Positions 1-64,000 of a DNA stretch of 64,000 nt are shown in pieces. A model generated the notes under the pieces. The model was given only the letters and a program-made list of their open reading frames with translations. It was not told where the DNA came from and did no database searches. How positions within the stretch are numbered: position 1 is the first letter of the stretch; every line of letters begins with the position of its first letter. Where the stretch lies: the IMG/VR virus record IMGVR_UViG_3300045988_182866. One strand, given 5' to 3'. Origin of the DNA: a virus. The translations under genes were made by a program, and so were the position numbers.

Positions 1-288
1 TTAGCTGAGATCGGTCCGCATCGATATAGCTTTCCTACGGGAGAAGAAGGCGAGAAATCAATAATTATTAAATTTTATGATTCTGCCAACTATTTTTATG
101 GGCTTAAAATTAATTTAGATATTCTTTCTAAATCATTTTATAATTTAAAGTTTGAATTAGATGTACAGAAAGCAGTCTTTAATTCAGAACAATCTTCTGT
201 GATTTTTAAAATTAATAAATCACAAGCTCCTGGTGAAATTCCTAATGATTTAGATGCTCAAATTCCCATAGTCTCGATTCTTAATTGA
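1..288 (+). CDS. Partial CDS, the 3' end of a gene that begins upstream of the window; hypothetical protein.
   Basis: An open frame from position 1 reaches a TGA stop at 286-288. The composition looks protein-like. Confidence 0.35.
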   Translation, partial: LAEIGPHRYSFPTGEEGEKSIIIKFYDSANYFYGLKINLDILSKSFYNLKFELDVQKAVFNSEQSSVIFKINKSQAPGEIPNDLDAQIPIVSILN

Positions 289-304
289 GCTTTAAATATC
301 CTCA

Positions 305-3300
305 ATGAGTATCAGGCCTTTAAAGTCAAAGCCATTTAGTGAAATTAAAAATTTAGAATTATCTTATTTGGATAATTCTTTAGAGTTTCTTAATACCTCT
401 TACTCAACTTCTGAATCTTTTAATTTTAATCTTTATAATGCCCTTAAAAATATAAATGATCTTACGGTCAATAATTATTCTTATTTTTTCCTGGGTAAAA
501 AAGATTTATACACTAACTGGTTAAAGGCTAATATTAAAGAAAATGAAACAAATGGTTATATTACTCCTATTACTTTCATTTTAGAAGGTAAACCTGCTTT
601 TCTATACCTTAATCAACAAAATATTAGTCTTACACCGGACCATAAATTAACTTGGGATACCGATTTTACTCTTTATTCAGTTGAAACAGTTTTAGCCCAG
701 GGAATTGATCCTGCTATTCAACAAAATTATCTGTTTATTATTGAATATATTGAGGGGACTAATAAATGTTATATTAAACATATTAACGGTAAAACTGACT
801 ATTATCTCATTAACAGAAAATGGGACTATAGGCTAAACCAGTATACTGGGGGGCCTTGTGATGATCTTTGGTTCTCTTCTCAAAAAGATTTAGCCGAAGT
901 ATTCGGTCAGTTTAACTTTATTAAAACTGGAGATACTTTTCTTTTTTATCTTGCTTGTACTGATGATTATAAAGTACAAAGGCAAGACGGCACATATATG
1001 TGGGTTTCTGCCAAATATAATTTGGAATATGAAGCTTCGGAAAATAATTATAAGTTGAAAGTTCCTCAAACTTCTCCAGAAAACCTTCTTTATTATATTG
1101 ATCCACAATATATTGGTCAAATTGTCCAACTTGACAGCTATAATGGAAGATTAAGAAGTCTTGGTCCTGATTCTATGAACGATACTAAACTTACTTTGGT
1201 ATCTAATCCAGACCTTGCTCCATTGGTTAATTATAATGGAAAAAACTACAATGTAATTTCAACAATTACTGATAAATTTACTGATTTAACAGATTATATC
1301 AATACTTCCTGGATTTCTTATAAAGATAGGAACTTTGCTAATGTAAATGTAGAAAAATCTGCGTATAATTTAGAGAGCCAATGCCTTTTTCATCTTCAAT
1401 ATAACAATATTGATGATAAATTTTCCACAACACTCAATATTATTCCTTTAAAAAATCATCTTTCTCCTAAAAACTTCGCAATAAGAGGAGATTATCTTAA
1501 TACGGGAACAAATAATGATCCTAATGTAGATTTTCGCGAATATACATCATTAGAAACAGGTACAAATCAAGAATTTGGCAATTCTACTGTTACTTTAAAT
1601 TATATTTTCTATGATATTGAATATATTATCAATCCTGGGGAAGATTTAGCCTTTTCTATTGGTGCAAATGAAGATAATGATAGAGGAGTTGCTTTATATC
1701 CCTTCCAAAAACTTAATATCAATGATACCAAATTTGTTAAAAACGGATCTTTTGGCTCTACTAACCCATTTTTATCTGACAAAGTTAAAAAGTTACAAAC
1801 CAATTCTGTTTTTTCAAATAATGGAAGGTATCTTCATACATGGTTATACCAGTCTAAATCAAATCCATACGGTATTTGGCTAGACCGTTATTATTATCCT
1901 AATATTATCTCCAAGCAAGATGCTTTAAAGGGCAAAGTTAATTTTGATCCTGCCTCTTTTAATGACATTATTGACAAAGATTATATTCAATCTGATGAAT
2001 TATTCTATTCATATATTCAGGACGCACCTTACTTTGACAAGCAAAGCGACCTGATGTTTGAACAAAATGGACAATATGTCTATTCCAGGGTGGGAAAAGA
2101 TCAAGTTAATGCGATTATTTCTAATATTTCTGATGCCAAAGAATATGAATTATCTTCTTATTCCAGTAATGAAGAAGTAGTAACAATTAATAATCTCAAT
2201 ATTAAAAATTCTGGTATTTTGGACCTGAATTTTGATATATATCTTGATTCAGATAAAGTTTATGGGCTTGATTTATTTGCAAATTCTTCCACTAATGGAT
2301 TAAGCATCAGTAATCTTAATGATGTTACCCCATTTCTTTATACTTTTGACAATTACTATGATTCTAATAATAATTTGTCAAATGCTATTGTAACATTACA
2401 TAATACTAATTTTGATATTATTAAGCAACTTGATATTCAACATTTATACAAAAATAATGAGGAAATTTTAGGTTTAGCCCTTAATATTCCCTATGAAGAT
2501 TTTGCTATTATTGGTTCAGAATATGTCTATATTGTTTCTTATGACTTGATTCTCAAAGAACGAATTAAGCTTGTTAACGAGAATGAAGTTCTTAAAAAAG
2601 TTAATATTATTAATAATAAACTTTTTTATCTTATTGACAAGCAATATAAATTTAATCTTCCTGATAATCAAACAGATATTTTTAGGCATTTTTATGTTCT
2701 TGATCTTGATAGAACAACAGATGAAGTATCTGAATTAATGGCATATATTCCCGGAACTTCAAGATTAGTTTATAAAGTTACTGATTTAACTCAAAATAAA
2801 CTTTATCCGGTATATTATTCTTCATCAGCCGGTGAAAATGATAATAATATTGTTTTCGACCATATTGATTTAAACGGAAAACAGGTATATCGTACACAAA
2901 ATTCCGACATCGCTCCTTTACCAGAAGGATTATTAGAAAGTACATATGTTTATCTGTTAGATGATACAGGATTTAGTAAAGAGCAAAATTATTATTGTCC
3001 GGATTTAAGAGTAGCTGAATCTTTATTGACAGTTACTTCTCAGGGTGTTAATTCAATCTTTATTGATAAAGATGATACGGCATACGCTTTCCCGTATATT
3101 CAAGTTACTAAGCAAAATATAGAAGATGGCTTGTTTGGTATTCGAGAACGTGTGCCAGATGCTCTTTATCAGATTGAAAATATTGATTTAAATGATTATA
3201 AGCAAAGGGTTATTGATTTACCGGATGCTAATATCATCTTTACTTCTTACAATAGGATATTTGATATTTCAGTCAATGATTTAAATCAATTTGCCTGTTT

Positions 3301-4267
3301 AAAATACCAAAGCAACAAAACCAGTGATTCTAAAAAGTTGGAATTACAACTTTTTGACCGGGCAAAACGTCCGCAAAGATCTATAATTGTGGGCGATTTG
3401 TACGATAATGCTTTTGGATTAGATGCTCTCAAAATTTATAATAAAGGAAACCTTGAAAATGATTTTGTTCTTTTTACTTCAAAATATGATAAAGAATTTG
3501 AGGTTACTAATTATTATGTATTAATAGTTGACCAAAATTATCAGTCGTCTGAGCATCAATTAACTTTCGAAGTAAGCCCTGATTTAACTTCTTGTACAAA
3601 TTATTCTCAAATTATTACTACTCGGGATATTAATGTTCTTAATTTTTCATTAAACCTTCCCAAGAGTTCTTTAATAAATGATAAATTTGTTTATAGCTTT
3701 GCTTTAGATGAAATTATTGCAGGATGGTATAATTTCCGAGTTATTATTGATCTTAATAATGGAGTATTTGAAGTTTATGAAAATGAACAACTTCTTCCCA
3801 TTAAAAGAAAAATTACTATCAATCCTAATGTTTATAATTTAAAGAATGTTTTTAATTATCCATTTATTTTAGGAACGGCATCTTATAAAAATGCAGTAAC
3901 TTTAAATGACTTTTTAGGATTTAAAGATGAAAAGTCTTTTAATGCGGTTAATTTTAGAATTAAAAACTTTTTACTTTATTCTAAATTATTATCTGAAGAT
4001 GAAAGACAAGCCCTTCTTTTATCTTTTTCTGATTTAGAGCCTCTAACTATTACTTTACCAGGCGGACAACGTAATAATTTTGAAGAAATTATTCGTTATT
4101 TCAAATATAATCCGCCTGCTAATATGTCCAATACCATAAGAATTAATATTAAAAATTCCGGTATTACTAAATTAAGTGACCAGCAAAATCTTTCTTTGGA
4201 TATTCTTAGAAAGATCAATGAAGAACTTGCAGTTCCATTAAACATTAAAGAAATTAAATTTATCTAA
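305..4267 (+). CDS. Very large virion structural protein, putatively a tail fibre or receptor-binding protein (1320 aa).
   Basis: A 3.96-kb ORF heads a co-oriented operon of large genes linked by TAATG stop/start overlaps. The operon ends next to a gp12-like fibre gene. The product is rich in N, S and T, as fibre proteins are. Confidence 0.6.
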   Translation: MSIRPLKSKPFSEIKNLELSYLDNSLEFLNTSYSTSESFNFNLYNALKNINDLTVNNYSYFFLGKKDLYTNWLKANIKENETNGYITPITFILEGKPAFLYLNQQNISLTPDHKLTWDTDFTLYSVETVLAQGIDPAIQQNYLFIIEYIEGTNKCYIKHINGKTDYYLINRKWDYRLNQYTGGPCDDLWFSSQKDLAEVFGQFNFIKTGDTFLFYLACTDDYKVQRQDGTYMWVSAKYNLEYEASENNYKLKVPQTSPENLLYYIDPQYIGQIVQLDSYNGRLRSLGPDSMNDTKLTLVSNPDLAPLVNYNGKNYNVISTITDKFTDLTDYINTSWISYKDRNFANVNVEKSAYNLESQCLFHLQYNNIDDKFSTTLNIIPLKNHLSPKNFAIRGDYLNTGTNNDPNVDFREYTSLETGTNQEFGNSTVTLNYIFYDIEYIINPGEDLAFSIGANEDNDRGVALYPFQKLNINDTKFVKNGSFGSTNPFLSDKVKKLQTNSVFSNNGRYLHTWLYQSKSNPYGIWLDRYYYPNIISKQDALKGKVNFDPASFNDIIDKDYIQSDELFYSYIQDAPYFDKQSDLMFEQNGQYVYSRVGKDQVNAIISNISDAKEYELSSYSSNEEVVTINNLNIKNSGILDLNFDIYLDSDKVYGLDLFANSSTNGLSISNLNDVTPFLYTFDNYYDSNNNLSNAIVTLHNTNFDIIKQLDIQHLYKNNEEILGLALNIPYEDFAIIGSEYVYIVSYDLILKERIKLVNENEVLKKVNIINNKLFYLIDKQYKFNLPDNQTDIFRHFYVLDLDRTTDEVSELMAYIPGTSRLVYKVTDLTQNKLYPVYYSSSAGENDNNIVFDHIDLNGKQVYRTQNSDIAPLPEGLLESTYVYLLDDTGFSKEQNYYCPDLRVAESLLTVTSQGVNSIFIDKDDTAYAFPYIQVTKQNIEDGLFGIRERVPDALYQIENIDLNDYKQRVIDLPDANIIFTSYNRIFDISVNDLNQFACLKYQSNKTSDSKKLELQLFDRAKRPQRSIIVGDLYDNAFGLDALKIYNKGNLENDFVLFTSKYDKEFEVTNYYVLIVDQNYQSSEHQLTFEVSPDLTSCTNYSQIITTRDINVLNFSLNLPKSSLINDKFVYSFALDEIIAGWYNFRVIIDLNNGVFEVYENEQLLPIKRKITINPNVYNLKNVFNYPFILGTASYKNAVTLNDFLGFKDEKSFNAVNFRIKNFLLYSKLLSEDERQALLLSFSDLEPLTITLPGGQRNNFEEIIRYFKYNPPANMSNTIRINIKNSGITKLSDQQNLSLDILRKINEELAVPLNIKEIKFI

Positions 4268-6681
4268 TGACTAAAAAATATTATTCTACTAATGAATATT
4301 TTCTAATTGATCCGATTACAAAAGAACAAATACCTTATGAAGGCTATGTTCTTGTAGAAAATAATATTCCTTATACATTCGATGATAAAAAAGAACTAGT
4401 CATAGGTAATAATTATACAACAAAGATTAATTTATCTAATGATTTCTTTGATAGATTGTTAGATGTTGATCTTAAATTGCCTTATAATTTAGCTGATTGT
4501 ACTTTTGCAGCTAACGATTTCCTTAAAGCATCTGTTATTAATAAAATTATTAATAATTTAGAAGCAAATAACACCTATATCTTTAAAAATTGTCTTATTG
4601 CTCAAAATGACTTGCCTTTAAGCGAAAAAATCCCAGTTTTATCTCCCCATAGACCATTTGCTTCTGAAGATAAAACTGAATTTGGCCCGGTAGACGGATG
4701 GTTTTATTCCAACATATCTTATAGTACTCCCCAAAATATTTGGAATAAATTAGATTGGCCTGATACTGTTGAGGGTTATAATTGGGGAACTGAAGATATT
4801 ATTGATAGTATTGTTGTTCCAACTAATAAATTTACTGATAAGAAAGATGCCGATGGAAACCCAATGAAACTATATGCTGTTTTTATTGGAAGATCTACTT
4901 CTATTCAGCTGATGAACCTTTACTTATTTCCTTATGATGAATTACAGCAAAGTTCAGATCCTTTATTAAATGAAGGAGACCATGCTGAAGAATTAAATCA
5001 ACGAATGTTTGAAGAAATCTCTTCAATTAATAATCAAAATATTAGTGGTTCTAATGTCAATAATTTGAATATCTTTACATTTTCTAAAATTGATCCAAAT
5101 AACATTGACTCAGCTTCATTTAAAAATATTTCTGGAATAGCTTTAGATGGAAATTACTTGTATGTAATTGATAATCAGTTAAATGGTCTTTTTAAATATG
5201 ATATTTCCAAATGTTTATCTGATCGAGGAGCTGCAACAAATAGAATAATGCTTGTTGACCAAATTCAAGGTTTTGGAGATTTAAATCAGCCTTATCGATT
5301 TAATAATCCACAATCTATTGCGGCATTTGATAATACAATCACTGTCTTCGATAAAGGAAATAATGTAATCAAAGTTCTCGATAACTTCTTCAACCATAAA
5401 TTTACCATTCGTTCAGGCGGATTTATTCGTCAAAATACAAGAACAGTGTCAATTTGCCCTTATGAATTTATTCTTAATGAAGAAACTATAGAAAAAGGTT
5501 CAATTTGGGTAATTACTGAAGCTGCAGATAAAATTATTATTAATATTTTCTCTAATAAAGGAGAATACTTGGGTGATTATCAAGTTCTTTATCTTGAACT
5601 ACTTAAAACTTACTGGTATAATCCTGAAGATGGACAACCTTCTTCAGATGAGCCAATCTATAATCAAGAAATCGTTAAAAAAATTGATTTCTCATATAAT
5701 AATTCAAATTATTTCTATATTGTTACTAATAAACGAATTGTTAAATTTCAGCTGTCTAAATTAACTTATCCGATTGGAATTATTTCTTATTATTACCGTT
5801 CAATTACTCTCGACGATTTAGTTTGGGAAAATGTTTACATGCCCTGGGAAAATGTTCAAGACTTAGGGAATAATTTAATTCCTTGGGATTATGATCGTTC
5901 TACAGAATTATCCGCTTATCCTCAAAATGTTTGTTTTTCCATAACAGGAACTCCTGAATTAAATGAAGATGTTATTTTTAATATCATTGATAATAGAAGT
6001 TATTATGGACAAGGAAAGTTGCAAAGAGTAGATAATTACACAGATAATAAACTACTTTATTATGATAAGAACAGGAACTATACCTATCTTAAAATAAATC
6101 CGGAGGGAGGGGCTAACCCACCAGTTTTAGTGAATACAGGTGATATTGTAGATGAATACCGTCCTTCTGCTCAAAATACCCCGGAAAAAGTTGAAGGTAA
6201 AACATTTGTTATTAAAGAAGAGGAAGTTATTTCTAAGCTCCATAAGAATGTTATCCTTTTCTTTAAAGAACCGAATATTTTAAAGTCTTCTTTATTAAAA
6301 TCTGATATTAACGTTTATTCTGAAGAAGAATTAAGCTTTAAAGATAATCAAGAATACTATAATGTCCTTACATTTAATAAAATTCTTTATAAACTTTTCT
6401 TTAACTTATCAGAAATTAAGAAATATATCTTCGGAACATTTGTTGGAGGTTATAGTATTGACGGGTTGATGACTTATGACCATGTTAAGCCTGATTCATC
6501 TTTTCAGGAATTAGGTTCTGATAAAGAAAATTTCTTCATGGGAGAGAATGAGTTAACATCAATTATCCTTAATAGATGCTTTACCTCAATCTATAATACT
6601 CAAGTAAATATCATCAAGAAAATGCAGACTAGTTTTATTAGTACGCTTAACTATAACATTAATTCTTACCGAATCATCTAA
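4267..6681 (+). CDS. Large virion structural protein, putatively tail fibre or baseplate (804 aa).
   Basis: TAATG overlaps with both the upstream and downstream genes suggest translational coupling. The ORF is long, with fibre-like composition. Confidence 0.6.
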   Translation: MTKKYYSTNEYFLIDPITKEQIPYEGYVLVENNIPYTFDDKKELVIGNNYTTKINLSNDFFDRLLDVDLKLPYNLADCTFAANDFLKASVINKIINNLEANNTYIFKNCLIAQNDLPLSEKIPVLSPHRPFASEDKTEFGPVDGWFYSNISYSTPQNIWNKLDWPDTVEGYNWGTEDIIDSIVVPTNKFTDKKDADGNPMKLYAVFIGRSTSIQLMNLYLFPYDELQQSSDPLLNEGDHAEELNQRMFEEISSINNQNISGSNVNNLNIFTFSKIDPNNIDSASFKNISGIALDGNYLYVIDNQLNGLFKYDISKCLSDRGAATNRIMLVDQIQGFGDLNQPYRFNNPQSIAAFDNTITVFDKGNNVIKVLDNFFNHKFTIRSGGFIRQNTRTVSICPYEFILNEETIEKGSIWVITEAADKIIINIFSNKGEYLGDYQVLYLELLKTYWYNPEDGQPSSDEPIYNQEIVKKIDFSYNNSNYFYIVTNKRIVKFQLSKLTYPIGIISYYYRSITLDDLVWENVYMPWENVQDLGNNLIPWDYDRSTELSAYPQNVCFSITGTPELNEDVIFNIIDNRSYYGQGKLQRVDNYTDNKLLYYDKNRNYTYLKINPEGGANPPVLVNTGDIVDEYRPSAQNTPEKVEGKTFVIKEEEVISKLHKNVILFFKEPNILKSSLLKSDINVYSEEELSFKDNQEYYNVLTFNKILYKLFFNLSEIKKYIFGTFVGGYSIDGLMTYDHVKPDSSFQELGSDKENFFMGENELTSIILNRCFTSIYNTQVNIIKKMQTSFISTLNYNINSYRII

Positions 6682-8321
6682 TGGCTCAACAATTTTCATC
6701 TCTTATTAAATTTCGTCGTGGTTTAAAAGAACAGCGATTAAAAACTTCTTTCCAAGAAGGCGAACCTGTTTATGAAACAGATACAAAACGTTTATTCATT
6801 GGAGTAGGAGATAATAATGAAGCTTCTGTTGGTCCTGAAACAGTCGGTGGTATTATTACATCTAATTTAACTTTTATTGGGCCTGCTTCCAGTGATCCTT
6901 CTCCTGATACTGAGCCGCGGTCTTATTCCGGAGACTTAATGTATGCCAATAATAAGCTTTGGAGAATGGGAGACTCTAATTGGGAAGATATTTCTCCTAA
7001 AGTAGATGGGATTACTTTAGCATATAATGCAAATAATGAACTTCAGGTTCTTTCCGGAGCATTTTCTGTTACTGCCGGGAATGGTATCTCTATTACCTCA
7101 GGAAATACTGTCAATATTAAGAATTCTCCTCAAAATATTCTTCAAATTGTTAATGGTGAATTAACAATTCCTCAAGGAAGTATAACCGCCGATTATTTTT
7201 CTACTGAAACTTTTAGTTCTGACTATTTCACAATTATTGGATCTCTTATCCAAATTAATTTAGATCCTAATTATTTTTCTACGACTGGAAATATTAAAAT
7301 TACTAAAGTTCCAGCCGGTGAAAAGAATGATACATTAACAACTGTTGATAATAAACAAGTCGGTACTGTAAATGCTGTCATTACCAATCGTTTAGGAGAA
7401 AGTTCCGGTGGTATTACTCTTGATTCTAATTTAAATCTTCAAATTGATCCTCAAGTAACAGTCATTAATGATGAAACTAATCAAATCACAGGGTTAAAAC
7501 CTGGTATTGGTGATGTTTTAGCAGTGAATGATTCCACCTCTAAAGCCTATAATGGATCTATCTCTGATTATTTTGATGAAGATATTAAATGGACTGGTCA
7601 TGAAAGAACTGAAATAAGTCTTTTTGAAGAAGACCGGTTAAATGCACCCAATCCGATGACCGTTTTTTCTGGCGGCATGATTTTAATGGATATGGGGACT
7701 ACAAAAACCGGAAAAGGATATAAGCGGTATGCCGTCCCGGTTTTTGAATTACCGGAACCACCTGAAATTTATCATATTGAATTGGGAAGTGACAATACTC
7801 CAGGAAGTATTATCGGTGATAACCTTGGAGGAATTCGAGTATGGACCATAGAATCAAATACCAAGCCCATAGAAAATATAGTAGCAGGCAGTAGTATTGA
7901 TTTACTGCATGGGACAAATAGGTTAGAATTAACTTCACCTATTTCTATTCCTCCAGATGGACAAGTTATTGCTAAAAATTATATTGGTACACTTAATTTA
8001 GCGGATTATACTGCCAATAATCCAATTATTCGCCAGGTAACTTATGAAGGCTCAGGAACTCCTGTCACCAGTATTTCAATTGATATATTCAATGTTAATT
8101 CTACTAAAGCCAATTTTACAAAGGTAGAATATGCTTTAGTTTCAGCTCCTGAAACAAATATTAATATTCCAACATTTGATGTACAAGAGAATTCAGAATA
8201 TCCTGGAATTAATAGTTTTGTTAATGTATCAACTTGGCCTTCCGGAGCTCCTAACTGGGAAGATATTTCTTCTGTTACTGTAACTTACAGTGGAACAGTT
8301 ATCAAATATACTATTCACTAA
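6681..8321 (+). CDS. Virion structural protein, putative tail-fibre subunit (546 aa).
   Basis: TAATG overlap continues the operon. The protein is G/S/T-rich and repetitive in a beta-strand-like way. Confidence 0.55.
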   Translation: MAQQFSSLIKFRRGLKEQRLKTSFQEGEPVYETDTKRLFIGVGDNNEASVGPETVGGIITSNLTFIGPASSDPSPDTEPRSYSGDLMYANNKLWRMGDSNWEDISPKVDGITLAYNANNELQVLSGAFSVTAGNGISITSGNTVNIKNSPQNILQIVNGELTIPQGSITADYFSTETFSSDYFTIIGSLIQINLDPNYFSTTGNIKITKVPAGEKNDTLTTVDNKQVGTVNAVITNRLGESSGGITLDSNLNLQIDPQVTVINDETNQITGLKPGIGDVLAVNDSTSKAYNGSISDYFDEDIKWTGHERTEISLFEEDRLNAPNPMTVFSGGMILMDMGTTKTGKGYKRYAVPVFELPEPPEIYHIELGSDNTPGSIIGDNLGGIRVWTIESNTKPIENIVAGSSIDLLHGTNRLELTSPISIPPDGQVIAKNYIGTLNLADYTANNPIIRQVTYEGSGTPVTSISIDIFNVNSTKANFTKVEYALVSAPETNINIPTFDVQENSEYPGINSFVNVSTWPSGAPNWEDISSVTVTYSGTVIKYTIH

Positions 8322-9181
8322 TGTATAATCCCTTAAAATTACAATCCCCGGTAATTTTACCTCCGGAATCGATAAGTCAAAATTGGATTTCTAAAGAAAA
8401 TTTTGACTTAAAGGAAAACCTTACATTTTCATTTAAACTTAAATCTAGTAATACTTCAGATAAAGAATTGGGATTTTCTATTTTTCTTGTTAATTCTTCT
8501 AATACCGAATCTTTTGGAGCCAGCACAATTAGGTCTGGCTTGACCGATTATTCTACAAAAGGAGAAATTGGAGAAGGATTTAATAAAAATAATGAAAAAT
8601 TGTCCTTAAGATATAATAATATTCAATATGATTTTCTTTTGGACCATGTTTATCCTTATTCAATAAATGATTTGGCTTCTAACCAAAAACCATTTAATAC
8701 AGAAGAATTTCAAAATAATAATATTTTTAGTATTTTATTTGATTCCACAAAAGAATTTTATAAAAACCAGCTTGATTTTTATAAAAATGTTTATTTTGAT
8801 GAAGTACAAGTTAAAGATATTGTTACGGACCAAATTGTAGATCCTTCTACTTATAATTGTCCTATCTTTATTCAAGCTCTGCAAGATTTATATGTAGCCG
8901 AGTTTAAAACAGATCAAAATTTTGATATACTAAATTTAAATTCTGTAACAATTCGATTTTCTTTTGAAAATTATGGTAAATTGTTCAGAATGGATGTTCT
9001 TGAAGCTAATAGTACAGAATATAAAAATGTATGTTTAAAATATTTTGACCTTAATATGAGGCAATATCGTAATCTTAAGCTCGGATATGGAATTGCCAGT
9101 CCAATAATGACTTATAATACTGAAAATATTGCTGATTTTACTATTGATACTTTCCATATTCAAGGTAAGTTGAGAGAGTGA
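8321..9181 (+). CDS. Hypothetical structural protein (286 aa), the last gene of the plus-strand fibre operon.
   Basis: ATG overlaps the upstream stop as TAATG. The gene ends at a TGA that sits immediately upstream of the left inverted repeat of the invertible cassette. Confidence 0.5.
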   Translation: MYNPLKLQSPVILPPESISQNWISKENFDLKENLTFSFKLKSSNTSDKELGFSIFLVNSSNTESFGASTIRSGLTDYSTKGEIGEGFNKNNEKLSLRYNNIQYDFLLDHVYPYSINDLASNQKPFNTEEFQNNNIFSILFDSTKEFYKNQLDFYKNVYFDEVQVKDIVTDQIVDPSTYNCPIFIQALQDLYVAEFKTDQNFDILNLNSVTIRFSFENYGKLFRMDVLEANSTEYKNVCLKYFDLNMRQYRNLKLGYGIASPIMTYNTENIADFTIDTFHIQGKLRE

Positions 9182-9419
9182 AGGTACTTATACTATTCCT
9201 GCTCACGCTCCTCTTGATATAGAGGATCCTCAGACTAACCCATACAATAGTAAACTTATAATTGATGGAATGTCAGGAACTTTCTTCTGTTCTATCTATC
9301 AAGCTAATCCTCAAGCAATCGGATGTTTTCAACTTGTTAATACTTTTAACGAAACAGGCCATAAAAGATATAACGAAGCATTACAGTATGCAACCTATAA
9401 ATTAAACTTTAGTGGCTAA
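9174..9419 (+). other. Start-less alternative tail-fibre C-terminal exon (Sv'-like, 57 unique codons after the shared IR), silent in the present orientation.
   Basis: An open frame runs from the stop at 9171-9173 to TAA at 9417-9419 with no upstream ATG. Its first 23 codons are homologous to an internal segment of the 9535..11718 fibre gene, and the sequence then diverges. Confidence 0.4.
9177..9245 (+). repeat. Left inverted repeat (IR-L, 69 bp) of the putative invertible tail-fibre cassette.
   Basis: The repeat is 88% identical to the reverse complement of 9820-9888. The plus-strand frame encodes SEGTYTIPAHAPLDIEDPQTNPY. Confidence 0.8.
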
Positions 9420-9502
9420 ATAAATCAAAGTAATATGACTCCATGAGAAACTAGATCTTATTGCATATCTCTTTCTTATTTGATTAAAATAACTTTAAAT
9501 TT

Positions 9503-9536
9503 AAAAAAGCGGTGAGAACGTTCTCACCGCTTTTTT
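9503..9536. terminator. Bidirectional rho-independent terminator lying between the two facing fibre-tip exons.
   Basis: A perfect stem GCGGTGAGAA/TTCTCACCGC has an A-run on its 5' side and a T-run on its 3' side. It directly follows the stop of the minus-strand fibre gene. Confidence 0.7.
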
Positions 9537-11718
9537 ATTTAATTTTAATAAGATAGGTTAAAGATATGTTATAAGGTCTAGTTTCTTTGGGGGCAATAGG
9601 TCCTATTAGGTTACTTAGGTTTAATTCATATTGAACATTAGCAAAAGCCCAATGGTAATCTCTATGTTGTGATAAAAAGTTCGCTTCACTTAGATAAGTT
9701 TGAGAAAAAGCACCAGTTCCACCGACATATAATGGATAACGCTGTCCCCAATTTTGAGAACGAACACAAGTTTTAAAAGTACTTTTGGTTCCTCCTTCTC
9801 CTGAAAGGGAACTTAAGACATATGGATTAGTTTGAGGATCTTCTATATCAAGAGGAGTATGAGCAGGAATAGTATATGTACCTTCACTTGTAATAGTAGA
9901 AGATGTAGTGGAAGCACCTCGAATAAATCTATTTCTTAAGTCTGGCAAATTAAATTGTCCGCCTCCCCCAATTACTGTTAAATGTGAAGTAACTGGATGA
10001 GCCGTAGTATTAAAAGTAATTATAGCTAATCCTTGGCTTAATCGTAAAAATGGAATTCGCCATGGATTAGAATCAGACTCTAACCACCACTTAGACGGTA
10101 CATGGATGTTATAATATCCATCATTTTGAATAGTATAAGTATTTTGCTCATTAATGGTAGCTAACAGTGTACTATTTGTATAGATAGTAACAGGCAATGG
10201 TGTTCTTATGCCGTTCAATACAATACCAAGGCCTTGAGCAGTAATTACTGTTCCCTTCTTCAAATATAAAGACGGTTCATAATCATAAGCAGATTCGCCG
10301 CTTCTATTAATATTAAAGGGGGCAATATTTGTTGTTAATATTCCTTCAAGAACCAATGGTATATCGTTATAAGGCAAACTAGTTCCATCCAATACAAGGT
10401 AAAAATGCCTTTTAACACCTTCATTATCTGGATTCCAAGATTGCCAAACATCTAAATTAATTGATGTAATAGTATTAAAATTAAAAGTATATTGACCGCT
10501 TACAAATTGAGCTGTGTTAGTAACTTCTTCCGGACAATATAAAATATAATTAACATAGCCTTCAGAAAGTTCTACATATGTCCTAGCATTAGAACTATAT
10601 TTGGCATCTATAGTACATTCCATTTCAGGAACTGTTACATTTATTTTTGGTAATTGCTGAAATGTATTATTACCAGTAGCGGGAATCCATAAACAATAAA
10701 TTCCATCCTCGGGAATAATATAAGATCTGTTATCAACAGTAGAAATTAAAGGGCTACCGTCAACTCCAAAAGTTGATAAATTTAATTTTTCTTTATTATA
10801 GATATAAGCTTCGGATGCCCCGGCATTTCCAGCTAAAGTATATCGGGCTCCCTGAATTTGAACAACTGTGTTAGCGGGCAAATAGGCATATTCTGCGTGG
10901 GCAGCCTGATTTGGACTTTGCTCATAATTAATAGTTCTACCAGTTTGCCGCCAACTAATTTTTACAGATGGATTTTCAAATGTATCAGTAGTATTAAATT
11001 CAATATTACTAAATTGGAGTTCATTTTTAACTAGTTCAAAATCTAAATCTCCTTGAGCCTGTAAAGAATTTATTTCTAATTTGGTCAAAGTAGTAATATT
11101 ATTTTCATGAAATAAAGATGCTGCAATAATAGGAAGGCTTAGCCTTAATCTTTTATAAGATAATCTACTTGTACCGACTACCATTCGGTACAAATCAGGG
11201 AAATTATCAAAATTATATTCTTGCCCAGTTAATGAATGCCGATTTTGGCCATCGGCAAAATCATAATAATCCCTGAATCGCTGAGGAAGCAAATTAAGAT
11301 CTTTTTGGGCAATTGCAACCGGAATAACAGTGCCCACTGGAACAGTTTGCTCCATAATTTGATTATCGGTAACAAACTGTTTAATAATTTCAATTAAATC
11401 CTGATGCTCATAATTTCCGGCATTATCGCCGATGAGAATATTATTTTTAGCAGGAGCAACAGTAGGAACATTAGTTTGAGTGCCAAATGTAATCTTATCT
11501 CTTAATTGAGTTTGGCTGACAATTTCTTTTTGAACTTCAATATGTTCAGTACCAATAGACAATGCAGAATTATTACCCATTGAATCAGCAACAGGAACGG
11601 GTGTTAATCCAATACCAGTATCTGAACCGTCATCGGCCGGAGAAACACGTAAAATTCCTCGGAAAGATTTTGAAATTGGCTTTTTTGCTACGTCTCTATT
11701 GTTTTGTTCTGTTGCCAT
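9535..11718 (-). CDS. Tail-fibre protein carrying a T4 gp12-like (short tail fibre) C-terminal receptor-binding tip (727 aa).
   Basis: The C-terminus KETRPYNISLTYLIKIK matches the T4 gp12 C-terminus ETRPWNISLNYIIKVKE. A His-containing motif lies upstream of it. The ORF is long and rich in G, S, T and N. Confidence 0.75.
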   Translation of the reverse strand: MATEQNNRDVAKKPISKSFRGILRVSPADDGSDTGIGLTPVPVADSMGNNSALSIGTEHIEVQKEIVSQTQLRDKITFGTQTNVPTVAPAKNNILIGDNAGNYEHQDLIEIIKQFVTDNQIMEQTVPVGTVIPVAIAQKDLNLLPQRFRDYYDFADGQNRHSLTGQEYNFDNFPDLYRMVVGTSRLSYKRLRLSLPIIAASLFHENNITTLTKLEINSLQAQGDLDFELVKNELQFSNIEFNTTDTFENPSVKISWRQTGRTINYEQSPNQAAHAEYAYLPANTVVQIQGARYTLAGNAGASEAYIYNKEKLNLSTFGVDGSPLISTVDNRSYIIPEDGIYCLWIPATGNNTFQQLPKINVTVPEMECTIDAKYSSNARTYVELSEGYVNYILYCPEEVTNTAQFVSGQYTFNFNTITSINLDVWQSWNPDNEGVKRHFYLVLDGTSLPYNDIPLVLEGILTTNIAPFNINRSGESAYDYEPSLYLKKGTVITAQGLGIVLNGIRTPLPVTIYTNSTLLATINEQNTYTIQNDGYYNIHVPSKWWLESDSNPWRIPFLRLSQGLAIITFNTTAHPVTSHLTVIGGGGQFNLPDLRNRFIRGASTTSSTITSEGTYTIPAHTPLDIEDPQTNPYVLSSLSGEGGTKSTFKTCVRSQNWGQRYPLYVGGTGAFSQTYLSEANFLSQHRDYHWAFANVQYELNLSNLIGPIAPKETRPYNISLTYLIKIK
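9820..9888 (-). repeat. Right inverted repeat (IR-R) located inside the fibre gene, about 105 codons before its stop.
   Basis: It is the reverse-complement match of 9177-9245. It encodes SEGTYTIPAHTPLDIEDPQTNPY within the 9535..11718 gene. Confidence 0.8.
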
Positions 11719-11811
11719 GTTATAAAGCTTTCTTGTTTGAATATTTATTGAGATCCTCTACTGATTTAAATTTAAAATTAAATTCTAAATTAATCTTTAA
11801 AAATTAATATT

Positions 11812-11853
11812 AGAATAAAAGAAAAGACTCTGGAAATTTATCCAGAGTCTTTT
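11812..11853 (-). terminator. Rho-independent terminator downstream of the minus-strand gene 11864..12211.
   Basis: The stem AGACTCTGGA/TCCAGAGTCT (10 bp) has a 6-nt loop. On the minus strand it is followed by a T-rich tract. Confidence 0.55.
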
Positions 11854-11863
11854 AAAAATCATT

Positions 11864-12211
11864 TTAGAAATTATTTTCAAGAATTAAATCTTGTAATCCT
11901 GCAAAATATCTCTCATCAATATATTTTTTAATAGCTTTATGCGGTTTAGCTTTCTTAACGATATTATCAACTGTAAATTCCATATCTCGTTCATAATATT
12001 CGTCGCAAATTAAATTAATCGCTTCAATTAATAAAGCCCATCTTGTCAATAAAGGAAGAGTCATCTGAGTTCCGTCGTTAAATGTTACAACTTGTTTCTC
12101 TCTGGCCTCTAATTCTGCACCGGTCAATTTCTTATTTTTCATCTGAGTTAAACTTTTTAGTTGTTTTATATTTCTCAGATAATAAATCATACATATTATG
12201 TTCATCAACAA
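11864..12211 (-). CDS. Hypothetical protein. The true start is probably the internal Met near 12142, since the annotated 5' end overlaps the upstream gene by 80 bp.
   Basis: ORF track. The overlap with 12132..12569 disappears if the internal ATG (MKNKKLTG...) is used. Confidence 0.4.
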   Translation of the reverse strand: MLMNIICMIYYLRNIKQLKSLTQMKNKKLTGAELEAREKQVVTFNDGTQMTLPLLTRWALLIEAINLICDEYYERDMEFTVDNIVKKAKPHKAIKKYIDERYFAGLQDLILENNF

Positions 12212-12569
12212 TTTTTCCCTTTAATACTGGGAACATGTTGATATTAACGCGATATTCATTTTTACATTCAGGGCAAACAAATGTATTTTCTTCCTTGGAT
12301 AAATCAATAGGAACCGCGATTGTATTATGATTACAAGGACAATCAAAAACTACAGTATTCAGAGCTTGAATTTCTTCAACTCGCTGAGCTAGCTCTTCAT
12401 CAAGTTCTTTATATTTCTGTACAAACTCATTAATAGACTCCTCTTCTTCCTGCTCGAATTCTTCTCGTTCTTTATTGAGAAGGTTTACTTTCCGCTTGAT
12501 AAAGAAATAATAAACGGCAATATCCGCAATGAAAAGAAAAACGATTAATGATATGAATAATTCAGTCAT
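12132..12569 (-). CDS. Membrane-anchored protein with a coiled-coil segment and a C-terminal CPC...CPEC zinc ribbon (145 aa).
   Basis: An N-terminal hydrophobic helix (LISLIVFLFIADIAVYYFFI) is followed by an acidic coiled-coil stretch and then CPCNH...CPEC. Confidence 0.5.
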   Translation of the reverse strand: MTELFISLIVFLFIADIAVYYFFIKRKVNLLNKEREEFEQEEEESINEFVQKYKELDEELAQRVEEIQALNTVVFDCPCNHNTIAVPIDLSKEENTFVCPECKNEYRVNINMFPVLKGKIVDEHNMYDLLSEKYKTTKKFNSDEK

Positions 12570-12583
12570 AATTTATTATCTGA

Positions 12584-12952
12584 TTATTTTCCTAACTCAT
12601 CAATCATCGGAATAATTTTTCCAACAATTACCGAGTTAAGCTTATCCACTATTTTTATCATTTTCCTTAATTCGTCCAGGTGCATTTTATCCAGCCCAGG
12701 TAAAGCTAAAGTTTCATTTAACTTATTGCGAATATTGGACATATTAGTAAACAAACCAATAAAATCTCCAGATAAACTATCTAAATTGCCGATTAATTGC
12801 TTATGCTGATTGTTTAAAGCTTCCAATTCTCCCCTGATTCCTAAAAATTCTTGCATTCTTCTAGGGGAATTATCAAATTCAAACCCAGGATTAACAGATA
12901 ATTTAAAAGGGGAAGGAGCTTTTCCTACGGAATATTGATTTCCCTGTGACAT
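12584..12952 (-). CDS. Hypothetical protein (122 aa).
   Basis: ORF of plausible composition, co-oriented with its neighbours. Confidence 0.45.
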   Translation of the reverse strand: MSQGNQYSVGKAPSPFKLSVNPGFEFDNSPRRMQEFLGIRGELEALNNQHKQLIGNLDSLSGDFIGLFTNMSNIRNKLNETLALPGLDKMHLDELRKMIKIVDKLNSVIVGKIIPMIDELGK

Positions 12953-12991
12953 GCTGTGGAATATTTAAAGTACACTTAAATAAAGTTACGC

Positions 12992-13459
12992 ATGAAAAAT
13001 CTTTATAAAGATACGTTTAGGACTTTATTGGAAGCTGAATTGAATATTGACTTAGCTAAGGATATAGAAAATAATCTTGATAAAACTCCGGGTGAAGATA
13101 GTGTAGAAAATTCTGAAACCGATGCTTTAGCTTCTACTCTTGATTCTGATGTAACCCCTGCTGATTATCTTTCTGATCCTGCTACGGACAAGGCTCTTCA
13201 ACAGCAGATTGAACAGCGAAATAAGGAAATTGCTTCTGTGATTGAAGGATGGGCTCGTAAAATTGATGATTTTGTCGAATTCCTTAATGGAGCTGGACCT
13301 GATTCTCTCCAAACGATTCTGTCTAAAGCACAACCTGGTACCCTTTTTGCTAAAGTTCAGAGCAATGTCACGCGCAAACTGGCGAACAATGCGGCCGAAT
13401 TAGCTGCGACAGCTGAAACACTTCGTTCTTTTGTTGGTCAGAAAGCTATTACCCGTTAA
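12992..13459 (+). CDS. Hypothetical protein (155 aa).
   Basis: ORF track. Local GC is higher than the flanks and the composition is coding-like. Confidence 0.45.
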   Translation: MKNLYKDTFRTLLEAELNIDLAKDIENNLDKTPGEDSVENSETDALASTLDSDVTPADYLSDPATDKALQQQIEQRNKEIASVIEGWARKIDDFVEFLNGAGPDSLQTILSKAQPGTLFAKVQSNVTRKLANNAAELAATAETLRSFVGQKAITR

Positions 13460-13465
13460 TTTATT

Positions 13466-13858
13466 ATGAAATTGCTTAATGAAGATTATTTGGACAATGT
13501 TCCAGATATGTCTGGTCCTTCTCCTTTCAAATCTGATGGAACAAGAAAAGATGACTGGTTCTTGATTCGTATTCCCGCAGAAAAAGTAGGCCAAAAAGAT
13601 CGCTGGTTGAGAAAGACTATTGATTTCTGGGAAACACCAAGGCAACATTATAAATCTTCTTATAATTACTATGCAATTCAGCTGGAAGATGGAGAAGTAA
13701 CTTATGTCAAGGCTCCGGCTGCAATGGATAAGCATAAATTATTGGAAAAGATTGAAATGTTTCTCAAAGATGAATTCGGATATGATGGAATGTGGGAAAT
13801 TAAAGGTTTTATTAATAAGAAAGTAGCACAAGATAAATCAGAATGGAGGCCAGCTTAA
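13466..13858 (+). CDS. Hypothetical protein (130 aa).
   Basis: ORF track. Confidence 0.45.
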   Translation: MKLLNEDYLDNVPDMSGPSPFKSDGTRKDDWFLIRIPAEKVGQKDRWLRKTIDFWETPRQHYKSSYNYYAIQLEDGEVTYVKAPAAMDKHKLLEKIEMFLKDEFGYDGMWEIKGFINKKVAQDKSEWRPA

Positions 13859-14079
13859 TGCAAACACCAATTAAAGTTTCAAATATTAAATCAAGTGATC
13901 TTTTGACTGAATCTTTATATGATATTAAAGATCAAGAATTTACTTTAGTAGAAAATAAAGATAATCCAATGTCTTTAGCCGTTAAAAAAGATTTAATCAA
14001 AATTGTTTTGGAAGATATTCTAAAAATGCCGATTAAATCTTTCAGTGTAAAGAAAATGAAAAAAGCTGAGTCAAACTAA
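13843..14079 (+). CDS. Hypothetical small protein (78 aa).
   Basis: ORF track. Its stop lies inside a strong terminator hairpin. Confidence 0.4.
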   Translation: MEASLMQTPIKVSNIKSSDLLTESLYDIKDQEFTLVENKDNPMSLAVKKDLIKIVLEDILKMPIKSFSVKKMKKAESN

Positions 14080-14094
14080 TGACTCAGCTTTTTA
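14060..14094 (+). terminator. Rho-independent terminator.
   Basis: A 10-bp perfect stem AGCTGAGTCA/TGACTCAGCT with a 6-nt loop is followed by TTTTT. Confidence 0.7.
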
Positions 14095-14367
14095 ATTTCA
14101 AATTTTAACTAGGTTTGACTTTAAATTATATCTATGGTGAAACTACAAAAGCCAAGATAATAAAGTTAAAGTCAAACTTAGCCGATAATTCATCCTCAGA
14201 AAAAGATCTTAAGAAGGAATTAAAGAAACGAAAGTTAATTTAGTTCCATAAAGGATAACGACCATGAAATCCAAATTAATAATTTAAATTACTTTCACTT
14301 TTTATTTACCAAATTTCCTGAAAATGAAGAGGTGATCTATTGTATGATTAACCAAGTATATAGTTTA

Positions 14368-15447
14368 TCATTTTATCTGGGCCAGTTTTATTAAACCAGA
14401 GATACCAGATACGGTATTTTCCAATATAAAAGATTCTGAAATTTCTTTTAACTTTTTTGCAATAGCAATATCATTAAAATCTTTATATTTTTCTCCATAT
14501 TCTTTTGGCCAAAGGAAAACTTGTTCATTTTCTTCTAATAAAATTCGACTTTTTTCCCGAGCTGCCTCATCTTGATATTGAGAATCAAGTACCCAAATTC
14601 GATTTAATAATAAAATCTTATCTAATTGCTCTTCTTGAATACCTGAAAAAAGTGTGCGAGAAGTAGTAATACCTCCTATAGCTAAACCATTCTTAACAAA
14701 ACATGAATCAAATGGCCCCTCAAAAATATAATAATTTTCTTTATTATAATCAAGGTTTCCCAGATTAAAAACAGATTTAACTCCGTTTAATTTGGACAAA
14801 TATCTTATATTAGAAGTTCCTGTTACATCTCGAGATTGATAATATGCTATCTTTTGCTTTTCATCATAATATGGAATAATCAATCTCCCGTAATGAATCT
14901 TATCCTTTAATGAAGTAAACCAAGATTTTGGCCGATTAATTGCTTTATAAAGATTCCGATTAATCAAATAATGTAAACAAGTCTTAACAACTAAATTATT
15001 TCGATAATAACCTATTTGTTGAGGATCACAAAGATCAATAGGATCTTTAGGCAATGAATCATCCTCCGGAACTATCTCTTCAATAATATCTTTAACTTTA
15101 TTTTCAAAATATCCGCCGCCTAAATCAAGATAATCGTAATCATTACTTCTTATTTCATCAAAAATCTCATAAGAAGTCATTCCCGATACTTCTTTAATCC
15201 ATTTTAATGGGCGAGATGACCAGCCGCATCGATGACAATAAATTAAATTCTTATCCGGAAGATAAAAACAACGTTTTACTTTACCTATTCCAGTATCGCC
15301 TTCTCTACAAATTGGGCAGGAACAAGAATAATTATTATTCCCTTGATTATATTGGGCAAAATATCCTAAATCAAAAAACTTCTTAATAACATACTCTTGC
15401 GGGAGTTCATTATTCTGTTTCGAAGTCGAAGAGGGAGGAAATAACAT
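14368..15447 (-). CDS. DNA primase, T4 gp61-like (zinc ribbon plus Toprim domain).
   Basis: The N-terminal zinc ribbon reads CSCPIC...CHRCGW. The Toprim signature is EGPFDSCF. Its position next to RNase H and the helicase matches the T4 arrangement. Confidence 0.8.
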   Translation of the reverse strand: MLFPPSSTSKQNNELPQEYVIKKFFDLGYFAQYNQGNNNYSCSCPICREGDTGIGKVKRCFYLPDKNLIYCHRCGWSSRPLKWIKEVSGMTSYEIFDEIRSNDYDYLDLGGGYFENKVKDIIEEIVPEDDSLPKDPIDLCDPQQIGYYRNNLVVKTCLHYLINRNLYKAINRPKSWFTSLKDKIHYGRLIIPYYDEKQKIAYYQSRDVTGTSNIRYLSKLNGVKSVFNLGNLDYNKENYYIFEGPFDSCFVKNGLAIGGITTSRTLFSGIQEEQLDKILLLNRIWVLDSQYQDEAAREKSRILLEENEQVFLWPKEYGEKYKDFNDIAIAKKLKEISESFILENTVSGISGLIKLAQIK

Positions 15448-16351
15448 CTGTAATGTCTAATCGATTAGCTAAAGTAGAGTACCAATAGTCAATTTTTCTG
15501 TAAATATTCCAGAATTCAAGTTCTTTTATAAGAAGAGTAAAATTTTCCTTATTTGCCTCAGGTGTTTCACTAATACATTTTTCATAATGCTCTTCCTCTT
15601 CAGTAGAAATAAGATTATAATCAAATTTCATCATCTTTAAATTATGTTTAAAAATTTCTAATTCTTCTTCCTTTAATAGGGAAGAATCCTTAAGAGAATC
15701 TATATCATAATCAATCTTAAGAAGAGAAATAATATCTTGAATCCTGGTTGACCTAATTCCCTTAACACCGCTAATATTATCTGCTCGGTCACCCCTGAGA
15801 GCTTTGAAAATTATGTATTCAAAACCATTATTAACATTATAATAATCTTTAAGATATAATTCAGTTATAGACTGTTTCTTTTTAGGATTATAAATGATAT
15901 TTCCTGGAAAATCTGAGCCAATTAACTGATAAAAATCAGTATCAGTTGAAACTACAATACTTTGGTTGGGATATTTTTTCATCGCTAACCAAAAAATAAT
16001 ATCATCCGCTTCTAAATTAATAGGATTGATTTGAATAATGCCCAAAGAATTCAACAATTCCATAATTACTGGCATATATTCATATACTTCTTTATTCTTA
16101 ATTTCATCCCGCTGAGCTTTGTACTCAGAATCTAGCATTTTTCTAAAATTATAGCAGTCTTCTTTTCTATAATCCCATACACAAATAACTTTTTTAGGAG
16201 AAAATAATTCAACTAAAGATTTAAGAGAATTAAGAAATAGATAAATGTGAGAAGTTGGTGTAGATTTTTCTAATACTTTTGAAACATGGAAAACTCTATG
16301 CAACAAATTATTAGCATCAATTATTAAGTTCTTCTGTGTAGAATTTCTCAT
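15410..16351 (-). CDS. rnh: RNase H / 5'-3' flap exonuclease (T4 rnh-like, FEN family).
   Basis: The EADDIIFW motif and the acidic clusters typical of FEN/5'-3' exonucleases are present. Size is 313 aa. Confidence 0.8.
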   Translation of the reverse strand: MRNSTQKNLIIDANNLLHRVFHVSKVLEKSTPTSHIYLFLNSLKSLVELFSPKKVICVWDYRKEDCYNFRKMLDSEYKAQRDEIKNKEVYEYMPVIMELLNSLGIIQINPINLEADDIIFWLAMKKYPNQSIVVSTDTDFYQLIGSDFPGNIIYNPKKKQSITELYLKDYYNVNNGFEYIIFKALRGDRADNISGVKGIRSTRIQDIISLLKIDYDIDSLKDSSLLKEEELEIFKHNLKMMKFDYNLISTEEEEHYEKCISETPEANKENFTLLIKELEFWNIYRKIDYWYSTLANRLDITDVISSLFDFETE

Positions 16352-16394
16352 AAAATTTATTATACATTATCCTCAATAATCGACGGTGAAATTA

Positions 16395-16718
16395 TTATTT
16401 TCTATTAGCAAATAAATCGTTTATAAAGTTCTTTTTATTTTTTTCTGTTTCTAAAAATTGTAATTTAATAACCTCAAATACTTCGTCTGGCAATTTCTCG
16501 ACAAAAGTAATATAAGGCTCTACTACAAAATCTGTAGCTTTATCAAGAATAGTCTCTTCCTTTGCTTTTTCTAAATCTTTCTTATCCAAAATAAGAATTT
16601 TAAAAGAACCGGGAATTACAAGAAATTCATTGTATCTGCCATTTTTTCTGACAAATACAATGAATTTCCCAGTATATTTTCCTCGATTTATTGCGTAACA
16701 ATTACCTGGAAGTTCCAT
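16395..16718 (-). CDS. Hypothetical protein (107 aa).
   Basis: ORF track, lying inside the replication gene cluster. Confidence 0.4.
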   Translation of the reverse strand: MELPGNCYAINRGKYTGKFIVFVRKNGRYNEFLVIPGSFKILILDKKDLEKAKEETILDKATDFVVEPYITFVEKLPDEVFEVIKLQFLETEKNKKNFINDLFANRK

Positions 16719-17058
16719 AAAGCTTATCTAATTTTTCTTGAAAGAACGGATTGTCTTTATTATAAGAGGCAATTCCTTTTTCGATTAATTGATATAATAT
16801 CACTTCAACAGATTTAGTCTTTAAAAAGAAATTCTTTGGCCAATTTTGCCCTCCATCATTAAATTCAAAAGAAACATCTCCTACATCTGGGTAATTCTCA
16901 TAACAAGTAACAAAAATTGAGGCTCCGGCAGGATCAATCATTATTGTCCATCGTCTGGGATCACTATCACTGAACTTATTAAAAAGCCTAATAGCAATAA
17001 AGCCGCTTTGCCTTAATCTTTTTAAGAGATAACCAGGAGTATCAATTTTATTTGCCAT
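16702..17058 (-). CDS. Hypothetical protein (118 aa).
   Basis: ORF track. Confidence 0.4.
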   Translation of the reverse strand: MANKIDTPGYLLKRLRQSGFIAIRLFNKFSDSDPRRWTIMIDPAGASIFVTCYENYPDVGDVSFEFNDGGQNWPKNFFLKTKSVEVILYQLIEKGIASYNKDNPFFQEKLDKLYGTSR

Positions 17059-17829
17059 TTAATTCTTTAAAGATTGAATAAGATAATTATGTTCCAGATT
17101 TTCAGACAATTGACGAATAAAAAGAATATTATAAGTTAATGACTTTCTCTTAACAACAGATACATCAAAAATTACTTCATCATTAAAATAATCAAGCAAT
17201 GTCCATACATCAAATTTAATTGGAATTCTTCCAATAAGTTGCCCAGTATAATCTGTTCCTAAAGATACCCTAAAAGAATCTGTTGTATCAGATTGATAAT
17301 CTGTTAATTCTCCATAAAGTACCCCGTCTTCAACATAGAAATAAACCTTTGTATTCCCGGAATTATCTCGAATAAAGGAAAATCCTTTTTCCAATTGAAT
17401 AAGTTTATCCCTGTTAAGCTTAATAGAAAAAGAAATAGGAAATGCCCTAAATTTATCTGGTGTTACCTGGGGAGGAAGAGGAATAATACTCTTTTCAGCC
17501 AAATAAAACTTTAATCTAATATAATCATTTTTATATTTGATTAAATTATCATTAATTTCAAGAATAATAGTTTCTTCGATTGCAAAATCGCAAATCTTAA
17601 GAAGCTTAGAAATATCATTAATAGGTAATTCTAGATCAACATTATTATCTCCTTCATCAGGTAAAATAAAGGAGGATAACATAATAATGTTACCCCCCTC
17701 GGAAGTTGTTAAAACCTCCATTTTTTTATCTTTAAGCTTGATAATAATGGACTCAGTAATCTTTGAAATACTTTTAAGAAATAATTTAAATTCTTTTGTC
17801 GGAATATGAAGCTTAATCTTGTTTGCCAT
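17059..17829 (-). CDS. Putative sliding clamp (gp45/PCNA-like); tentative call.
   Basis: At 256 aa it is the right size. The N-terminal pattern MANKIKLHIPTKEFKLFLKSISKITESIIIKL resembles clamp N-termini, and it sits inside the replisome cluster. No search was run. Confidence 0.35.
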   Translation of the reverse strand: MANKIKLHIPTKEFKLFLKSISKITESIIIKLKDKKMEVLTTSEGGNIIMLSSFILPDEGDNNVDLELPINDISKLLKICDFAIEETIILEINDNLIKYKNDYIRLKFYLAEKSIIPLPPQVTPDKFRAFPISFSIKLNRDKLIQLEKGFSFIRDNSGNTKVYFYVEDGVLYGELTDYQSDTTDSFRVSLGTDYTGQLIGRIPIKFDVWTLLDYFNDEVIFDVSVVKRKSLTYNILFIRQLSENLEHNYLIQSLKN

Positions 17830-18502
17830 CTGTTTCTATTTCGTCTAAAGGGTCAAGCTCTTTAAGCTCCTCCCCCGTTTCAAATGTTTCTTCTAATGAA
17901 CTATCATAATTTGTCCGGGCTGTCCCTGAAGACAAAATATCAATAAGTTTTAATAAATTATTATTGATTTCTGTAAAATGATAGGTGAAAAAGAATTTTG
18001 CATCCTCATCTAATGAAGTTAGATTGGAATTATTAATATACTCATTAGAATCCCAATTTTGGCCTTGATAAAATTCAGGCTGAGGCTGAGGTTGTTGTAC
18101 TGGGGGCTGCCAATTGTTTTGAACCGGGGGCGGCTGAGAAACAGGCTGCTGTTGCCATTGATTCTGCTGAAATTGATGCTGTTGAGCTCTTTGAGGATTA
18201 AATCCAGCCATTTGTTTAAATTGAGCCATTGCAGCATCTTTTTCAGCCTGAACCTGCTGTTCAGCTAATTGGCGGTTAATTTCAATTGCTTGTTGAGCTA
18301 ATTTCTGCCTTTCCTGAATCAAATATCTGTCCTCTTCAGTTAAACCTGCTCTTGGATCAAACTTAATTGCCCCAAGATTCTTAACAAGTCCTGCCGTAAA
18401 TTGAGCAAGAAGAGGATTGGGTCGCCCGTCAGGAAGACGGGCGAATTGATTAACGACATAAGAAGGAACAGACTGACTTTGTTGTTGCTGATTATAATTC
18501 AT
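17813..18502 (-). CDS. Gln/Pro-rich low-complexity protein (229 aa).
   Basis: Long QQ.. and PPVQ tracts, coiled-coil-like middle, acidic C-terminus. Confidence 0.5.
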   Translation of the reverse strand: MNYNQQQQSQSVPSYVVNQFARLPDGRPNPLLAQFTAGLVKNLGAIKFDPRAGLTEEDRYLIQERQKLAQQAIEINRQLAEQQVQAEKDAAMAQFKQMAGFNPQRAQQHQFQQNQWQQQPVSQPPPVQNNWQPPVQQPQPQPEFYQGQNWDSNEYINNSNLTSLDEDAKFFFTYHFTEINNNLLKLIDILSSGTARTNYDSSLEETFETGEELKELDPLDEIETDGKQD

Positions 18503-18504
18503 CT

Positions 18505-19455
18505 TTAGTTAAGATCAGCGGTTTGTCCATTCAAATAAGCTTCAAGCTCATTCAAGTCAACTTCAGTTGGTTCAGTTGGTTCAGTCGATTCAGAAGAACT
18601 AATTGTCTCAGTCTTGACTGGTTCTTCTCGAGTAAAAGAAGGAATCGGATCCATGCCAACAACAGAAGTAGGAGCAGAAATAGGAGCTACTTTAGCCGTA
18701 GTATCTGGATTAGCCCCCAAGAAAGTTGTCATAAACAACTTCTCAAGTTCAGAAACTTCCATATTTCGTTCAATAGCAGTCAAATCATGTGCTTGCTGAA
18801 GAATCGTATCAATATCAGCCTCACTCAAACCAAGATCACGCTTACGACGAACAAAAGTGGAAGATTTATAAGAAGTAAAATCACCTTGAGGTTCAGCATT
18901 AATATTAAGATTAATACCATCGGCAGAAAGGTCAAAAATTGCCTTCCTCATATCCTCAACATCAAATTCTTCAACAAATTTTTCCTTCTTCTTAGGATCA
19001 TCAGAACAAGCTTCTTCAATAATGTTCTGAAGTTGACGTCCGGCTTGAAGAATCTTAACCTTACCATTATTTTCAGGATTTACTGGATCATTTACAACAT
19101 AAACATTATAATACCAGGATTCCTTATAGTTAAGGCGCTTATCAACATCCTTAAACAAGGCTTCATTACCAGAATTCTTTACCTTAAAATAATATTCAGT
19201 AATAGGGCAAGCTTCGCCATAGGTGCGAGGAGAAAGAACATAAGTCCAGCGACCATCCTTAATAGACCTCCAAGAATACTGGAAAAAATGGAAAATAGAC
19301 TTATGATAGCCAGCACGTCCTTCCTTTACATAAGGAAGAAGACGAACAAGATATTCATTACCAGCTTTAAAAGAAAGCTTTTCAGTATAAAGGCCTTTTT
19401 TAGTATTAGAAGCAAAAAGTTCAGCCGAGGATTGGAAAAAATCATTTAGATTCAT
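18505..19455 (-). CDS. Single-stranded DNA-binding protein, T4 gp32-like.
   Basis: YYNVYVVNDPVNPENNGKVKIL matches the T4 gp32 segment ILVVKDPAAPENEGKVFKY. The acidic C-terminal tail has PTE repeats. Size is 316 aa. Confidence 0.7.
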   Translation of the reverse strand: MNLNDFFQSSAELFASNTKKGLYTEKLSFKAGNEYLVRLLPYVKEGRAGYHKSIFHFFQYSWRSIKDGRWTYVLSPRTYGEACPITEYYFKVKNSGNEALFKDVDKRLNYKESWYYNVYVVNDPVNPENNGKVKILQAGRQLQNIIEEACSDDPKKKEKFVEEFDVEDMRKAIFDLSADGINLNINAEPQGDFTSYKSSTFVRRKRDLGLSEADIDTILQQAHDLTAIERNMEVSELEKLFMTTFLGANPDTTAKVAPISAPTSVVGMDPIPSFTREEPVKTETISSSESTEPTEPTEVDLNELEAYLNGQTADLN

Positions 19456-19473
19456 AGATTTATTTTTTTTAAT

Positions 19474-20106
19474 TTAATTTTGTTTAATTTCGTTTAATTT
19501 ATTGCCAATATTTTTTAATCTTTTCGAATAATTGTATTGTCTTTGTGTTTCGAAGAACTTCTTTTTGAAATCCTCCAAGTATATATTTAATATCTCATCT
19601 TCATATAAGTCACTTAATTTCAAGTGAAAAGCATGTAAATGATATAATGAAATATATTGCTTCTTCAAATGAATCAGATATTGAAAAATACCTTTATCAT
19701 TTGTTATTTTCGGATAATCATGTAACTTAATTTTATTTTCTCGGACAAAATTAATAATAAACTTTAATCCTTCAATAAAATCATTTACCGATTCATCTGA
19801 ATCTATAAAAGTATTATACCGTTCTTTTATGAACTTTGAATAACTTTTAACCGCAATATAAGTATGAAAAAATCCTAAGTGAAGGTAGGTGTTCGTCAAA
19901 TTTGCAAAACCTGATTTAAAGAACAAATCCTCATTAATCTCTGGATTTCGTTGAAAGAAAAGATCTAACTTGACTAAATCAGTTTTTATATCATCAGAAA
20001 TATTAGAAAAGTCCTTCCGCTTATTATATGGTCTATTTTGACTTAGAGCTAAATGTTTAAGATATAAATTATAAATCTTTTGTTGATTTTCAGTTAATTC
20101 TTCCAT
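19474..20106 (-). CDS. Putative helicase-loading protein, gp59-like.
   Basis: It lies between the gp32 and gp41 homologs, as in T4. Its 210 aa, basic/aromatic pattern (KIYNLYLKH...RKD) resembles the gp59 N-terminus. Confidence 0.4.
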   Translation of the reverse strand: MEELTENQQKIYNLYLKHLALSQNRPYNKRKDFSNISDDIKTDLVKLDLFFQRNPEINEDLFFKSGFANLTNTYLHLGFFHTYIAVKSYSKFIKERYNTFIDSDESVNDFIEGLKFIINFVRENKIKLHDYPKITNDKGIFQYLIHLKKQYISLYHLHAFHLKLSDLYEDEILNIYLEDFKKKFFETQRQYNYSKRLKNIGNKLNEIKQN

Positions 20107-20368
20107 TCAAATATTGAAGTATCAATTTAGATTTTACTAAACTTGGATCAATTTCTAAAAGATATTTGCAAATCTCTATATCAGAGTCAAGTCCGGTAAT
20201 TTCCTTTGCTATATGATTAAATCGCTTGTCAGTTAAAACTAAAATAAAAACATTTTGAAAATTAATTTTCTTTCCGCTCATTAAAGTCAATAATGTAGCC
20301 AACTGATAAAGAGAATTAATTATTTCACTATCCTCTAAAGATAAAAGATCTGCATCATCTAAGCTCAT
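20090..20368 (-). CDS. Hypothetical small protein (92 aa).
   Basis: ORF track. Confidence 0.4.
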   Translation of the reverse strand: MSLDDADLLSLEDSEIINSLYQLATLLTLMSGKKINFQNVFILVLTDKRFNHIAKEITGLDSDIEICKYLLEIDPSLVKSKLILQYLNGRIN

Positions 20369-20373
20369 TTGTT

Positions 20374-21711
20374 TTAGTTATTATCTGAAACTAAAAATGC
20401 CGATAAAGAATCTTCTACAGTTTCTTCTAAAGTAGATTTATATGATCCTTCTTGCTCCAAATCTTCAATTTTTAAAGTATCGTATGCTATTTTCATTACT
20501 ATACTAAAATCTACAGGACCATATCTATTCTTGGCAAAACCTAATCTGATAAAATTCATTACCGAATCTTCTTCATTCTTAAAAATTTCCCAAATAACAT
20601 CTGCAGTCGCAGAAACACCTGTTGATTCAGAAATAGAGTTCAATCCACTCATTTTTTTACCATCTGCGCTGCGATTTTGCTGGGTCAATGACACTACTGG
20701 CGCCGATAACCAATAACTTAACGCTCTTGTATGTTCAGCAATTCCTTTAAGTTTTTCATATAGATTATTGCCAGGTCCATCAAAAAGATTAATATAATCG
20801 ATACAAAGTGCATCAATTTTTATTCCTTTTTCTACTATATGCTTTTTAATCCATCCCTTTAATTCAGGAACAGTAATAGTTGACGGTGGAAATTCTTTAA
20901 TAATAATCTTTCCTGGCTTATTCTTCATCTTTTCCTTCACTTCATCTGTTCTCAAATGCAGCTCAGCAAATGGAATTGCTGTTTGTTGAGAACAAAAGCG
21001 AGAAGCGTAAGCTAATTCTGACATTTCAAGAGTAATGAGGAGAACTGTCTTTCCCTGATTGGCAATATTACATGCAATATTTCCTAAAAATAATGATTTA
21101 CCCTTATTCGGAGGAGCCATAAACAAATATAAAGCTTTTCCATCTTCATAAAAGCCTCCATCAATATACTTGTCCAAAGATTTAAATCCGGTAGAAATAG
21201 TTCTCTTCTTTTCCTTTAATGCAGTAAGGATATTACCAATATCTTCATATAAATCTAACCCTTTTTCATTATCAAGGGTAATATTGCAAACCTGTTCAAA
21301 CTTTTCAAGAACTTTAGAAGAATTAATTTCTCCTTTTTCCAATTCTCCGGCAACAGAGATCATAGTTTGAATAATTCCGCGTTCCTTAATGAATCTTTCT
21401 GCAGATTTCAGGAATAAATCTTTATCCATTCCTTCATAGTCAATATGTTCAATCTCATTAAAGACAGAATCTATTGCATGTTTATATTCTTTCTTGTTCA
21501 AGAAGAGAATAAGCTCATCTTTCGTCGGTAATTTTTCTCTTTTTTCAAAGAAAAACTTATAAAAATTAACAACTAAAGCATAATTCTCATTTTTAAAAAA
21601 TAATTTTGGATTTGTTAAGAACCTTCCCAAAGTTGATAAGACCATTACATCAGAAACAATACCCTTAACAAGAAAAGGTTCAAAATCGTCTAAATCAAAC
21701 TTTTCAAACAT
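20374..21711 (-). CDS. Replicative DNA helicase, DnaB family (T4 gp41-like).
   Basis: Walker A reads FMAPPNKGKSLF. DnaB-like motifs (IDYINLF, TQQNR) are present. Size is 445 aa. Confidence 0.85.
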   Translation of the reverse strand: MFEKFDLDDFEPFLVKGIVSDVMVLSTLGRFLTNPKLFFKNENYALVVNFYKFFFEKREKLPTKDELILFLNKKEYKHAIDSVFNEIEHIDYEGMDKDLFLKSAERFIKERGIIQTMISVAGELEKGEINSSKVLEKFEQVCNITLDNEKGLDLYEDIGNILTALKEKKRTISTGFKSLDKYIDGGFYEDGKALYLFMAPPNKGKSLFLGNIACNIANQGKTVLLITLEMSELAYASRFCSQQTAIPFAELHLRTDEVKEKMKNKPGKIIIKEFPPSTITVPELKGWIKKHIVEKGIKIDALCIDYINLFDGPGNNLYEKLKGIAEHTRALSYWLSAPVVSLTQQNRSADGKKMSGLNSISESTGVSATADVIWEIFKNEEDSVMNFIRLGFAKNRYGPVDFSIVMKIAYDTLKIEDLEQEGSYKSTLEETVEDSLSAFLVSDNN

Positions 21712-21750
21712 TGTTATTCCATTTTATTTTAGTCCTGAAAAAAGATAAGT

Positions 21751-21764
21751 GCACCTATAGGTGC
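21751..21764. promoter_or_regulatory. Perfect 14-bp GC-rich palindrome GCACCTATAGGTGC in a divergent promoter region; candidate operator.
   Basis: It sits in a 76-bp gap between divergently transcribed genes 20374..21711(-) and 21788..24316(+). It is the only GC-rich element in that gap. Confidence 0.3.
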
Positions 21765-21787
21765 TCAATACTCAATAAATACCATAA

Positions 21788-24316
21788 ATGATTAAGATAG
21801 ATACTTATCGAGATTTAATGACCCGCCCAATTTTGGAGGCATTAATTGAAAAAAGAAAAACAAAAAGCGATGAAACTGAGCAGCGTCCAGTAGTTAATAC
21901 TCGAACTAAGCTGGAAAATCGCGGAAAAGGCGAAGAAAGCTCTTATGTATTTGATTTACCCGAAAAATCAACCTTTAGAAATACTGCCGGAAGAGGATTG
22001 CTTGAATTAGCTGCAGATGAGCAGGATGTTCAATATATGATTGCTCAAATTACTCTTTCTAACTTAGGCCTTATTCCTAAAGTTTATCGCTCCAGGAGAA
22101 TTAACGTTAATCCATCTAATGTTTCCAAGATTAATAAGATTAAAACTCTCCTTACTCAATTATTTTCTCATACCGTTTTAGATGATGATGCTCCTGCCGG
22201 GGTCCTTAAGACACTTTTGGCCAATCCTAAAATGGAAATTGACAATAAAGTTGGCTTTAATACTTTTGATTTGCTTAATCGAGTTAAAAGTTGGGACCAG
22301 GTTCTTGACAATTTAAAGAAAAATGTAGCCCGTAGCATTGCAGGTTTATCGGGAAGAGCAGAAAAAACCCATAAAATCTCTCAAGACTTCCATGATCGTA
22401 TTGGTAAAGCTGATTGGAGTGATACTGTAGATGCCCCCCAAACTGTTGCTGATGTAGCTAAAAATATTTTTGGTGAATCTGTTGATGAAATTCCTGAAAC
22501 ATTGACTCAAGAGGAAAAAGAAAAGATGTTTGTTAATGCTTACTCTATTCTTAAACCTCTTTATGAAGCTGCTTCCAAATCCGGATTAAGTCCTGCCGGC
22601 TATCTTAAATTCCAGCAAAACCTCGACCGAGTTGCCGGGGCACTTAAAACTAATGAAATCAGCAAATATATCAATGAAATTGAGGCAAAGCGTCAACCAA
22701 GAACAGTTGAGGACTATAAAGATGTCTTAATTGAAGCATTAGCACGAGCCGTTAGGGGCGATGATTCCAAAATGCAGGTTAGTAATCTTATTTCCAAGCA
22801 AGCTACTACCGCTTTACGCTGGTTAACTCGGCATTTAACCAAACTTGGCTATACTGGCGGTTTAAAGATTGCTAATGTTCTCGATTATATTAAAAATGGG
22901 GATGATGAATATGCTAATGATGCCCGTTATTATCTGGAAAACATCTATAATATTACTCCGGATCAATTAACTGTACAAAATTTCCCATCCTTTAAAAAGT
23001 TTGTTAATACTTTATATCAAAACTTTGAAAAAGTAATGGGTTCTTATAAAGCTCTTAAAGATCGCCCAAAAGCATCTCAACGCCTTAATCTTAAAAATCC
23101 TGATAAGCCGATGGTTACTGACCGAAAAGGCGGTATCGGCCAATCTATCCCGGCTATTAAAAAATCTATCGAAGCTTCAGAAAAACTTCTGGCTAATTTT
23201 GATGAAAAAAATGAGCGGTTACAAAAGGCTATTGAATTCGATAAAGAATGGAAAGCTGGTAAAGCTAAGATGTATGTAGCCGTTACTGCCGGTACCCTTG
23301 GCTTGGGAGGTCGAACTGATACTTCTCCTGTAATTGAATTTGGCGAAGTAACTCGGCCAGAACTTAACAAGATGACCGCCGATAACCTTGCTAATGGTTA
23401 TATTGATCTTGTTACTCCAAAATATAAAGAAGCATATAAAAATCTTCTTGAATCTGATCCTGAATTACCTAAAAAGATTAGGAATCACATTATTAAGCAG
23501 AAGAATGTTGCTCCTAGCAAAGTTGCTAACCAACTTCGATTTGACCTTGGCAAAACTTTGAATAAAGACGGCTCTTCTAACCGTCAATGGTATATTGATC
23601 GAATCAATAAGTTTAAAGAACAACTTGCCGCTGTTTCTGGAAAAAAAGTTGAAAAAGAAACTGTCGAACGTAAGAAGCTTTCCGATTTCTCCGATGAAGG
23701 AGTTGAGGGTGATATTGATATGCCTTATACAATCTTTAAAGTTGATGAAACAGCTCCTCGCCTTATTAGCCCAATTATTGTTGCCCTCAAGAAAACACTT
23801 GAAAAATATAATGCAACAGTTGACTGGTCTACTAACTTTGAAGATGAAGAAGGATATATTACTATCTATTATCCGGAAAATGGCAAGTTCTTTAATGCTA
23901 AAGATCCTAAAAAGCTTGTCGAAGACCTTCGTAAATCTATTCAAACCATGGCAGCTCGCCTTGGATATGATTATGTAGATATTACAACTTATTCTTATGA
24001 ATTTGCTAAAGACCAATATGATTCTTCCGGATTTGTAATACCTCAAGATGATGAAGATTCCGAAGAAGATATTGAAATAAACAATGATAGTGAATCAGCT
24101 GAAATAGAATCTGAATTTGAAAGTGAAGATGAAGAAGAAACTGATGATCCTCTTGTATCGATGGCGCTTGATGCAATCGAACATAAAAAAGATGATTGCG
24201 AATCTGCCTCTAAAAAACCTGTTAAACGAGAAGTAAAATTCATTCCCAATAAGGACAGATACCCTAGGGAACGAATTCAAAATCAATGGCGAAAGAGCTA
24301 TTTCTGGAACCAATAA
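21788..24316 (+). CDS. Large hypothetical protein with an acidic D/E/S-rich C-terminal tail (842 aa).
   Basis: Long ORF of complex composition. The C-terminus is DEDSEEDIEINNDSESAEIESEFESEDEEETDD. Confidence 0.6.
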   Translation: MIKIDTYRDLMTRPILEALIEKRKTKSDETEQRPVVNTRTKLENRGKGEESSYVFDLPEKSTFRNTAGRGLLELAADEQDVQYMIAQITLSNLGLIPKVYRSRRINVNPSNVSKINKIKTLLTQLFSHTVLDDDAPAGVLKTLLANPKMEIDNKVGFNTFDLLNRVKSWDQVLDNLKKNVARSIAGLSGRAEKTHKISQDFHDRIGKADWSDTVDAPQTVADVAKNIFGESVDEIPETLTQEEKEKMFVNAYSILKPLYEAASKSGLSPAGYLKFQQNLDRVAGALKTNEISKYINEIEAKRQPRTVEDYKDVLIEALARAVRGDDSKMQVSNLISKQATTALRWLTRHLTKLGYTGGLKIANVLDYIKNGDDEYANDARYYLENIYNITPDQLTVQNFPSFKKFVNTLYQNFEKVMGSYKALKDRPKASQRLNLKNPDKPMVTDRKGGIGQSIPAIKKSIEASEKLLANFDEKNERLQKAIEFDKEWKAGKAKMYVAVTAGTLGLGGRTDTSPVIEFGEVTRPELNKMTADNLANGYIDLVTPKYKEAYKNLLESDPELPKKIRNHIIKQKNVAPSKVANQLRFDLGKTLNKDGSSNRQWYIDRINKFKEQLAAVSGKKVEKETVERKKLSDFSDEGVEGDIDMPYTIFKVDETAPRLISPIIVALKKTLEKYNATVDWSTNFEDEEGYITIYYPENGKFFNAKDPKKLVEDLRKSIQTMAARLGYDYVDITTYSYEFAKDQYDSSGFVIPQDDEDSEEDIEINNDSESAEIESEFESEDEEETDDPLVSMALDAIEHKKDDCESASKKPVKREVKFIPNKDRYPRERIQNQWRKSYFWNQ

Positions 24317-24333
24317 TTAATAAAGCTAAATTG

Positions 24334-24366
24334 AAAAACCCGAAGGATTAAATCCTTCGGGTTTTT
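24334..24366. terminator. Bidirectional rho-independent terminator between convergent genes.
   Basis: AAACCCGAAGGA-TTAAA-TCCTTCGGGTTT has A and T runs on its two sides. It is nearly identical to the element at 44600-44632. Confidence 0.7.
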
Positions 24367-24394
24367 CTTTTGTCAATATTTCATAAAAATATTC

Positions 24395-25177
24395 TTAACC
24401 TAAATATGGCCGGCAATAATCATAATTATTAGAGTCTGCTTGGTTAGGCATCTCAGGATCACCTGCACAACCAGGACATTGAAGGACTCCAGAACATCCA
24501 GAACACATTATTACTTCTGAGTTCTCATTTCCTCCCTCACAGTCACAATCTTGACATTCACTTTCTTCAGCACAAGTAGTAGAAATATCTTCTTCACAGT
24601 CACAATATTCACTGGCTAAGAAGAAAAGCTTAGAATCATTATACTTCAGCCATTCGTTATATTCATTCATACTGAATAAGTCTTGGTCTACATTCTTAAA
24701 ATATTCAGTAAACTTCTTATCAGTAATATCTTTGCCATAAGAAAGGCATGGAAATCTAAGGCTGAAATAGACATCCTGAAACTTAACACCATAATCATTT
24801 GCCTGCTTCTTAATTAAATCAATAATATCAGAAGAAATTCCTTCATACCAGGAATCAACAGCTACAGTGACTGTAAGCTTATTATAATTATACCGATGTC
24901 CTTTTCCGTTAGGTTCCAAAACAGTTTGTGTTCCTGTATTGAAATCCACATAAACTACATGAGGTTTCTTAATACTACAAAGTCGCTTCGATTCATATTC
25001 ACGACGATTTTCTGTATAATCAAGCTTAAAACCCCGCTTTTTAAGTGCCTCATCTTCTACAAGAAATGTAATGCTGGATGGATGCTTTTCATAAATTTCT
25101 CCACCCAAAAATTCACACATTTCAATGGCCTTGTTCAGGTCATCACTACAATCAAGTTTTTTCGTTACAAAAATCAT
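24395..25177 (-). CDS. Hypothetical protein with a Cys-rich (CxxC-type) metal-binding C-terminus (260 aa).
   Basis: The C-terminal 70 aa contain about 14 Cys in CDC, CSGCSG and CPGCAG-type motifs. Confidence 0.5.
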   Translation of the reverse strand: MIFVTKKLDCSDDLNKAIEMCEFLGGEIYEKHPSSITFLVEDEALKKRGFKLDYTENRREYESKRLCSIKKPHVVYVDFNTGTQTVLEPNGKGHRYNYNKLTVTVAVDSWYEGISSDIIDLIKKQANDYGVKFQDVYFSLRFPCLSYGKDITDKKFTEYFKNVDQDLFSMNEYNEWLKYNDSKLFFLASEYCDCEEDISTTCAEESECQDCDCEGGNENSEVIMCSGCSGVLQCPGCAGDPEMPNQADSNNYDYCRPYLG

Positions 25178-25182
25178 ATAAA

Positions 25183-26295
25183 TTATTCTTCAATTAATTC
25201 TTCTTCAGTTTCTTCCTCTGGAATATCATGGGCTGAATAACCCCATGCTTCAGGTAAGCGTCGTTCAATTTCAGGATAAATTTTTTCATCCCAAAGCTCT
25301 TTCTTCTTTCGGAAAGCTTTAGCATAACCAAGAGATGTTCCGTCATAAAGATCATAAACACTTCCCCGACGTTCGATAACACCAAGGTTGATTGCTAATT
25401 CAAGTGTTCCATATTCTTCATCCAAACCAGTCTTCCAGCTAAGGTACATAGAACCCTCAATCATTGGACGAATGAAACGATTCTTAACACACATACAACG
25501 CATTTCAATACCAGCAATTCCCTTACCAACTTCATCCTTTTCACCAGAATCTTTTTCTTTAAGATTCTTTTTAGCAAGCTGGACAACTACAGAAGGAAGA
25601 TAACGGCAAGCTTTGCCGCCATTCATGCACTTAACCAAATCTGGGTACATTTCATTTGGATTATCATAAATATGGTTAGTAACCACAAATGTAGTTTTGG
25701 TTAAGCCCCCGTATGTTGTACAAGTTTTCAATAAAGATTTAATTGCCTTTGCAATTGTACCCATATCTGCGGAAGTAGAATCTTTATCCATTCTCTTTGT
25801 TTCCATTTCAGAAAGCATATTTGCAAGAGAATCAATAACTACAAGAAACTTTCCTTCCATGTGTGTTTCTTCAATCTTTTGAAGAAGAGCAAAAATTGCA
25901 TTTCGAACTTGCTCAATGGATTTAGCTGGGAAATACTTAATCTTCTTTGGATCGGCTCCAAGAGATTCAACCATTCTAGCATCAATAGCATTTTCAGTAT
26001 CGAATACTACAGTATACATTCCCATTTTCTGAGCATTTCCCACAATTTTTTGAGCGATAAAGCTCTTACCAGATGCGCTTTCCCCGGCTAAAAGGGTTAC
26101 GCGCCCTTTTGGAATTCCTCCATATAATGATCCAGAAATTACTGCGTTAAGCATCTTGCTTCCTGTATCAATCCACTCATCTACATTAGAAAGAGTGGAT
26201 TGATCTAAGAAAGAAGAATAAGGACTATAATCATCCAATACATCAAAAACTTTTGATGCAAGTTTATTAATATCAACTTTTTCTTCTTCTGCCAT
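25183..26295 (-). CDS. uvsX: UvsX/RecA-family recombinase.
   Basis: Walker A reads GESASGKS. The VVIDSLANM and TNHIYD segments parallel the T4 UvsX segments FIDSLGNL and INHTYE. Confidence 0.85.
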   Translation of the reverse strand: MAEEEKVDINKLASKVFDVLDDYSPYSSFLDQSTLSNVDEWIDTGSKMLNAVISGSLYGGIPKGRVTLLAGESASGKSFIAQKIVGNAQKMGMYTVVFDTENAIDARMVESLGADPKKIKYFPAKSIEQVRNAIFALLQKIEETHMEGKFLVVIDSLANMLSEMETKRMDKDSTSADMGTIAKAIKSLLKTCTTYGGLTKTTFVVTNHIYDNPNEMYPDLVKCMNGGKACRYLPSVVVQLAKKNLKEKDSGEKDEVGKGIAGIEMRCMCVKNRFIRPMIEGSMYLSWKTGLDEEYGTLELAINLGVIERRGSVYDLYDGTSLGYAKAFRKKKELWDEKIYPEIERRLPEAWGYSAHDIPEEETEEELIEE

Positions 26296-26297
26296 AA

Positions 26298-26624
26298 TTA
26301 AAGACTTTGAGTAATTTCCTTATACTGCTTAACAAGCGGAGATTCTTGATTTTCAGTAATCATATGAGGAAACTTACTAAGTTTATCGATACTCAATTCA
26401 AAGTCATTCCCAAGATATTCTTTAAAGAGGTAAGGTACAAGATCTACCTTAAACTTAGTCTTAGCAGCCCGAGGGTCATTAGGATTACAAGGAGCCCCAT
26501 CTTCTGTAACCGTATATTGCATATTAACAATCATATACGGATTTTCAATTATCTTTTCAGAAGAATTAAGAACCCCAACAGATGTTACTCCTCCATCTAC
26601 CCAAATATAATATTGATTTTCCAT
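26298..26624 (-). CDS. Hypothetical protein (108 aa).
   Basis: ORF track, tightly packed between uvsX and the H1-like gene. Confidence 0.45.
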   Translation of the reverse strand: MENQYYIWVDGGVTSVGVLNSSEKIIENPYMIVNMQYTVTEDGAPCNPNDPRAAKTKFKVDLVPYLFKEYLGNDFELSIDKLSKFPHMITENQESPLVKQYKEITQSL

Positions 26625-26636
26625 TTTTTATTAAAT

Positions 26637-27446
26637 TTAATTTTGTTCTGATTTTTTATTGGTGCCAGTTTTTGTTGATTTTCGAGCAGTGGCAGCTTTT
26701 CTAGTATTAGCCGAAGATGTACTTTTCTTTTTAGCAGAAGTTGTTTTTGCTTTAGCTTTGGCCTTTTCAGCCTCAGCTTGTTTCTTTGCTGTTTCAGCTA
26801 ATTGTTTTTTAATTTCTGCTTCGATTGCTTCAAGATCTTCTTCCTCTTCTATTTCATCTTCAGGCGCAGCTTCATTTTTTAAATTATCCATTGGATCTGG
26901 ATCATTATATTCCGGAATGCCAAATGCAGACTTAGGAATTGGCTTGGGCTTTGCCATATGATGAATTCGAAGCGGCTTAGGTTCTTCTTCCTTGGGTTGC
27001 TCCTCTTCATTATCTTTTCCATAAGGAATTCTACGATATAAGAATGTATCAATAATAGAACCTCTCTTTAATTCTAAATCTTGTTCAATACCGAGCCAAA
27101 ATTTACAAAAGGTAGCTTCAATATTAATTCTAGAAGGAGCAATATTACAATAAGATTTCATAACAGCAAATGCCTTAGCTACATATTTCATTGCAATATT
27201 CAAGAATTTACAATAATCCGGAAGAGGGGGAAGAGCTTTAAATTCATCAATTCTGGCATATAATGCTAATTTTAATCTGTTCTCAAAATCATCAAGAACA
27301 AATTTAACTCCCGCCTGATAACCTTTTTGATAAGACTCATCAATCTTTTGCTGAAGATGATAATAAAATGGAGTTCCCGGAATAGGATTTCCATTTGAGT
27401 CAAAGAAATTTTCTCCGGTTAATGACGATTTATGAAGTAAACTCAT
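26637..27446 (-). CDS. Protein with a histone H1/Hc1-like Lys/Ala-rich C-terminal tail; putative DNA-binding protein.
   Basis: The C-terminus reads KKQAEAEKAKAKAKTTSAKKKSTSSANTRKAATARKSTKTGTNKK and is preceded by an acidic linker. Confidence 0.5.
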   Translation of the reverse strand: MSLLHKSSLTGENFFDSNGNPIPGTPFYYHLQQKIDESYQKGYQAGVKFVLDDFENRLKLALYARIDEFKALPPLPDYCKFLNIAMKYVAKAFAVMKSYCNIAPSRINIEATFCKFWLGIEQDLELKRGSIIDTFLYRRIPYGKDNEEEQPKEEEPKPLRIHHMAKPKPIPKSAFGIPEYNDPDPMDNLKNEAAPEDEIEEEEDLEAIEAEIKKQLAETAKKQAEAEKAKAKAKTTSAKKKSTSSANTRKAATARKSTKTGTNKKSEQN

Positions 27447-27527
27447 ATGATTTATTATACTCTAAACATTAACTTTTTCAATTATTTCTTTTATTAAAGT
27501 TTTCTTTTGTAAATCGTTTTGACATTA

Positions 27528-30125
27528 CTATTCTTCTCCGAATAAATCAAATAATTCAAATTCATATTCATCTGTTACATTAGGAGGAGTCCAGTTTGCC
27601 ACTTTATAAAGGCTGGCAATGCAAGCATAAAATGGCTTTTCAAATATTCTTCGATAGTCAATCTCAAATAATTCAAGAAATTCAGGAGGCATATACCCGT
27701 CTCGAATAGCAATCGAGTCAATCCTATACTTATTATTGGGCTTTAATGCAATAACCTGTATTGTATCTCCTTCTCTAATAGGCTGAACTCCATGGATTTT
27801 TTCCTTTTCTATAATAAGATTATAATAATATGCAGCTCTAATATGAGCTTGCATGCCTTTCATAGTCTGAAAACCAGAAGAACCGTCAGAATATTTGTTA
27901 AATGTTTTAACTCGGGCAATCTTGCAAATAGTTGTCAATGGAAGTTTTTTAAATTCTTCATATGCCTCTCTTAGCCTTTTATCGGTTTCATACTTATTCT
28001 GATGAAGAATCATAGGCTCAATAACTTTTTTACCAATTTCTTTAATCGGCTTACTCATAATACTTTTAGCCAGTTCAACACCAGTATATTTCCAAGAGAT
28101 TTTGAGATTACCCTCGAGGTCTACTTCACCTTCATTATCAACACAATGTAAAACGTAATTCTTCTTTTTGCGGTACAAACCATAGTCGCAAATCTTTTCA
28201 CGTTTAAAATGAAGGATTGTTCTCTTAGTATTAAACGTTTCAGTTACAAACTTATTGAGTTCTCTATCAATGTAATCATTAAGTTCATCAATAAGTTTAT
28301 ATCCTTCTGGAGTAACTTTAGAATCTTTACAAATTATAATCCCGGCAACTCCATGAAGAGAAACGCCAACTGAGTCAGTATCATTAAAGATAATATGCTC
28401 CTCGGCAACTTCTTCAGTCATCCCGGGAGTTTTCATCATAATAAAATCTTTGACAATTCTATTAACCTGTTTAATAGTGCATTGTCCAGTTAAAGTAATT
28501 GAATTTCCTATTGAATCATGGCCCAAAGGACTCGTCTTAGAAGTCAAAGCTCCATAACAGCTGTTAATACAAAGTTTCTTTGTATATTGCGCAATTTGAA
28601 GCTGCTTAATTTTTAATTCAATCTTTTCTTTCTCCTCTTTAGGAAGATCTTTCTTTAATTCTTCTTCAAGCCTAACAATTTCCTTTCTGTCTTTCTTTCG
28701 AGAATCAAAGACACTTTCCATAAATTCTGGATAAATGCCCTGTTTCTTTTGTGAGAATAATACATTTGCAGGAGTCCTAATTAGCTCAGTATTCTTTACA
28801 AATTCATTAAACTTTTGTTCTGTTAAAGTATATTGTTTTCCAGAAGTTAATGTCAAATGAATATTTCCATCTCCCAATTCCACAAATTCACCAACCATTG
28901 TTTCAATGGAAATATTATTCGTAATGGCGCAAGAAGGGTATAGCGATGCAGCATCATACGTTATTAGATCTTTTACAAGACCTGGTTTTACGCTTACATA
29001 TCCGCCTTCATTCTTACCTTCAAGGACTTCTCGTTTTGGAGTAAAAAGGATTTGTCCCCGAGATCTTGCTTTTAGAGCAATTGCTCCGGAAACATATGCA
29101 ACTACGCCTAATCCATCTTCAAAATTCGTTAATCCAAGAGTAGCGAGATACCTTAAAAGAGCGAAATAATTAGTCTTCTTATCAATCTTTACAAGAAGTT
29201 CAACATCTCGAATATTATAAAGAACGAAATCATTCCAATTATTTTTTTGGAAATCTCCAATGGGTCCTTCATACTCAAGTTTTTGTTCTCCTACTTCTAT
29301 TGAACCAATGTGGTCCAGCTTATAAGAATCTTGAAGTTTTACCTTTAGTTTCTTATAAACATCAATATAGTCAATAATAAGCATTCCAGGAGTAATATAT
29401 TTTGTATATTCTCTTGGAGGATTATCCTTTGTTTTACCAATGCCCATATTGAATATTCCCAAAGGACTTAATCTTTTTAATTCATCCTGTCCTAAAACTT
29501 TAGTAATCCGATTGACCAAATAAGGCATATCGAAAAAATTTGAGTTCCAGGCAGAAAGAATATCAGGATGGTCTTTTTCAATATATCTTAAAAATGATTC
29601 AAGGAGTTCATATTCATCTTCGCAATGAATATAAAATACCTTCAGGTCATTAGGTAATTCTCCGGTAAATTCTTTTGTACCGAATGTAGTATATTCATTA
29701 GTCAAAGAATCATGAATAGTAATAAGACTAATCGGAGCTCTTGCCTCTTCCGGTGCTGGGAATTCATTATAAGGAAGTGGCTCAGTTTCAATATCGAAAA
29801 AACAAATCTTCAAAGGATTCTTAGAAAAATCTTCAGAATCCTGCATTCCTCCATATTCATCCATTAAGAATTGCTGAGCCGGTTTAAAATTCTCAAATAA
29901 CCTTGTTATTTTTGAATCCTTAATGAATTCACTTCTTTCCCATGAATTCTTAAAAATCTTTTTGGACAAAGGAGTACCAAAAATAGAAGTATACTTCCCA
30001 TTTGAATCCTCAATATACAAATATGGAGAATAAGGACGGTCAACCATAATTCGGTCGCCGTCCTTATTCCAAGTAAACAATTTGATATTTTTATCTCGTC
30101 CGTCCCAATAAGCGAATCGGTACAT
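27528..30125 (-). CDS. DNA polymerase, family B (T4 gp43-like), with the 3'-5' exonuclease domain.
   Basis: ExoI reads FFDIETE. Motif A reads DAASLYPS, motif B KLCINSCYG, motif C FNDTDS. Size is 865 aa. Confidence 0.95.
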   Translation of the reverse strand: MYRFAYWDGRDKNIKLFTWNKDGDRIMVDRPYSPYLYIEDSNGKYTSIFGTPLSKKIFKNSWERSEFIKDSKITRLFENFKPAQQFLMDEYGGMQDSEDFSKNPLKICFFDIETEPLPYNEFPAPEEARAPISLITIHDSLTNEYTTFGTKEFTGELPNDLKVFYIHCEDEYELLESFLRYIEKDHPDILSAWNSNFFDMPYLVNRITKVLGQDELKRLSPLGIFNMGIGKTKDNPPREYTKYITPGMLIIDYIDVYKKLKVKLQDSYKLDHIGSIEVGEQKLEYEGPIGDFQKNNWNDFVLYNIRDVELLVKIDKKTNYFALLRYLATLGLTNFEDGLGVVAYVSGAIALKARSRGQILFTPKREVLEGKNEGGYVSVKPGLVKDLITYDAASLYPSCAITNNISIETMVGEFVELGDGNIHLTLTSGKQYTLTEQKFNEFVKNTELIRTPANVLFSQKKQGIYPEFMESVFDSRKKDRKEIVRLEEELKKDLPKEEKEKIELKIKQLQIAQYTKKLCINSCYGALTSKTSPLGHDSIGNSITLTGQCTIKQVNRIVKDFIMMKTPGMTEEVAEEHIIFNDTDSVGVSLHGVAGIIICKDSKVTPEGYKLIDELNDYIDRELNKFVTETFNTKRTILHFKREKICDYGLYRKKKNYVLHCVDNEGEVDLEGNLKISWKYTGVELAKSIMSKPIKEIGKKVIEPMILHQNKYETDKRLREAYEEFKKLPLTTICKIARVKTFNKYSDGSSGFQTMKGMQAHIRAAYYYNLIIEKEKIHGVQPIREGDTIQVIALKPNNKYRIDSIAIRDGYMPPEFLELFEIDYRRIFEKPFYACIASLYKVANWTPPNVTDEYEFELFDLFGEE

Positions 30126-30129
30126 ATTT

Positions 30130-30681
30130 TTATTTTATGTCTAGTCTGGCTTTAATAATTGACAAGGCTAAATCATATCCTCCTTGATCTCCGGAAATCC
30201 TATGAGGCTTAATATTAAGATCTCCTAAAAACTTTTCAAGGTCTTTAGCTATTTTATCTGATTCTTCTTCGGTTTGATGCCTTCCAATTGGATTATAAGG
30301 CTTAACCCTGTTGATAAAAAAGTTTAAATTATCATATTGATGATGAGTCTTAACAATCAGCTGAGTTCTTTCGTAAGCACAATTATCATTGCTATAATAA
30401 GCGCTTAGCAATAACGGACTATCGGTAATAATTGCATCAACTTTTCCGTTAACTCTGGATAATTTGAAAGATTGTTTGCCAAAAATATAATTTTGATCTT
30501 CAAAAACTGATTTATTCTCTTCCCATACTTTATCCTTGGCAAATTCGCTGACATATTCACAATTAACACCTAAGCATTTTAAGTTATAAAACAAATATGC
30601 CGCACCCGTTGACTTACCTGCACCAGGTTGTGCAAACAAATTAACCACTAAAGTTCTTTTCACGTTTTCTTTATTTTGCAT
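30130..30681 (-). CDS. P-loop NTPase, putative nucleotide/nucleoside kinase (183 aa).
   Basis: Walker A reads FAQPGAGKST near the N-terminus. Size is typical of small kinases. Confidence 0.55.
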   Translation of the reverse strand: MQNKENVKRTLVVNLFAQPGAGKSTGAAYLFYNLKCLGVNCEYVSEFAKDKVWEENKSVFEDQNYIFGKQSFKLSRVNGKVDAIITDSPLLLSAYYSNDNCAYERTQLIVKTHHQYDNLNFFINRVKPYNPIGRHQTEEESDKIAKDLEKFLGDLNIKPHRISGDQGGYDLALSIIKARLDIK

Positions 30682-30692
30682 TTTTCTTAAAG

Positions 30693-32501
30693 TTAAATGG
30701 TGATTCTTTTTGTAATACCATTATGCTTGTCTAATTGAATAATTTCACCGATTCCAGCTTTAAAGAAATCAGGCTTATGAGAAATGAGATAAATCGCCTG
30801 GTCTTCTTTCTGGGCAAATTCTTCTAAAATATTACAAACAATTTCCGAGTTAGTTTTATCCAAAGAAGAATCAAGAATTTCATCATAAAAAGAAACGTTG
30901 TAACTTACGGAACCTTGCAATTTAAGAATATCTCTAAATGCCCATATACAAGCTAAGTCTAGCATTTTAGATTCAGCACCGGAAAGATTTCCATAACTTA
31001 CCATAATTCCTCTTTTATTGAGAATTTCTTCTTCAAATACTTCATTAAATGATAATGAATATTGAGAATTCTGCTTAGTGAGATAATACTTGATTCTAAA
31101 ATTCAGTAAATCAAGAAGCTTTTTAATAATATAAGCCCTGATACCTTCTTCAGAAAGAATAAATCTTGCAATTTCAAATTTAGCTAAAGAAGCATTAATG
31201 TCTTTAATAACTTCTTCTTTTTTGGCTTTTTCTTTTTCGGCTTTTTCAATTAAATCTTTGAATATATCTTTTTCTTCAGATTCCTTCTCATGAACCTGGT
31301 ATTGTTTTAAAAGATCTTCTTTTAATTTTAAAGTATCAGTCTCAGCTTTAATGGCTGACTTATTATTGCTAATTTCCCATTCTAAATCCCTTAACTGGTT
31401 TAACTCTTTTTGCTTCTTTTGCTGAATATCCTGAGCTAGGGCAATAAGTTTGTTTAATTTTTCTTTTTCTTCTTCTTTCTTTAGAAGTTTATCTTGAAGT
31501 TCTTTAATAGAATGTTTAATTTCAATTTGATCTTTATCAGTAAATGGGCGGTTACATTCGGCACAAACTGGACCAAACTTTAATAAGGTATCAATTTTTT
31601 CAGATATAGTCTTTTTTTCATTCTTAATAGCTCCTAAATCAGCAGCTATTCTTATTTGGGCTTCCCGAGTCTTTCCTATATCATTTTTAATAGCATTTAA
31701 AATACTCTCGGAAACCTTTATTTTAGAAAGTCTAGCTTCCTCTTCCTTTAATTTAGAAATCTTTAAGGAAATTTTATGAATATCTTTTTCAATAATTTGT
31801 TTCTCAAGTTCTTTCTTTTGTTTTTGATTGGCAATTCTCTCCAACTCTTTCCTTTGTTTAGAAGTATAATCAAAAATATTAGAATTAATTTGTTCTACAA
31901 GTTTAGATTCTATGTCAAGTTCTCTTTTAGAGATATTAATATCATCCTTAACAAGCTTAAACATTTGAGTTACTACATCAAGATTAAAAAGACTTTCAAT
32001 AAACTTCTTTTTATCAGTCTTGCCCTGGCTCATAAATGGAATTGTATTATTTGCCTGCATGGCAATACAATTCTTAAAAACCTCTTGAGATGTAGAAAGA
32101 ACCTCTAAAATATAAGTTGTCGTATTAGGAATACTATCTCTTGTTTTATCCCTCCCGTCCTTGAATACCTTTAAAGAAGACGGATTTAATTCTCGAATAA
32201 TCTTAAAATTATTATTTCCCTTGGTCGAATTACAGTTAAATTCAAGAATAACTTGAGTTGTTCCTTTAACCAAATTATTAGGAATATTCCTAATTGCTAA
32301 ATCTTTTAGAGTTTTTCCAAAAATAGCAAAAGAAAATGCCGCAACGATAGAACTTTTGCCAACACCATTTTTAGTGCCCGGTACATCAGAATTTGTACCA
32401 GTGATGAAATTAACACCTGGTTTAAATTCAATTACAACAGACTCTTCACCAATCGATAAAAAGTTTTTAATTTGAATTTTTTTAAATGTTATAAACTTCA
32501 T
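30693..32501 (-). CDS. Recombination ATPase, Rad50/SbcC family (T4 gp46-like).
   Basis: N-terminal Walker A reads GTNSDVPGTKNGVGKSS. A long coiled coil carries a CAEC zinc hook. The C-terminal signature is LSGAESKMLDLA followed by Walker B DEILDSSLD, which parallels T4 gp46. Confidence 0.85.
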   Translation of the reverse strand: MKFITFKKIQIKNFLSIGEESVVIEFKPGVNFITGTNSDVPGTKNGVGKSSIVAAFSFAIFGKTLKDLAIRNIPNNLVKGTTQVILEFNCNSTKGNNNFKIIRELNPSSLKVFKDGRDKTRDSIPNTTTYILEVLSTSQEVFKNCIAMQANNTIPFMSQGKTDKKKFIESLFNLDVVTQMFKLVKDDINISKRELDIESKLVEQINSNIFDYTSKQRKELERIANQKQKKELEKQIIEKDIHKISLKISKLKEEEARLSKIKVSESILNAIKNDIGKTREAQIRIAADLGAIKNEKKTISEKIDTLLKFGPVCAECNRPFTDKDQIEIKHSIKELQDKLLKKEEEKEKLNKLIALAQDIQQKKQKELNQLRDLEWEISNNKSAIKAETDTLKLKEDLLKQYQVHEKESEEKDIFKDLIEKAEKEKAKKEEVIKDINASLAKFEIARFILSEEGIRAYIIKKLLDLLNFRIKYYLTKQNSQYSLSFNEVFEEEILNKRGIMVSYGNLSGAESKMLDLACIWAFRDILKLQGSVSYNVSFYDEILDSSLDKTNSEIVCNILEEFAQKEDQAIYLISHKPDFFKAGIGEIIQLDKHNGITKRITI

Positions 32502-32769
32502 TATCAGCCAACTTTTCTAAAATCTTTTTCTTATTTTTAACCTTTTGCTTATGCTTCTTTACAAATGAAAAACATTTTGAATAAAACTTACATTCATTCT
32601 TTGAACAATTACAATGAGGCCACCAATCATTTCTGCAAAATGGTAATTCTTTCCAAGAATTTTTATGAGCACCTCCATGTACTCCATCTCTTTTATCCCG
32701 GGACATTAGAAATCTCTCTATATTTCTTTTGCAAATATTGCAATACTTCTTTTGGATTAGGAACATCAA
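32482..32769 (-). CDS. Small Cys/His-rich ORF overlapping the junction of the gp47-like and gp46-like genes; tentative call.
   Basis: The 95-aa product has about 8 Cys and 4 His. It overlaps the 3' end of the gp47-like gene by 77 bp in another frame, so it may be spurious. Confidence 0.25.
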   Translation of the reverse strand: MMFLIQKKYCNICKRNIERFLMSRDKRDGVHGGAHKNSWKELPFCRNDWWPHCNCSKNECKFYSKCFSFVKKHKQKVKNKKKILEKLADNEVYNI

Positions 32770-33730
32770 GCAAACCGATATATTCTTTAATTGCTTCCAT
32801 TAATTCTAAAGCAACAAAATCAGTTTTTGTATCAATAGCAGAAGAAAATCCTTTATTATCCCAGTCAATATCGCATTCCAGAGGCTGACAAGATGACAAT
32901 AATTTAATAAGTTCATCCATGTCATCTACAGTAATATTCTTATCAATCGCCAGTCGAAGATAATTATTAACAATTTCTTTACCAATCTTAGAAGGTTCTT
33001 TTCTAATTAGGGAAGAAAGAGTCATCTTAATAAATTTAGGAGAAATCTCATTATAATGATAAGAATATTTTCCTGTATCTACATCAAGAATAATAAAACC
33101 TTTCTTATCTCCCGCCTCTCCATAGTTCATCTGAAAAGGATTACCTACATAAACAATAGATCCAGATGAATATTTTCTAAACTGGGCTTTATGAAAATGC
33201 CCAGAAAAAATACTATTAAATTTCTTCAATAGATCAGATAATTTAAAACCTTCTTCACAAAGATGCTCAGATGAATTCATTTGAAACGTATTAATCTCAA
33301 AATGACCGAACAAATAATCAGAAGATTCAATTTCTGGATTTAACGGATTAAATCCCCATGGACAAAGAGTAATACTTTTATCCCCGATATTCAATCTGGC
33401 AGGCTTATCATAATATTTGATATTATTATATCCTTGAAAAATAGAAGTAGAAGATACTTCAGTGCTTCCGGAAAAATACAAATCGTGATTACCTGGAAAT
33501 ATATGAATAGAAAAATCCTCCAATAACCGGAGGATTTTTGCTGTTGAATTCAAAGTATAAACATCTACCGAATTTCTGTTATGAAACCAGTCTCCAAGAA
33601 AAAATACATCTTTAATATTTTTCTCTTTGAGAGTTTTAACCATATCTTGGATAAATTCAACTGCAACACTATGCCAATGTTGATTATCTCCTTTAATTCC
33701 AAGATGTAAATCAGAAAAAATTGCTATCAT
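32693..33730 (-). CDS. Recombination nuclease, Mre11/SbcD family (T4 gp47-like).
   Basis: Phosphoesterase motifs read SDLHLG, GDWFH and GNHDL, as in T4 gp47. Size is 345 aa. Confidence 0.85.
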   Translation of the reverse strand: MIAIFSDLHLGIKGDNQHWHSVAVEFIQDMVKTLKEKNIKDVFFLGDWFHNRNSVDVYTLNSTAKILRLLEDFSIHIFPGNHDLYFSGSTEVSSTSIFQGYNNIKYYDKPARLNIGDKSITLCPWGFNPLNPEIESSDYLFGHFEINTFQMNSSEHLCEEGFKLSDLLKKFNSIFSGHFHKAQFRKYSSGSIVYVGNPFQMNYGEAGDKKGFIILDVDTGKYSYHYNEISPKFIKMTLSSLIRKEPSKIGKEIVNNYLRLAIDKNITVDDMDELIKLLSSCQPLECDIDWDNKGFSSAIDTKTDFVALELMEAIKEYIGLLDVPNPKEVLQYLQKKYREISNVPG

Positions 33731-33795
33731 TACTTGCCTAAAACCATTCTTTTATCTGAACTTTATCCTTTGCCGCTAAGATTCTTGAATTTCAA

Positions 33796-34977
33796 TCATT
33801 CCGCAATAAAAACCTTATTTCCTACATCCCATATCCGGTCCCAACCGTTTGCACTCATATTTTCATATTCAGATAATTTAAGATCAAAATAATTCAAAAG
33901 ACGCGGTAATTTATGTTTTTGAAATTGAACTCGGCTTTTTCGTTGAAGAGAATTATCTTTAAAATAAAAGTAATTCGGGTCAGCATCATGAATCTCCTTA
34001 AATCCAATTTGTCGATAAAGCTGACCTTGGGACCATCGACGATCGGCATATGTAATTACACTGCCTGCATTATTTCTACGAAAATATTCAAACAACTTGG
34101 AAGCTCCTCCAATTACTGTAAAATTAGCAACTGTACAATAGCGAATCAGTTCATAATCATATTTCTTGTTAAACCTGGATTTATTAAAAGTCATTACAGC
34201 CACCATGCGATTCTTATAAAATAATCCCAGATTAATGGAAGAAGCGTAAGTTCCTTGAATATGATATTTTAAAATAAATGGCTTAACTTGCTGATAAGTC
34301 AATTCGCGAACTTTACATTTACGAGCATAGATCTTTCCGGAAGTAATTCCAAGAAGATGACGAATACGGGCCTTAACAATCTGCGGCTTCAATTCCCATT
34401 CATCTTCGAATACATGAATTAACCGTACTCCTTTTTCTTCACACTTATTTGTTTCAGTCAAATGGTACCGTTTAGTAAATCCATTTCGTTCACAATGTCC
34501 TGAAAGGGAATCAAACTCAAAAGCAATCTTCTTATCTGGAATATGAATAGCAATAGTATAAGGAGCTGCTAACTCTTTATCATTCTCAATAATCCGGCCA
34601 TTATAAACACTTTTAATATAATTTATAAAATTATTATAAGACTCAGGGTTAGATACCGGCTCAACAATAGGAGCTGGTTCTTTTTTAGAAGACGTGGAAA
34701 CTTTTTTAATTTTTTCCTTCTTTTGCTTTGGTTCTTTTGGAGCTTTGGACACTTTAGGCTCTGTATTTTTCCTTAATGCTTCAATAGCACATTGCCTGCA
34801 TCCATACTTGGAACGTATAAAATGCTGGGTTAAACAAAAGAAAGATCCATGATCCTTGCAAATAATTTCAACCGGTTTCCTGTTACTTTGATAATCAACT
34901 TTAGAGTAATCAAATTGATCTCCAAATTTTTCAAGGCAGAATTTAATAAAAGCTTCCTTACGTTGTTCTTTTTTCAT
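33796..34977 (-). CDS. Homing-endonuclease-like protein. One N-terminal zinc-ribbon module is followed by a DUF559/Vsr-like segment and a C-terminal domain of unknown family.
   Basis: The N-terminal module FDYSKVDY...IICKDHGSF...YGCRQC is shared with the paralogs at 36864..37547 and 60588..61517. The internal IAFEFDS..H segment is DUF559-like. Confidence 0.55.
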   Translation of the reverse strand: MKKEQRKEAFIKFCLEKFGDQFDYSKVDYQSNRKPVEIICKDHGSFFCLTQHFIRSKYGCRQCAIEALRKNTEPKVSKAPKEPKQKKEKIKKVSTSSKKEPAPIVEPVSNPESYNNFINYIKSVYNGRIIENDKELAAPYTIAIHIPDKKIAFEFDSLSGHCERNGFTKRYHLTETNKCEEKGVRLIHVFEDEWELKPQIVKARIRHLLGITSGKIYARKCKVRELTYQQVKPFILKYHIQGTYASSINLGLFYKNRMVAVMTFNKSRFNKKYDYELIRYCTVANFTVIGGASKLFEYFRRNNAGSVITYADRRWSQGQLYRQIGFKEIHDADPNYFYFKDNSLQRKSRVQFQKHKLPRLLNYFDLKLSEYENMSANGWDRIWDVGNKVFIAE

Positions 34978-34998
34978 AGAATGAATATAACTAATTTC

Positions 34999-35634
34999 TC
35001 AATTTTTAAAGGTGCGCAGATTACACACTTTATTTTTAGTATGTATCTTGGTAAACAACAAATTTTCTATAGATTTTCTATTATTTTTCCAGTCTCTTTC
35101 TTCGACATTTATTAGTAGAATATTTGCTTCTTTACAACGCCTTTCCTTTTCGGCATGACAGCCAGGCTGTCTTTCTTCTTTAAGTTTATGCCAGTGAGAT
35201 CCATTATATTCAATGCCAATTCTTAATTCGGGAAGAAATATGTCAAGCTCCATTCTTCCTATTTGAGTCTTATCATTTTCAAGAACTTCTCCCGAATAAA
35301 TTGACTTAATATATGCACAAACTTCTTTTTCTCCTCTAGATGTCTGTTTAGATAAGGCACATATTGGACAACCTTGTTGAAGATACCAATGACTAGACGG
35401 TATTTGTTGAAATACTCCGTGTACAGGACATATGATATTAACCTTAGAATGTGCGTTTACATAATTTACTAAAGAATAATCATATTTTTCTCCATGAACT
35501 TTTCTAGACCTCTTAATAAATTCATCAATTGTTAACTTTTCAAAACCAAAACATTTAGGACACCCTGAGCCATTTAAATGACTATTTGGTTTTTGCCAAA
35601 AAATACCATGTTTAGGACAAATAATTGATAGTTG
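34999..35634 (-). pseudogene. C-terminal fragment of the IS-disrupted homing-endonuclease-like gene (zinc-ribbon modules plus a DUF559/Vsr-like PD-(D/E)XK domain).
   Basis: The frame is open back to a stop at 35635-35637 with no start codon. It begins mid-module (IICPKHGIFWQ...). Its C-terminus ELDIFLPELRIGIEYNGSHWH parallels the intact paralog at 60588..61517. Confidence 0.7.
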
Positions 35635-36863
35635 CTAATTTCAATGAAATTCATTGAAAATTAACTTATTTTATCATGGGGACCATATACTCCCAAGCGA
35701 AGGATATTGATAGCAGCATTAATATCAGCATCAAATGTTCCTCCACAAGTCTTACAGTGATATACTTCACCTTGTCGACTCGACTTATCAACAGTATTAC
35801 AAACGTGGCATCGTTGAGATGTATAAGCAGGAGGAACTTTAATCAACTGGAAACCTTCCGTCTCAGAAAGTGACTCAAACTTATTCATTACTTTAATGTA
35901 ACTCCACCTTTGTAACTTGTTGTTAAACTTTTTAGAAAACTTTGATTTGTACTTAATGCATTTAAGATTCTCGATAATTACTTGCCCACAATCTTTATGT
36001 TCGTTATAAAATTTCTTAACGGCTAGATTGATTGCTTCATCACGCTCCCTAAGAGCTCGTTTGAAAGCTTTAGACCGTTGTTTCTTGCGAGAAATCTTTT
36101 CATAAATGTCCTCAAGTTCTTTACCATAAACCTTTCCATCACTACATGCGAGTAACTTTTTGTAACCACAATCAACTCCTGCTGATAATTTATTCTTTTT
36201 CTTTTCAGCTTCTTCTTTTTCCCAAAATAATTTCAACGAGAAATTATCAGACAGCATGAAACTATTTTTTAATTTCCAACCATTATTTTTGAACCTCAAA
36301 CTTACTCGATGATGATTGATTGGAAGTTTAAGTAGTATAGCTCGATGTTTTGTCTCTTGAAAATATGGTGAAAATATCTTGATGAAACAGTCAAACTCCT
36401 TAGTCTTATCCTCTTCAATATCCCATAGCATATAGTTAAGATTAATACTATGGGATTTAATTACTGACTCAGTAATCTTCTTAATTCTTTTTTTCTTAAG
36501 TAAAGTAACTTGCGAACGGTAAATCTGTGAGGCCTCTCGATAACATAACGCTCTCCATCTACTATTAGAAATATCATTTAATTGTGGGCAAAACTTACTT
36601 GAAAGATTTTGTTTCAATGGTAATTCACCATCATGAATTTTATGAAGATATAACTGAAGCAACTCTTTATAATCCTTAATAATCTTCCAGTACAAATCGA
36701 TTTTATCTCGATTTGCATACTTAAGTGTATGGGAAGATGAACGAATCACTTTGTTAACATTTTTATCTAGCAAGGTAAAATTAAAACTTAGATATTTTTT
36801 TAAGAAAAAATGAAAATTTTGATTATAAATTCATTTTATTTCTTTGAAACTAATGAATAATTA
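35626..36863 (-). mobile_element. IS200/IS605-family TnpB-only element (IS1341-like, no tnpA) inserted into a homing-endonuclease-like gene; boundaries approximate.
   Basis: The flanking sequences join into one continuous ORF (...HSQKKI | IICPKHG...). The element contains tnpB. A perfect 10-bp subterminal palindrome lies at 35639-35659, right after the tnpB stop. A left-end hairpin lies at 36807-36837. Confidence 0.75.
35661..36773 (-). CDS. tnpB: TnpB (IS605 OrfB-family RNA-guided nuclease) with its RuvC-like catalytic residues and zinc finger intact.
   Basis: RuvC-I reads GVDCG. RuvC-II reads VIIENLK. The zinc finger reads CHVCN...CKTCGG. RuvC-III reads DADINAAINI. Size is 370 aa. Confidence 0.85.
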   Translation of the reverse strand: MLDKNVNKVIRSSSHTLKYANRDKIDLYWKIIKDYKELLQLYLHKIHDGELPLKQNLSSKFCPQLNDISNSRWRALCYREASQIYRSQVTLLKKKRIKKITESVIKSHSINLNYMLWDIEEDKTKEFDCFIKIFSPYFQETKHRAILLKLPINHHRVSLRFKNNGWKLKNSFMLSDNFSLKLFWEKEEAEKKKNKLSAGVDCGYKKLLACSDGKVYGKELEDIYEKISRKKQRSKAFKRALRERDEAINLAVKKFYNEHKDCGQVIIENLKCIKYKSKFSKKFNNKLQRWSYIKVMNKFESLSETEGFQLIKVPPAYTSQRCHVCNTVDKSSRQGEVYHCKTCGGTFDADINAAINILRLGVYGPHDKIS

Positions 36864-37547
36864 TTATATTTTTTTCTGAGAATGCTCATAACTTACTTGA
36901 GAATAATCATAAAGAGTACCATGAACTTTTCTTGCTTTCTGAATAAAATCTTCAGTCGTTACTAACTCTTTATTTCCACATTTTGGACAACCACACCCAT
37001 TAAGATGGGAATTAGGTGTTTGCTGAAATATATGTCCACACTTTTTACATTTAATTTTTACCTTAACTTTATTACCCTGGTAATCCACTTCAGAATAATC
37101 AAATTTATCACCGTGTACTTTACTAGCTTTTTCAATAAATTCTTTAGTTGTAGATTTATTGTTATTAGAGCAAAAAGGACATCCAAAACCTTTCATATGG
37201 CTTTGTGCCTGCTGTTCAAATATATGCCCACATTTTTTACATTTAATTTTTACTTTAAGCTTATTGCCTTGATAATCTACTTCAGAATAATCAAATTTAT
37301 TGCCATGAACTTTTTGGGACTTTTCAATAAATTCTTTAGTTGTTAGCTTCTTAACACCAGCACATTCTAAACATCCGCATCCCTGGACATGGCTATAAGC
37401 TTTTTGCTGAAAAGAACCGTGAATAGGACATATTATTGTTATGACATTATGAGCTCCTGTATAAAAAGTCTCAGAATAATCATATTTGTTTCCATGAACC
37501 TCTGTACATTCTTTAATAAATTGCTCATTTGATTTTAATTTTGCCAT
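36864..37547 (-). pseudogene. N-terminal fragment of the IS-disrupted homing-endonuclease-like gene (3.5 tandem zinc-ribbon modules).
   Basis: The module pattern HGxK(Y/F)DYSxVxY...K(V/I)xIxCxxHGxFxQ...H(L/M)xGxGCPxC recurs. The ORF ends mid-module at the IS insertion point. Confidence 0.7.
36960..37343. repeat. Tandem direct repeat, 2 x 192 bp, encoding duplicated zinc-ribbon modules.
   Basis: Residues 69-132 and 133-196 of the ORF are near-identical (TTKEFIEK(S/A)(Q/S)KVHG(N/D)KFDYSEVDYQGNK(L/V)KVKIKCKKCGHIF...). Confidence 0.7.
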
Positions 37548-37588
37548 TTATTTTCATTTCGGAAACTCCTGAAAAAATTAAGGTGAAA

Positions 37589-38149
37589 TTAATCTTCTGA
37601 ATCTTCTTCCGGTCTTACATAAATTGGAGCGTCTGCGCATTGAATAAGTTCCGGATATTTTACTTCCCTATATTTTTTAACTTTTTCAGCGTGCTTCTTT
37701 TCATTTTTTATGATTGCACAGAAGGACCAGTAACAGATTTGCGTCCAAAAACTGAAAGCCTTAGACCCATAATTCACACTCCATTTCTTCCCACGCAGTG
37801 CGGTCATACATTTAATGAGAGCACTTGAAATCATTTCATCTTTATAAGAATAACGGCTAAAGCTCGAAGACCTTGCTAAACCTTGCGCAATCTTAAGGAA
37901 ACATTCCGCGATGTAATTCATATTCGGTTTATCGCTGTCCTCAACTTCATAAAACCTTTTAATTGCCGCGTCAAATTTAGCCGAATCTACATAATAGTCC
38001 TCTTTTTTAGTCTTTCCTCGATTCTGAACAGTAATAAACGCCCTTTTCTTATTCGGATCATTCAGCATTTCACGCTTTTTATCCAAATCTTCAGGCGGAC
38101 GTGTTTTAGTAGAAGGCTGTACAAATTGTTCTTTATTAGCTTCAGTCAT
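37589..38149 (-). CDS. Putative late-transcription sigma factor, T4 gp55-like.
   Basis: Size is 186 aa. IAQGLARSSSFSRYSYKDEMI...FWTQICYWSF resembles the gp55 segment IAEGLSKRFNFSGYT...YITQACFNAF. It lies adjacent to the 46/47 homologs, as in T4. Confidence 0.5.
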   Translation of the reverse strand: MTEANKEQFVQPSTKTRPPEDLDKKREMLNDPNKKRAFITVQNRGKTKKEDYYVDSAKFDAAIKRFYEVEDSDKPNMNYIAECFLKIAQGLARSSSFSRYSYKDEMISSALIKCMTALRGKKWSVNYGSKAFSFWTQICYWSFCAIIKNEKKHAEKVKKYREVKYPELIQCADAPIYVRPEEDSED

Positions 38150-38172
38150 GTTAATTCAATTATAATACAACT

Positions 38173-39675
38173 TTAGGCCTTTAGGCCAATTATTTTAAAA
38201 GGAATCTTTTCTTGCTCATATAATTTGATACGTTCATCTCTATGCCTTAACGCATATTTTGTATTGGGAATTATATCGATAACCCGGGCAAGAGTTTTAT
38301 TTTCCTTTAAACGCAGTATTCGTCCGATGGATTGAATTATTCTTACATTGCTTTTTCCAATCAAACCAGGAAATACAATATTATGCAAATTTTTGATATT
38401 GATACCTGTTGAGAATATTGAAGCTTGAGCAATTAACAAAATATTGTTTTCTTTTTCCAATTGCTCCTTAATATCGGTTCGTTCTTCAATCGGCACCTCT
38501 CCTTGAATAAAGTAAACTTTTCTATTCGGATCGGCTTCTTTAAATTTTTGCAGAAGATTTTCCCCATGAATAATCCTATTGACCAAAATTAAAGTATTAT
38601 TGCTTAATTTTGAAACAATAGAAGTAATAGTTGAGTTAAACTGGTCATTATTGCTCAACCATTCGGTTTCTTCCATGAATCCAAAAGGCCTTTTAACACC
38701 TTCATCATCCAGGACATAAGTCGGAATATCATTTAATTGAATATTAATTCCAAAAGTTGAAACCTGCGTCAGGAATTTATCTTTTCTTAATTCTGCAGAA
38801 GGCAGTTCAAATCTTACAGGTCCAATTTTGCCTAAGATTGACCATTTGTCATGTTTATCATGTGGTAATGTACCTGTGAAGCCATATCTTAACTTAGCCG
38901 GAAGATCTGCGATAATCTTAGAAATTTTATTATTGGCCTTAATTGAATGAACTTCATCGATGATAATACAGTCAAATTTTTGTATCTCTTTTTTAAGGTC
39001 ATCATACTGGGCTCTGAGAATACTTGCTCCGCAAATAACGACTTGTGATTTCTTATCGAAAGGAATATTTGAAAACCATTTGGAAATAGAATATTTGAAA
39101 TTCTTTAAATGCGAAGAAATATCATTAAAAGTCTGATTGGCCAAATCAGGAAAAGGACAAACCAATAAAACTTTTCTGGCTAATTTATTCTTAAGAATAT
39201 TCCGGATTAATAATGCGCAGCATACTGTCTTGCCCGCTCCTGTTCCTAAAATATAAATACCGTTTTGCTTATTAAGGGCAATTTGCATCGATTCTTTTTG
39301 ATAAGGCCTGACTTCTGATCCTTTATCATCAATATAAATGTTCTTCGTATCAAGAACTAAATCATTGCTCTGAATATATTTTTTAATGCCGTCATCTAAT
39401 TTAAATTTAACAGAACGATCATAAAATGTATTCTTAACAAATGCAAGTATGTCTCGTAATAATCCGATTTCAAATTCACCGGACATTTTAATGCAAGATT
39501 TCTTAATATATTCTTTACTCGGTTGAATTTTGATGCCTTTTTGACGACATCTCTTGACATACATATGATTTCGTTCAACTGTAGAAAAATGATCTCTCAA
39601 TTGTTCATAAGCATCAAAGTACTCAAATATAATCCTACCAAGATTATTTGATGTTCTGTTGATTTCGATAATCAT
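38173..39675 (-). CDS. Superfamily-2 DExH-box helicase (possibly UvsW-like).
   Basis: Motif I reads LGTGAGKT, motif II IIDEVH, motif III GFTGT, motif VI QSIGRILR. Size is 500 aa. Confidence 0.75.
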   Translation of the reverse strand: MIIEINRTSNNLGRIIFEYFDAYEQLRDHFSTVERNHMYVKRCRQKGIKIQPSKEYIKKSCIKMSGEFEIGLLRDILAFVKNTFYDRSVKFKLDDGIKKYIQSNDLVLDTKNIYIDDKGSEVRPYQKESMQIALNKQNGIYILGTGAGKTVCCALLIRNILKNKLARKVLLVCPFPDLANQTFNDISSHLKNFKYSISKWFSNIPFDKKSQVVICGASILRAQYDDLKKEIQKFDCIIIDEVHSIKANNKISKIIADLPAKLRYGFTGTLPHDKHDKWSILGKIGPVRFELPSAELRKDKFLTQVSTFGINIQLNDIPTYVLDDEGVKRPFGFMEETEWLSNNDQFNSTITSIVSKLSNNTLILVNRIIHGENLLQKFKEADPNRKVYFIQGEVPIEERTDIKEQLEKENNILLIAQASIFSTGINIKNLHNIVFPGLIGKSNVRIIQSIGRILRLKENKTLARVIDIIPNTKYALRHRDERIKLYEQEKIPFKIIGLKA

Positions 39676-40437
39676 TATAATTCAATTATAACGTAAAATA
39701 TTCAAAATTGATCAAAAATTATTCAAATAATTTAATATTAATAACTTAAATTACACAATATTTATTTGATTTTAATATAATTTATTTAAATTTAATTAAT
39801 TATATCAAATATAATTGGTATACTGGTCTCGCGCGCGGGAGGAGAATACCAATTATATTTTAATTATATTCAATTATATTTTAATTATAATAAAATTATT
39901 TTGAAATTTATTTTCAAAATTTTAATTTTATTTTCAAATTTATTTTGAAATTTGAAACATACGAACTTATTAAGGGGTACGCGCGCGTACCCCACATAGC
40001 CCATTAGGGCAATATTCATAAGCGTGCAGCGCACGCTTTCTACTTTATATTTAATTAATTAAATATAAATAAATATTTATTTATATTTAAATTATAATAT
40101 AAAATATTAAAAATAATTTAAAATATTAAAAATTTTTTCTATGCGCGCCCGCGCCCGCACACACGCGCACACGAAATCACCGAGCGCTGTTTTGGAGGTT
40201 TAACCAAATAGATAATTGTCTAATCCGAATAAGATTTGAATAAGTACATTTATTATCAGGATCTCTTCGGTACTCTATGGATAATAAAAAACCAATCTGA
40301 CTTATAGAAATCAGATTGGTTTCGACAATTTATTTTTAAAATCTCCTGGAGAATTATTTTAAATTCTTTTACCCTCCAGGTAGTAAAGTACAAGCCTAAA
40401 AGTTTTTAAAATTTTCTAGATATTTTTTAGAATTAAA
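39676..40437. repeat. Long non-coding island of AT-rich perfect palindromes, direct iterons and three GC-rich CGCGCG-core elements; candidate replication origin or regulatory hub.
   Basis: No ORF is present. Perfect palindromes include ATAATTGGTAT...ATACCAATTAT, GGGGTACGCGCGCGTACCCC, AGCGTGC-AGC-GCACGCT, TATATTTAATTAATTAAATATA and AAATAAATATTTATTT. Direct repeats include AATTATATTTT and ATTTATTTTCAAA. Confidence 0.6.
40283..40322 (-). terminator. Rho-independent terminator for the minus-strand gene 40438..40836.
   Basis: The stem AAACCAATCTGA/TCAGATTGGTTT (12 bp) has a 10-nt loop. On the minus strand it is followed by TTTTTTATT. Confidence 0.6.
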
Positions 40438-40836
40438 TTACAGAACTTGAAGCTGCATGATCTCGACGATGTTCTTAACGTCATTCGTAATATAGGCGAA
40501 GATCTTTTCGACTTTATTCAAATATTCAACCAGCATCTTTTGATCTTCGATCTCTTGAGTAATTTCCTGCATAGGCTTGGTATTGGCAATAACATTTTTC
40601 ATAGAAGCAGTAGACATTTGAACCAATGGCTCCTGCTTTTCAAGGGCAGTTTTTTCAAGAGCTTTCTTCTTTCGTTCCAATCTATTGAGTTCCTGTGTTT
40701 CTAAAATCAGCTTTGTTACCCAATAATGTTTTCTTTGAGGAATTTCAAAAGATTTTTGCTGAATAACCATTTCATTTAATTTCAAATCTTCAGCAATTTC
40801 TTTTGAGTATTGTTCGAGTTTTTCTTGAGGTGTCAT
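40438..40836 (-). CDS. Hypothetical coiled-coil protein (132 aa).
   Basis: ORF track. The product is rich in charged residues and heptad-like. Confidence 0.45.
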   Translation of the reverse strand: MTPQEKLEQYSKEIAEDLKLNEMVIQQKSFEIPQRKHYWVTKLILETQELNRLERKKKALEKTALEKQEPLVQMSTASMKNVIANTKPMQEITQEIEDQKMLVEYLNKVEKIFAYITNDVKNIVEIMQLQVL

Positions 40837-40863
40837 GTCTTTAACTAATGTTATTATAACATC

Positions 40864-41301
40864 ATGAAGCTAAAAAGACATAAGGATATTGCCTCATTAT
40901 TCATTAACAAGAAAAAAGTTGAAGAAGACTGCGAAGGAATGACAGCAGGTTCTGTTTTAGCTCCTTCAGCCCAGGCGACTGGAGGAAATATTACAAATAC
41001 CGATTCGTATGCCCCAGGAGACAATAGAATTCCTAAGTCTTTATTCAAAACGAGGGTTATTAAACGAAAATATAAAGAAGAAGATGCTGAAGAATATCCT
41101 GAAATTCCGGCTGATTTCTTTACTGATAAGGAATGGGAAAAAATTGAAGAAGAGGCTGAAAGCCGTGGATGCAGTCCTTATGAAGTAGCTTATCGAGAAT
41201 ATAAAGCCAGAGGAGGAATGGACCAGGACCGCAAAATGACGGATATTGAAGTTCAAAAAGCATTTGATGAATTAAAATCGCATTTGGCGGATTATAATTG
41301 A
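40864..41301 (+). CDS. Hypothetical protein (145 aa).
   Basis: ORF track. Confidence 0.45.
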   Translation: MKLKRHKDIASLFINKKKVEEDCEGMTAGSVLAPSAQATGGNITNTDSYAPGDNRIPKSLFKTRVIKRKYKEEDAEEYPEIPADFFTDKEWEKIEEEAESRGCSPYEVAYREYKARGGMDQDRKMTDIEVQKAFDELKSHLADYN

Positions 41302-41762
41302 TTCCAATGAATCAAGATTTAGGTCATTGGGTTACTTCGATAGACATCCCTGAAGAAATATTCGGGTTTGTCTATCGAATTACCAATTTGGAAAATAATA
41401 AAATGTACATCGGTAAAAAACTTTGTACATCGGTTAAAAAGCTTCCTCCATTAAAAGGTAAAACAAGAAAAAGACATAAAAAAGTAGAAACAGATTGGAA
41501 AACTTATACCGGGTCTTCTCCGGAATTAAATGAAGATATTAAAAAATTAGGCAAAGATAAATTTAAATTCGAGATTATAAAATTTTGTACCTGTAAATGG
41601 GAATTGAGTTATTTTGAAGCAAAGGCCCAATTTGAAGAAGATGTTTTATTCAAGCAAGATGAATATTACAATGGTATAATCAATTTAAGAATTGGCCGTT
41701 CGCCAAAAGAAAGTCTTGAAAAATTTAATTTATGCCAATCGAATTTAAAATCCGGAATTTAA
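41298..41762 (+). CDS. Stand-alone GIY-YIG nuclease-domain protein (154 aa).
   Basis: FVYRITNLENNKMYIGKK has the canonical GIY-X10-YIG spacing. It is followed by a basic stretch and conserved E/N residues. Confidence 0.5.
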   Translation: MIPMNQDLGHWVTSIDIPEEIFGFVYRITNLENNKMYIGKKLCTSVKKLPPLKGKTRKRHKKVETDWKTYTGSSPELNEDIKKLGKDKFKFEIIKFCTCKWELSYFEAKAQFEEDVLFKQDEYYNGIINLRIGRSPKESLEKFNLCQSNLKSGI

Positions 41763-42226
41763 CTGTTATTGATTTGAATTGCTTATTTGATTCAGCTTTA
41801 TTTGAAGCCAACAAGTATGCTTTAGACAATGACATTAAAAGTTCAAAAGATATTTCTACGCTTTTTAAACATTTTACCTTTACAAAATTTTTAGATGTTT
41901 GCCAAAATTTTACTACTAAAAATATTCTTCTCTATTTTGAAGATCAATCCGATTTGCCAAAGGATTATTTTCTTATTTTAAAACTCCTGAAAAATAAAAT
42001 TAAATTTCCAACCATCATTTCCAATATCTCTATTAATGAATATCTGGCAATCATTTCTGATGATTCTCCAGAATTTGATGAAGTAATGGCTGAAAATTAT
42101 AATTTTAGTTTTATAGATCATTTTACTGATTTTAAAAATTATCTTAAGAAGTCAGGTCTTCTTTTCCTTAACAAGAAGTACCAGAATTTGACTGAAGTTA
42201 TCGGTCTTCTAATAGCATGTAAATAA
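41732..42226 (+). CDS. Hypothetical protein (164 aa).
   Basis: ORF track. Confidence 0.4.
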   Translation: MPIEFKIRNLTVIDLNCLFDSALFEANKYALDNDIKSSKDISTLFKHFTFTKFLDVCQNFTTKNILLYFEDQSDLPKDYFLILKLLKNKIKFPTIISNISINEYLAIISDDSPEFDEVMAENYNFSFIDHFTDFKNYLKKSGLLFLNKKYQNLTEVIGLLIACK

Positions 42227-42234
42227 AAATTATC

Positions 42235-42651
42235 ATGAATTCTAATTTATTCAAGACATTAGATACTTTAACAAAACAATATTTGATTAAAGAAGCTAAT
42301 GATGAAGACCTTCCTTTTCCTACTGGAGAAGAGGGAGATCAAGGCGATAAAGAAGTAGATGCTGAGGTTGAAATGGATATTAATGAGCCTCAAGCCGATG
42401 ATCCTACTGAAACTCCGGAAACTGGAGATATTCCTCAAAATGAAGAAGGAGCTTTTATTTCCGATACAAAGCTTGCAATGTTCGCTAATCTTCTTTTAAA
42501 AGCTTTCATGGCTCCTCCTTCTACTGATATTCCGGAGAATCTTCAAAATGTAACGGCAAACAATGCTAGCCAGGTTATCGCCTTTATTGAGTCTAGGATG
42601 AATCTTCAAAAGCCGACTAATAATATTGTTGATGACTTATCAAAAGTTTAA
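42235..42651 (+). CDS. Hypothetical acidic protein (138 aa).
   Basis: ORF track. The central region is rich in D and E. Confidence 0.4.
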   Translation: MNSNLFKTLDTLTKQYLIKEANDEDLPFPTGEEGDQGDKEVDAEVEMDINEPQADDPTETPETGDIPQNEEGAFISDTKLAMFANLLLKAFMAPPSTDIPENLQNVTANNASQVIAFIESRMNLQKPTNNIVDDLSKV

Positions 42652-42656
42652 AGGTT

Positions 42657-44597
42657 ATGCAAGAATTTACAAAAATTTTACAAAATATTGAGCTAATTCA
42701 GGAAGCTCAAAAAAGAAAAGATCCTGTTCTTAATGTAGTAACATTATTCAGTGGAATGGGAGCTCCGGAAATTGCCCTTGATAAATTGGGAGTCAAATAC
42801 AGGATTGTTCTGGCATCTGATATTGATCCAGAGGCTGAAGCAGTTTATAAGCAACTTCATGGTAAAAAACTTGCTAAAGGAAATGATTCATTTATTCCGA
42901 ATGTTTATGATGTTTTAGACCAGGTTGAACCTTCAAAGCTTAGCGCAGATGTTTTAATTGCAGGATTTTCTTGCCAGGCTTTTTCTTTATCTGGTAAACA
43001 ATATGGCATTTATTCTCGTCAAGTAAAACCTGAAGGATCCAATAAAAAATTTGTCGTCAATATTAAAAGGCATTTAACTGATATTAATGGAGATACTGCA
43101 ATCACTGTTAATAATGATGAATCTGATCCTTTACCTGAAGGACTTCCCGAAGGAACTAAAGTAACTATTTCTCCAGATTCTGACGGTAAGCTGGCATTTC
43201 AAACATTAAAGATTGCCCAAACATTAAAGCCAAAAGTTATTATTCTTGAAAATGTTTCTACTTTTGGCCAGGCTGATATTGAAGATGAAGATGAAGTTCC
43301 TTCTGAATTTATTACAGAAGAAAAAGAAATTAAAGTAATTCAATCCAGACTGGGACAATCTGGAAAAGTAGACATATCTGAAGGAGGTTATTTGAGACTC
43401 CTTGGAAAGATTTTCAATACTATTGGATATAGTTTTTATCCAATGTACCTTGATCCGACTTCTTATACTAATTCCGTAATTCGTCGTCCACGAATTTATA
43501 TCGTTGGTATTCGAAATGATATTGAAGCAGGAATTAATCCAAATAAATTAGAAGCTTTTGATGATAAGATGGCAACTAATTTTGGATTGAACACCACTAA
43601 ATCCGAAAAGGATTATCAAAAGCTTTTGGACAAAACTTTGAACTACATTATGAGTTCAAAGTATTCTCATGGCTATATGTCCAAAAATCCTCGAGAACTT
43701 GTTAAAGGTTTAGTCTCTAAATTTGGCATTAATAGATTTGCAGAAGCTACTGACTATATCTTTAATAAGCTTGTTAAAAATGGAAGTGTTGATCCCAGAA
43801 ACCTTCAATTAAATCAATTTCAGTATGATTCTAATGTTATTGATAAAGAATTTAATGATCCTCAGGTTATTAAATTCTTCAAGAAAATCAGAAGCGAACA
43901 GCAACCTGTAATTTTGGATGTATCTGAAAAAAGCGATACTGTTGATTATCTTTCTACTGTTTTAGCGGAAGGTATTTCTGGTTATTTTGAAGAATATAGC
44001 GGTAAATTTACTATTGATAATCCGCAAGGTGAATTAAATTTAGACTTTGGAACTAAACCCGCAAAACCAAAGGTTAAGAAAGAAAAACCATTGGTTCAGG
44101 GTGAATTGGATCTTGACTATGGGGAAGATCCTTTGGGACAAGTAGTTCAAGAAGCTTTAGGAAAATATAATAATCAAAAAGTTGATGAAATTGCTATTAA
44201 GAAATTTAAAGAAATCATTGCTAAGAAGTTATTGACCCAATTTCTTTTAAATTCTTATAATAAACGTAATTTAAGTTATATTCCTACAATTCTCAAGAAT
44301 TCATCTATTCCTATGAAAGTCGGAGGAGTTGGCAATGCAAACTACTTTATTCTTCGTAATAAATCCGGACAGTTTAGCTGGGGATATATTCATCCGGCAA
44401 TTTTGATGAAGTTGATGGGAATGTATTATAATTCAAGTTCCGGAGATGATTCAATTTATCAAAGTATAGCAAAAACAAAACTTACAAATGGCCGTCCGAT
44501 TTCAGTTAATGGAATTATTCGACGAATTGGTAATTCAATGAGTGTAACAGTTCTTGAAAAATTATTCAAATCGCTAATTTCAATGAAAGCCCTATGA
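42657..44597 (+). CDS. DNA (cytosine-5)-methyltransferase with an unusually long variable (target-recognition) region (646 aa).
   Basis: Motif I reads LFSGMGAPE. Motif IV reads GFSCQAFSLSGK, the catalytic Cys in an SCQ context. Motif VI reads ILENV. Motif VIII reads RRPRIYIVG. Motif X reads RIGNSMSVTV. About 330 aa separate motifs VIII and IX. Confidence 0.85.
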   Translation: MQEFTKILQNIELIQEAQKRKDPVLNVVTLFSGMGAPEIALDKLGVKYRIVLASDIDPEAEAVYKQLHGKKLAKGNDSFIPNVYDVLDQVEPSKLSADVLIAGFSCQAFSLSGKQYGIYSRQVKPEGSNKKFVVNIKRHLTDINGDTAITVNNDESDPLPEGLPEGTKVTISPDSDGKLAFQTLKIAQTLKPKVIILENVSTFGQADIEDEDEVPSEFITEEKEIKVIQSRLGQSGKVDISEGGYLRLLGKIFNTIGYSFYPMYLDPTSYTNSVIRRPRIYIVGIRNDIEAGINPNKLEAFDDKMATNFGLNTTKSEKDYQKLLDKTLNYIMSSKYSHGYMSKNPRELVKGLVSKFGINRFAEATDYIFNKLVKNGSVDPRNLQLNQFQYDSNVIDKEFNDPQVIKFFKKIRSEQQPVILDVSEKSDTVDYLSTVLAEGISGYFEEYSGKFTIDNPQGELNLDFGTKPAKPKVKKEKPLVQGELDLDYGEDPLGQVVQEALGKYNNQKVDEIAIKKFKEIIAKKLLTQFLLNSYNKRNLSYIPTILKNSSIPMKVGGVGNANYFILRNKSGQFSWGYIHPAILMKLMGMYYNSSSGDDSIYQSIAKTKLTNGRPISVNGIIRRIGNSMSVTVLEKLFKSLISMKAL

Positions 44598-44599
44598 TT

Positions 44600-44632
44600 A
44601 AAAACCCGAAGGATTTAATCCTTCGGGTTTTT
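44600..44632. terminator. Bidirectional rho-independent terminator, near-identical to the one at 24334-24366.
   Basis: AAACCCGAAGGA-TTTAA-TCCTTCGGGTTT lies between convergent genes. Confidence 0.7.
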
Positions 44633-44634
44633 CT

Positions 44635-46713
44635 TTATCCAAATAAAATATTCAAAATAAATTCTGAACAAGTTGTTTCAAGAAGGTTTTCTTCATTCTC
44701 TTCCTGTCCCCTTTGCCTTCGCCATTCAAGGGCATCATAAATCATGCCTGTTTCCGGATCATATTCCAAAAATCTTCCTGAAGTTGAATCTTTCCAAAGA
44801 TAATGCCCATTATTCAGGCGTTTACTCTTTTTGGGAGGAATAAATCCATCGGGAGCCTTCTTGGGATATTTTTCTTTTTTAGTTGTTTTTTGTTTAGCTT
44901 TTCTTTGTTTTTTAGAAGAATCGCTTAAACGCTTTGTATCTTGAGATGCTTGAGATTGTTTTTCTGAAGAATAATCTTCTCCGTCAGTAGCTCTGGCATC
45001 TTCTCCCTCAAATTCAGTTCCTTGATTTGGACTTTCAGGTTGAGGCGGAGGAGTTCCTCCTTCAGTTTTACCAAAAGAATCCCCCTCACCTTTATTTTCA
45101 GAAGATGTATTGTTCTTTTCAGAAGTTTTATCATTTTGAGTTCCATAATTATTAAACTTCCGGAAAGCAGCAAAAATATTAGGATTTTCTCCACCTTTAT
45201 TGCTATCTATCCATCTTTTAATTTGACTGTCTACAGGTCCTTCAGTGGCGATTGTACTTCCATTAACTGCTCGGTATTTCTTAAATCCAAATTGAGGATT
45301 ACTGGAAAAATTACCTTGTTCATCCACCGAAGAAAGTTCAGAATTGGTTAATAATTCTTCAATATAATTGATAACTTTTTCACCAAGGAATTCAGTGAAA
45401 ATAGATTTTTCAAAAGCTTCTGCGATAGGAGTAACTTTTCTGGAACCTTTAACACCACTGACTAAAACAAATTCAGTTAAAATACCTTTAGACTTAAGTC
45501 CATCAACTAACATTCTTCCCAGACGTTTAGTAGTATCAGAATAAAAATCAGATTTAATATCTGACATTATTTTGTTAAAATCAGTTTCAGCCTGAGGATA
45601 ATTATCTTTAAGAAAATCTTTAAAAGCCTCTTTCTGATTATTGTCAAAAAGAACAAGGTAAAGAATAGGCTTATTAACAGAAGCCTGTTCTCTTTGAGTC
45701 TTTTCAAATGTTGTTTCTTCTTTAATCAAATTAAAAGAATTTTCTTGATATGAAGAATTAACAATTTCTGTACTGTCGGATTGTTGCTGTTCTGGATTTT
45801 GTTCTTGATTTTGATCCTTCGACTGACCTTGTGAATTATTCTGTTTATTGCCTATTTGCTTATTTTCATAGGTATAACCAATATAATCAAGAATTTTATA
45901 AACTTGAGGATCTTTAACAAATGGGCTAATCGGTTGTCCAGATGCCATGAATTTATCATTCAAATATTTGAAGATAAGATATTTGTCATCTTTTTGGTAA
46001 TCTTGAATTTCTTTTTTAGCATCAGCCAAATTCTTTTTAAGAGTATCAATACCTTGCCCTATACTCAAATCAGTATTTCCAAGAGTTTTATAAATGTTAT
46101 AAGCTCCCCGAATCCCGCCTTTAGCAGCTTGGTAAGCTTTGCCGGCAGTGGATGTTGCTCCAGACGGATTAGTTTTTAATGATTTAGGAAGAAAATTATT
46201 TCCGCCATGCATTGCAGTTGATGTATCTTCTTCCTTCAGAGTATAATCAACTTCAATCTTCTTATCAGAAATATTATCTTTTGAAATATCGATTAAAGCA
46301 TCAAGTTCATTTTTAAGAAACTCTTGTCCTAATAAAACTTTATTTTTATTATTGGACCTGTTACCAACCGTAAAAGGAACATTTAAAAATTCATCAGTGG
46401 CAAACTTAACATCAAATAATACTACAGGACGATCTTCAGTTTGGCCGGCTCCAATATTAATTGTAATAGTGTCCTGAACTTTTTTAGAAACCCTGTGATC
46501 TTTACCATTCTCATCATAGGTAGTAAAAACTACAACATCGCCTTGATAATAAAAATCTTCGCCATGAATTACATTAAAGGCTCCATTACCGCTATCGACT
46601 TTGGCTAAAATATCTCCAACTCCCTTAATAAAAATAGGTTCTTCAACTCCAACTACTAATTTTTCCAGCCAAAGTTGATAATTTCTTTTTCTCAAATAGT
46701 TTAAAGCTTTCAT
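44635..46713 (-). CDS. Large hypothetical protein (692 aa) with a possible N-terminal retropepsin/Zn-protease-like fold and a basic K/R-rich C-terminal region.
   Basis: The long ORF carries an AKVDSGNGAF motif near the N-terminus and a C-terminal KKQRKAKQKTTKKEKYPKK stretch. Both assignments are weak. Confidence 0.55.
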   Translation of the reverse strand: MKALNYLRKRNYQLWLEKLVVGVEEPIFIKGVGDILAKVDSGNGAFNVIHGEDFYYQGDVVVFTTYDENGKDHRVSKKVQDTITINIGAGQTEDRPVVLFDVKFATDEFLNVPFTVGNRSNNKNKVLLGQEFLKNELDALIDISKDNISDKKIEVDYTLKEEDTSTAMHGGNNFLPKSLKTNPSGATSTAGKAYQAAKGGIRGAYNIYKTLGNTDLSIGQGIDTLKKNLADAKKEIQDYQKDDKYLIFKYLNDKFMASGQPISPFVKDPQVYKILDYIGYTYENKQIGNKQNNSQGQSKDQNQEQNPEQQQSDSTEIVNSSYQENSFNLIKEETTFEKTQREQASVNKPILYLVLFDNNQKEAFKDFLKDNYPQAETDFNKIMSDIKSDFYSDTTKRLGRMLVDGLKSKGILTEFVLVSGVKGSRKVTPIAEAFEKSIFTEFLGEKVINYIEELLTNSELSSVDEQGNFSSNPQFGFKKYRAVNGSTIATEGPVDSQIKRWIDSNKGGENPNIFAAFRKFNNYGTQNDKTSEKNNTSSENKGEGDSFGKTEGGTPPPQPESPNQGTEFEGEDARATDGEDYSSEKQSQASQDTKRLSDSSKKQRKAKQKTTKKEKYPKKAPDGFIPPKKSKRLNNGHYLWKDSTSGRFLEYDPETGMIYDALEWRRQRGQEENEENLLETTCSEFILNILFG

Positions 46714-46714
46714 A

Positions 46715-47113
46715 TTAATTTAAAGGAATGGAAATAATTTGCGGGATAGTCACTCGTTTATTTCCAACATTTATAGTTTGCTGAAGATTAATCCCAGAGT
46801 TTAACTGGGTAATATAATCTTCCAGAGATAAAGAGATAGCAGTTAAATCAGCAGTCAATAAAGATCGAAGATAGGATAATTGAGGAGAATCAATTTCATT
46901 AGAGCAATTTTGAGAAATAATATCCAACTTACCTTTAATAGAACAAATCAAATCCTGCAAGCTTTGCTGAGATTCCAATGCTCCTGTCGGCGGTTGCCCT
47001 ATAGTTGGTTTTTCAACCTCCCAATTAAACGTATTCGACTGATTATAGCTTTCTTCAAAGATCCCTTCAGAAATATCTTTTAAAATCTCTAAATTTTCTT
47101 CGTCAAGAAACAT
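46715..47113 (-). CDS. Hypothetical protein (132 aa).
   Basis: ORF track. Confidence 0.4.
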   Translation of the reverse strand: MFLDEENLEILKDISEGIFEESYNQSNTFNWEVEKPTIGQPPTGALESQQSLQDLICSIKGKLDIISQNCSNEIDSPQLSYLRSLLTADLTAISLSLEDYITQLNSGINLQQTINVGNKRVTIPQIISIPLN

Positions 47114-47116
47114 ATT

Positions 47117-47147
47117 TTGTATTTAAAGACAATTCTCGTGATATAAT
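47117..47147 (+). promoter_or_regulatory. Candidate sigma70-type promoter with an extended -10 (TGaTATAAT) for the gene at 47163.
   Basis: A -35-like hexamer TTGTAT with a 19-nt spacer, then TG-n-TATAAT, lies in a divergent intergenic gap about 15 nt upstream of the ATG. Confidence 0.3.
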
Positions 47148-47162
47148 GACTTTATAAAAGTT

Positions 47163-47900
47163 ATGAAAATTGCCGTTTCAGGAACAAGTTGCTCAGGTAA
47201 ATCTACATTAATTCGTGAATTTATTAATACCTTTAAGATGTATAAAACCCCGGCCAAAACTTACAGAGATAGGTTAAAAGCCGAAAAGATAAATCATTCA
47301 AGTAAAACCTGCGAAGAAACGCAAAAGTTTATCTTGGATTATATGATTGATCAATTGACAGAACTTAAGGATGAAAAGTATATCATTTATGATCGTTGTC
47401 CTCTCGACGTTCTTGTTTATACTGTTTTAGCAGCTGAAGCAAATCAGGTTAGTGAAGAATTTTTGGTCGAGACTATTCAAAGGGTTCGAGATTCTCTTAG
47501 TTTATTAGATGTAATCTTTATTTGTCCCTTTGATGATAAGATCAAAATCATAGATAATGGCACCCGAGATACTGACATCAATTATATTAAGAAAGTTGAT
47601 TCTGTCTTTCAAAATTTAATGCAGCAGTATTATACTGATTTTGAAGCTGACGTTTTCTTCCCTGTTAAAGATTGCCCTGGTATTATTAATCTTGAAAATC
47701 TTAATAACCGTTTAGGAGACATTAAAATTATTATTAATCCAAATGGAGACCTTTATTCTGCTGAAGATGATAAGAATCTTCAGGCTTACTATCTCGGTGG
47801 GAATCAGGTTTCTAAAGCTGACAAGACTCGAGGAATGATGGAATCCTTGATTGAACGTCAGGAATTTTTGCTTCCTCGTACTGAAATTGAAGGATTATGA
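47163..47900 (+). CDS. P-loop NTPase / putative kinase (AAA_28/NadR-kinase-like).
   Basis: The N-terminal Walker A reads MKIAVSGTSCSGKSTLI and a downstream DRCPLD Walker-B-like segment is present. Confidence 0.55.
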   Translation: MKIAVSGTSCSGKSTLIREFINTFKMYKTPAKTYRDRLKAEKINHSSKTCEETQKFILDYMIDQLTELKDEKYIIYDRCPLDVLVYTVLAAEANQVSEEFLVETIQRVRDSLSLLDVIFICPFDDKIKIIDNGTRDTDINYIKKVDSVFQNLMQQYYTDFEADVFFPVKDCPGIINLENLNNRLGDIKIIINPNGDLYSAEDDKNLQAYYLGGNQVSKADKTRGMMESLIERQEFLLPRTEIEGL

Positions 47901-48338
47901 TTTAAGAGGAAGCGGATCTAACGGAATAGTAACTCCTGTTGGAAGATTGGGGAAAGATGCAGGGTTAAGATTGATAATTTCAATTAACGTATTAATACCA
48001 GTTACAACCTCATTATAATTTGAAATATCATTCAAGTTTAACTGGTTAACTGCATCTGACAAGTTATTCTGGTCTGAAGAAAGATTATTAACAACAATGG
48101 TAGAAGTTCCGATTTTATCGATTTGGTCAGAAGAAGCAGAATAAGAATTCCACATTTCATTAAACTGAGAGCCGAAAGAAACATTGTCAAGTGTAATGAT
48201 AAAAGATGCAAAATCAAGTAAAGTAGTTGTACCTTCAGCTGTTTGGACTAAAAATTTATCTCCATCTCGAATATCTTGAATTAAAGACAAATCATTTATG
48301 CTTGCCCAAACTTTATTTCCATCTTTCTGAATAGCCAT
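47895..48338 (-). CDS. Hypothetical protein (147 aa).
   Basis: ORF track. Confidence 0.4.
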   Translation of the reverse strand: MAIQKDGNKVWASINDLSLIQDIRDGDKFLVQTAEGTTTLLDFASFIITLDNVSFGSQFNEMWNSYSASSDQIDKIGTSTIVVNNLSSDQNNLSDAVNQLNLNDISNYNEVVTGINTLIEIINLNPASFPNLPTGVTIPLDPLPLKS

Positions 48339-48395
48339 GATTATTAATATTTAATGGCACCTTCTAATTTTAAGAAATAGATTAAATTAATAAAA

Positions 48396-48794
48396 ATGGA
48401 TTTTCGCACTGAATTTTTTCCTTTGTTAAACAAAGCATTATATAAAACTGAAACAGATGTCTCGGAACATATTGTTTCTAATTCGGATATGTTTTTGTTT
48501 AATCGTTATACTTCATTTTATAATCCCGGATTAGTAGGAATTATAAATGAAACAATGAATAAATTTGGTAAAAGCCTTTATTTCGATAATTCAGGACCTT
48601 ATCTTTACCAAGTTCTTAAATCAATCTTTCCAACCTTGAATAAAGGAAGAATTAATTATATTTCTAAAAAGAAGTCAGAATTAGTAAAAGGAGCAGATAA
48701 TTTTGTTAAGAAATATTCTCGAAAATATAATATATCTGAAAGAGAAGTTTGGGGAATGTTATTCCTAGTAGAAAAAATAAACGAAAAATATTAA
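48396..48794 (+). CDS. Hypothetical protein (132 aa).
   Basis: ORF track. Confidence 0.4.
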   Translation: MDFRTEFFPLLNKALYKTETDVSEHIVSNSDMFLFNRYTSFYNPGLVGIINETMNKFGKSLYFDNSGPYLYQVLKSIFPTLNKGRINYISKKKSELVKGADNFVKKYSRKYNISEREVWGMLFLVEKINEKY

Positions 48795-48798
48795 AACC

Positions 48799-49209
48799 AT
48801 GGTTAAAGACGTAGATGATTATTATAAGATTCCTGAATTTGTTATTGACCTTAACAAGCAGGAATATAAGGGAGATATGGGTCTTCAAGATTATTGTTTA
48901 GACTGGGTATCTTATGATACCATTCTGCTTGATATGATTGACCTTGAAGAAGGATTTAAGAAAGTAGGTCAGTTTTTAACTGCAACTAATTCCGATATTA
49001 AAGCCTGGCGAAAAGGACAAGTTAAAATGATTGGTCCTCGAGTAAAAGATTATAAGGTTGGTGATATTGTAATTTTCCCGGGAATTCATGGTCTTGAATC
49101 TGGAGGTCTTTATATTACCAATGAATCGGGTGAACGAGAATATGTTAAGCATGGACATTTCCTTAGCGAAGGACGTATTTTCGGTAAAGTACATAATATT
49201 GAAGAATAA
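48799..49209 (+). CDS. Hypothetical protein (136 aa).
   Basis: ORF track. Confidence 0.4.
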   Translation: MVKDVDDYYKIPEFVIDLNKQEYKGDMGLQDYCLDWVSYDTILLDMIDLEEGFKKVGQFLTATNSDIKAWRKGQVKMIGPRVKDYKVGDIVIFPGIHGLESGGLYITNESGEREYVKHGHFLSEGRIFGKVHNIEE

Positions 49210-49568
49210 TGGATAGAAACAGATTAGAAAATCTCTTATTTGACAATATTTTGATTATTAGTTTTTTTCGACGGACTTACCCTGTTGGGAGAGTCCGTCG
49301 AATGATTTGTACCAAGTCGGATATTTTAACTTCTTTTCAAGGACGAGTAAATTTAAATTATCGACCGCCGAAGCATTCACCAACAATAAACCAGAAAGAA
49401 CATAATATTGTTATAGTTTGGGATATTCTTTGTCAAGATTATCGTTGGATACCTTGTGAAAGTGTTAACATTATTGAAGTAATTCCTAAAAATGAATTTT
49501 GGAATTATTATAATAATGCTTTACTTCCGATGAGTAAGAGAGATAAGATTGCATTTATGAATGGTTAA
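49209..49568 (+). CDS. Hypothetical protein (119 aa) with a strong GC-rich hairpin embedded near its 5' end.
   Basis: ORF track. A 9-bp stem CGACGGACT/AGTCCGTCG lies at 49267-49298 inside the frame. Confidence 0.3.
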   Translation: MDRNRLENLLFDNILIISFFRRTYPVGRVRRMICTKSDILTSFQGRVNLNYRPPKHSPTINQKEHNIVIVWDILCQDYRWIPCESVNIIEVIPKNEFWNYYNNALLPMSKRDKIAFMNG

Positions 49569-49570
49569 TC

Positions 49571-49909
49571 ATGGAATTTGTAGAAATAGAAAAATTATTT
49601 GATAACTTTTTGCTTTATGATATTAACATTTATCATGATGATAAGCTTTTTAAAACAGGAAAGCTAAAAATGGTAACAGTTAAAAATCATTATATTAAAT
49701 TTTTTATTGAAAGTGCTGGAAGTATTAAAGTATTAGAGTTATTTTATCCATTTAGTTTTAAACAAACTGATAATAAGATTATCTTTGATTATAAAGTTGA
49801 TACAGTCACCAGGGGGAATAAGCTTCTTAATCTAAAAATAGCAAATTATAAAGAAGAGATTTCTTCTAAGTTTTTGAATAGTACAGTAACTTTTGAAATT
49901 AAAGGATAA
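49571..49909 (+). CDS. Hypothetical protein (112 aa).
   Basis: ORF track. Confidence 0.4.
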   Translation: MEFVEIEKLFDNFLLYDINIYHDDKLFKTGKLKMVTVKNHYIKFFIESAGSIKVLELFYPFSFKQTDNKIIFDYKVDTVTRGNKLLNLKIANYKEEISSKFLNSTVTFEIKG

Positions 49910-51528
49910 TGGATTTTAAAAAATACTTTCCTTCTCAATATAAGCCTAATAAAAATCAGGAATATATTCTTGAAGAATTGAATAAAGCCTGGAATCTAGG
50001 AAAGAAATATATTATTATCAATGCTCCGACAGGTTCAGGTAAAAGTATAATTTCTAAAACAATTGCACAGTCTGCTCCCGATATTTCTGCAACTTATCGA
50101 GATTTTGTAGATTCGGGGGCAATTTATGATATAGAAGAGGATGATGTTCCAGATTCCCTTAAAGAAGGAACAGCTATTTTAACTGTTACCAAATCTCTTC
50201 AGGATCAATATAAAAAATTGTTTCCTGAAGATACTATGCTAAAAGGGAAATCAAACTATCCTTGTTCCATGGTTCCAACTCTTTCATCTGATTTGGGACC
50301 TTGTGTTTTTGAACCTGAGCAAAAGGAACTCTGCATTTCTTGTGGACAATGTGAATATTTCTTAAAAAGAGATGAGGCATTAAAGCATAAATGTTCTTTT
50401 TATTCTTATTCAATGTTTATGAGTCTTCCTCCGGCTTGCAGGGCTAAAAGGAATATTATTGCTGATGAATGTGCAGAATTAGAAGATTTATTGGTTCAAT
50501 CTTATACAGTTCCTTTTAATTTTAAGATTTTGAAAAAGCTTAATATTGAGATTCCTCCTACGCCAACTCAAGGTTCTAATTATGAAAAATATATTCTTTG
50601 GCTGAGGAGTGCGAAAGCTTCAATTTATTCTACTCTCGTAGAAAAAAGAAAAGAAATGAGAGGCAAGGACCTTAAGAAAATGAGTAAAGAAAAGAAACTT
50701 GTTTTCCGAGCCATTAATATTTTTAATGATTCTTGCGACAAGGTACTTGACATTATCGATAATAATGAATTTATTATTGAACATAATAAAGAAGAGTTAA
50801 TTTTTAAACCTTTTAAGGTTGATAAAATTGCCCAACGATTGTTTAAGCATTGTGATCTAGTGGTTCTTATGTCAGCTACTATTATTGATTATAAGAACTT
50901 TGCCAAGCAATTGGGAATTAAGGAGGACGAGTATTATTATATTGAATCGGCATCTACATTTGATCCTAAGAAAGCCCCAATTCATTTATCTAATTTTCTT
51001 TCTGTTTCTTATTCAAACAAAGCTTTAGTAATTCCCCAACTTTGCAAGATTGCTAAACAGATTTGTGAAAATTATAAAGGAAAGAAAGGTATTATTCATA
51101 CTCATACCTTTGAAATTACCGAAGCATTTAAAAAGGCAGTAGGCAATAATCCCCGTTTTCTTTTTAGAGAACCAGGAAAAACTAATGAATTTCTAATTAA
51201 TGAACATATTGAACGAAATGATGATACAATTCTTGTGTCTCCGTCAATGACTCATGGTGTTGACCTTTGTGGTGCCTTGGGAGAGTTTGCCGTTATTTTA
51301 AAAGCTCCATTTCTGCCATTGGGCGATGAACGAGTTAAACGATTAGCGCAAGATGATAAAGAATGGTACACTAATAAAATGCTAGGCGCTTGTATTCAAA
51401 TGTGCGGGCGCACTATTAGAAATGCTTCTGACGAGGCAGTAACTTATATTTTAGATGGAACATTAACTAAAAGCCTAATTCAAAATAAAGATAAACTTCC
51501 AAAATATTTCCTAGAAAGATTTGTATAA
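49909..51528 (+). CDS. Rad3/XPD/DinG-family (Fe-S cluster) SF2 helicase.
   Basis: Walker A reads NAPTGSGKS. A four-Cys cluster (PCS...PCV...CISCGQC) sits between Walker A and the Walker B DECAE, as in XPD-type helicases. Size is 539 aa. Confidence 0.6.
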   Translation: MDFKKYFPSQYKPNKNQEYILEELNKAWNLGKKYIIINAPTGSGKSIISKTIAQSAPDISATYRDFVDSGAIYDIEEDDVPDSLKEGTAILTVTKSLQDQYKKLFPEDTMLKGKSNYPCSMVPTLSSDLGPCVFEPEQKELCISCGQCEYFLKRDEALKHKCSFYSYSMFMSLPPACRAKRNIIADECAELEDLLVQSYTVPFNFKILKKLNIEIPPTPTQGSNYEKYILWLRSAKASIYSTLVEKRKEMRGKDLKKMSKEKKLVFRAINIFNDSCDKVLDIIDNNEFIIEHNKEELIFKPFKVDKIAQRLFKHCDLVVLMSATIIDYKNFAKQLGIKEDEYYYIESASTFDPKKAPIHLSNFLSVSYSNKALVIPQLCKIAKQICENYKGKKGIIHTHTFEITEAFKKAVGNNPRFLFREPGKTNEFLINEHIERNDDTILVSPSMTHGVDLCGALGEFAVILKAPFLPLGDERVKRLAQDDKEWYTNKMLGACIQMCGRTIRNASDEAVTYILDGTLTKSLIQNKDKLPKYFLERFV

Positions 51529-51530
51529 AA

Positions 51531-51782
51531 ATGAAAAGAGATTATAACGAAAAATGTTTAGAAGCGTTGGAATTGGTCTATACAAAGTATGGAATTGATA
51601 TGAATAACGCACCGGCTGAAAAGATGATTGATGCAATTACTTCTGAATTGGGTTGTTCAATAGGTTATCATATCATGTCTACTAAAGATGCGAAGCCAAT
51701 TGATGAAAAAGAATTAGTACTTAATGCTCTAGAAGATGATTATCTCAATGAAATTGGATTGAAGAATATTCTTTTAGCCTAA
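51531..51782 (+). CDS. Hypothetical small protein (83 aa).
   Basis: ORF track. Its stop and start overlap the neighbouring genes. Confidence 0.4.
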   Translation: MKRDYNEKCLEALELVYTKYGIDMNNAPAEKMIDAITSELGCSIGYHIMSTKDAKPIDEKELVLNALEDDYLNEIGLKNILLA

Positions 51783-52309
51783 TGAAGATCTTTTACACTG
51801 GAGTTGGGAATAGAGATACTCCTCATGAGTATCTTGAAAAGATGACAGCCCTGGCTTCTTTATTAGAAAAAGAAGGCTGTATTCTCAGAAGCGGAGGAGC
51901 GGAAGGAGCTGATACCGCTTTTGAAAATGGTGTAAGATCTCTTTACAATAAAGAGATTTATCTTCCATGGACTTTTTTCAATAATAAAGTCCATGGATAT
52001 GTTACACCTTTAGATTTAATAAATTGTATTGATGAAATTCTTAGTAGAGTTCATCCCAATTTCAGTAATCTTCGAGAAAGCACATTAAAGCTTCATCGAA
52101 GAAATGTTCTTCAGATTTTAGGGCAGGATTTAGTGACTCCTTCTCATTTTGTTTTATGTTATACCCGGGACGGAGCTGAAACTTTTACTTCTTTTGAAAC
52201 TGGAGGAACTGGAACTGTTATAAGATTGGCAAATCATTATAATATACCTGTTTTTAATTTAAGAAATAAAAACTGGGCTGATCGATTTAAAGAATTTATG
52301 AAAGGCTAG
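51782..52309 (+). CDS. DprA/Smf-like (SLOG Rossmann-fold) protein.
   Basis: GVGNRDTP...LRSGGAEGADTAFENG matches the DprA motif GSR..S...VSGlA.GID.aAH.gAL. The VFNL segment near the C-terminus also fits. Confidence 0.45.
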   Translation: MKIFYTGVGNRDTPHEYLEKMTALASLLEKEGCILRSGGAEGADTAFENGVRSLYNKEIYLPWTFFNNKVHGYVTPLDLINCIDEILSRVHPNFSNLRESTLKLHRRNVLQILGQDLVTPSHFVLCYTRDGAETFTSFETGGTGTVIRLANHYNIPVFNLRNKNWADRFKEFMKG

Positions 52310-52318
52310 TCATTAAAG

Positions 52319-53428
52319 TTGACTAGTCTTTTTCATTTTAAATACTTGACAATGTTGGACCAGCAATATAATTCTGAAATTGAAATTCTTTTAGCCCAAT
52401 TCCTTAGTGCTTTTGATGATTGTGTAATTAGAAGAGGCAAGGATGAAAATGGAAAAGAAAAATATATTGTTCCACGTTATCTTATCGGAAATAAAACACG
52501 GGTTTTTACCGACATTGTAAATGCCGCTGGTAATATTACCTTACCGGTTGTAGTTGGAGAGGTCCAGTCAATTGCTTTCGACAGTACAAGATCTTTTAAT
52601 AAGCAGCTACAGCCAAGAACATATATGTCTCCTAAGGAGATAAGATATAAACAGCCTACTCCTATTAAAATCAATCTTAGCGTAAATTTTTATACAAAAT
52701 TCTTCGGAGATATTTGGCAAATGTTTACTAATTTTGCTGCATTTACTAATCCCTATTTTTTTATATCCTGGCAGACTCCTCAGGAATTACAGACTGGCTC
52801 TCAAGAAATAAGATGTCAAGCTTTATGGGGCGGTAATTTTGTAATTGATTACCCTCGAACAGCCGAAGAAAATCAAAATTGGCTTATTCATGGAACATCC
52901 GAATTTACTATTGAAGGATGGATTTTCAACAGGCCTTCTCAAAAATTCGGAGTTATTACTTCGGTAGAGAACGAAATGGCTTATAATACAAATGTAGCTA
53001 AAATTGGAGAAAAAGGAATAGAATATTTTAATAAAGATGGATGGCCTTCCATTACTAATGTAATTGTCGATAATATTCGGTTGAGAAAAGGAATTGAAAA
53101 TTATATTTCGATTGAATCTGAAAAAACTTTAATAATTGAAGGGCGGTCTTTTTTCGCCAATCAATGCACAGGACTCTTAGTTAAACCAGTTGATCCTATT
53201 GATTTAGAGCCAGAAGGACTGACCCCTGTTACCATTGATACAATTAAGATGGGAGAAGTTTCTGGATTTGCAATTACTGAAGAAATAATCTCAATGAGTG
53301 AAAATCTTATTAAATTTAAACTGCCTAAAAGTTTAGTTACAGGAACTATATTTGACATTTATGTTTTTAATAATGCCGGATTTACTTCTATCTCAAAAGA
53401 AAAAGGATTCTTTATTAAGATTGTTTAA
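52319..53428 (+). CDS. Hypothetical protein, possibly virion-associated (369 aa), immediately upstream of the portal gene.
   Basis: ORF track. Its position next to the portal gene is the only functional clue. Confidence 0.45.
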   Translation: MTSLFHFKYLTMLDQQYNSEIEILLAQFLSAFDDCVIRRGKDENGKEKYIVPRYLIGNKTRVFTDIVNAAGNITLPVVVGEVQSIAFDSTRSFNKQLQPRTYMSPKEIRYKQPTPIKINLSVNFYTKFFGDIWQMFTNFAAFTNPYFFISWQTPQELQTGSQEIRCQALWGGNFVIDYPRTAEENQNWLIHGTSEFTIEGWIFNRPSQKFGVITSVENEMAYNTNVAKIGEKGIEYFNKDGWPSITNVIVDNIRLRKGIENYISIESEKTLIIEGRSFFANQCTGLLVKPVDPIDLEPEGLTPVTIDTIKMGEVSGFAITEEIISMSENLIKFKLPKSLVTGTIFDIYVFNNAGFTSISKEKGFFIKIV

Positions 53429-53543
53429 ATTCCACACTTAAACATTTTAAGAATATTTTAAAATAAAATGAAAGTATTTTAAATGGCAGCAAACTAAAGA
53501 TTTAATAAAGACTTATTTTAAAGGACTTTAAATATAGAAAATT

Positions 53544-55352
53544 ATGGCAGAGACCAAAAAGAGATTTAAAACTAATCTTGGTAAAGCATTGTCCAAGCTT
53601 AGCCAGAATTCAAGAGTTCTTGGTAACTTTATTGAACTCGATACGGCGGGAGCGAATCCAAAATATGAATTATTTTACAATACAGGAATCCGCCGCAGGG
53701 AAGGGTTAGCTAATAATGCAGTCTCTGTCACTTATGATAAGCCTGATGAAAAATTTGCCCAGGGAGTTTTCGGGCGTTATCCATACGGTTCAATTTATTA
53801 TTCGACGCTTAACGACAACAAAAGCGCAAGACTCTATGAGTACAGAATGATGGCGCAGTACTCAGAAATTTTAAATGCTTTGGAGCATATTACTAATGAG
53901 TTTATTACGGTTGATGACCGGGGACGTGTCGCTACAATGAGGTATTCCAAGCCTAATGCTGACGTAGTAGAGGAATCAACTCTTTTGGATGAATTTGATT
54001 ATTTTCAAAAACTTTTCAATTTTGAAGAAAAAGGGTCTTCTTATTGTTGGCGTTATCTTGTCGAGGGAGAAGTTTTTCTGGAACTTATTGTAAATGATGC
54101 AAAACCTGAAAATTTAAAGGAAGGAATTTTAGGAGTAATTGATATTTCGGCAGATCTTGTAGATACGATTTGGAAGTCAAAGGCTGCCCGAGTTATTGAT
54201 TCCTTCATAGGAAGAAAGCCGATTTATGACCCGAATGACGGCAATAAGATTCAAAAGATTGAATTAGTGCCTTATCAAGCTAATCAGCTTTTTTATGTTT
54301 ATTCCGGACAATGGGATGCTGACGGAGAATATATGGTTCCTTTTATTGAACGTGCAAGAAGGAGATATATCCAGCTTTCTTACATTGAAGATGCTATTGT
54401 AATTTATCGTTTGGTACGTGCTCCTGAACGATTAGTCTTTACAATTCCAACAGGAAACATGACTCCATCTGCTGCTGAGCGTTATCTTAAAACGCTCATG
54501 GATAATTATTGGAAATCCAAAGTTATGGATATTAATACTGGGGATATTAGCCAACGCTATAATCCTCAAGCCATGACTGATGCTTACTATTTTGCTAAGC
54601 CTATGAATGGTGAAGCAATTAGTGTTACATCGTTAAAGGGCGGGGATAATCTTGGGGAAATTAAAGACTTGGATTTCTTCTTAAAAGCTCTTTATCGAGA
54701 TTTAAAAGTTCCTTCTTCTTATCTTAATTTTTCCGAAAAAGCAGTTAATTCTGATCCTAGCCAGATCTTGGTAGAAGAATTGCGGTTTGCTGATTTTATT
54801 ACTGATATTCAACGTTCATTTGCTTATGCTTTAAAACAAGCCTTTATTACTCATCTTAAGTTTAAAGGTTTATGGCAACGTTATCATCTTCATGAAAATC
54901 ATATAGATATTAAGTTTAACCAGCCTGGTTCTTATTATCTCATGAGAGAGCTTCAAATTGCTCAAATGAGAAATGACATCTTTAATGCCGTTTCTTCTAA
55001 TGAAATTATTTCTAAGATTTATGCCCTTAAGAAATATTTTGACTGGTCGGATAAGGAAATTCTTGCTAATATTGCATTCCTTAAGACTGAGGCGGCTTTG
55101 CTTTGGGAAATTGAACAGCGTCGTCAATATGGCCCTACTTGGAAAAATATGATTACAGGTGAAGGTGGAGAACAACCCGGCGGAGGAATGGGTGGAGAAG
55201 GGTTACCTAGTGAAGGTATGAATCTTGGGGGAGGTTCTCCAGAAGGTGAAATGGGAGGTTCTGAAAATCCGCCCGAATTTGGAGGCGGACCAGCGGCGAC
55301 TAGTGAAATAGGAGCTCCAGAGGAAGGAGCCGGAGATATTCAACCCGTTTAA
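53544..55352 (+). CDS. Portal protein, T4 gp20-like, with a Gly-rich acidic C-terminal extension.
   Basis: IEDAIVIYRLVRAPERLVFTIPTGNMTPSAAERY aligns with the T4 gp20 segment [34 protein letters not shown]. Size is 602 aa. Confidence 0.75.
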   Translation: MAETKKRFKTNLGKALSKLSQNSRVLGNFIELDTAGANPKYELFYNTGIRRREGLANNAVSVTYDKPDEKFAQGVFGRYPYGSIYYSTLNDNKSARLYEYRMMAQYSEILNALEHITNEFITVDDRGRVATMRYSKPNADVVEESTLLDEFDYFQKLFNFEEKGSSYCWRYLVEGEVFLELIVNDAKPENLKEGILGVIDISADLVDTIWKSKAARVIDSFIGRKPIYDPNDGNKIQKIELVPYQANQLFYVYSGQWDADGEYMVPFIERARRRYIQLSYIEDAIVIYRLVRAPERLVFTIPTGNMTPSAAERYLKTLMDNYWKSKVMDINTGDISQRYNPQAMTDAYYFAKPMNGEAISVTSLKGGDNLGEIKDLDFFLKALYRDLKVPSSYLNFSEKAVNSDPSQILVEELRFADFITDIQRSFAYALKQAFITHLKFKGLWQRYHLHENHIDIKFNQPGSYYLMRELQIAQMRNDIFNAVSSNEIISKIYALKKYFDWSDKEILANIAFLKTEAALLWEIEQRRQYGPTWKNMITGEGGEQPGGGMGGEGLPSEGMNLGGGSPEGEMGGSENPPEFGGGPAATSEIGAPEEGAGDIQPV

Positions 55353-55362
55353 TGTAATTTAT

Positions 55363-55575
55363 ATGAAAACAAACTCACTTCCCCAACAATATAAATCCGA
55401 ACCATTAAAACACATAAAGGAAGACGATGATTCGATTTATAAATTTTATCAACAATCATATCTTTTGAAAGATCCACAGTTTGTAGAAGCTATAAAAAAG
55501 AGTCCAGAATATTTAGATCTTGTTGAGTCAGTAGAAAATTTTTTGACTGAATTAAGAAATCACAATCACAAATAA
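55363..55575 (+). CDS. Hypothetical small protein (70 aa).
   Basis: ORF track. Confidence 0.3.
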   Translation: MKTNSLPQQYKSEPLKHIKEDDDSIYKFYQQSYLLKDPQFVEAIKKSPEYLDLVESVENFLTELRNHNHK

Positions 55576-55883
55576 GTATTTTTAATAGCTTTCCCCAAAT
55601 CACTATTTTCCTCAATTCTTAACATTTGTATATCTTTTACTGACTCACTAAACCAAGTCAATTGTTTTGCTAATTTTTGAACTGCCAAAACGCATGATAC
55701 TGCATTTATCTTATCTTTATCTCCAAAATATACTGATTCCTGTTGCCTTTTAAAACCTTCTTTTACTAATACTTTTTCAATATCTTTATAAGCATTATTC
55801 CATGAAGTATTATAATACAAAGCTTTCAATTTATCTGTATCTAAATCAAACACAATCGCATACATACGTTCATTATTAGACAT
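55566..55883 (-). CDS. Hypothetical protein (105 aa).
   Basis: ORF track. Confidence 0.4.
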   Translation of the reverse strand: MSNNERMYAIVFDLDTDKLKALYYNTSWNNAYKDIEKVLVKEGFKRQQESVYFGDKDKINAVSCVLAVQKLAKQLTWFSESVKDIQMLRIEENSDLGKAIKNTYL

Positions 55884-55951
55884 GCAATTATTTATAATAT
55901 ATTGTCTATTAATTTGTTATTGTAAATGAAACGTCAAGCTTGTGTAAAGTT

Positions 55952-56767
55952 TCACTCAATATCATACTGAATTCCACCATTGTTTAAAGCATTTTGAAGG
56001 TCATTTTCTACACTACAGTTATTAAATTTAACATAACTTAAACGGTTGGCTTTCTGAGTAAGAAAATCTGTGTTAGAAGTATTCAATACGGTATGATCTC
56101 CATTAATAATCAAAGTCTGGATAACATTATTGGAAAGATTAATATTTTGAATTTGCGAATTTAAATTTATTTCAAAGGTTCCTGTGATTAATGAATCTCT
56201 TATATCAAGATAAGTAAATCTCATTTCTGGGGCTAAATTCAAATAACAAAGATTTGTTTCATAGACAGTTAATTCTGGACAAGAAGGAAGATTCAATTCT
56301 AAAGAAGTAATATTTTGATTTCTGGAAGTAAAACTCTTGATTAAATCTTTATTCTGAATAATCATACCGCTTGAATCAAGGGCAACAGGAGAAAATATTA
56401 AAGAATTAATTGCCTGATTTCCTTCATAAATTGTAAATTGTGCATTAATATCTTCTTCGGTTGAATTAATGTCAAGGTATCTAAAAACTTTATTATTTGT
56501 TTCTACATAAAGCTTTCTTGTTTCTGTTTCGGCAACTTGGTTAATATGATAACCAAAAGATACTGTATTAATATCTGGTAATAAAGTTAAAGCAATACAG
56601 TCGGGAGATAATGTATTTTTATATTGAACAAACCTGGCTGTTTGGTTAAGATCCGATAATTCTCCATTATCTGATAATCCAGGTAAAAAAACTTGATTAT
56701 CATTAGGAAGTAAATTTTCTAATGATGATGAAGTAATTTGGGAAAGTTTAATATAGCTATCGGACAT
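55952..56767 (-). CDS. Hypothetical protein with a leucine-rich-repeat-like C-terminal half (271 aa).
   Basis: Repeated segments such as LxLxxNxI/L (NLNSQIQNINLSNNVIQTLIINGD) occur. It is co-oriented with two downstream genes. Confidence 0.45.
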   Translation of the reverse strand: MSDSYIKLSQITSSSLENLLPNDNQVFLPGLSDNGELSDLNQTARFVQYKNTLSPDCIALTLLPDINTVSFGYHINQVAETETRKLYVETNNKVFRYLDINSTEEDINAQFTIYEGNQAINSLIFSPVALDSSGMIIQNKDLIKSFTSRNQNITSLELNLPSCPELTVYETNLCYLNLAPEMRFTYLDIRDSLITGTFEINLNSQIQNINLSNNVIQTLIINGDHTVLNTSNTDFLTQKANRLSYVKFNNCSVENDLQNALNNGGIQYDIE

Positions 56768-57521
56768 TGATCGGAATAATATTTTTATCTGCTGCTATTT
56801 GAAGTTCGTTTTCTGTGAACTGTTCATTAAGGTAATTCACCATATAAAATGGAGTAGGGACATTATAAGGACTTAATGAAGAAATAAACGGAGTAATATT
56901 ACTCATATTATTACTCATAATTCTTCCATGGGTAAAATTACTTAAAATATAATATTTTTTATGAAGTTTAGAATATCCTAGAATAATTTTAATAGAATTG
57001 CCTTCATCTACATTTAAAGTATTAAAATTATGAAGATTTCTAATATCTAAAATATCAGTATCAATCGTATTTGGTCCATTAAAATAAATTGTTCTTATTG
57101 TCGGGCAAGCTGAAAGGTCTAATTTACCAACCGTTCCGGTATAAATGAATAATGAAACGGGAGAGCCTTCTTTACATGTAATATAGCAGCTTTTATCAAA
57201 AGCTAAATCAAAATTTACCGGAATAGTCCCGGTAATGGGACTATATGATGTACTTACTTCAGAATAAGGATATTGTATTATTGTTGTCTTAGTACCTCCA
57301 GCCGAATCATCATAGCAACTTATTGTTCCGTTAGATGTCCATTTACTCCAAATAAAACGTCCTTTGGGAAAGACCATAGTAGTTGGCTTAAGCATATCAC
57401 CTAATTCTTCTATTAAGAGAGAAGCTTTAATAGAAGATTCATCTTGTAAAATCAATATTGGACTTTTCAATCCAAGAGATTTACATTTCTCTAAATCACT
57501 AAATTGTACAATATTAGACAT
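56757..57521 (-). CDS. Hypothetical protein (254 aa).
   Basis: ORF track. It overlaps its neighbours by a few nucleotides, consistent with an operon. Confidence 0.45.
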   Translation of the reverse strand: MSNIVQFSDLEKCKSLGLKSPILILQDESSIKASLLIEELGDMLKPTTMVFPKGRFIWSKWTSNGTISCYDDSAGGTKTTIIQYPYSEVSTSYSPITGTIPVNFDLAFDKSCYITCKEGSPVSLFIYTGTVGKLDLSACPTIRTIYFNGPNTIDTDILDIRNLHNFNTLNVDEGNSIKIILGYSKLHKKYYILSNFTHGRIMSNNMSNITPFISSLSPYNVPTPFYMVNYLNEQFTENELQIAADKNIIPINVR

Positions 57522-59377
57522 TATAGATAGAAAAGCCAGTTATAAGTTTTAAGAGTATCTAAAGTTTTGGCAATGGCTTTAGAAGAACCCTGAATACCGC
57601 CTGAAGTATATTTTTTACCGTACATGTATATAATTCCAGCTTCTTTCCCGAATCTATTCGGAAGAAGATTAAGAAATTTTTCCAAATTTGCCTTATTTGT
57701 TAAAAGATTGGTTTCTGAAATATTAATATACTGCAAGTCATTTTGAACATTAATAACTCCTTCTCCAAATGTATCGGGATTTTTTAACTTAATTCCAGTA
57801 ATATCAAGGCTTGTTAATGTCAGCTGGTCAAAAACTAATTCCAGATCAACTTTAGAAGTATTAAGGTCAGATAAATCAATTCTACTAATTTTGGTATTTG
57901 AGATATTAAGATATTCTAATTTAGAATCAGTGCCTTTGGGAAGAATTAATCTAGTGAGCTGGGAACAATTAGAAACATTAATACTAGTAAGATTGGAATT
58001 TGCTGATAAATCCAATTCTTGAATAGGATTGTCACTTAAATCTAATATTTGAAGATTGGAACAACTTTTTAAGTTAATTCGAGCTATTTTTTTACCTGGA
58101 TTTTCAAAAGAAGTGATACTGCCTTTATCTCCGGAAATTTTTAATGTTTTATTTTTCTTTTGGAAATAGTCAAAATTAAAAGTTTCATCTGCCGGAAACC
58201 ATTCTTTGTCAAAAGTAATTTTTCCAGAACTTAAATCAATTTGATTTTGTCGATTATTAAAGAACCAATCAATATTAACATTTCCTGTTCCTCCAATATT
58301 ATAAGAATAATTATCAAAACAATAATTAACTAAATCAACAGAAGACTGGAAAATAACTCCGTTCAGAGTATACCTATACTCTGAACGGATGAATGCTTTA
58401 AAATTAAAATCCCTAACAACAATAGTCCCTACACCTGGCGTTGAGTAACATCCCCATTCCGGAGCATTTTTATATGTAGCAGCATCGGTAGAAGCTATAA
58501 AATTTTCACGAATAATATTCCAATCTCCGGTTGTTTCATCTAAGATATATAATCTGCCGATGATGCCATCATCGGCAGAAGGAGCATATTCAAATTTGAA
58601 TTTTTTAAAAGATAATCCATCCCAGCCTTCTACAGGAGCACAATTAGCTAAAGGCTCGCTAACTGAATTACCTATATAAACCATCCAGGTATCTGTAGCT
58701 GAATCATAGATATTTCTAAAATTCACAACAAATCTAAATTGAAGATTTGGTTTATTATTATCATAAGCTCCAAATGAAATGAAAGAGTGCTGGTTAGGTC
58801 TATTTTTAAAGAAGTTCCTATCAATGACATTGATAGGAGTAAAATTATATGGCGAAGGCCTCTGAATCTTCATTGGAGGAAGAGCTACAGTAAATGTAGA
58901 TTCTCCAATGCCTGTACTTTTAATTTGTTCTTGTTGCTCATTGGTTAATTGTTTGTAATAATAAGCAATTGTGCCTGTTGACGTATCATTAATCCAAACA
59001 CCTTCTTCATTTAAAAGAGGGGCAGTTTGTTCATCTGGCGTACCAATATTACAATTTGCATAAAGTGAACCATACCTTGACCATTTTCCATTTTCTTCTA
59101 GCATGGGGTCAGGATTTTCCGGATTCCATGTATAATTCCCAAATGTATAAAATCCGCCTGGAATTAATTCCAGTCTTTGAATATCATCCAATTCAAAGGA
59201 AAGAAAATCTTGCTGATTATCTAGAGTATGAGTAAAACCTTTACATGCGTCAACTAATGTATTAAAATCAGCCCTTTTGCTAATAAAATTATCATTAATT
59301 AAAACATTGTTGCTCATAAAAGGTCGATAGTATTTAAATGGAAAAAGAGAACTGAGAATTAAGATTTTAAATATCAA
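57521..59377 (-). CDS. Leucine-rich-repeat (LRR) domain protein (618 aa).
   Basis: The C-terminal third contains consecutive LRR units: LKSCSNLQILDLSDNPIQELDLSANSNLTSINVSNCSQLTRLILP...LEYLNISNTKISRIDLSDL. Confidence 0.55.
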   Translation of the reverse strand: MIFKILILSSLFPFKYYRPFMSNNVLINDNFISKRADFNTLVDACKGFTHTLDNQQDFLSFELDDIQRLELIPGGFYTFGNYTWNPENPDPMLEENGKWSRYGSLYANCNIGTPDEQTAPLLNEEGVWINDTSTGTIAYYYKQLTNEQQEQIKSTGIGESTFTVALPPMKIQRPSPYNFTPINVIDRNFFKNRPNQHSFISFGAYDNNKPNLQFRFVVNFRNIYDSATDTWMVYIGNSVSEPLANCAPVEGWDGLSFKKFKFEYAPSADDGIIGRLYILDETTGDWNIIRENFIASTDAATYKNAPEWGCYSTPGVGTIVVRDFNFKAFIRSEYRYTLNGVIFQSSVDLVNYCFDNYSYNIGGTGNVNIDWFFNNRQNQIDLSSGKITFDKEWFPADETFNFDYFQKKNKTLKISGDKGSITSFENPGKKIARINLKSCSNLQILDLSDNPIQELDLSANSNLTSINVSNCSQLTRLILPKGTDSKLEYLNISNTKISRIDLSDLNTSKVDLELVFDQLTLTSLDITGIKLKNPDTFGEGVINVQNDLQYINISETNLLTNKANLEKFLNLLPNRFGKEAGIIYMYGKKYTSGGIQGSSKAIAKTLDTLKTYNWLFYL

Positions 59378-59379
59378 AA

Positions 59380-60522
59380 ATGAGTAATCAAGATGTCTGT
59401 GAAATTAAGCCCGTAAAGGCATTTTTATCTACAAATCTGAATAATAAAACCAAAACATTTAAAGATTTGGCTGATCGAATTATGCGGAGTCTTGGTTATC
59501 CTATTGTCAGCGTAGAGCTGCACCGCGATATGGTTTTTGAATTTATTTCAATTGCTATTGAATTCTTTTCCAAATATGTCCAGGACCGGGAAATTCTTTT
59601 ATTTGATTCTAGAATTTACGAAAAAGGAAAAGGAATTAATATCGGCAAACTTTGTACAATCGCTTCCAAAGCAGCAGCTCAAGAAGGACATGTAAGGCCT
59701 GAAAATCTTTTTAATAAGACATATGATAAAACTATTGAACGGTTAGAACGTGTTTATATTGCCCTGCGGGATATACCGGCTGAAGAGCTACCTTCAACAT
59801 GGGACAGGCCTGTTAAGAATTGCGAAGTGATTACTGCTGAGCAATATGATGAAATTACTACATATAATTCTTCATTATGTGGATTCTTCAAGATTAGTAA
59901 AAAACAAGATTTTACCATTGAAGGAGAAAAAGTAGATAATGTCCCAACTGAATTTGCCAATGCCTTTGACTATGACTTGATGGATTACAGGCGGTGTGCT
60001 CAAGTAATCAGTTATGATGAAAGTTCTAATAGAAGTCCTTATTCATTATTTTCTATTCAAAGTGTTCTTTCAGCGCAAGCTTTTTATAGTTACCAGTTTT
60101 CAAACCGTGGATTCGACCTTCTTAGTTTTCACTGTCTTCAAGAATTTTTGAAAACGCGCCGAAGAGTTCTCGCTTTAGATCGTTCTTTTTACTTTAATCC
60201 TGAAACGCAGTATTTTACAATTCTTCCTGAACCTCGATATACCGATTCATTTTATGCGGTTCTTCAAGTTTATCTGGAAAAACCGCTTAGAGAGATCTTG
60301 CGTGAAATGTGGGTATACAAATATTCTCTTGCTCAAGCTAAAGTAGCATTGGGATCAATTAGAGGAAAATTTGGTTCTGTTGCTCTTACTGGAGGAGGTC
60401 AATTAACAGATGGTCTTGGATTACGGGCAGAAGGCCAAAGAGAAATTGAAGAACTTGAAAAAGAACTTATTGACCGAAATGCTTTTGGAGTAAAAGAAAA
60501 TCCGTTGTTCTTTGTTGGATAA
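59380..60522 (+). CDS. Hypothetical protein (380 aa).
   Basis: ORF track. Composition is complex. Confidence 0.5.
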   Translation: MSNQDVCEIKPVKAFLSTNLNNKTKTFKDLADRIMRSLGYPIVSVELHRDMVFEFISIAIEFFSKYVQDREILLFDSRIYEKGKGINIGKLCTIASKAAAQEGHVRPENLFNKTYDKTIERLERVYIALRDIPAEELPSTWDRPVKNCEVITAEQYDEITTYNSSLCGFFKISKKQDFTIEGEKVDNVPTEFANAFDYDLMDYRRCAQVISYDESSNRSPYSLFSIQSVLSAQAFYSYQFSNRGFDLLSFHCLQEFLKTRRRVLALDRSFYFNPETQYFTILPEPRYTDSFYAVLQVYLEKPLREILREMWVYKYSLAQAKVALGSIRGKFGSVALTGGGQLTDGLGLRAEGQREIEELEKELIDRNAFGVKENPLFFVG

Positions 60523-60587
60523 AGACATTTATTTTCGTTAAATTCATTCAATTAATACCTTAAAGAATTCAGATATATTTTATTCTT

Positions 60588-61517
60588 TTGTCTATGATAA
60601 AAAGACAAAGAAGATTTTTAAACACTGAAATTTTTATAGAATTAGCAAAACAAATTCATGGAAGCAAATATGATTATTCAAAAGTCAGCTATAAAAATGC
60701 TAATACAAATGTTTTAATAATTTGTCCTATTCATGGTTTGTTCAGTCAAAATCCAAGATCTCACCTAAAAGGGTTTGGATGTGCAAAATGTTCAAATCGA
60801 ACAGCTAAGACTACTGAAGATTTTATCAAAGAATCAAAGCAGGTTCATGGAGACAAATATGATTATTCAGAAACAGTTTACGTCAATAATCACACAAATG
60901 TAAAAATCTTTTGCAAAAAAGATAAAATATTCTTTATACAAAATCCTAGAGTTCATCTTCAAGGAACGGGATGTCCCAAGTGTGCAAGAAATCAAAAGTT
61001 GACAACTAAGGGATTTATAGAAAGAGCTATAGCTATTCATGGTAACAAATATGATTATTCTTCAGTAGTTTATCAATCACATGCCAAAAAGATTATTATA
61101 ATTTGTCCTATCCATGGGCCTTTCGAGCAAAGAGCAAATGGTCATTTGAACGGCAAAGGCTGTTATAAATGTGCAAAGAGTTATAAGCGTTCAAGGGGAG
61201 AGATTGAACTTTGTAAATTTATTAAATCAATTTATTCCGGTCAAGTTTTGGAGAATGACAGAACAGTTATTAAGCCAAAAGAACTAGACATTTATCTTCC
61301 TGAATTAAAGTTGGCTCTTGAATATAATGGCGAATATTGGCATGATGAAACTAAGAAACGAAAACCGGGTTATCATAAAGAAAAGCAAAAAGCTTGTGAA
61401 AAGAAAGGCATTAAATTAATTGAGGTTTGGGATTCAGAATGGCATGCAGATAAAGATAGATTTAAAAATCTTATTCAAGAAGTAATAAATTCTATTCAAT
61501 CACCTTTAAAAATTTAG
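60588..61517 (+). CDS. Intact homing-endonuclease-like protein with three tandem zinc-ribbon modules plus a DUF559/Vsr-like PD-(D/E)XK endonuclease domain.
   Basis: Three modules are present: HGSKYDYSKVSY...IICPIHGLF..HLKGFGCAKC, HGDKYDYSETVY...HLQGTGCPKC and HGNKYDYSSVVY...IICPIHGPF..HLNGKGCYKC. The C-terminus carries ELDIYLPELKLALEYNGEYWH...IEVWDSEW. Confidence 0.7.
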   Translation: MSMIKRQRRFLNTEIFIELAKQIHGSKYDYSKVSYKNANTNVLIICPIHGLFSQNPRSHLKGFGCAKCSNRTAKTTEDFIKESKQVHGDKYDYSETVYVNNHTNVKIFCKKDKIFFIQNPRVHLQGTGCPKCARNQKLTTKGFIERAIAIHGNKYDYSSVVYQSHAKKIIIICPIHGPFEQRANGHLNGKGCYKCAKSYKRSRGEIELCKFIKSIYSGQVLENDRTVIKPKELDIYLPELKLALEYNGEYWHDETKKRKPGYHKEKQKACEKKGIKLIEVWDSEWHADKDRFKNLIQEVINSIQSPLKI

Positions 61518-61577
61518 ATTTTTTATAAAATATAAAATGTAATTACGTTGCCGTAATTCATTTTATTATTTGTGGTT

Positions 61578-61616
61578 AAAAATCCGAAGAACTTTAATTA
61601 GTTCTTCGGATTTTTT
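61578..61616 (+). terminator. Rho-independent terminator after the homing-endonuclease-like gene.
   Basis: The stem AAATCCGAAGAAC/GTTCTTCGGATTT is followed by TTTTTT. Confidence 0.65.
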
Positions 61617-61668
61617 GTTTTTACATTAATCACCTTCGATTTTAAAGAAAAGAGTATAATAGTAATAA

Positions 61669-62205
61669 ATGGGATTGTTTAAATCAAATATTCAAAAAAC
61701 AATAAAGAAATTAAAAGAGGATCAATTAAACAAAATTGAACCCCTGAAATTATCTTTTAATGTTCTTATTCAGCGGTTGAATAACGAACGAAGAAAATTA
61801 AAAGATTTAGAAGAGCTTATTAAACTTCAAGAATCTTCTAAAGATATTGCTCAAAGGAGAGGAAAAGATATTTTAGTAGAAGAGTATGAAAAGCAAATTG
61901 AAAATACTCTTGAAAAATGTAATAAACAAGAAGCATTAATTGTTCAACTTCAACCTGTAATTAATAATTGTAAAAAAATTATTGAGGCCTTGGAAGAGAA
62001 CTTTCAAGCTAAGTTATTTGATTTAGAAGTCCTGGCTAATATGCAGTATGCTTCAGATTTAACAGATGGAATCTCCTCAATTGGAGGAAGTAAGCATTCA
62101 TCTAAAAATAATAAGATTTTAGTAAACAAAATTAAAAGAAAACTTGAGGCTGAATCTGAACGATTGATTGCCAAGTTTGATGTGGAACAAGATATAAACC
62201 TTTGA
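61669..62205 (+). CDS. Hypothetical coiled-coil protein (178 aa).
   Basis: ORF track. The product has a heptad-like charged composition. Confidence 0.45.
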   Translation: MGLFKSNIQKTIKKLKEDQLNKIEPLKLSFNVLIQRLNNERRKLKDLEELIKLQESSKDIAQRRGKDILVEEYEKQIENTLEKCNKQEALIVQLQPVINNCKKIIEALEENFQAKLFDLEVLANMQYASDLTDGISSIGGSKHSSKNNKILVNKIKRKLEAESERLIAKFDVEQDINL

Positions 62206-62206
62206 T

Positions 62207-62995
62207 ATGAGAATTGCTTTTTTAGCCAGTTTAGCTATTTTTATAGTTTTGTATATCTATATTGTTTATATTCATGAAAACCTTAAAGATAAAAAAGAAA
62301 ATAAAGAATTCCTTAAGAAAAGAAATAAACTTTCTTACTGGATTAGAAATTGCCCAACATTTCTAAATCCTGAAAACTTTTTAGGAATGTTTAATAATAT
62401 TGATACTAATACCCTTAATCTTCAATATTTTCCTGAAGCAATTGGCCGATATAATTTTATTGACGAATATAAATTTACATTCAAGGAAATGAAAAATCTT
62501 ATCAATGATTTTATTCCTTGTTTAATTTATGAAAATATTAAAGGAGATGAAATTATAGTCATTCCTAATACTGACCCTAATGCTAATCCGGTTATTTTAT
62601 TTGATATTGTTCCCCGGACAAAATTTGAAGATTTAAACGATATTGGGTTTCTTCCTGAAACTTTTAGCAACTCTAAAACTTATACTATTAAAACTGACCA
62701 TGAAATAGACGCTATGGATTTTAGAGTTTTTGCAGAAAAGAGTTTTCAAACTTATAAAATAGGAGCTGCTTCTATCTTGGTTGATAGAGATAAACTTCAA
62801 GAAAAAGGTTTTAATGGTTATGGTGTAATTATTCTTTATCTTTCTGATAAAATGGCAAAAGAATGTATTGATAATGCTGAAAGGAATTGTTTAGGTTCTT
62901 GTATAGATAGACTTTACCGGGAAGGACGATTTAAGGGAATTGTAGCAACTTATGCAACATTTAATCCTAAAGAATATCACATAAATGAATATTGA
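62207..62995 (+). CDS. Hypothetical protein with an N-terminal transmembrane helix (262 aa).
   Basis: The N-terminus is hydrophobic (IAFLASLAIFIVLYIYIVYI). The ORF is tightly coupled to its neighbours. Confidence 0.45.
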   Translation: MRIAFLASLAIFIVLYIYIVYIHENLKDKKENKEFLKKRNKLSYWIRNCPTFLNPENFLGMFNNIDTNTLNLQYFPEAIGRYNFIDEYKFTFKEMKNLINDFIPCLIYENIKGDEIIVIPNTDPNANPVILFDIVPRTKFEDLNDIGFLPETFSNSKTYTIKTDHEIDAMDFRVFAEKSFQTYKIGAASILVDRDKLQEKGFNGYGVIILYLSDKMAKECIDNAERNCLGSCIDRLYREGRFKGIVATYATFNPKEYHINEY

Positions 62996-63707
62996 ACACA
63001 CAATAAATGGTAATGTTTATCTTTGTGGAGATCTTCATAAAGATATAAATGGCATTTTTCAAAAAATTAAAGAACTTAATATTAGAGATTCCTATATTAT
63101 TATTCTAGGTGATTGCGAAATAGGATTTTATAAAGAAAAGCCGGCTAAATTTTATAATTATTTCTCTAAACAGCTTAAATTAAGAAATAATACCGTTTAT
63201 CTTATCCGAGGAAATCACGATAATCCGGAATATTGGCTAAATCCTATAAGATCTGAGGTAGAGGAAAAATGGCCAAATATTATTCATCTTAGAGATAATA
63301 GCCTTGTTTCTATTAACGATAAAATTTATTTTATTTGGGGCGGCGCCGTATCAATTGACCGGGCTATTTTGAAAGAAGGTAGTACTTGGTTTAGATCAGA
63401 AAGAACAACGCTTAATATTGCAAAACTTTTATTGTTTAAGGATATTAAAATTTTTGGAGTATTGGCACATACTGGTCCACGTCCAGATACTTTAGATGAT
63501 AAACAATTTAAAAGACGTTGTAAATTTGACAAAAGGTTAATTGATGATATTATGGAAGAACAATCAAATATTTGTCAAATTATTAATATGTTAAATCCCG
63601 AAGTCTGGTTTAACGGACATTATCATACTTCTTTTGAGAAGACCACAACCAATGGGACTAAAGTAACATGTCTTGATATTTTGGAAATAAGAAAACTTAT
63701 TGCTTAA
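62985..63707 (+). CDS. Calcineurin-like metallophosphoesterase (Ser/Thr-phosphatase-like).
   Basis: Motifs GDLHKD, ILGDCE and RGNHDNPE match GDxHG, GDxVDRG and GNHE. Confidence 0.7.
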   Translation: MNIEHTINGNVYLCGDLHKDINGIFQKIKELNIRDSYIIILGDCEIGFYKEKPAKFYNYFSKQLKLRNNTVYLIRGNHDNPEYWLNPIRSEVEEKWPNIIHLRDNSLVSINDKIYFIWGGAVSIDRAILKEGSTWFRSERTTLNIAKLLLFKDIKIFGVLAHTGPRPDTLDDKQFKRRCKFDKRLIDDIMEEQSNICQIINMLNPEVWFNGHYHTSFEKTTTNGTKVTCLDILEIRKLIA

Positions 63708-63727
63708 TTGTCATTAACTAATGACAT

Positions 63728-64000
63728 ATGACGGATTCAGCTGAACCAATTTATCCTGACATTAGACTTTTATATTATTTGTTTGATCCTGAGACAAAAG
63801 AATATCTTTGCTTATATTCTCCTGTCCCTAATCCTTATTATAGTCCTAAGAAAAACCCGGAATCTAAACCTTATATGCCGTTGCCTTCCAATGTAACGGA
63901 TAAAGAACCATTGGAAACTGCTGAAAATCAAGTTACAGTCTTTGACAAGAAGACTCAAAAATGGAGTATTAAGGTTGATTTCAGGAATAAAAAATATTGG
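63728..64000 (+). CDS. Partial CDS (5' end), hypothetical protein that continues beyond the window.
   Basis: An ATG at 63728 opens a frame that runs to the end of the window with no stop. Confidence 0.35.
   Translation, partial: MTDSAEPIYPDIRLLYYLFDPETKEYLCLYSPVPNPYYSPKKNPESKPYMPLPSNVTDKEPLETAENQVTVFDKKTQKWSIKVDFRNKKYW

What the first reader, a model, noticed from the sequence alone, without database searches (positions are those of the whole stretch)
9174..9888. G-segment-like invertible cassette at the tip of a gp12-like tail-fibre gene, with no invertase in the window
Two 69-bp sequences lie in inverted orientation, 574 bp apart, at 9177-9245 on the plus strand and 9820-9888 on the minus strand. 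They are 88% identical. Both encode the same peptide, SEGTYTIPAH(A/T)PLDIEDPQTNPY, in their respective reading strands. IR-R is internal to the 727-aa tail-fibre gene, about 105 codons before its gp12-like receptor-binding C-terminus. IR-L heads a start-less open frame that diverges completely after the repeat: NSKLIIDGMSGTFFCSIYQANPQAIGCFQLVNTFNETGHKRYNEALQYATYKLNFSG. The current tip exon and this silent alternative face each other across a bidirectional terminator at 9503-9536. Seven of the eight mismatches between the repeats are third-position or otherwise conservative, so both copies appear to have evolved under coding constraint. Together this is the architecture of the Mu G, P1 C and Min invertible host-range segments. 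Inversion would swap the fibre's receptor-binding tip and so switch host range. No serine invertase (Gin/Cin/Hin-like) is encoded in this window.
Basis: partly seen in the sequence, partly recalled or inferred. Interest (0 to 1): 0.8.

Follow-up and report, generated by a model that had tools for sequence, protein, structure and literature searches.

The report
Flipping tail-fibre tip switch, decayed copy
A very common T4-like phage of the human gut flips a 0.6-kb DNA segment to swap the receptor-binding tip of its short tail fibre, apparently without a dedicated invertase, but the copy in this window carries a spare tip broken by stop codons.

Summary
A 68-69-nt inverted repeat (9177-9245 / 9820-9888) brackets two convergent fibre-tip cassettes and a bidirectional terminator. 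It is the only strong inverted repeat in the window.

Comparative data show a real inversion switch. Among 120 related fibre proteins from gut metagenomes, 84 end in the 'V' tip and 36 in the 'N' tip, each fused in frame to the same constant part. Constant parts of the two forms are up to 100% identical. Two contigs (L022, L016) have identical flanks (5.6 kb, no mismatch) and differ by a clean flip of the repeat-bounded 719 nt. Intact silent cassettes are under purifying selection (pN/pS about 0.2).

This window carries a degenerate allele. Its silent N-tip has two nonsense codons (TAA 9417, TGA 9444) and has lost its normal stop. Relatives show a decay series with one, two and three nonsense codons. 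The switch here is probably locked.

No serine or tyrosine recombinase was found in the window or in about 139 of about 203 kb of the genome. The phage encodes a T4-type recombination set (UvsX, gp32, gp46/47). The repeat arms show concerted evolution and at least three internal recombination intervals. Homologous recombination is therefore the favoured driver, but it is unproven.

The parts
8321..9181 (+). 286-aa ORF of unknown function. It is the last gene of the + strand tail/baseplate block, and its stop codon TGA (9179-9181) lies inside IR-L. It is the fixed left boundary of the switch and is unchanged by inversion.
   Evidence: No Pfam or PHROG hit. It is always adjacent to the silent cassette in relatives.
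9177..9245 (+). IR-L, the left arm of the 69-nt coding inverted repeat (SEGTYTIPAHAPLDIEDPQTNPY). It has no start codon, and its frame opens only one codon upstream.
9246..9500 (+). Silent 'N-tip' cassette in a degenerate state. It is open to TAA 9417-9419 (CAA in intact alleles), followed by TGA 9444-9446 (CGA in intact alleles), a decayed C-terminal motif ETRSYCISLSYLIKI (9447-9491) and a lost terminal stop.
   Evidence: The intact 106-aa version is found in 14 silent and 10 expressed copies elsewhere.
9502..9537 (.). Bidirectional intrinsic terminator: a perfect 36-nt palindrome with a 16-bp stem, flanked by A and T runs, lying between the two convergent tips.
   Evidence: (I10). Several short metagenome contigs break exactly here.
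9535..9819 (-). Expressed 'V1' tip: the last 94 codons plus the stop codon of the fibre gene. It is a gp12-like receptor-binding head ending in KETRPYNISLTYLIKIK.
   Evidence: C-terminal match to T4 gp12 (1OCY), E = 0.05. Pfam S_tail_recep_bd E = 0.003 and PHROG 523 tail collar fibre E = 1e-6.
9820..9888 (-). IR-R, the right arm of the repeat, at codons 611-633 of the fibre gene.
9889..11718 (-). Constant part of the 727-aa short-tail-fibre-like gene (codons 1-610). It ends with the tail-collar motif FNLPDLRNRFIRGAS just before the repeat.
25183..26295 (-). UvsX/RecA-like recombinase, the candidate driver of repeat-to-repeat recombination. Its likely partners are gp32 (18505-19455), a Rad50/Mre11-like gp46/47 pair (30693-32501, 32693-33730) and a possible UvsW-like helicase (38173-39675).
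   Evidence: Pfam RecA 1e-17, gp32 2e-14, AAA_23/SMC_N, Metallophos, ResIII/Helicase_C. Their role in the inversion is inferred, not shown.

Best explanation
The locus is a copy of a genuine DNA-inversion switch that exchanges the receptor-binding head of a T4 gp12-like short tail fibre.

How it works. Two convergent, promoter-less and start-less tip cassettes sit between a 69-bp inverted repeat and are separated by a bidirectional terminator. The repeat itself encodes the 23 residues that join the tip to the constant shaft. Recombination between the arms reverses the roughly 0.58-kb segment. Either the V-tip or the N-tip then becomes the last 83-94 codons of the fibre gene. The other tip is parked, untranslated, against the stop codon of the upstream ORF.

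Both tips end in the same gp12-type C-terminal motif (ETRPYNISL.YLIK.K), presumably because that strand docks back on the constant collar (inferred).

In most strains both cassettes are intact and the switch is in use. The allele in this window (V1 tip plus pseudo-N tip) has lost the alternative through nonsense mutations, so here the switch is a relic locked on V1.

The most likely driver of inversion is the phage's own T4-type homologous recombination machinery (UvsX, gp32, gp46/47) acting on the 69-bp homology, rather than a dedicated invertase. This last step is inferred.

Confidence by part: the switch is real in the lineage, about 0.9; the window's cassette is degenerate, about 0.85; homologous recombination is the driver, about 0.5-0.6. 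The figure given is for the whole statement.
For: Switch shown:
- Both junction types occur in independent assemblies, 18 V-expressed and 10 N-expressed loci.
- Of 120 fibre cluster representatives, 84 have the V tip and 36 the N tip, all full-length and in frame.
- N and V forms share constant parts up to 100% identical, in at least three sublineages.
- L022 versus L016: the flanks are 100.000% identical over 3908 + 1701 nt, and the 719-nt repeat-bounded segment is reversed with one mismatch. L024 versus L008 is a similar pair.
- Inverted junctions occur in k119 and k141 MEGAHIT contigs, whose k-mers span the whole repeat.
- Silent cassettes stay intact (N 14/21, V2 5/5) and are under purifying selection (pN/pS 0.19-0.21 for N, 0.06 for V2).

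Decay in this window:
- TAA 9417 and TGA 9444 stand where relatives have CAA and CGA, and the terminal stop is lost.
- The series runs L042 (one nonsense), window/L038/L039/L040/L041 (two), L001 (three, one inside IR-L).
- V1 is never seen silent, and the decayed N is never seen expressed.

Homologous recombination:
- No Resolvase or Phage_integrase was found in the window or in the flanks, about 139 of about 203 kb in all.
- UvsX/RecA, gp32, gp46/47-like and helicase genes are present.
- The arms are 69/69 identical in 8 genomes, in two different haplotypes. The equally conserved C-terminal 17 codons of the two tips differ at 10-12 of 51 nt.
- The four-gamete test gives at least three disjoint recombination intervals inside the repeat.
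- There is no gix/hix similarity.
- Own knowledge: T4 recombination needs only about 50 bp of homology (Singer et al., Cell 1982).
Against: - About 31% of the genome (roughly 64 kb) could not be fetched and may encode a recombinase. A host enzyme is also possible.
- No read-level data were available, so coexistence of both orientations within one population, and the switching rate, are not shown.
- Mosaic arms and their homogenisation could result from general recombination acting alongside a site-specific enzyme.
- The repeat contains a 10-bp palindrome (GAGGATCCTC) and a TCCTC-N8-GAGGA dyad that could be a recombinase core.
- That the two tips bind different receptors is inferred from the gp12 analogy only. 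Structure prediction of both tips failed (pLDDT 36 and 32), and the PDB matches are weak (E = 0.05-0.2).
- The truncated 80-aa N-tip of the window has not been tested, so residual function cannot be strictly excluded.
Confidence: 0.55

Rival explanations
1. The inversion is catalysed by a dedicated site-specific recombinase, encoded in the unscreened part of the roughly 203-kb genome or by the host. It would act on a core inside the repeat, for example the GAGGATCCTC palindrome. The rest of the 69-bp identity would reflect coding constraint plus background gene conversion.
For: All characterised fibre-swapping inversions (Mu G/Gin, P1 C/Cin, e14 P/Pin, p15B Min) use a serine invertase (own knowledge; Mu layout seen). 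There is a dyad-symmetric element in the repeat. The flips are precise and reciprocal, with no loss or gain of sequence. About 64 kb of the genome was not examined.
Against: In known systems the invertase gene abuts the segment. Here none lies within about 65 kb to the left or 64 kb to the right of the switch. Similarity to gix/hix is no better than chance. The repeat is two to three times longer than an invertase site. Breakpoints are spread over at least three intervals. Whole arms are homogenised, which a fixed 2-bp crossover cannot do. The putative palindromic core is itself polymorphic (GAG/GAA at repeat position 48).
Confidence: 0.25
2. In this window there is no functional switch. The IR-L segment is only the decaying remnant of an old inverted duplication of the fibre tip, and it has no present role.
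For: There are two nonsense codons and a lost stop in the window's N cassette, and a third nonsense codon inside IR-L in the 98%-identical relative L001. The window's arms are among the most diverged (7/69). This allele is only ever seen in one orientation.
Against: This is true only of this allele family (6 of 120 cluster representatives carry V1). In the rest of the lineage the same segment is intact, selected and flips. It is therefore a recently disabled switch, not an accidental duplication. The physical inversion may still occur here, because 62/69 identity remains.
Confidence: 0.1
3. The two orientations are assembly artefacts caused by the repeat, or the repeat belongs to a diversity-generating retroelement (template and variable repeat).
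For: Several contigs end inside the repeat or at the palindromic terminator (L003, L011, L017, L018-L021), which shows that assemblers struggle here. The neighbouring 546-aa ORF has a weak Mtd_N hit.
Against: Inverted junctions occur in contigs built with k = 119-141, longer than the 69-nt repeat. Both fusions give perfect ORFs in dozens of independent samples. Both cassettes are under purifying selection. No reverse transcriptase was found in the window or the screened flanks. The arm mismatches are not adenine-specific. Mtd_N is only an N-terminal fibre domain.
Confidence: 0.03

Closest known systems
Invertible G segment of phage Mu (and C of P1/P7, P of e14, Min of p15B): Gin/Cin/Pin/Min serine-invertase systems
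   Same: A constant 5' part of a tail-fibre gene is joined, by inversion of a segment bounded by inverted repeats, to one of two convergent variable 3' parts. The unused part has no promoter or start codon. The outcome is alternative receptor specificity.
   Different: - Mu G is 3 kb, carries the chaperone genes U and U', has 34-bp repeats containing 26-bp gix sites, and sits next to gin.
- Here the segment is 0.58 kb and holds only two 83-94-codon head domains plus a terminator.
- The repeat is 69 bp of coding sequence.
- No invertase was found within about 65 kb to the left or 64 kb to the right of the switch, and there is no gix/hix similarity.
- The phage is a lytic-type T4-like myovirus rather than a temperate phage or plasmid.
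Gene-altering programmed inversions / intragenic invertons in bacterial genomes, including prophage tail-fibre and tail-collar genes (Milman et al. 2023, PMC9881135)
   Same: Inversion within a coding sequence swaps C-terminal variants of specificity proteins. Tail-fibre and 'phage tail collar' families are among those enriched.
   Different: Those loci were searched for in bacterial chromosomes only. The neighbouring gene families enriched there include Mpi-type serine and tyrosine-type DNA invertases. This locus is in a free, very abundant gut phage with no recombinase found nearby.
T4 gp12 short tail fibre (PDB 1OCY, 1H6W, 1PDI)
   Same: The LPDLR.RF.RG collar motif precedes the head, and the C-terminal strand ETRP(Y/W)NISL.Y(L/I)IK(I/V)K is nearly identical. 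The surrounding genome has a T4-type portal, gp13, gp15, sheath, baseplate and terminase.
   Different: Overall similarity is marginal (E = 0.05-0.2). The gp12 HxH zinc motif is not evident. T4 has a single fixed head domain and no cassette.
Large IR-flanked genome isomerism in Anabaena cyanophages (bioRxiv 10.64898/2026.02.14.705889), and recombination between conserved motifs in T-even gp37/gp38 (own knowledge: Tetart et al. 1998)
   Same: Inversion or module exchange is attributed to repeats and a recombination-prone replication mode, possibly without a dedicated recombinase.
   Different: The cyanophage case flips about 30 kb between 400-700-bp repeats, and the passages read describe no recoding of a gene. 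T-even adhesin swapping happens between genomes and is not a reversible intragenomic switch.

Membership tests
Gin/Hin/Cin/Pin serine-invertase host-range switches | A small serine recombinase (Resolvase family) encoded next to the invertible segment | tested here: not met
   No PF00239-type hit in about 60 window ORFs, nor in the precomputed Pfam annotation of +/-10 kb in relatives. phmmer with Mu Gin and Hin against every frame of at least 60 aa across about 139 kb gave E > 0.6 throughout. About 64 kb of the genome was not examined.
Gin/Hin/Cin/Pin serine-invertase host-range switches | 26-bp gix/hix/cix-type crossover sites at the segment borders | tested here: not met
   The best match of Mu's 34-bp repeat, and of the gix and hix sites, to the 69-nt repeat is at the level of shuffled sequence.
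Gin/Hin/Cin/Pin serine-invertase host-range switches | Enhancer (sis) plus Fis dependence, with a fixed 2-bp crossover | not testable with these tools
   This needs biochemistry. Indirectly, at least three recombination intervals inside the repeat argue against a single fixed crossover.
Invertible tail-fibre cassettes (functional class: programmed gene-altering inversion) | The same segment is found in both orientations between inverted repeats in otherwise identical genomes | tested here: met
   L022 versus L016: flanks 100% identical, 719 nt flipped. 10 inverted versus 18 parental loci.
Invertible tail-fibre cassettes (functional class: programmed gene-altering inversion) | Each orientation yields an intact alternative ORF, and the silent copies are maintained by selection | tested here: met
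   Met for the lineage: 36 N-type and 84 V-type full-length fibres, and pN/pS about 0.2 for N and 0.06 for V2. Not met for the window's own allele, whose N cassette has two nonsense codons.
Invertible tail-fibre cassettes (functional class: programmed gene-altering inversion) | Both orientations coexist within one clonal population (reversible switching) | not testable with these tools
   No reads were available. The matched N/V pairs came from different samples. Contigs that break in the repeat are only suggestive.
T4 gp12-type short tail fibre | C-terminal collar and receptor-binding head with the gp12 terminal strand | tested here: inconclusive
   Motif-level matches to 1OCY/1PDI (E = 0.05-0.3). 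Pfam S_tail_recep_bd is below its cut-off (18.3 against 23.8 bits). PHROG 523 tail collar fibre E = 1e-6. The AlphaFold models are unusable.
Diversity-generating retroelement | Reverse transcriptase plus a template/variable repeat pair with adenine-specific differences | tested here: not met
   No RT family was found in the screened ORFs. The arm differences are T/A, C/T and G/A at synonymous sites.

The most novel reading that the evidence does not exclude
This would be an invertase-free programmed inversion. A 69-bp coding inverted repeat serves both as the protein hinge and as a minimal substrate for the phage's own UvsX-type homologous recombination. That would let a lytic T4-like phage, one of the most widespread in the human gut, toggle the receptor-binding head of its short tail fibre between two specificities as a bet-hedging device. 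Strains such as this one would show how the switch is lost.
Probability: 0.45. Interest if true: 0.8.

Novelty: new variant of a known kind. Interest (0 to 1): 0.66.

Why it matters
Host-range switching by DNA inversion is textbook for temperate phages with Gin-type invertases. I found no description of it in a T4-like virulent-type phage, nor in a dominant uncultured gut phage.

This phage is extremely prevalent: one of its proteins is indexed in 1355 blocks of the assembly collection. Roughly 30% of the related fibre protein clusters carry the alternative tip.

If the flip is driven by general recombination on a short coding repeat, phase-variable receptor binding can evolve without acquiring a recombinase. 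Inverton searches that require a nearby invertase would then miss such switches.

The design is also compact: hinge repeat, head domain, shared C-terminal strand. It is a natural blueprint for swapping receptor-binding heads on gp12-type fibres. The decay series documents how such a switch degenerates once one state is fixed.

Tried and rejected
- DNA search of the GenBank phage collection with the locus found no match. The portal protein is only about 27% identical to T4-likes, so no annotated relative could be used.
- AlphaFold2 of both tip modules gave pLDDT 36 and 32, so no fold search was run.
- A scan of one genome per bacterial species with the repeat pattern found nothing, so there is no host hint.
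- I looked for N and V forms in the same sample and found only different samples.
About 69% is covered and all of it is negative.
- A weak lambda-Int phmmer hit (E = 0.02-0.03, 6.7 bits) on a 146-aa ORF had no Pfam support.
- DGR, gix/hix similarity and assembly artefact were considered and rejected (see the rival explanations).
- The TnpB gene at 35661-36773 and the homing-endonuclease genes were considered as possible drivers and dismissed, because they are not strand-exchange recombinases.
- Four literature searches found no description of this switch.


Full report
**Observation**

The window holds a 68-nt inverted repeat, 9177-9244 versus 9821-9888, 91% complementary and 576 nt apart. Six are synonymous and one is Ala/Thr. 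It is the only inverted repeat of this strength in the 64 kb, and the chance expectation is zero.

IR-R occupies codons 611-633 of the 727-aa ORF 9535-11718(-). IR-L heads a frame that opens one codon earlier and has no start codon. The TGA stop of the upstream 286-aa ORF (9179-9181) lies inside IR-L. A perfect 36-nt palindromic terminator (9502-9537) separates the two convergent tips. The description is therefore accurate, apart from small numerical differences.

**What the gene is**

The 727-aa protein matches tail-collar fibre PHROGs (E = 1e-6). More weakly, it matches the Pfam short-tail-fibre receptor-binding domain. Against the PDB its best matches are T4 gp12 (1OCY, 1PDI):
- LPDLRNRFIRG aligns with LPDMRGLFVRG.
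- ETRPYNISLTYLIKIK aligns with ETRPWNISLNYIIKVK.

The E-values are marginal (0.05-0.3), so gp12-likeness rests on motifs and context.

The context is a deeply divergent T4-type myovirus. Genes found:
- Portal_T4 (4e-85), gp13, gp15, gp32, a DnaB-like helicase and a family B polymerase.
- UvsX/RecA, a gp46/47-like pair and a 5'-3' exonuclease.
- Outside the window: T4-type terminase, sheath, baseplate, prohead protease, topoisomerase, ligase and thymidylate synthase.

The portal is only about 27% identical to cultured T4-likes. The window is 100.000% identical over 14,267 nt to ENA contig ERZ918900 k127_19295, which is 202,854 bp and comes from a human gut metagenome. Related contigs cluster at 195-205 kb. 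The phage is extremely common.

**Is it a switch?**

A degenerate repeat pattern recovered relatives from IMG/VR and from metagenomes. I blasted four window segments against them: A is the ORF286 end, B the silent tip, C the expressed tip and D the fibre constant part. Most have the window's order, A-IR-B-T-C-IR-D. L006 and L007 have the inner segment reversed. Reading the frames shows two tip types:
- The V-tip is the repeat plus VLSSLSGEG..., 116-117 aa.
- The N-tip is the repeat plus NSKLIIDGMSG..., 106 aa.

Both end in (K/R)ETRPYNI(S/A)L.YLIK.K. In L006 and L007 the N-tip is fused in frame to the constant part (625 open codons upstream in L007), and the V-tip is parked next to the ORF286 stop.

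A protein search with the fibre returned 120 cluster representatives. 84 end in V (78 V2, 6 V1) and 36 end in N, and all are full length. N-type and V-type proteins have constant parts up to 100% identical, and N forms occur in at least three sublineages.

The cleanest case is L022 (V) against L016 (N). The flanks are identical over 3908 + 1701 nt, the 719-nt repeat-inclusive segment is reversed with a single mismatch, and the breakpoints fall within the two 69-nt arms. L024/L008 is a second such pair.

Several of the inverted contigs are MEGAHIT k119/k141 assemblies, whose k-mers span the whole repeat, so misassembly is unlikely.

Silent cassettes are intact wherever the partner is V2 or N (14 N, 5 V2). 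They evolve under purifying selection whether currently silent or expressed (N pN/pS 0.21 and 0.20; V2 0.06). This implies that they are expressed often enough to be selected.

I conclude that the lineage has a working inversion switch for the fibre tip.

**The state of the window**

The window's silent cassette is not intact. Relatives read ...KLDFS(G/S)QVSQN(D/N)MTPRETRPYNISLAYLIKVK*. The window reads ...KLNFSG*INQSNMTP*ETRSYCISLSYLIKITLNLKK. That is TAA for CAA at 9417, TGA for CGA at 9444, and a lost terminal stop.

This pseudo-N always accompanies the V1 tip allele, and relatives form a decay series:
- L042 has only the TGA.
- The window, L038, L039, L040 and L041 have TAA plus TGA.
- L001/L004 has an additional TAG inside IR-L.

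L041 carries the same segment allele on a constant part only 76% identical at the protein level, so the allele moves between backgrounds by recombination. V1 is never seen silent, and the decayed N is never seen expressed.

In this genome, therefore, flipping would give a fibre lacking the conserved C-terminal strand. The switch is most likely a locked relic.

**Mechanism**

No serine or tyrosine recombinase was found in any of these searches:
- About 60 window ORFs scanned with Pfam.
- The precomputed annotation of +/-10 kb in relatives.
- A walk of about 65 kb to the left of the window.
- phmmer with Mu Gin, Hin and lambda Int against every frame of at least 60 aa in this material.

About 139 of about 203 kb is covered. 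About 64 kb could not be fetched.

The repeat shows no similarity to gix or hix.

Several features instead point to homology-driven exchange:
- (a) The phage has a full T4-type recombination set.
- (b) The repeat is 69 bp, far longer than an invertase site and just above the roughly 50 bp that T4 recombination needs (own knowledge: Singer et al. 1982).
- (c) In 8 genomes the arms are 69/69 identical, in two different haplotypes. The equally conserved C-terminal 17 codons of the two tips differ at 10-12 of 51 nt in the same genomes. The repeat's nucleotide identity is therefore maintained by concerted evolution, not by coding constraint alone.
- (d) The same arm haplotype occurs in D-C, D-B and A-B contexts.
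- (e) A four-gamete test on 49 arms needs at least three disjoint recombination intervals within the repeat. Outer sites tend to follow the flank and inner sites the tip.

These facts show that homologous recombination acts on the arms. They do not prove that it is what flips the segment. A 10-bp palindrome (GAGGATCCTC) in the repeat could still be a recombinase core. I put homologous recombination at about 0.5-0.6, and an undiscovered or host recombinase at about 0.25.

**Comparison and novelty**

In layout and outcome this works like Mu G, P1 C or Min. It fails the membership tests for that family: there is no adjacent invertase and no gix-type site, and it lacks the chaperone genes that Mu G carries.

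It fits the broader class of gene-altering programmed inversions (PMC9881135). That class has been described in bacterial chromosomes, where the neighbouring gene families enriched include DNA invertases.

I found no report of such a switch in a T4-like phage or in this gut phage.

It is a new variant of a known kind. For this particular window it is a degenerate example.

**Limits**

There is no read-level evidence and no host. There is no usable structure, because AlphaFold gave pLDDT 36 and 32. A third of the genome is unseen.

Noticed in passing
window 35661-36773 (-): A TnpB-like gene (Cas12f1-like_TNB 3e-16, RuvC-like, OrfB_IS605) sits inside the replication module of a lytic-type T4-like phage. 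No partner TnpA was seen among the tested ORFs. A flanking omega-RNA was not looked for.
   Followed up: no
window 33796-34977, 36864-37547, 60588-61517, 41298-41762; also L049 706-1806 and 5551-6684, L140 11684-12397, 16005-16481, 16573-17124: There are many copies of DUF723/DUF4379 treble-clef zinc-finger genes (homing-endonuclease-like) plus a SegE-type GIY-YIG gene, scattered through the genome. One of them has relatives in more than 75 unrelated IMG/VR contigs.
   Followed up: partly
L035 12502-14168 (about 2-4 kb right of the window end): Sulfur-assimilation-like auxiliary genes lie in the phage: a 408-aa GTP_EFTU + PAPS_reduct protein and an APS-kinase-like 146-aa protein. A second fibre gene follows (792 aa, Phage_fiber_2) with a TnsA-like endonuclease gene next to it.
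   Followed up: no
window 6681-8321 (+): The 546-aa ORF two genes upstream of the switch has an Mtd_N-like N-terminus (E = 2e-5, below the Pfam cut-off). No reverse transcriptase was found, so it is probably just a shared fibre N-terminal domain.
   Followed up: partly
window 9502-9537; L018-L021: Four independent short metagenome contigs end exactly 35 nt after the fibre stop codon, inside the 36-nt perfect palindrome. Others (L003, L011, L017) end inside the 69-nt repeat. The locus is a systematic assembly breakpoint.
   Followed up: partly
L041 (ERZ27244347 k141_378912) versus the window: The fibre constant part is only 76% identical to the window's at the protein level, yet L041 carries the same V1 + pseudo-N segment allele with the same two nonsense codons. 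The invertible segment is exchanged as a unit between diverged backgrounds.
   Followed up: partly
window 55566-55883 (-): The exact counterpart of this 105-aa ORF in relatives carries a precomputed weak CRISPR_Cas2 Pfam hit. This ORF was not included in my own Pfam scans.
   Followed up: no
L137 16727-17407, 18471-19523, 20163-20834; L140 10004-11608: The phage encodes PspA/IM30-like, SPFH/Band-7 and GroEL-like (Cpn60_TCP1) proteins in a row, about 55 kb left of the window.
   Followed up: no
window 42657-44597 (+): A 646-aa protein has a C-5 cytosine methylase domain only in its first ~120 residues (2e-23). The remaining ~500 residues have no Pfam hit.
   Followed up: no

What the first reader, a model, noticed from the sequence alone, without database searches (positions are those of the whole stretch)
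33796..37547. Family of homing-endonuclease-like genes built from tandem about 64-aa zinc-ribbon modules fused to a DUF559/Vsr-like nuclease
Three loci share one repeating module, HGxK(Y/F)DYSxVxY-x6-8-K(V/I)xIxCxxHGxFxQ-x4-H(L/M)xGxGCPxC. The loci are 33796..34977, the IS-split gene 34999..35634 plus 36864..37547, and 60588..61517. The module count varies from one to about five copies. Two copies are near-identical 192-bp tandem DNA repeats at 36960-37343. Two of the loci end in a PD-(D/E)XK-like domain (ELDI(F/Y)LPEL..IEYNG..WH). Variable zinc-ribbon arrays in front of a nuclease suggest modular DNA-recognition fingers. The arrays are recombinogenic, because of the tandem repeats, and one copy has been targeted by an IS. 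I do not recognise this exact module as a named family, so it may be poorly described.
Basis: partly seen in the sequence, partly recalled or inferred. Interest (0 to 1): 0.55.

Follow-up and report, generated by a model that had tools for sequence, protein, structure and literature searches.

The report
Zinc-finger-array homing endonuclease genes in phage
Three related selfish nuclease genes of an already described type sit in an uncultured T4-like phage; one is intact, one was recently split by an RNA-guided (TnpB) jumping element, and one has lost its nuclease active site but kept a Mom-like DNA-modifying domain.

Summary
Nine copies of a ~64-aa Cys/His module lie in three genes: A 33796-34977 (1 module), B (5, split) and C 60588-61517 (3). 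B and C end in a Vsr-like nuclease.

It is not an undescribed family. The module hits Pfam DUF4379 and DUF723 above threshold. The genes fall in PHROGs annotated as homing endonucleases. The same architecture, CapR/DUF4379/DUF723-like domains plus an EDxHD/Vsr-like nuclease, was described in phage homing endonuclease genes in 2025. Repeated arrays of these zinc fingers were described in 2023, and CapR binds DNA experimentally. A module profile finds 35,688 cluster representatives.

- B's insert is a 1238-bp TnpB-only IS200/IS605-type element (35628-36865). Removing it restores a 436-aa ORF. That empty site occurs intact in eight contigs 97-99% identical to the window.
- A is three-domain: one module, a Vsr-like domain lacking the catalytic Asp and Glu that 103 and 96 of 105 relatives keep, and a Mom-like GNAT domain that keeps four of Mom's activity-critical residues.
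- The "near-identical" 192-bp repeats are only 72% identical.

Verdict: new members of a known kind, modest interest.

The parts
60588..61517 (+). Gene C: intact free-standing homing-endonuclease-type gene with 3 zinc-finger modules and an EDxHD/Vsr-like nuclease. It is 309 aa from the TTG; the likely true start is the ATG at 60594, giving 307 aa.
   Evidence: ORF. Pfam DUF4379 28.0 bits against a cutoff of 24.5. phrog_559 2.4e-61. AF2 model pLDDT 88.8. Nuclease domain matches 3r3p_B with TM 0.78. P0001, 98% identical, is 307 aa.
60615..61187 (+). The three modules of C (C1 60615-60806, C2 60804-60995, C3 60996-61187). C2 lacks the second ligand of the first knuckle (CKKD instead of CxxH/C).
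   Evidence: Alignments. In the model each module is a helix, a beta-hairpin and a short helix.
61188..61514 (+). Vsr/EDxHD-like nuclease domain of C, with SRGE..ELD..EYNG..WH..YH.
   Evidence: phmmer against 3r3p_A, E 0.013, with residue-level alignment. Foldseek hits to 3r3p_B, 3hrl, 1cw0 and 1vsr.
36866..37547 (-). Gene B, 5' fragment: modules B1-B3 and the first third of B4. The ORF ends at a TAA made from the last T of the flank and the first two bases (AA) of the inserted element.
   Evidence: Pfam DUF4379 63.6 bits.
36966..37349 (-). Modules B2 and B3, an intragenic tandem duplication. They are 75% identical in protein, against 30-57% for all other module pairs. Both use CKKCGH (CxxC) where the other modules have CPxHG.
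35628..36865 (-). Inserted 1238-bp TnpB-only IS200/IS605-type element, with no target duplication. The left boundary is certain only to within 2 nt.
   Evidence: Ends defined against a second copy in another context. The predicted empty site is found exactly in two related IMG/VR contigs. Six further contigs call B as an uninterrupted 436-aa gene.
35661..36773 (-). tnpB ORF, 370 aa from a TTG start. The sequence shows the expected RuvC acidic motifs (GVDCG, IIENL, DADINAA) and a CxxC..CxxC zinc ribbon.
   Evidence: Pfam Cas12f1-like_TNB 59.7 bits. NCBIfam guided_TnpB 89.9 bits, below the cutoff of 100. Aligned to Cas12f 9nzq and other Cas12f/TnpB-type solved structures.
35608..35800 (-). Inferred omega-RNA region: the 3' end of tnpB, the right-end hairpin at 35639-35659 and about 20 nt of flank that would act as the guide (CAATTATTTGTCCTAAACAT).
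   Evidence: Hairpin. Fold z-score -2.9. The role is inferred from published TnpB biology and was not shown here.
34999..35627 (-). Gene B, 3' fragment: the rest of module B4, module B5 and the EDxHD/Vsr-like nuclease (SRGE..ELD..EYNG..WH..CH).
   Evidence: phrog_559 1.6e-40.
33796..34977 (-). Gene A, 393 aa, of the type annotated 'Hef' in Campylobacter phages. It has one module (34777-34968), a disordered linker (aa 73-105), a Vsr-like domain with a degenerate active site (about 34348-34656) and a Mom-like GNAT domain (about 33799-34344).
   Evidence: phrog_3339 1.5e-98. AF2 pLDDT 89. Best PDB fold match is Mu Mom 8bv8_A, E 1.7e-6. Family profile against 3r3p, E 1.8e-6. Active-site column counts. 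hhalign to Mu Mom.

Best explanation
A, B and C are paralogous free-standing homing-endonuclease-type genes of the class 'array of CapR/DUF4379/DUF723-like treble-clef zinc fingers + EDxHD/Vsr-like nuclease'. They sit between conserved genes of a very divergent T4-like phage.

Inferred mechanism for C and for uninterrupted B:
- Each ~64-aa module folds independently as a helix, a beta-hairpin carrying CxxH/C, and a short helix carrying CxxC, and binds one zinc.
- The modules lie like beads on a string along an extended DNA site and tether the C-terminal nuclease.
- The nuclease cleaves using the Glu, Asp, Asn and His residues of the EDxHD set. In this clade a His replaces the final Asp.
- A break in a co-infecting genome that lacks the gene is repaired from the gene-carrying genome, which copies the gene and its flanks.

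State of each copy:
- C is intact.
- B was recently inactivated in this genome by a TnpB-only IS200/IS605-type element, and is intact in sister phages.
- A has lost the catalytic Glu and Asp and all but one module. It keeps a conserved Mom-type GNAT domain and appears to be under purifying selection. It probably no longer cuts DNA and acts, if at all, through DNA binding and Mom-like adenine modification.

Shown here: sequence, fold, family membership, active-site content, insertion polymorphism and sporadic distribution. Inferred: zinc binding, DNA binding, cleavage and homing.
For: - Modules and ORFs.
- Pfam DUF4379 at 63.6 and 28.0 bits and DUF723 at 28.8 and 23.2 bits, all above cutoff.
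- PHROG homing-endonuclease and endonuclease families, down to 1.5e-98.
- 1224 phage records hold relatives, many annotated as homing endonuclease.
- At least 7625 (C) and 2735 (A) homologs. 35,688 cluster representatives match the module profile, with up to 14 modules per protein.
- Nuclease domain: 3r3p (I-Bth0305I) by sequence at E 0.013, by profile at E 1.8e-6, and by fold at TM 0.78 and rmsd 3.0; Vsr and 3hrl also match.
- Catalytic positions were mapped using PMC3239194.
- Confident models with low pTM, consistent with independent modules.
- Sporadic distribution: only 1 of 53 loci with a homolog of the upstream gene (35-63% identity) carries such a gene.
- pN/pS against sister phages is 0.07-0.09 for B and 0.20-0.25 for A, compared with 0.05-0.09 for most core-gene comparisons (one low-count comparison gave 0.50).
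- Literature: the same architecture is described as a large outgroup of EDxHD/Vsr homing endonuclease genes (PMC12350094). Repeated zinc-finger arrays occur in such genes (PMC10448857). CapR binds DNA, and binding is lost when its four Cys are mutated (PMC8096241).
Against: - No member of this exact architecture was tested biochemically in anything I could read. The Hef paper (Sandegren 2005) is not held.
- The fifth EDxHD residue, Asp222 of I-Bth0305I, aligns with His here.
- Module C2 lacks one zinc ligand.
- Strong purifying selection on B, and the presence of A and B in every close relative seen, are not what a purely selfish decaying element would show. They could indicate a function useful to the phage.
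- No target site is known.
- No solved structure matches the module.
Confidence: 0.8

Rival explanations
1. B and C are site-specific nucleases that the phage uses for its own benefit, not for homing. Possible uses are exclusion of competing phages or satellites, or attack on host DNA, as with ICP1 Odn. The zinc-finger arrays would supply the targeting.
For: B has a pN/pS of 0.07-0.09, as low as most core-gene comparisons. A and B are present in all close relatives recovered. PMC10448857 documents nucleases related to homing endonucleases that were recruited into phage-satellite conflict.
Against: The position of C is occupied in only 1 of 53 more distant relatives. That, the multiple paralogous copies and the placement between core genes form the classic pattern of free-standing homing endonuclease genes. 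Homing and exclusion are not mutually exclusive.
Confidence: 0.15
2. Gene A is one half of a Mom-plus-REase 'modification/restriction' fusion. The Mom domain modifies the phage's own adenines and the Vsr-like domain cuts unmodified foreign DNA, as predicted for jumbo-phage Mom fusions.
For: The best fold match of the C-terminal domain is Mu Mom. R279, D312, R314 and Y321 align with Mom residues R111, D149, R151 and Y159, all reported as important for activity. PMC7824862 proposes this logic for Mom-REase fusions.
Against: In window A the restriction half looks dead. Asp is replaced by Ala where 103 of 105 relatives have Asp, and Glu by Tyr where 96 of 105 have Glu. Proteins with this architecture are annotated 'Hef' or homing endonuclease in Campylobacter phages. 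Whether the Mom-like domain is active at all is untested, and the position equivalent to Mom S124 is ambiguous in the alignment.
Confidence: 0.25
3. A, and the truncated 227-aa product of the B 5' fragment, act as nuclease-free DNA-binding regulators or site protectors. They would be domesticated in the way CapR was.
For: CapR is exactly such a domesticated zinc-finger domain. A lacks the catalytic residues yet has a pN/pS of about 0.2. The B fragment retains three complete modules behind its own start codon.
Against: The B truncation is a recent insertion seen only in the window, not in the eight related contigs recovered. It is more simply read as a knockout. A has a single module, which may not give much sequence specificity. 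The pN/pS for A rests on only 12-16 substitutions.
Confidence: 0.1

Closest known systems
CapR-like zinc-finger array + EDxHD/Vsr-like homing endonuclease genes described in phage group I and II introns (Merk et al. 2025, PMC12350094)
   Same: They share the same domain order. Three to five ~60-aa domains related to Pfam CapR/DUF4379/DUF723 precede a ~100-aa C-terminal domain distantly related to EDxHD/Vsr.
   Different: Those examples are intron-encoded. B and C here are free-standing between core genes of a T4-like phage. I did not compare the sequences directly.
I-Bth0305I, prototype of the EDxHD homing endonuclease family (PDB 3r3p; PMC3239194)
   Same: The C-terminal catalytic domain has the same fold (TM 0.78). 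The Glu, Asp, Asn and His positions are conserved in B and C.
   Different: I-Bth0305I uses N-terminal NUMOD2/HTH-like motifs, not zinc-finger arrays. Its fifth catalytic residue, Asp222, is His here. It is intron-encoded in recA.
CapR of the Vibrio cholerae PLE satellite, and the ICP1 T5orf172 homing endonuclease genes with repeated CapR/DUF723/DUF4379 domains (PMC8096241, PMC10448857)
   Same: They share a related Cys-based zinc-finger DNA-binding module that is often repeated in tandem and acts as the targeting part of a nuclease.
   Different: The nuclease partner there is T5orf172 (GIY-YIG-like), not Vsr-like. CapR's ligand pattern is CxxC-24/26-CxC, whereas here it is CxxH/C-~15-CxxC. 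The Pfam CapR model hits the window proteins only at E 0.58.
Hef-type phage homing endonucleases (phage U5 Hef; 'Hef-like' genes of Campylobacter CP220-like and ViI-like phages)
   Same: Gene A falls in phrog_3339. Its DNA matches genes annotated 'Hef' or homing endonuclease in Campylobacter phages. Taylor et al. place Hef-type endonucleases in the EDxHD family.
   Different: Window A has one module and lacks two catalytic residues. The original Hef paper could not be read here, so the domain content of U5 Hef itself is unverified.
Phage Mu Mom (PDB 8bv8), a tRNA-Gly-dependent DNA adenine-modifying GNAT
   Same: It is the best fold match to the C-terminal domain of A. Arg, Asp-x-Arg and Tyr are conserved at aligned positions.
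   Different: Sequence identity is about 15%. The Pfam Mom hit for A is below threshold (14.3 bits against 27.1). In A the domain is fused behind a Vsr-like domain and a zinc finger. Its activity is unknown.
IS200/IS605-family TnpB elements (ISDra2-type RNA-guided nucleases)
   Same: The element has a TnpB ORF with the RuvC motifs and a zinc ribbon, subterminal hairpins and no target duplication. The two independent insertion sites share the same 5' pentanucleotide, AATAT.
   Different: There is no TnpA. The element lives in a lytic-type T4-like phage genome. The NCBIfam guided_TnpB score is just below cutoff. The TAM and the omega RNA are inferred only.

Membership tests
Pfam DUF4379 / DUF723 (treble-clef zinc-finger modules, CapR-related) | Score above the Pfam gathering threshold | tested here: met
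   DUF4379 scores 63.6 bits (B 5' fragment) and 28.0 (C) against a cutoff of 24.5. DUF723 scores 28.8 (A) and 23.2 (B 5' fragment) against a cutoff of 20.9. The B 3' fragment is below both cutoffs.
Pfam DUF4379 / DUF723 (treble-clef zinc-finger modules, CapR-related) | Two zinc knuckles, CxxC/H and CxxC, on a beta-hairpin and a helix | tested here: met
   Eight of nine modules have C-x2-H/C ... C-x2-C; C2 lacks one ligand. The AF2 model shows a hairpin and a short helix in each module. Metal binding itself was not testable.
Pfam DUF4379 / DUF723 (treble-clef zinc-finger modules, CapR-related) | Sequence-specific DNA binding | not testable with these tools
   Shown only for the distant relative CapR (PMC8096241).
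EDxHD / Vsr-like homing endonucleases | Vsr-like catalytic fold | tested here: met
   C against 3r3p_B: TM 0.78, rmsd 3.0. Vsr (1cw0, 1vsr) and 3hrl also match. Profile of the A family against 3r3p: E 1.8e-6.
EDxHD / Vsr-like homing endonucleases | Catalytic residues E170, D196, N208, H213 and D222 (I-Bth0305I numbering) | tested here: inconclusive
   B and C keep Glu, Asp, Asn and His, but the fifth position is His. This His is in 103 of 105 A-family members. Window A has Tyr, Ala, Asp, His and His, so it fails at two positions.
EDxHD / Vsr-like homing endonucleases | Site-specific cleavage and homing | not testable with these tools
   Only indirect support: sporadic occurrence in 1 of 53 loci and free-standing placement between core genes.
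Mom family (GNAT fold, DNA adenine modification), C-terminal domain of A | Mom-like GNAT fold | tested here: met
   The top PDB hit is 8bv8_A (Mom), E 1.7e-6 and probability 1.00, followed by other GNATs.
Mom family (GNAT fold, DNA adenine modification), C-terminal domain of A | Pfam PF25680 above threshold | tested here: not met
   A scores 14.3 bits against a cutoff of 27.1. Many homologs of A carry a precomputed PF25680 hit.
Mom family (GNAT fold, DNA adenine modification), C-terminal domain of A | Residues important for Mom activity: R111, S124, D149, R151 and Y159 | tested here: inconclusive
   hhalign pairs R279, D312, R314 and Y321 with R111, D149, R151 and Y159. S124 falls on I289, with S293 nearby. 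The alignment E-value is 0.0028 and its probability is low.
IS200/IS605-type TnpB element | TnpB protein with RuvC motifs and a zinc ribbon | tested here: met
   Pfam Cas12f1-like_TNB scores 59.7 bits against a cutoff of 26.3. The RuvC-II Glu and RuvC-III Asp align with Cas12f and TnpB-type structures. NCBIfam guided_TnpB scores 89.9, below its cutoff of 100.
IS200/IS605-type TnpB element | Insertion without target duplication, next to a fixed short target, with subterminal hairpins | tested here: met
   Filled and empty sites were compared. Both insertion sites have AATAT 5' of the left end. The left boundary is ambiguous by 2 nt.
IS200/IS605-type TnpB element | TnpA (Y1 transposase) in the element | tested here: not met
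   The 1238-bp element holds only tnpB, which is common for non-autonomous TnpB-only elements.

The most novel reading that the evidence does not exclude
Gene A represents a homing-endonuclease lineage converted into a nuclease-dead, zinc-finger-targeted Mom-type DNA adenine modifier. It is kept by selection, possibly to mark or protect a specific site in the phage genome, for example against cleavage by relatives of B or C. More broadly, the ~64-aa modules may form a combinable DNA-recognition code that retargets several nuclease and modification domains.
Probability: 0.15. Interest if true: 0.65.

Novelty: new member of a known kind. Interest (0 to 1): 0.3.

Why it matters
This protein class is very large: 35,688 cluster representatives match the module profile. 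It is almost uncharacterised biochemically. No module-DNA structure exists, and no recognition rule or target site is known.

This phage lineage offers a convenient natural test set:
- an intact three-module enzyme (C);
- a five-module enzyme for which both interrupted and uninterrupted alleles exist in nature (B);
- a variant with a dead nuclease active site that keeps a Mom-like domain (A).

It also gives a clear case of an RNA-guided TnpB element moving within a lytic-type phage population. In that setting TnpB could itself behave as a homing endonuclease during co-infection. None of this changes current understanding; it adds well-documented examples.

Tried and rejected
- Tandem Repeats Finder reported no 192-bp array. 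The copies are too diverged, which corrects the 'near-identical' claim.
- Self-splicing or IStron reading of the insert: an Rfam scan of 33500-38000 at E<=1 found no group I or II intron or any relevant RNA. Only 91 nt lie between the left end of the insert and tnpB. Rejected.
- NCBIfam gave nothing useful for A, B or C.
- DNA-level search of GenBank phages found no close relative, only short 68-75% matches. The DNA polymerase is 28-30% identical to those of isolates, so the host remains unknown.
- Sequence search of PDB with the A-family profile did not reach Mom, even at E<=10. The link rests on fold and on a weak hhalign alignment.
- Foldseek found no solved structure resembling the zinc module.
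- The phrog_559 label 'HNH endonuclease' is probably a misnomer for these members. Pfam gave no HNH-family hit for A, B or C.
- Sandegren et al. 2005 (Hef) is not in the library.
- A guide-like sequence search in the window found only the homologous positions of modules B1 and C1, each with 3 mismatches. That is no more than chance.

Full report
**Setting.** The window has 31.6% G+C and comes from a T4-like phage.
- Around the finding, all on the minus strand, lie an SbcC/gp46-like ATPase and an SbcD/gp47-like phosphoesterase (30693-33730). A 186-aa ORF (37589-38149) follows that I take to be gp55-like on position and size only. Next come a SNF2/DEAD helicase (38173-39675) and a family-B DNA polymerase (27528-30125).
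- The polymerase is only 28-30% identical to those of isolated phages.
- No GenBank phage matches the region at the DNA level.
- Metagenome contigs of about 199 kb that are 97-99% identical do exist.

**1. The observation.** Nine copies of one module are present.
- A (33796-34977, minus strand) has one. B has five, with the fourth split. C (60588-61517, plus strand) has three.
- The local consensus is KLTTExFIE....VHGxKYDYSEVxYQ.N..KVxIICPxHGxFxQxPxSHLxGxGCPKC.
- A six-frame scan for [YF]DYS gave these nine hits and one unrelated hit in 64 kb, so this is not chance.
- The ligand pattern is C-x2-H (C-x2-C in B2 and B3) followed by C-x2-C. Module C2 (CKKD) lacks one ligand.
- The claimed 'near-identical' 192-bp units (36960-37151 and 37152-37343) are 72% identical in DNA, 84% over the best 131 nt and 75% in protein.
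- B2 and B3 are still the closest module pair, at 75% against 30-57% for all others. They are an old intragenic duplication rather than a live recombination substrate. TRF did not report this 192-bp array.

**2. What the module and the nuclease are.**
- The module matches Pfam DUF4379 ('probable treble clef zinc finger') and DUF723 above their thresholds.
- The proteins fall into phrog_3339 ('homing endonuclease', A at 1.5e-98), phrog_559, phrog_681 and phrog_4605.
- tblastn finds relatives in 1224 phage records, 143 of them full length, many annotated as homing endonuclease.
- The large protein collection holds at least 7625 relatives of C and 2735 of A.
- A profile of the window's eight intact modules matches 35,688 cluster representatives at E<=1e-3 and 16,064 at E<=1e-30. 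Arrays reach 14 modules.
- Among 120 top hits to C, module counts run from 1 to 7, most often 5 or 6, followed by a tail of about 114 aa.
- The tail of C aligns with I-Bth0305I (PDB 3r3p) by sequence at E 0.013. The A-family profile reaches 3r3p at E 1.8e-6.
- The AF2 model of C has pLDDT 88.8 and pTM 0.47, which fits independent beads on a string.
- Its nuclease domain superposes on 3r3p_B (TM 0.78, rmsd 3.0) and also matches Vsr, NGO0050 and PvuRts1I. No solved structure resembles the zinc module.
- Taylor et al. define the catalytic set as E170, D196, N208, H213 and D222 (PMC3239194). B and C keep Glu (SRGE), Asp (ELD), Asn (EYNG) and His (WH). The position of D222 is His (YH or CH).

**3. 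Prior description.** This is already in the literature.
- Merk et al. 2025 (PMC12350094) describe phage intron-encoded homing endonuclease genes. [quoted passage not shown] - Barth et al. 2023 (PMC10448857) describe tandemly repeated CapR/DUF723/DUF4379 zinc fingers in T5orf172 homing endonuclease genes. They discuss modular retargeting and repeat-mediated recombination.
- Netter et al. 2021 (PMC8096241) show that CapR binds DNA, and that mutating its four Cys abolishes binding.
- Taylor et al. place Hef-type phage endonucleases in the EDxHD family.

**4. The split gene B.**
- The insert carries a 370-aa TnpB (Pfam Cas12f1-like_TNB 59.7 bits). NCBIfam guided_TnpB scores 89.9, just below its cutoff of 100. 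The RuvC Glu and Asp and the zinc ribbon align with Cas12f and TnpB-type structures.
- A second copy, 94% identical in protein, lies in a different context in IMG/VR contig 3300045988_182021 (L001). It sits at the 3' end of a gene whose equivalent in L064 and L065 is a Macro-domain gene.
- Aligning the two copies fixes the element at window 35628-36865 (1238 bp). It has subterminal hairpins at 36807-36837 and 35639-35659 and no TnpA.
- Deleting exactly these bases restores a 436-aa ORF. Module 4 then reads ..YDYSQVSYEHSQKKISIICPKHG.., with the same 14-aa spacing as module 5.
- The predicted empty site, CAGAAAAAAATATCAATTATTTGTCC, occurs exactly in two IMG/VR contigs that are 97-99% identical to the window.
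- Six further metagenome contigs call B as an uninterrupted 436-aa gene.
- There is no target duplication. Both insertion sites have AATAT immediately 5' of the element. The first two bases of the element differ between sites (AA against TG), so the left boundary is uncertain by 2 nt.
- A TnpB 99% identical to the window's copy sits at the Macro-side site in two more contigs. The B insertion is therefore probably a recent secondary copy.
- B's pN/pS against intact orthologs is 0.07-0.09, so there has been no decay since the insertion.
- The 3' 193 nt fold better than shuffles, with z = -2.9. By analogy with published TnpB systems, the omega RNA would carry the flank CAATTATTTGTCCTAAAC as its guide and could cut empty-site alleles of co-infecting relatives. 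This is inference only.
- No intron-like RNA was found.

**5. Gene A.**
- The AF2 model (pLDDT 89) shows one module (aa 1-72), a disordered linker (aa 73-105), a Vsr-like domain (aa 108-210) and a C-terminal domain (aa 212-393).
- The best PDB match of the C-terminal domain is phage Mu Mom (8bv8_A, E 1.7e-6), followed by other GNATs.
- hhalign against Mu Mom pairs R279, D312, R314 and Y321 with R111, D149, R151 and Y159. It also pairs F234 with W48.
- Mom R111 and R151 are essential, D149A greatly reduces activity, and W48A and Y159A drastically reduce it (PMC13219725). The matching A-family positions are invariant or nearly invariant. The position equivalent to S124 is ambiguous.
- Of 105 aligned family members, 103 have the catalytic Asp and 96 have the first Glu.
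- Only window A and its 98%-identical ortholog P0121 have Ala and Tyr at those positions. They also have Thr for the Glu of ELD and Gly for the Trp of YWH.
- A is therefore predicted to be nuclease-dead. Even so, its pN/pS is about 0.2, based on 12-16 substitutions.
- Iyer et al. noted Mom domains fused to REase-fold nucleases in jumbo phages and read them as modification/restriction pairs (PMC7824862). Campylobacter phage genes annotated 'Hef' match A's GNAT-coding region at the DNA level.

**6. Mobility signal.** I recovered 53 IMG/VR loci with a homolog (35-63% identity) of the upstream gene 59380-60522, which looks like a T4-type structural gene. Only one of them (L008) has a module-bearing gene downstream. 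The closest, L004 at 63%, has none. Within the close lineage, A, B and C are fixed.

**7. Verdict.**
- These are real genes of a known, widespread but biochemically almost untouched class. I rate them as new members of a known kind.
- The main added value is threefold: the corrected anatomy of A, the precisely documented TnpB insertion polymorphism, and the correction of the repeat identity.
- Zinc binding, DNA binding, cleavage, homing, Mom-like activity and TnpB guide function are all inferred and were not shown here.

Noticed in passing
window 35628-36865; L001 2909-4146; L064; L065: The same TnpB-only element occupies two different sites in one phage lineage. One is inside gene B, seen only in the window. 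The other is at the 3' end of a Macro-domain gene, where it replaces the last codons (..CNYSLVSKK*). No TnpA is present. AATAT lies 5' of both insertions, but the first two bases of the element differ (AA against TG).
   Followed up: yes
window 35870-35965 versus L001 3809-3920: The two TnpB copies are nearly identical over most of the element but sharply diverged in a patch of about 100 nt inside the ORF. This suggests recombination between TnpB variants.
   Followed up: no
window 44573-44588: There is an exact 16-nt match (TTTCATTGAAATTAGC) to the right-end hairpin region of the TnpB element (blastn-short E 0.017). It lies beside a strong terminator-like hairpin between convergent genes. It could be a relic of a right end, or chance.
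   Followed up: partly
window 33796-34977 (gene A): The Vsr-like domain has lost the catalytic Asp and Glu that nearly all 105 relatives keep, while the fused Mom-like GNAT domain is conserved and the gene has a pN/pS of about 0.2. This may be a homing endonuclease turned into a non-cutting DNA-binding or DNA-modifying protein.
   Followed up: partly
whole window; 27528-30125: The phage has T4-like core genes, but its DNA polymerase is only 28-30% identical to those of any isolate in GenBank. Near-identical contigs of about 199 kb recur in many independent metagenome samples; the protein clusters hold about 500 member sequences.
   Followed up: partly
one search hit list (P0009, P0034, P0100, P0110): The same zinc-finger arrays are found fused to other catalytic domains: HNH (PF01844), T5orf172 (PF10544), DUF559 (PF04480) and Mom (PF25680). 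They behave as a general nuclease-associated DNA-binding module.
   Followed up: no

What the first reader, a model, noticed from the sequence alone, without database searches (positions are those of the whole stretch)
34999..37547. Apparently active TnpB-only IS605-family element inserted in frame-preserving fashion into a homing-endonuclease-like gene of a T4-like phage
The minus-strand ORF 36864..37547 ends mid-module (...VSYEHSQKKI*). The open frame 35634..34999 resumes at exactly the complementary module position (IICPKHGIFWQ...) and carries the C-terminal DUF559-like domain. The flanks reconstitute one gene: KKI|IICP, compare KKIIIICPIHG in the intact paralog at 60588. The 1.2-kb insert carries a 370-aa TnpB with all RuvC catalytic residues and its zinc finger. 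A perfect 10-bp subterminal palindrome (TTTCAATGAA-a-TTCATTGAAA, 35639-35659) immediately follows the TnpB stop, as at IS200/605 right ends. A left-end hairpin lies at 36807-36837. No TnpA is present. TnpB is established as an RNA-guided nuclease whose guide RNA is encoded at the right end and reads into flanking DNA. Here that flank is the homing-endonuclease-like gene itself. The perfect ORF reconstitution argues that the insertion is recent. A programmable nuclease riding inside a homing-endonuclease family in a lytic phage fits selfish retention or homing-like spread.
Basis: partly seen in the sequence, partly recalled or inferred. Interest (0 to 1): 0.75.

Follow-up and report, generated by a model that had tools for sequence, protein, structure and literature searches.

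The report
TnpB-only transposon splitting a phage endonuclease gene
A 1.2-kb selfish DNA element that carries only an RNA-guided nuclease (TnpB) and its guide RNA has split a homing-endonuclease-like gene in a T4-like gut phage. Sister phages keep the gene intact, so the insertion is real and recently mobile, but it is a new member of a known transposon family (IS607 rather than IS605).

Summary
Window 36865..35628 (minus strand, 1238 bp) is a discrete insert. A 97-99% identical phage contig (L005) has the uninterrupted 436-aa gene with the junction ...KKISIICP..., so the two ORF fragments were once one gene.

The insert encodes a 370-aa TnpB with an invariant D-E-D RuvC triad and a CxxC..CxxC zinc finger. 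Its 3' end carries a guide-RNA scaffold supported by covariation (94% of cells paired, 13 of 14 pairs with compensatory changes). A 99.4% identical copy sits at another site in related contigs. A second element type is polymorphic 3 kb away, and the window holds that empty site at 32551/32550.

The interpretation needs correcting. Full-length relatives of this TnpB lie next to serine-recombinase TnpA (IS607 type), never next to Y1 TnpA. The last 3 nt of the left flank equal the last 3 nt of the right end in 10 of 11 sites. The "IS200/605-like" right-end palindrome is the terminal stem of the guide RNA. The homing-endonuclease target looks incidental, and the insertion is a widespread polymorphism rather than a one-off.

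No transposase gene is in the window. The most likely working: movement to new sites by a TnpA supplied in trans, and retention or spread by TnpB-guided cutting of empty alleles followed by recombinational repair. That step is inferred, not shown.

The parts
36864..37547 (-). N-terminal fragment (227 codons plus stop) of the interrupted homing-endonuclease-like gene. The stop T|AA is created at the insertion junction.
   Evidence: Pfam DUF4379 treble-clef repeats. PHROG 559/681 'HNH endonuclease / endonuclease'. The exact protein is on 16 contigs.
36866..36870 (-). Left flank 5-mer AATAT. This is the presumed target-adjacent motif (TAM). Its last 2-3 nt (TAT) are the probable crossover core, repeated at the right end.
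   Evidence: Empty site in L005. Flank 5-mers at other sites are AATAT, AACAT and AGCAT.
35628..36865 (-). The inserted element: 1238 bp, no terminal inverted repeats, no clear target duplication (3-nt TAT ambiguity).
   Evidence: It is 99.4% identical to L001:5912-7146 at a different site. Its boundaries come from the empty allele L005.
36774..36865 (-). Left end (92 nt). It includes the imperfect hairpin 36807..36837. The first 2-4 nt vary between copies.
   Evidence: Alignment A1. Junction list. Allele alignment A7.
35661..36773 (-). tnpB, 370 aa from TTG 36773. The true start is probably GTG at 36752, which gives MIRSSSHTLKY as in the homologs.
   Evidence: Pfam. PHROG 506 'transposase'. 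Alignment A3 with invariant D201/E268/D350 and CxxC..CxxC. PDB hits to Cas12f, TnpB and CasPhi.
35628..35698 (-). 3' module of the guide (omega) RNA scaffold. Stem A is 35697-35692 paired with 35680-35675. Stem B spans 35665-35634 and contains the tnpB stop codon and the 10-bp palindrome. The tail AACTAT is 35633-35628.
   Evidence: Covariance model R1 scores 85.4 bits, E 3e-14, and this is the only hit in the window. Covariation. Minimum-free-energy folds.
35737..35859 (-). Probable upstream part of the guide-RNA scaffold inside the tnpB ORF: the hairpin GGAAGGTTTCC (35859-35849) and the long-range stem GTTCCTCC (35837-35830) with GGAGGAAC (35744-35737).
   Evidence: Minimum-free-energy fold. 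Compensatory changes seen by eye in an 11-sequence alignment. Not counted formally.
35608..35627 (-). Guide segment and target: CAATTATTTGTCCTAAACAT, the first 20 nt of the right flank. It is unique in the window and identical in the empty allele, where it lies next to AATAT.
34999..35627 (-). C-terminal fragment of the interrupted gene. It is open in frame and holds one more repeat module plus the nuclease-like C-terminal domain.
   Evidence: PHROG 559/681/3339. It has 1 amino-acid difference from P0121.
32541..32560 (-). Empty site for a second element type (71% identical): GTAAAGAAGCAT|AAGCAAAAGG, junction at 32551/32550. It is intergenic, between the gp47-like and gp46-like genes.
   Evidence: The site is occupied in the 99% identical contig L086.

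Best explanation
The insert is a non-autonomous, TnpB-only member of a phage-borne clade of IS607-family insertion sequences. It consists of a 92-nt left end, a catalytically intact tnpB gene, and a guide (omega) RNA scaffold that overlaps the last ~70-230 nt of the ORF and ends at ...AACTAT.

**Shown**
- It entered the endonuclease-like gene exactly after AATAT, without a target duplication.
- Occupied and empty alleles coexist in ~98% identical phages of ~200 kb.
- A near-identical copy sits at another site.

**Inferred**
- Movement to new sites needs a serine-recombinase TnpA supplied in trans, from another copy in the phage genome, a co-infecting phage or the host. It would work through a circular intermediate that crosses over in the short core (Y)AT shared by the target and the right end.
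- TnpB loaded with the RNA uses the ~16-20 nt that follow the right end (CAATTATTTGTCC...) as its guide. It should therefore cut any genome carrying the empty site AATAT+CAATTATTTGTCC. It should spare the occupied site, where ACTAT precedes the same sequence.
- In a T4-like phage that encodes UvsX and gp46/47, such a break would be repaired from an occupied genome. The element would then be retained after excision and copied into co-infecting empty genomes.
- Hitting a homing-endonuclease-like gene is most likely chance insertion into a dispensable gene.
For: - **Boundaries and empty site:**
- **Second copy elsewhere:**
- **Second polymorphic site 3 kb away:**
- **TnpB domains and catalytic residues:**
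- **Guide-RNA covariation:** stem A is 98.4% paired, 5 of 6 pairs have double changes, and 0 of 500 shuffles reach the observed paired percentage, compensated-cell count or covariation score. The whole module over 45 distinct sequences is 94.1% paired, 13 of 14 pairs have double changes, and slid controls give 36-52%. The model hits only the 3' end of tnpB, in 59 matches across 96 loci, and once in the window.
- **IS607 affinity:** a Resolvase-type TnpA abuts or overlaps tnpB in about a dozen viral relatives and in L100 and L103. Full-length similarity is found only with TnpA_S-linked TnpBs.
- **Junction rule:** flank and right end share their last 3 nt in 10 of 11 sites. This matches the core-dinucleotide behaviour published for IS607 (bioRxiv 10.1101/2023.11.20.567912).
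- **Autonomous and TnpA-less copies on one contig:** L039 (TnpA_S plus TnpB) and L033 (TnpB 94% identical, no TnpA) lie on one 105-kb viral contig.
- **Recombination genes in the window:** UvsX-like and SbcD/gp47-like matches. The gp46-like label rests on the syntenic contig's SMC_N/AAA_23 call.
- **Hints of recombinational copying:** the L178 allele has a left junction carrying the target's own bases CAATTATT. The L179 allele has lost the TAM and half of the left end but keeps tnpB and is on at least 9 contigs.
Against: - No TnpA of either kind is in the 64-kb window, and none was shown on this phage lineage. Trans-mobilisation is therefore an assumption.
- Serine recombinases normally use a 2-nt core, yet 3 nt match here. 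One site (L092) breaks the rule.
- The element has subterminal hairpins, which published IS607 elements are said to lack.
- No RNA data, cleavage data or TAM assay exist.
- SNP patterns around the site show a mosaic and no clear co-conversion tract.
- Alignment A6 was fitted to the model, so its pair counts lean towards the structure.
Confidence: 0.7

Rival explanations
1. It is an IS200/IS605-family (Y1 type, IS1341-like) TnpB-only element. It would move as single-stranded DNA: a host or phage HUH TnpA recognises the subterminal hairpins and inserts 3' of a penta-nucleotide. This is what the first reader proposed.
For: - Hairpins lie near both ends on the same strand.
- Insertion is exactly 3' of a conserved A-R-Y-A-T motif, without duplication.
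- Pfam gives a sub-threshold OrfB_IS605 hit.
Against: - No Y1 TnpA lies adjacent to any full-length relative. The single Y1 gene among 93 sequences (L067) is 1.9 kb away on the other strand.
- Y1-linked TnpBs match only the C-terminal 75-200 residues, at 57-70 bits.
- The right-end hairpin covaries as an RNA stem.
- The right-end tail and guide-RNA module are shared with TnpA_S-bearing elements.
Confidence: 0.15
2. The TnpB is no longer a transposon gene. It has been taken over by the phage, for example as an RNA-guided weapon against competing phages or as a regulator. The left and right ends would be relics.
For: - The clade is almost confined to viral contigs. There are at least 565 relatives in IMG/VR, against about 6 loci with 39% identity or more in 185,579 species genomes, all on MAG contigs.
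- About 85% of the viral copies lack an adjacent TnpA.
- The allele with a deleted left end (L179) keeps an intact tnpB on at least 9 contigs.
Against: - The catalytic triad is intact.
- Copies that are 99.4% identical sit at different sites, with sharply conserved ends.
- Two presence/absence polymorphisms occur among 99% identical genomes.
- The guide is simply whatever flanks the right end, as in active elements.
Confidence: 0.1
3. It is an IStron-like element (transposon plus self-splicing group I intron) that splices out of the mRNA and restores the endonuclease-like protein. That would explain the 'frame-preserving' flanks.
For: - The flanks join in frame.
- IStrons with TnpB exist in both the IS605 and IS607 families.
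Against: - Rfam finds nothing, even at E <= 1, in 34500-38000 or anywhere in the window.
- Only 92 nt lie upstream of tnpB, too few for a group I core.
- Any exact insertion joins in frame once removed, so the in-frame join is not evidence of splicing.
Confidence: 0.02

Closest known systems
IS607-family insertion sequences (serine-recombinase TnpA_S plus TnpB), including TnpA-less copies and the C. botulinum elements studied by Zedaveinyte et al. (bioRxiv 10.1101/2023.11.20.567912)
   Same: - The TnpB aligns over its full length with TnpA_S-linked TnpBs.
- The guide RNA sits at the right end and the guide is the right flank.
- There are no inverted repeats and no target duplication.
- The same short core is found at the left junction and at the right end.
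- The target motif equals the TAM.
- The family is known to occur in viruses.
   Different: - This copy has no TnpA.
- The core is (Y)AT rather than GG, with an apparent 3-nt match.
- Subterminal hairpins are present.
- The clade is almost restricted to phage contigs.
- No intron is present.
[quoted passage not shown]
   Same: - Same protein fold family (RuvC plus zinc ribbon).
- Same logic of guide RNA and TAM.
- Same expected role in re-cutting the empty donor site.
   Different: - Only the C-terminal third of the protein is alignable to Y1-linked relatives.
- No Y1 TnpA is associated.
- Transposition chemistry is probably double-stranded and serine-recombinase based.
Free-standing homing endonuclease genes of T4-like phages (Seg and Mob proteins; GIY-YIG and HNH families)
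   Same: - Selfish nuclease genes that are polymorphic between closely related T4-like phages.
- They are expected to spread in mixed infections by break repair using phage recombination enzymes.
   Different: - Target recognition would be by RNA guide plus TAM, not by protein.
- The element has defined transposon ends and occurs at several unrelated sites.
CasPhi (Cas12j) of huge phages
   Same: A phage-encoded compact RuvC nuclease of the TnpB/Cas12 lineage. The sequence match covers the C-terminal RuvC/zinc region (E 2e-9).
   Different: - No CRISPR array is present.
- The protein is half the size.
- The guide is fixed by the insertion site.

Membership tests
TnpB / OMEGA RNA-guided nucleases | Split RuvC domain with a D-E-D triad, plus a zinc-ribbon (TNB) insertion | tested here: met
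   - Pfam PF07282 scores 59.7 bits against a cut-off of 26.3.
- D201, E268, D350, C322, C325, C340 and C343 are invariant in A3.
- PDB matches to Cas12f and TnpB.
TnpB / OMEGA RNA-guided nucleases | A structured guide-RNA scaffold that overlaps the 3' end of the ORF and ends at the transposon right end | tested here: met
   - Covariation counts.
- CM R1 hits only at the 3' ends of tnpB.
- No Rfam family matches, so this is by covariation, not by a curated model.
TnpB / OMEGA RNA-guided nucleases | RNA-guided, TAM-dependent DNA cleavage | not testable with these tools
   Only the predicted substrate is available: AATAT followed by CAATTATTTGTCCTAAACAT in the empty allele L005.
IS607 family | Serine-recombinase TnpA (N-terminal HTH plus Resolvase domain) encoded just upstream of tnpB | tested here: not met
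   - Absent from this element and from the window.
- Present in about a dozen viral relatives and in L100 and L103.
- Resolvase PF00239 is confirmed for L039 and L098.
- The element can therefore only be a non-autonomous derivative.
IS607 family | TnpB clusters with TnpA_S-linked TnpBs rather than Y1-linked ones | tested here: met
   - TnpA_S-linked: full-length alignments of 112-231 bits for 20 of the 22 TnpA_S-linked loci compared (two score 70-102 bits).
- Y1-linked: C-terminal alignments only, 57-70 bits.
- No tree was built.
IS607 family | No terminal inverted repeats and no target-site duplication; the same core nucleotides at the left junction and the right end | tested here: met
   - Two empty/occupied pairs.
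- The last 3 nt match in 10 of 11 sites.
- Caveat: 3 nt match rather than the canonical 2, and there is one exception.
IS607 family | Excision as a double-stranded circle by TnpA_S | not testable with these tools
   Needs PCR for the junction ...AGCAACTAT|AATAATTATTC... or long-read data.
IS200/IS605 family (Y1 type) | HUH Y1 TnpA in the element or in close relatives | tested here: not met
   - One non-adjacent Y1 gene in 698 kb of related loci.
- Y1 genes lie only beside distant relatives.
IS200/IS605 family (Y1 type) | Subterminal imperfect palindromes at both ends, and insertion 3' of a fixed tetra- or penta-nucleotide | tested here: inconclusive
   - Hairpins exist at 36807-36837 and 35639-35659, and the flank motif is A-R-Y-A-T.
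- The right hairpin, however, is explained as an RNA stem.
- The flank motif fits IS607 equally well.
IStron (transposon plus group I intron) | Group I ribozyme core at the 5' part of the element | tested here: not met
   - No Rfam match at E <= 1 or at gathering threshold in the whole window.
- The left end is only 92 nt.
Homing-endonuclease-like phage genes (target gene) | Membership of phage endonuclease families, and a recognisable nuclease domain | tested here: inconclusive
   - PHROG 559 'HNH endonuclease', 681 and 3339 'homing endonuclease' match with E 1e-40 to 1e-72.
- Pfam finds only DUF4379 and DUF723 repeats in the fragments.
- DUF559 (PF04480) appears only in some homologs.
- No activity is known.

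The most novel reading that the evidence does not exclude
In lytic T4-like gut phages, TnpA-less IS607-type elements may persist and spread mainly as RNA-guided homing endonuclease genes. TnpB would cut empty alleles in co-infecting genomes, and the phage's own UvsX/gp46/gp47 recombination machinery would copy the element in. This is 'non-restorative transposon homing', which so far has only been theorised for phages (PMC13565253).

Three observations would be footprints of such a process:
- The clade is nearly confined to phages.
- The L178 junction retains target bases.
- The L179 allele has lost its left end but keeps an intact tnpB and still circulates.
Probability: 0.35. Interest if true: 0.7.

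Novelty: new member of a known kind. Interest (0 to 1): 0.5.

Why it matters
**A natural test system.** The finding gives near-identical ~200-kb phage genomes with empty and occupied alleles at two sites, plus two derived junction alleles. These could be used to test whether TnpB works as an RNA-guided homing endonuclease between co-infecting viruses, independently of a transposase.

**A phage-borne TnpB clade.** The work also points to a large, almost phage-restricted clade of compact TnpBs (~360-400 aa). Their guide-RNA 3' module is now defined by covariation, and the likely TAM is A-R-Y-A-T. That may interest people mining small editors.

**For annotation.** TnpB-only inserts in phages should not be filed under IS605 by default.

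Tried and rejected
- **Near-identity DNA search.** A search of 34800-37700 against 50,697 GenBank phages found nothing. The lineage is known only from metagenomes.
- **Rfam.** The region at E <= 1 and the whole window at gathering threshold gave no group I intron or any other family. No tRNAs were found.
- **Extra copies in the window.** None were found by blastn or tblastn or by CM.
- **Off-target matches of the 20-nt guide in the window.** None with 3 or fewer mismatches. Targeting of the paralogous repeat modules is therefore not supported.
- **Promoter and terminator scan of 35400-37700.** Not above shuffled expectation.
- **Co-conversion tract around the insertion.** Comparing window, L086 and L005 gave a mosaic SNP pattern, which is uninformative.
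- **Search for a TnpA_S on the same phage lineage.** There are 282 relatives in IMG/VR, but none on sequence overlapping this lineage.
- **Left-end boundaries in distant subfamilies (L013-L019, L023-L033).** Pairwise alignments were too ragged to use.
- **Alternative crossover core.** I considered that the variable first 2 nt of the left end are the real crossover core. I rejected this because they do not match the first 2 nt of the right flank at any site.
- **RNAalifold on raw MAFFT alignments.** It found only stem A. The structure was therefore set by hand and checked with shuffle and slide controls.
Full report
**1. Checking the observation**

The minus strand of the window carries three features in a row:
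- A 227-codon ORF (36864..37547) ending ...VSYEHSQKKI*.
- A 370-codon ORF (35661..36773).
- An open frame (35634..34999) that starts in mid-module with IICPKHGIFWQ.

The intact paralog at 60588..61517 has ...AKKIIIICPIHG... at the matching module position.

I built the hypothetical rejoined protein and searched the large protein collection. The best hit, P0121, is 436 aa long, 98% identical over the full length, and reads ...HSQKKISIICPKHG.... Its contig L005 has the same gene order as the window: SNF2 helicase, a 186-aa late sigma factor, this gene, a 393-aa paralog, gp47-like, gp46-like, DNA polymerase. The flanks are 97.0% and 98.7% identical to the window. The uninterrupted site reads CATTCTCAGAAAAAAATAT|CAATTATTTGTCC.

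The insert is therefore window 36865..35628 (1238 bp). Its position is ambiguous by 3 nt, because TAT ends both the left flank and the insert. A serine codon (T|CA) is split. The stop codon of the N-terminal fragment is made at the junction (ATA T|AA TAA).

**2. What the insert is**

*The protein.* It matches Pfam Cas12f1-like_TNB above threshold. It matches OrfB_IS605 and a Cas12 RuvC model below threshold. In an alignment of 30 homologs, D201, E268, D350 and the four zinc-finger cysteines are invariant. The best solved relatives by sequence are Cas12f, TnpB and CasPhi. Homologs start MIRxSxHTxKY, so the true start is probably the GTG at 36752 rather than the TTG at 36773.

*Mobility.* A 99.4% identical copy of the whole 1.24-kb segment lies in contigs L001, L002 and L006, between a macro-domain gene and an 89-aa gene. 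Copies of 71-74% identity lie at three further sites, in L003, L088 and L086. Contig L086 is from a human gut metagenome and is 99% identical to the window. It has the same insertion in the endonuclease-like gene. It also has a second, 71%-type element between the gp47-like and gp46-like genes. The window holds the empty version of that second site at 32551/32550, reading GTAAAGAAGCAT|AAGCAAAAGG. Two presence/absence polymorphisms within 3 kb of nearly identical genomes show recent activity.

*The guide RNA.* The last ~70 nt of the element are conserved far beyond what the protein requires. They fold into three parts:
- Stem A lies over the final codons of tnpB.
- An invariant tail AAC(Y)AU follows.

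On 21 hand-anchored sequences, stem A is 98.4% paired. Five of its 6 pairs show changes on both sides, 0 of 500 shuffles reach the observed paired percentage, compensated-cell count or covariation score, and slid controls give 37-64%. The minimum-free-energy hairpin closes exactly 6 nt before the right end in 23 of 27 relatives, although the sequences differ.

A covariance model built from 12 sequences finds one hit in the window, at 35628..35698 (85.4 bits). It gives 59 matches across 96 related loci, all at the 3' end of tnpB. On that alignment of 45 distinct rows, 94.1% of cells pair and 13 of 14 pairs have compensatory changes, against ~50% pairing when slid. This alignment was fitted to the model, so the independent one search carries more weight.

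Further upstream, a hairpin (GGAAGGTTTCC) and a long-range stem (GTTCCTCC/GGAGGAAC) show compensatory changes by eye. I did not count these formally. Rfam has no matching family.

**3. Which transposon family**

I looked for transposase genes in the window and in 93 related sequences (698 kb).
- Only one Y1 (HUH) TnpA turned up. It is 1.9 kb from the tnpB on the other strand.
- In contrast, a ~190-aa protein with a Resolvase domain abuts or overlaps the tnpB start in about a dozen viral relatives (L039, L048, L059, L058, L046/47, L068, L052, L016, L022, L085). It does the same in L100 and L103 from the genome collection.
- These TnpA_S-linked TnpBs align to the window protein over its full length at 112-231 bits. 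Y1-linked ones align only over the C-terminal RuvC/zinc region at 57-70 bits.
- The guide-RNA model scores 72-76 bits on the TnpA_S-bearing elements L039 and L048.

The junctions point the same way. The last three bases of the left flank equal the last three bases of the right end in 10 of 11 independent sites: TAT five times, CAT four times, GAT once, with one exception in L092. Published work on IS607 reports a circular double-stranded intermediate, a core dinucleotide present at both junctions, a target motif that equals the TAM, and neither inverted repeats nor target duplication.

I therefore file the element as a TnpA-less derivative within an IS607-family clade. Three reservations apply:
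- The match is 3 nt rather than 2.
- The element has hairpins near its ends.
- I built no tree.

The left-flank 5-mers are AATAT, AACAT, AGCAT and AGGAT, while the right end reads ACTAT, ACCAT or ACGAT. Position -4 (purine against C) is thus the only obvious way for TnpB to tell an empty site from its own right-end junction. This is inference.

**4. Where the transposase is**

None is in the window. tblastn with both TnpA types found nothing, and Pfam scans of 30 mid-size ORFs found neither Resolvase nor Y1_Tnp. The window is about a third of a ~200-kb genome, so a copy elsewhere cannot be excluded.

One 105-kb viral contig carries both an autonomous element (L039, TnpA_S plus TnpB) and a copy whose tnpB is 94% identical but lacks TnpA (L033). 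This shows that autonomous and TnpA-less copies can share one viral genome. IMG/VR holds at least 282 relatives of this TnpA_S, but I could not place any on this phage lineage.

**5. Host genome and ecology**

The window encodes T4-type core proteins: a DNA polymerase only 28-30% identical to those of T4-like cyanophages and rhizobiophages, a gp55-like late sigma factor, gp46/47-like proteins, a UvsX-like recombinase and a tail-sheath stabiliser (gp46-like from the syntenic contig). It is therefore a divergent T4-like myovirus. Its relatives come from human-gut and other metagenome assemblies of 200-205 kb.

The TnpB clade is abundant in viral contigs, with at least 565 relatives in IMG/VR and often several per contig. 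It is rare in cellular genomes. Among 185,579 species representatives, only about six loci reach 39% identity, and all are on MAG contigs. One of these is identical in length to an IMG/VR contig. Both scans rely on peptide patterns, so the contrast is approximate.

**6. The interrupted gene**

Both fragments and the two paralogs (33796..34977 and 60588..61517) match PHROG families annotated as HNH, homing or plain endonuclease. Pfam detects DUF4379 and DUF723 zinc-ribbon repeats. DUF559 is not detected in the window fragments, only in some homologs.

Other copies of the element sit in unrelated intergenic places. The 20-nt guide has no second match in the window. I therefore see no special relationship between the element and homing endonucleases.

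**7. Age and alleles**

The truncated 227-aa product is exactly present on 16 contigs and in nr as DAO62757.1. Its 90% cluster has 133 members, against 335 for the intact gene. Several occupied variants exist:
- Variants differing in the length of the poly-A run.
- The L178 allele, whose left junction is ATAT|CAATTATTCATTAG. The first left-end bases (AAT) are replaced by the target's own C, giving an 11-nt direct repeat TATCAATTATT around the element.
- The L179 allele, on at least 9 contigs. A 62-nt deletion removes the end of the N-terminal fragment, the TAM and half of the left end, while tnpB and the right end remain intact.

The L178 junction is what one would expect if a broken empty allele primed repair on an occupied allele through the 7-nt microhomology AATTATT. 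This is suggestive, not proof. SNPs around the site form a mosaic that neither supports nor refutes co-conversion.

**8. How it most likely works**

Shown:
- Exact insertion after A-R-Y-AT.
- An intact nuclease.
- A conserved, structured RNA that ends at the right end.
- A guide segment identical to the empty allele.
- Polymorphism among near-identical phages.

Inferred from published work on IS605 and IS607 TnpB (PMC10055086; bioRxiv 10.1101/2023.11.20.567912):
- TnpB plus this RNA cuts empty sites, and recombination restores or spreads the element.
- New sites require a TnpA_S supplied in trans.

A 2026 review lists homing between co-infecting phages only as a theoretical case (PMC13565253). 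TnpB-type insertion sequences in virulent T4-like Campylobacter phages were already noted in 2010 (PMC2853527).

**9. Verdict**

The finding is real and well defined. Its main parts belong to known kinds, so I rate it a new member of a known kind.

Interest is moderate at 0.5. The value lies in the natural allele series and the phage-restricted clade, which make RNA-guided homing in phages directly testable.

Noticed in passing
window 32541-32560 (junction 32551/32550, minus strand): This is the empty insertion site for a second TnpB element type (71% identical to the one studied). In the 99% identical contig L086 the same site is occupied: GAAGCAT|TTTGATT...AGCAACCAT|AAGCAAAAGG.
   Followed up: yes
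L178:4180-4200 and L179:4150-4215 (same site as window 36865): Two derived alleles of the insertion were found. L178 has target bases (C) in place of the first left-end bases, which gives an 11-nt direct repeat TATCAATTATT. L179 has a 62-nt deletion across the TAM and left end, with an 11-nt filler TGTAGGTCCCC, while tnpB stays intact. L179-type contigs number at least 9.
   Followed up: partly
window 36863-36865; L001:5910-5912; L088 and L086 left ends: The first 2-4 nt of the left end differ (AA / TG / TT / C) between copies that are otherwise up to 99.4% identical. No mechanism was found for this.
   Followed up: partly
L026, L034, L038 (about 90 nt before the tnpB stop): There is an in-frame TGA inside the conserved RuvC-III motif (GAT GCA GAT TGA AAT GC, i.e. 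D-A-D-*-N-A, where relatives have Y). This suggests these viral contigs read TGA as an amino acid (recoded phages).
   Followed up: no
L023, L025, L027, L033, L050, just upstream of tnpB: A small ORF ending ...MSKLITKLIIKELENK*, of ribbon-helix-helix type, replaces TnpA in front of tnpB. A 2026 preprint describes Arc repressors in IS605-family elements (bioRxiv 10.64898/2026.09.24.754181); I saw only its abstract.
   Followed up: no
L098:2740-2790: A second right-end-like sequence (TTTCATGATTTTTCATGATTTTTAGTAACGGT) lies ~215 nt upstream of the tnpB in this Bacilli-MAG contig. A TnpA_S gene sits 1.3 kb upstream on the opposite strand. These may be tandem or nested elements.
   Followed up: no
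window 41298-41762 (+): A 154-aa ORF carries a GIY-YIG-like N-terminus (FGFVYRITNLENNKMYIGKK). It matches several PHROG 'homing endonuclease' families. The window therefore holds at least two kinds of putative homing endonuclease genes besides the three DUF723/DUF4379 paralogs (33796-34977, the split gene, 60588-61517).
   Followed up: partly
window 39905-39938 (+): A 34-nt stretch is 82% identical to nt 70-103 of the element, the A/T-rich region just upstream of tnpB (blastn E 0.002). It may be chance or a shared promoter-like motif.
   Followed up: no
window 42657-44597 (+): By eye, a 646-aa ORF has C5-cytosine-methyltransferase-like motifs at its N-terminus (LFSGMGAPE ... GFSCQAFS ... ENV). 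This was not checked with any profile search.
   Followed up: no
window 35616-35617 versus L086:229-230: The occupied allele in L086 has a T-to-C change at position 11 of the 20-nt guide/target segment (caattatttgCcctaaac). Guides therefore differ between otherwise identical insertions.
   Followed up: no
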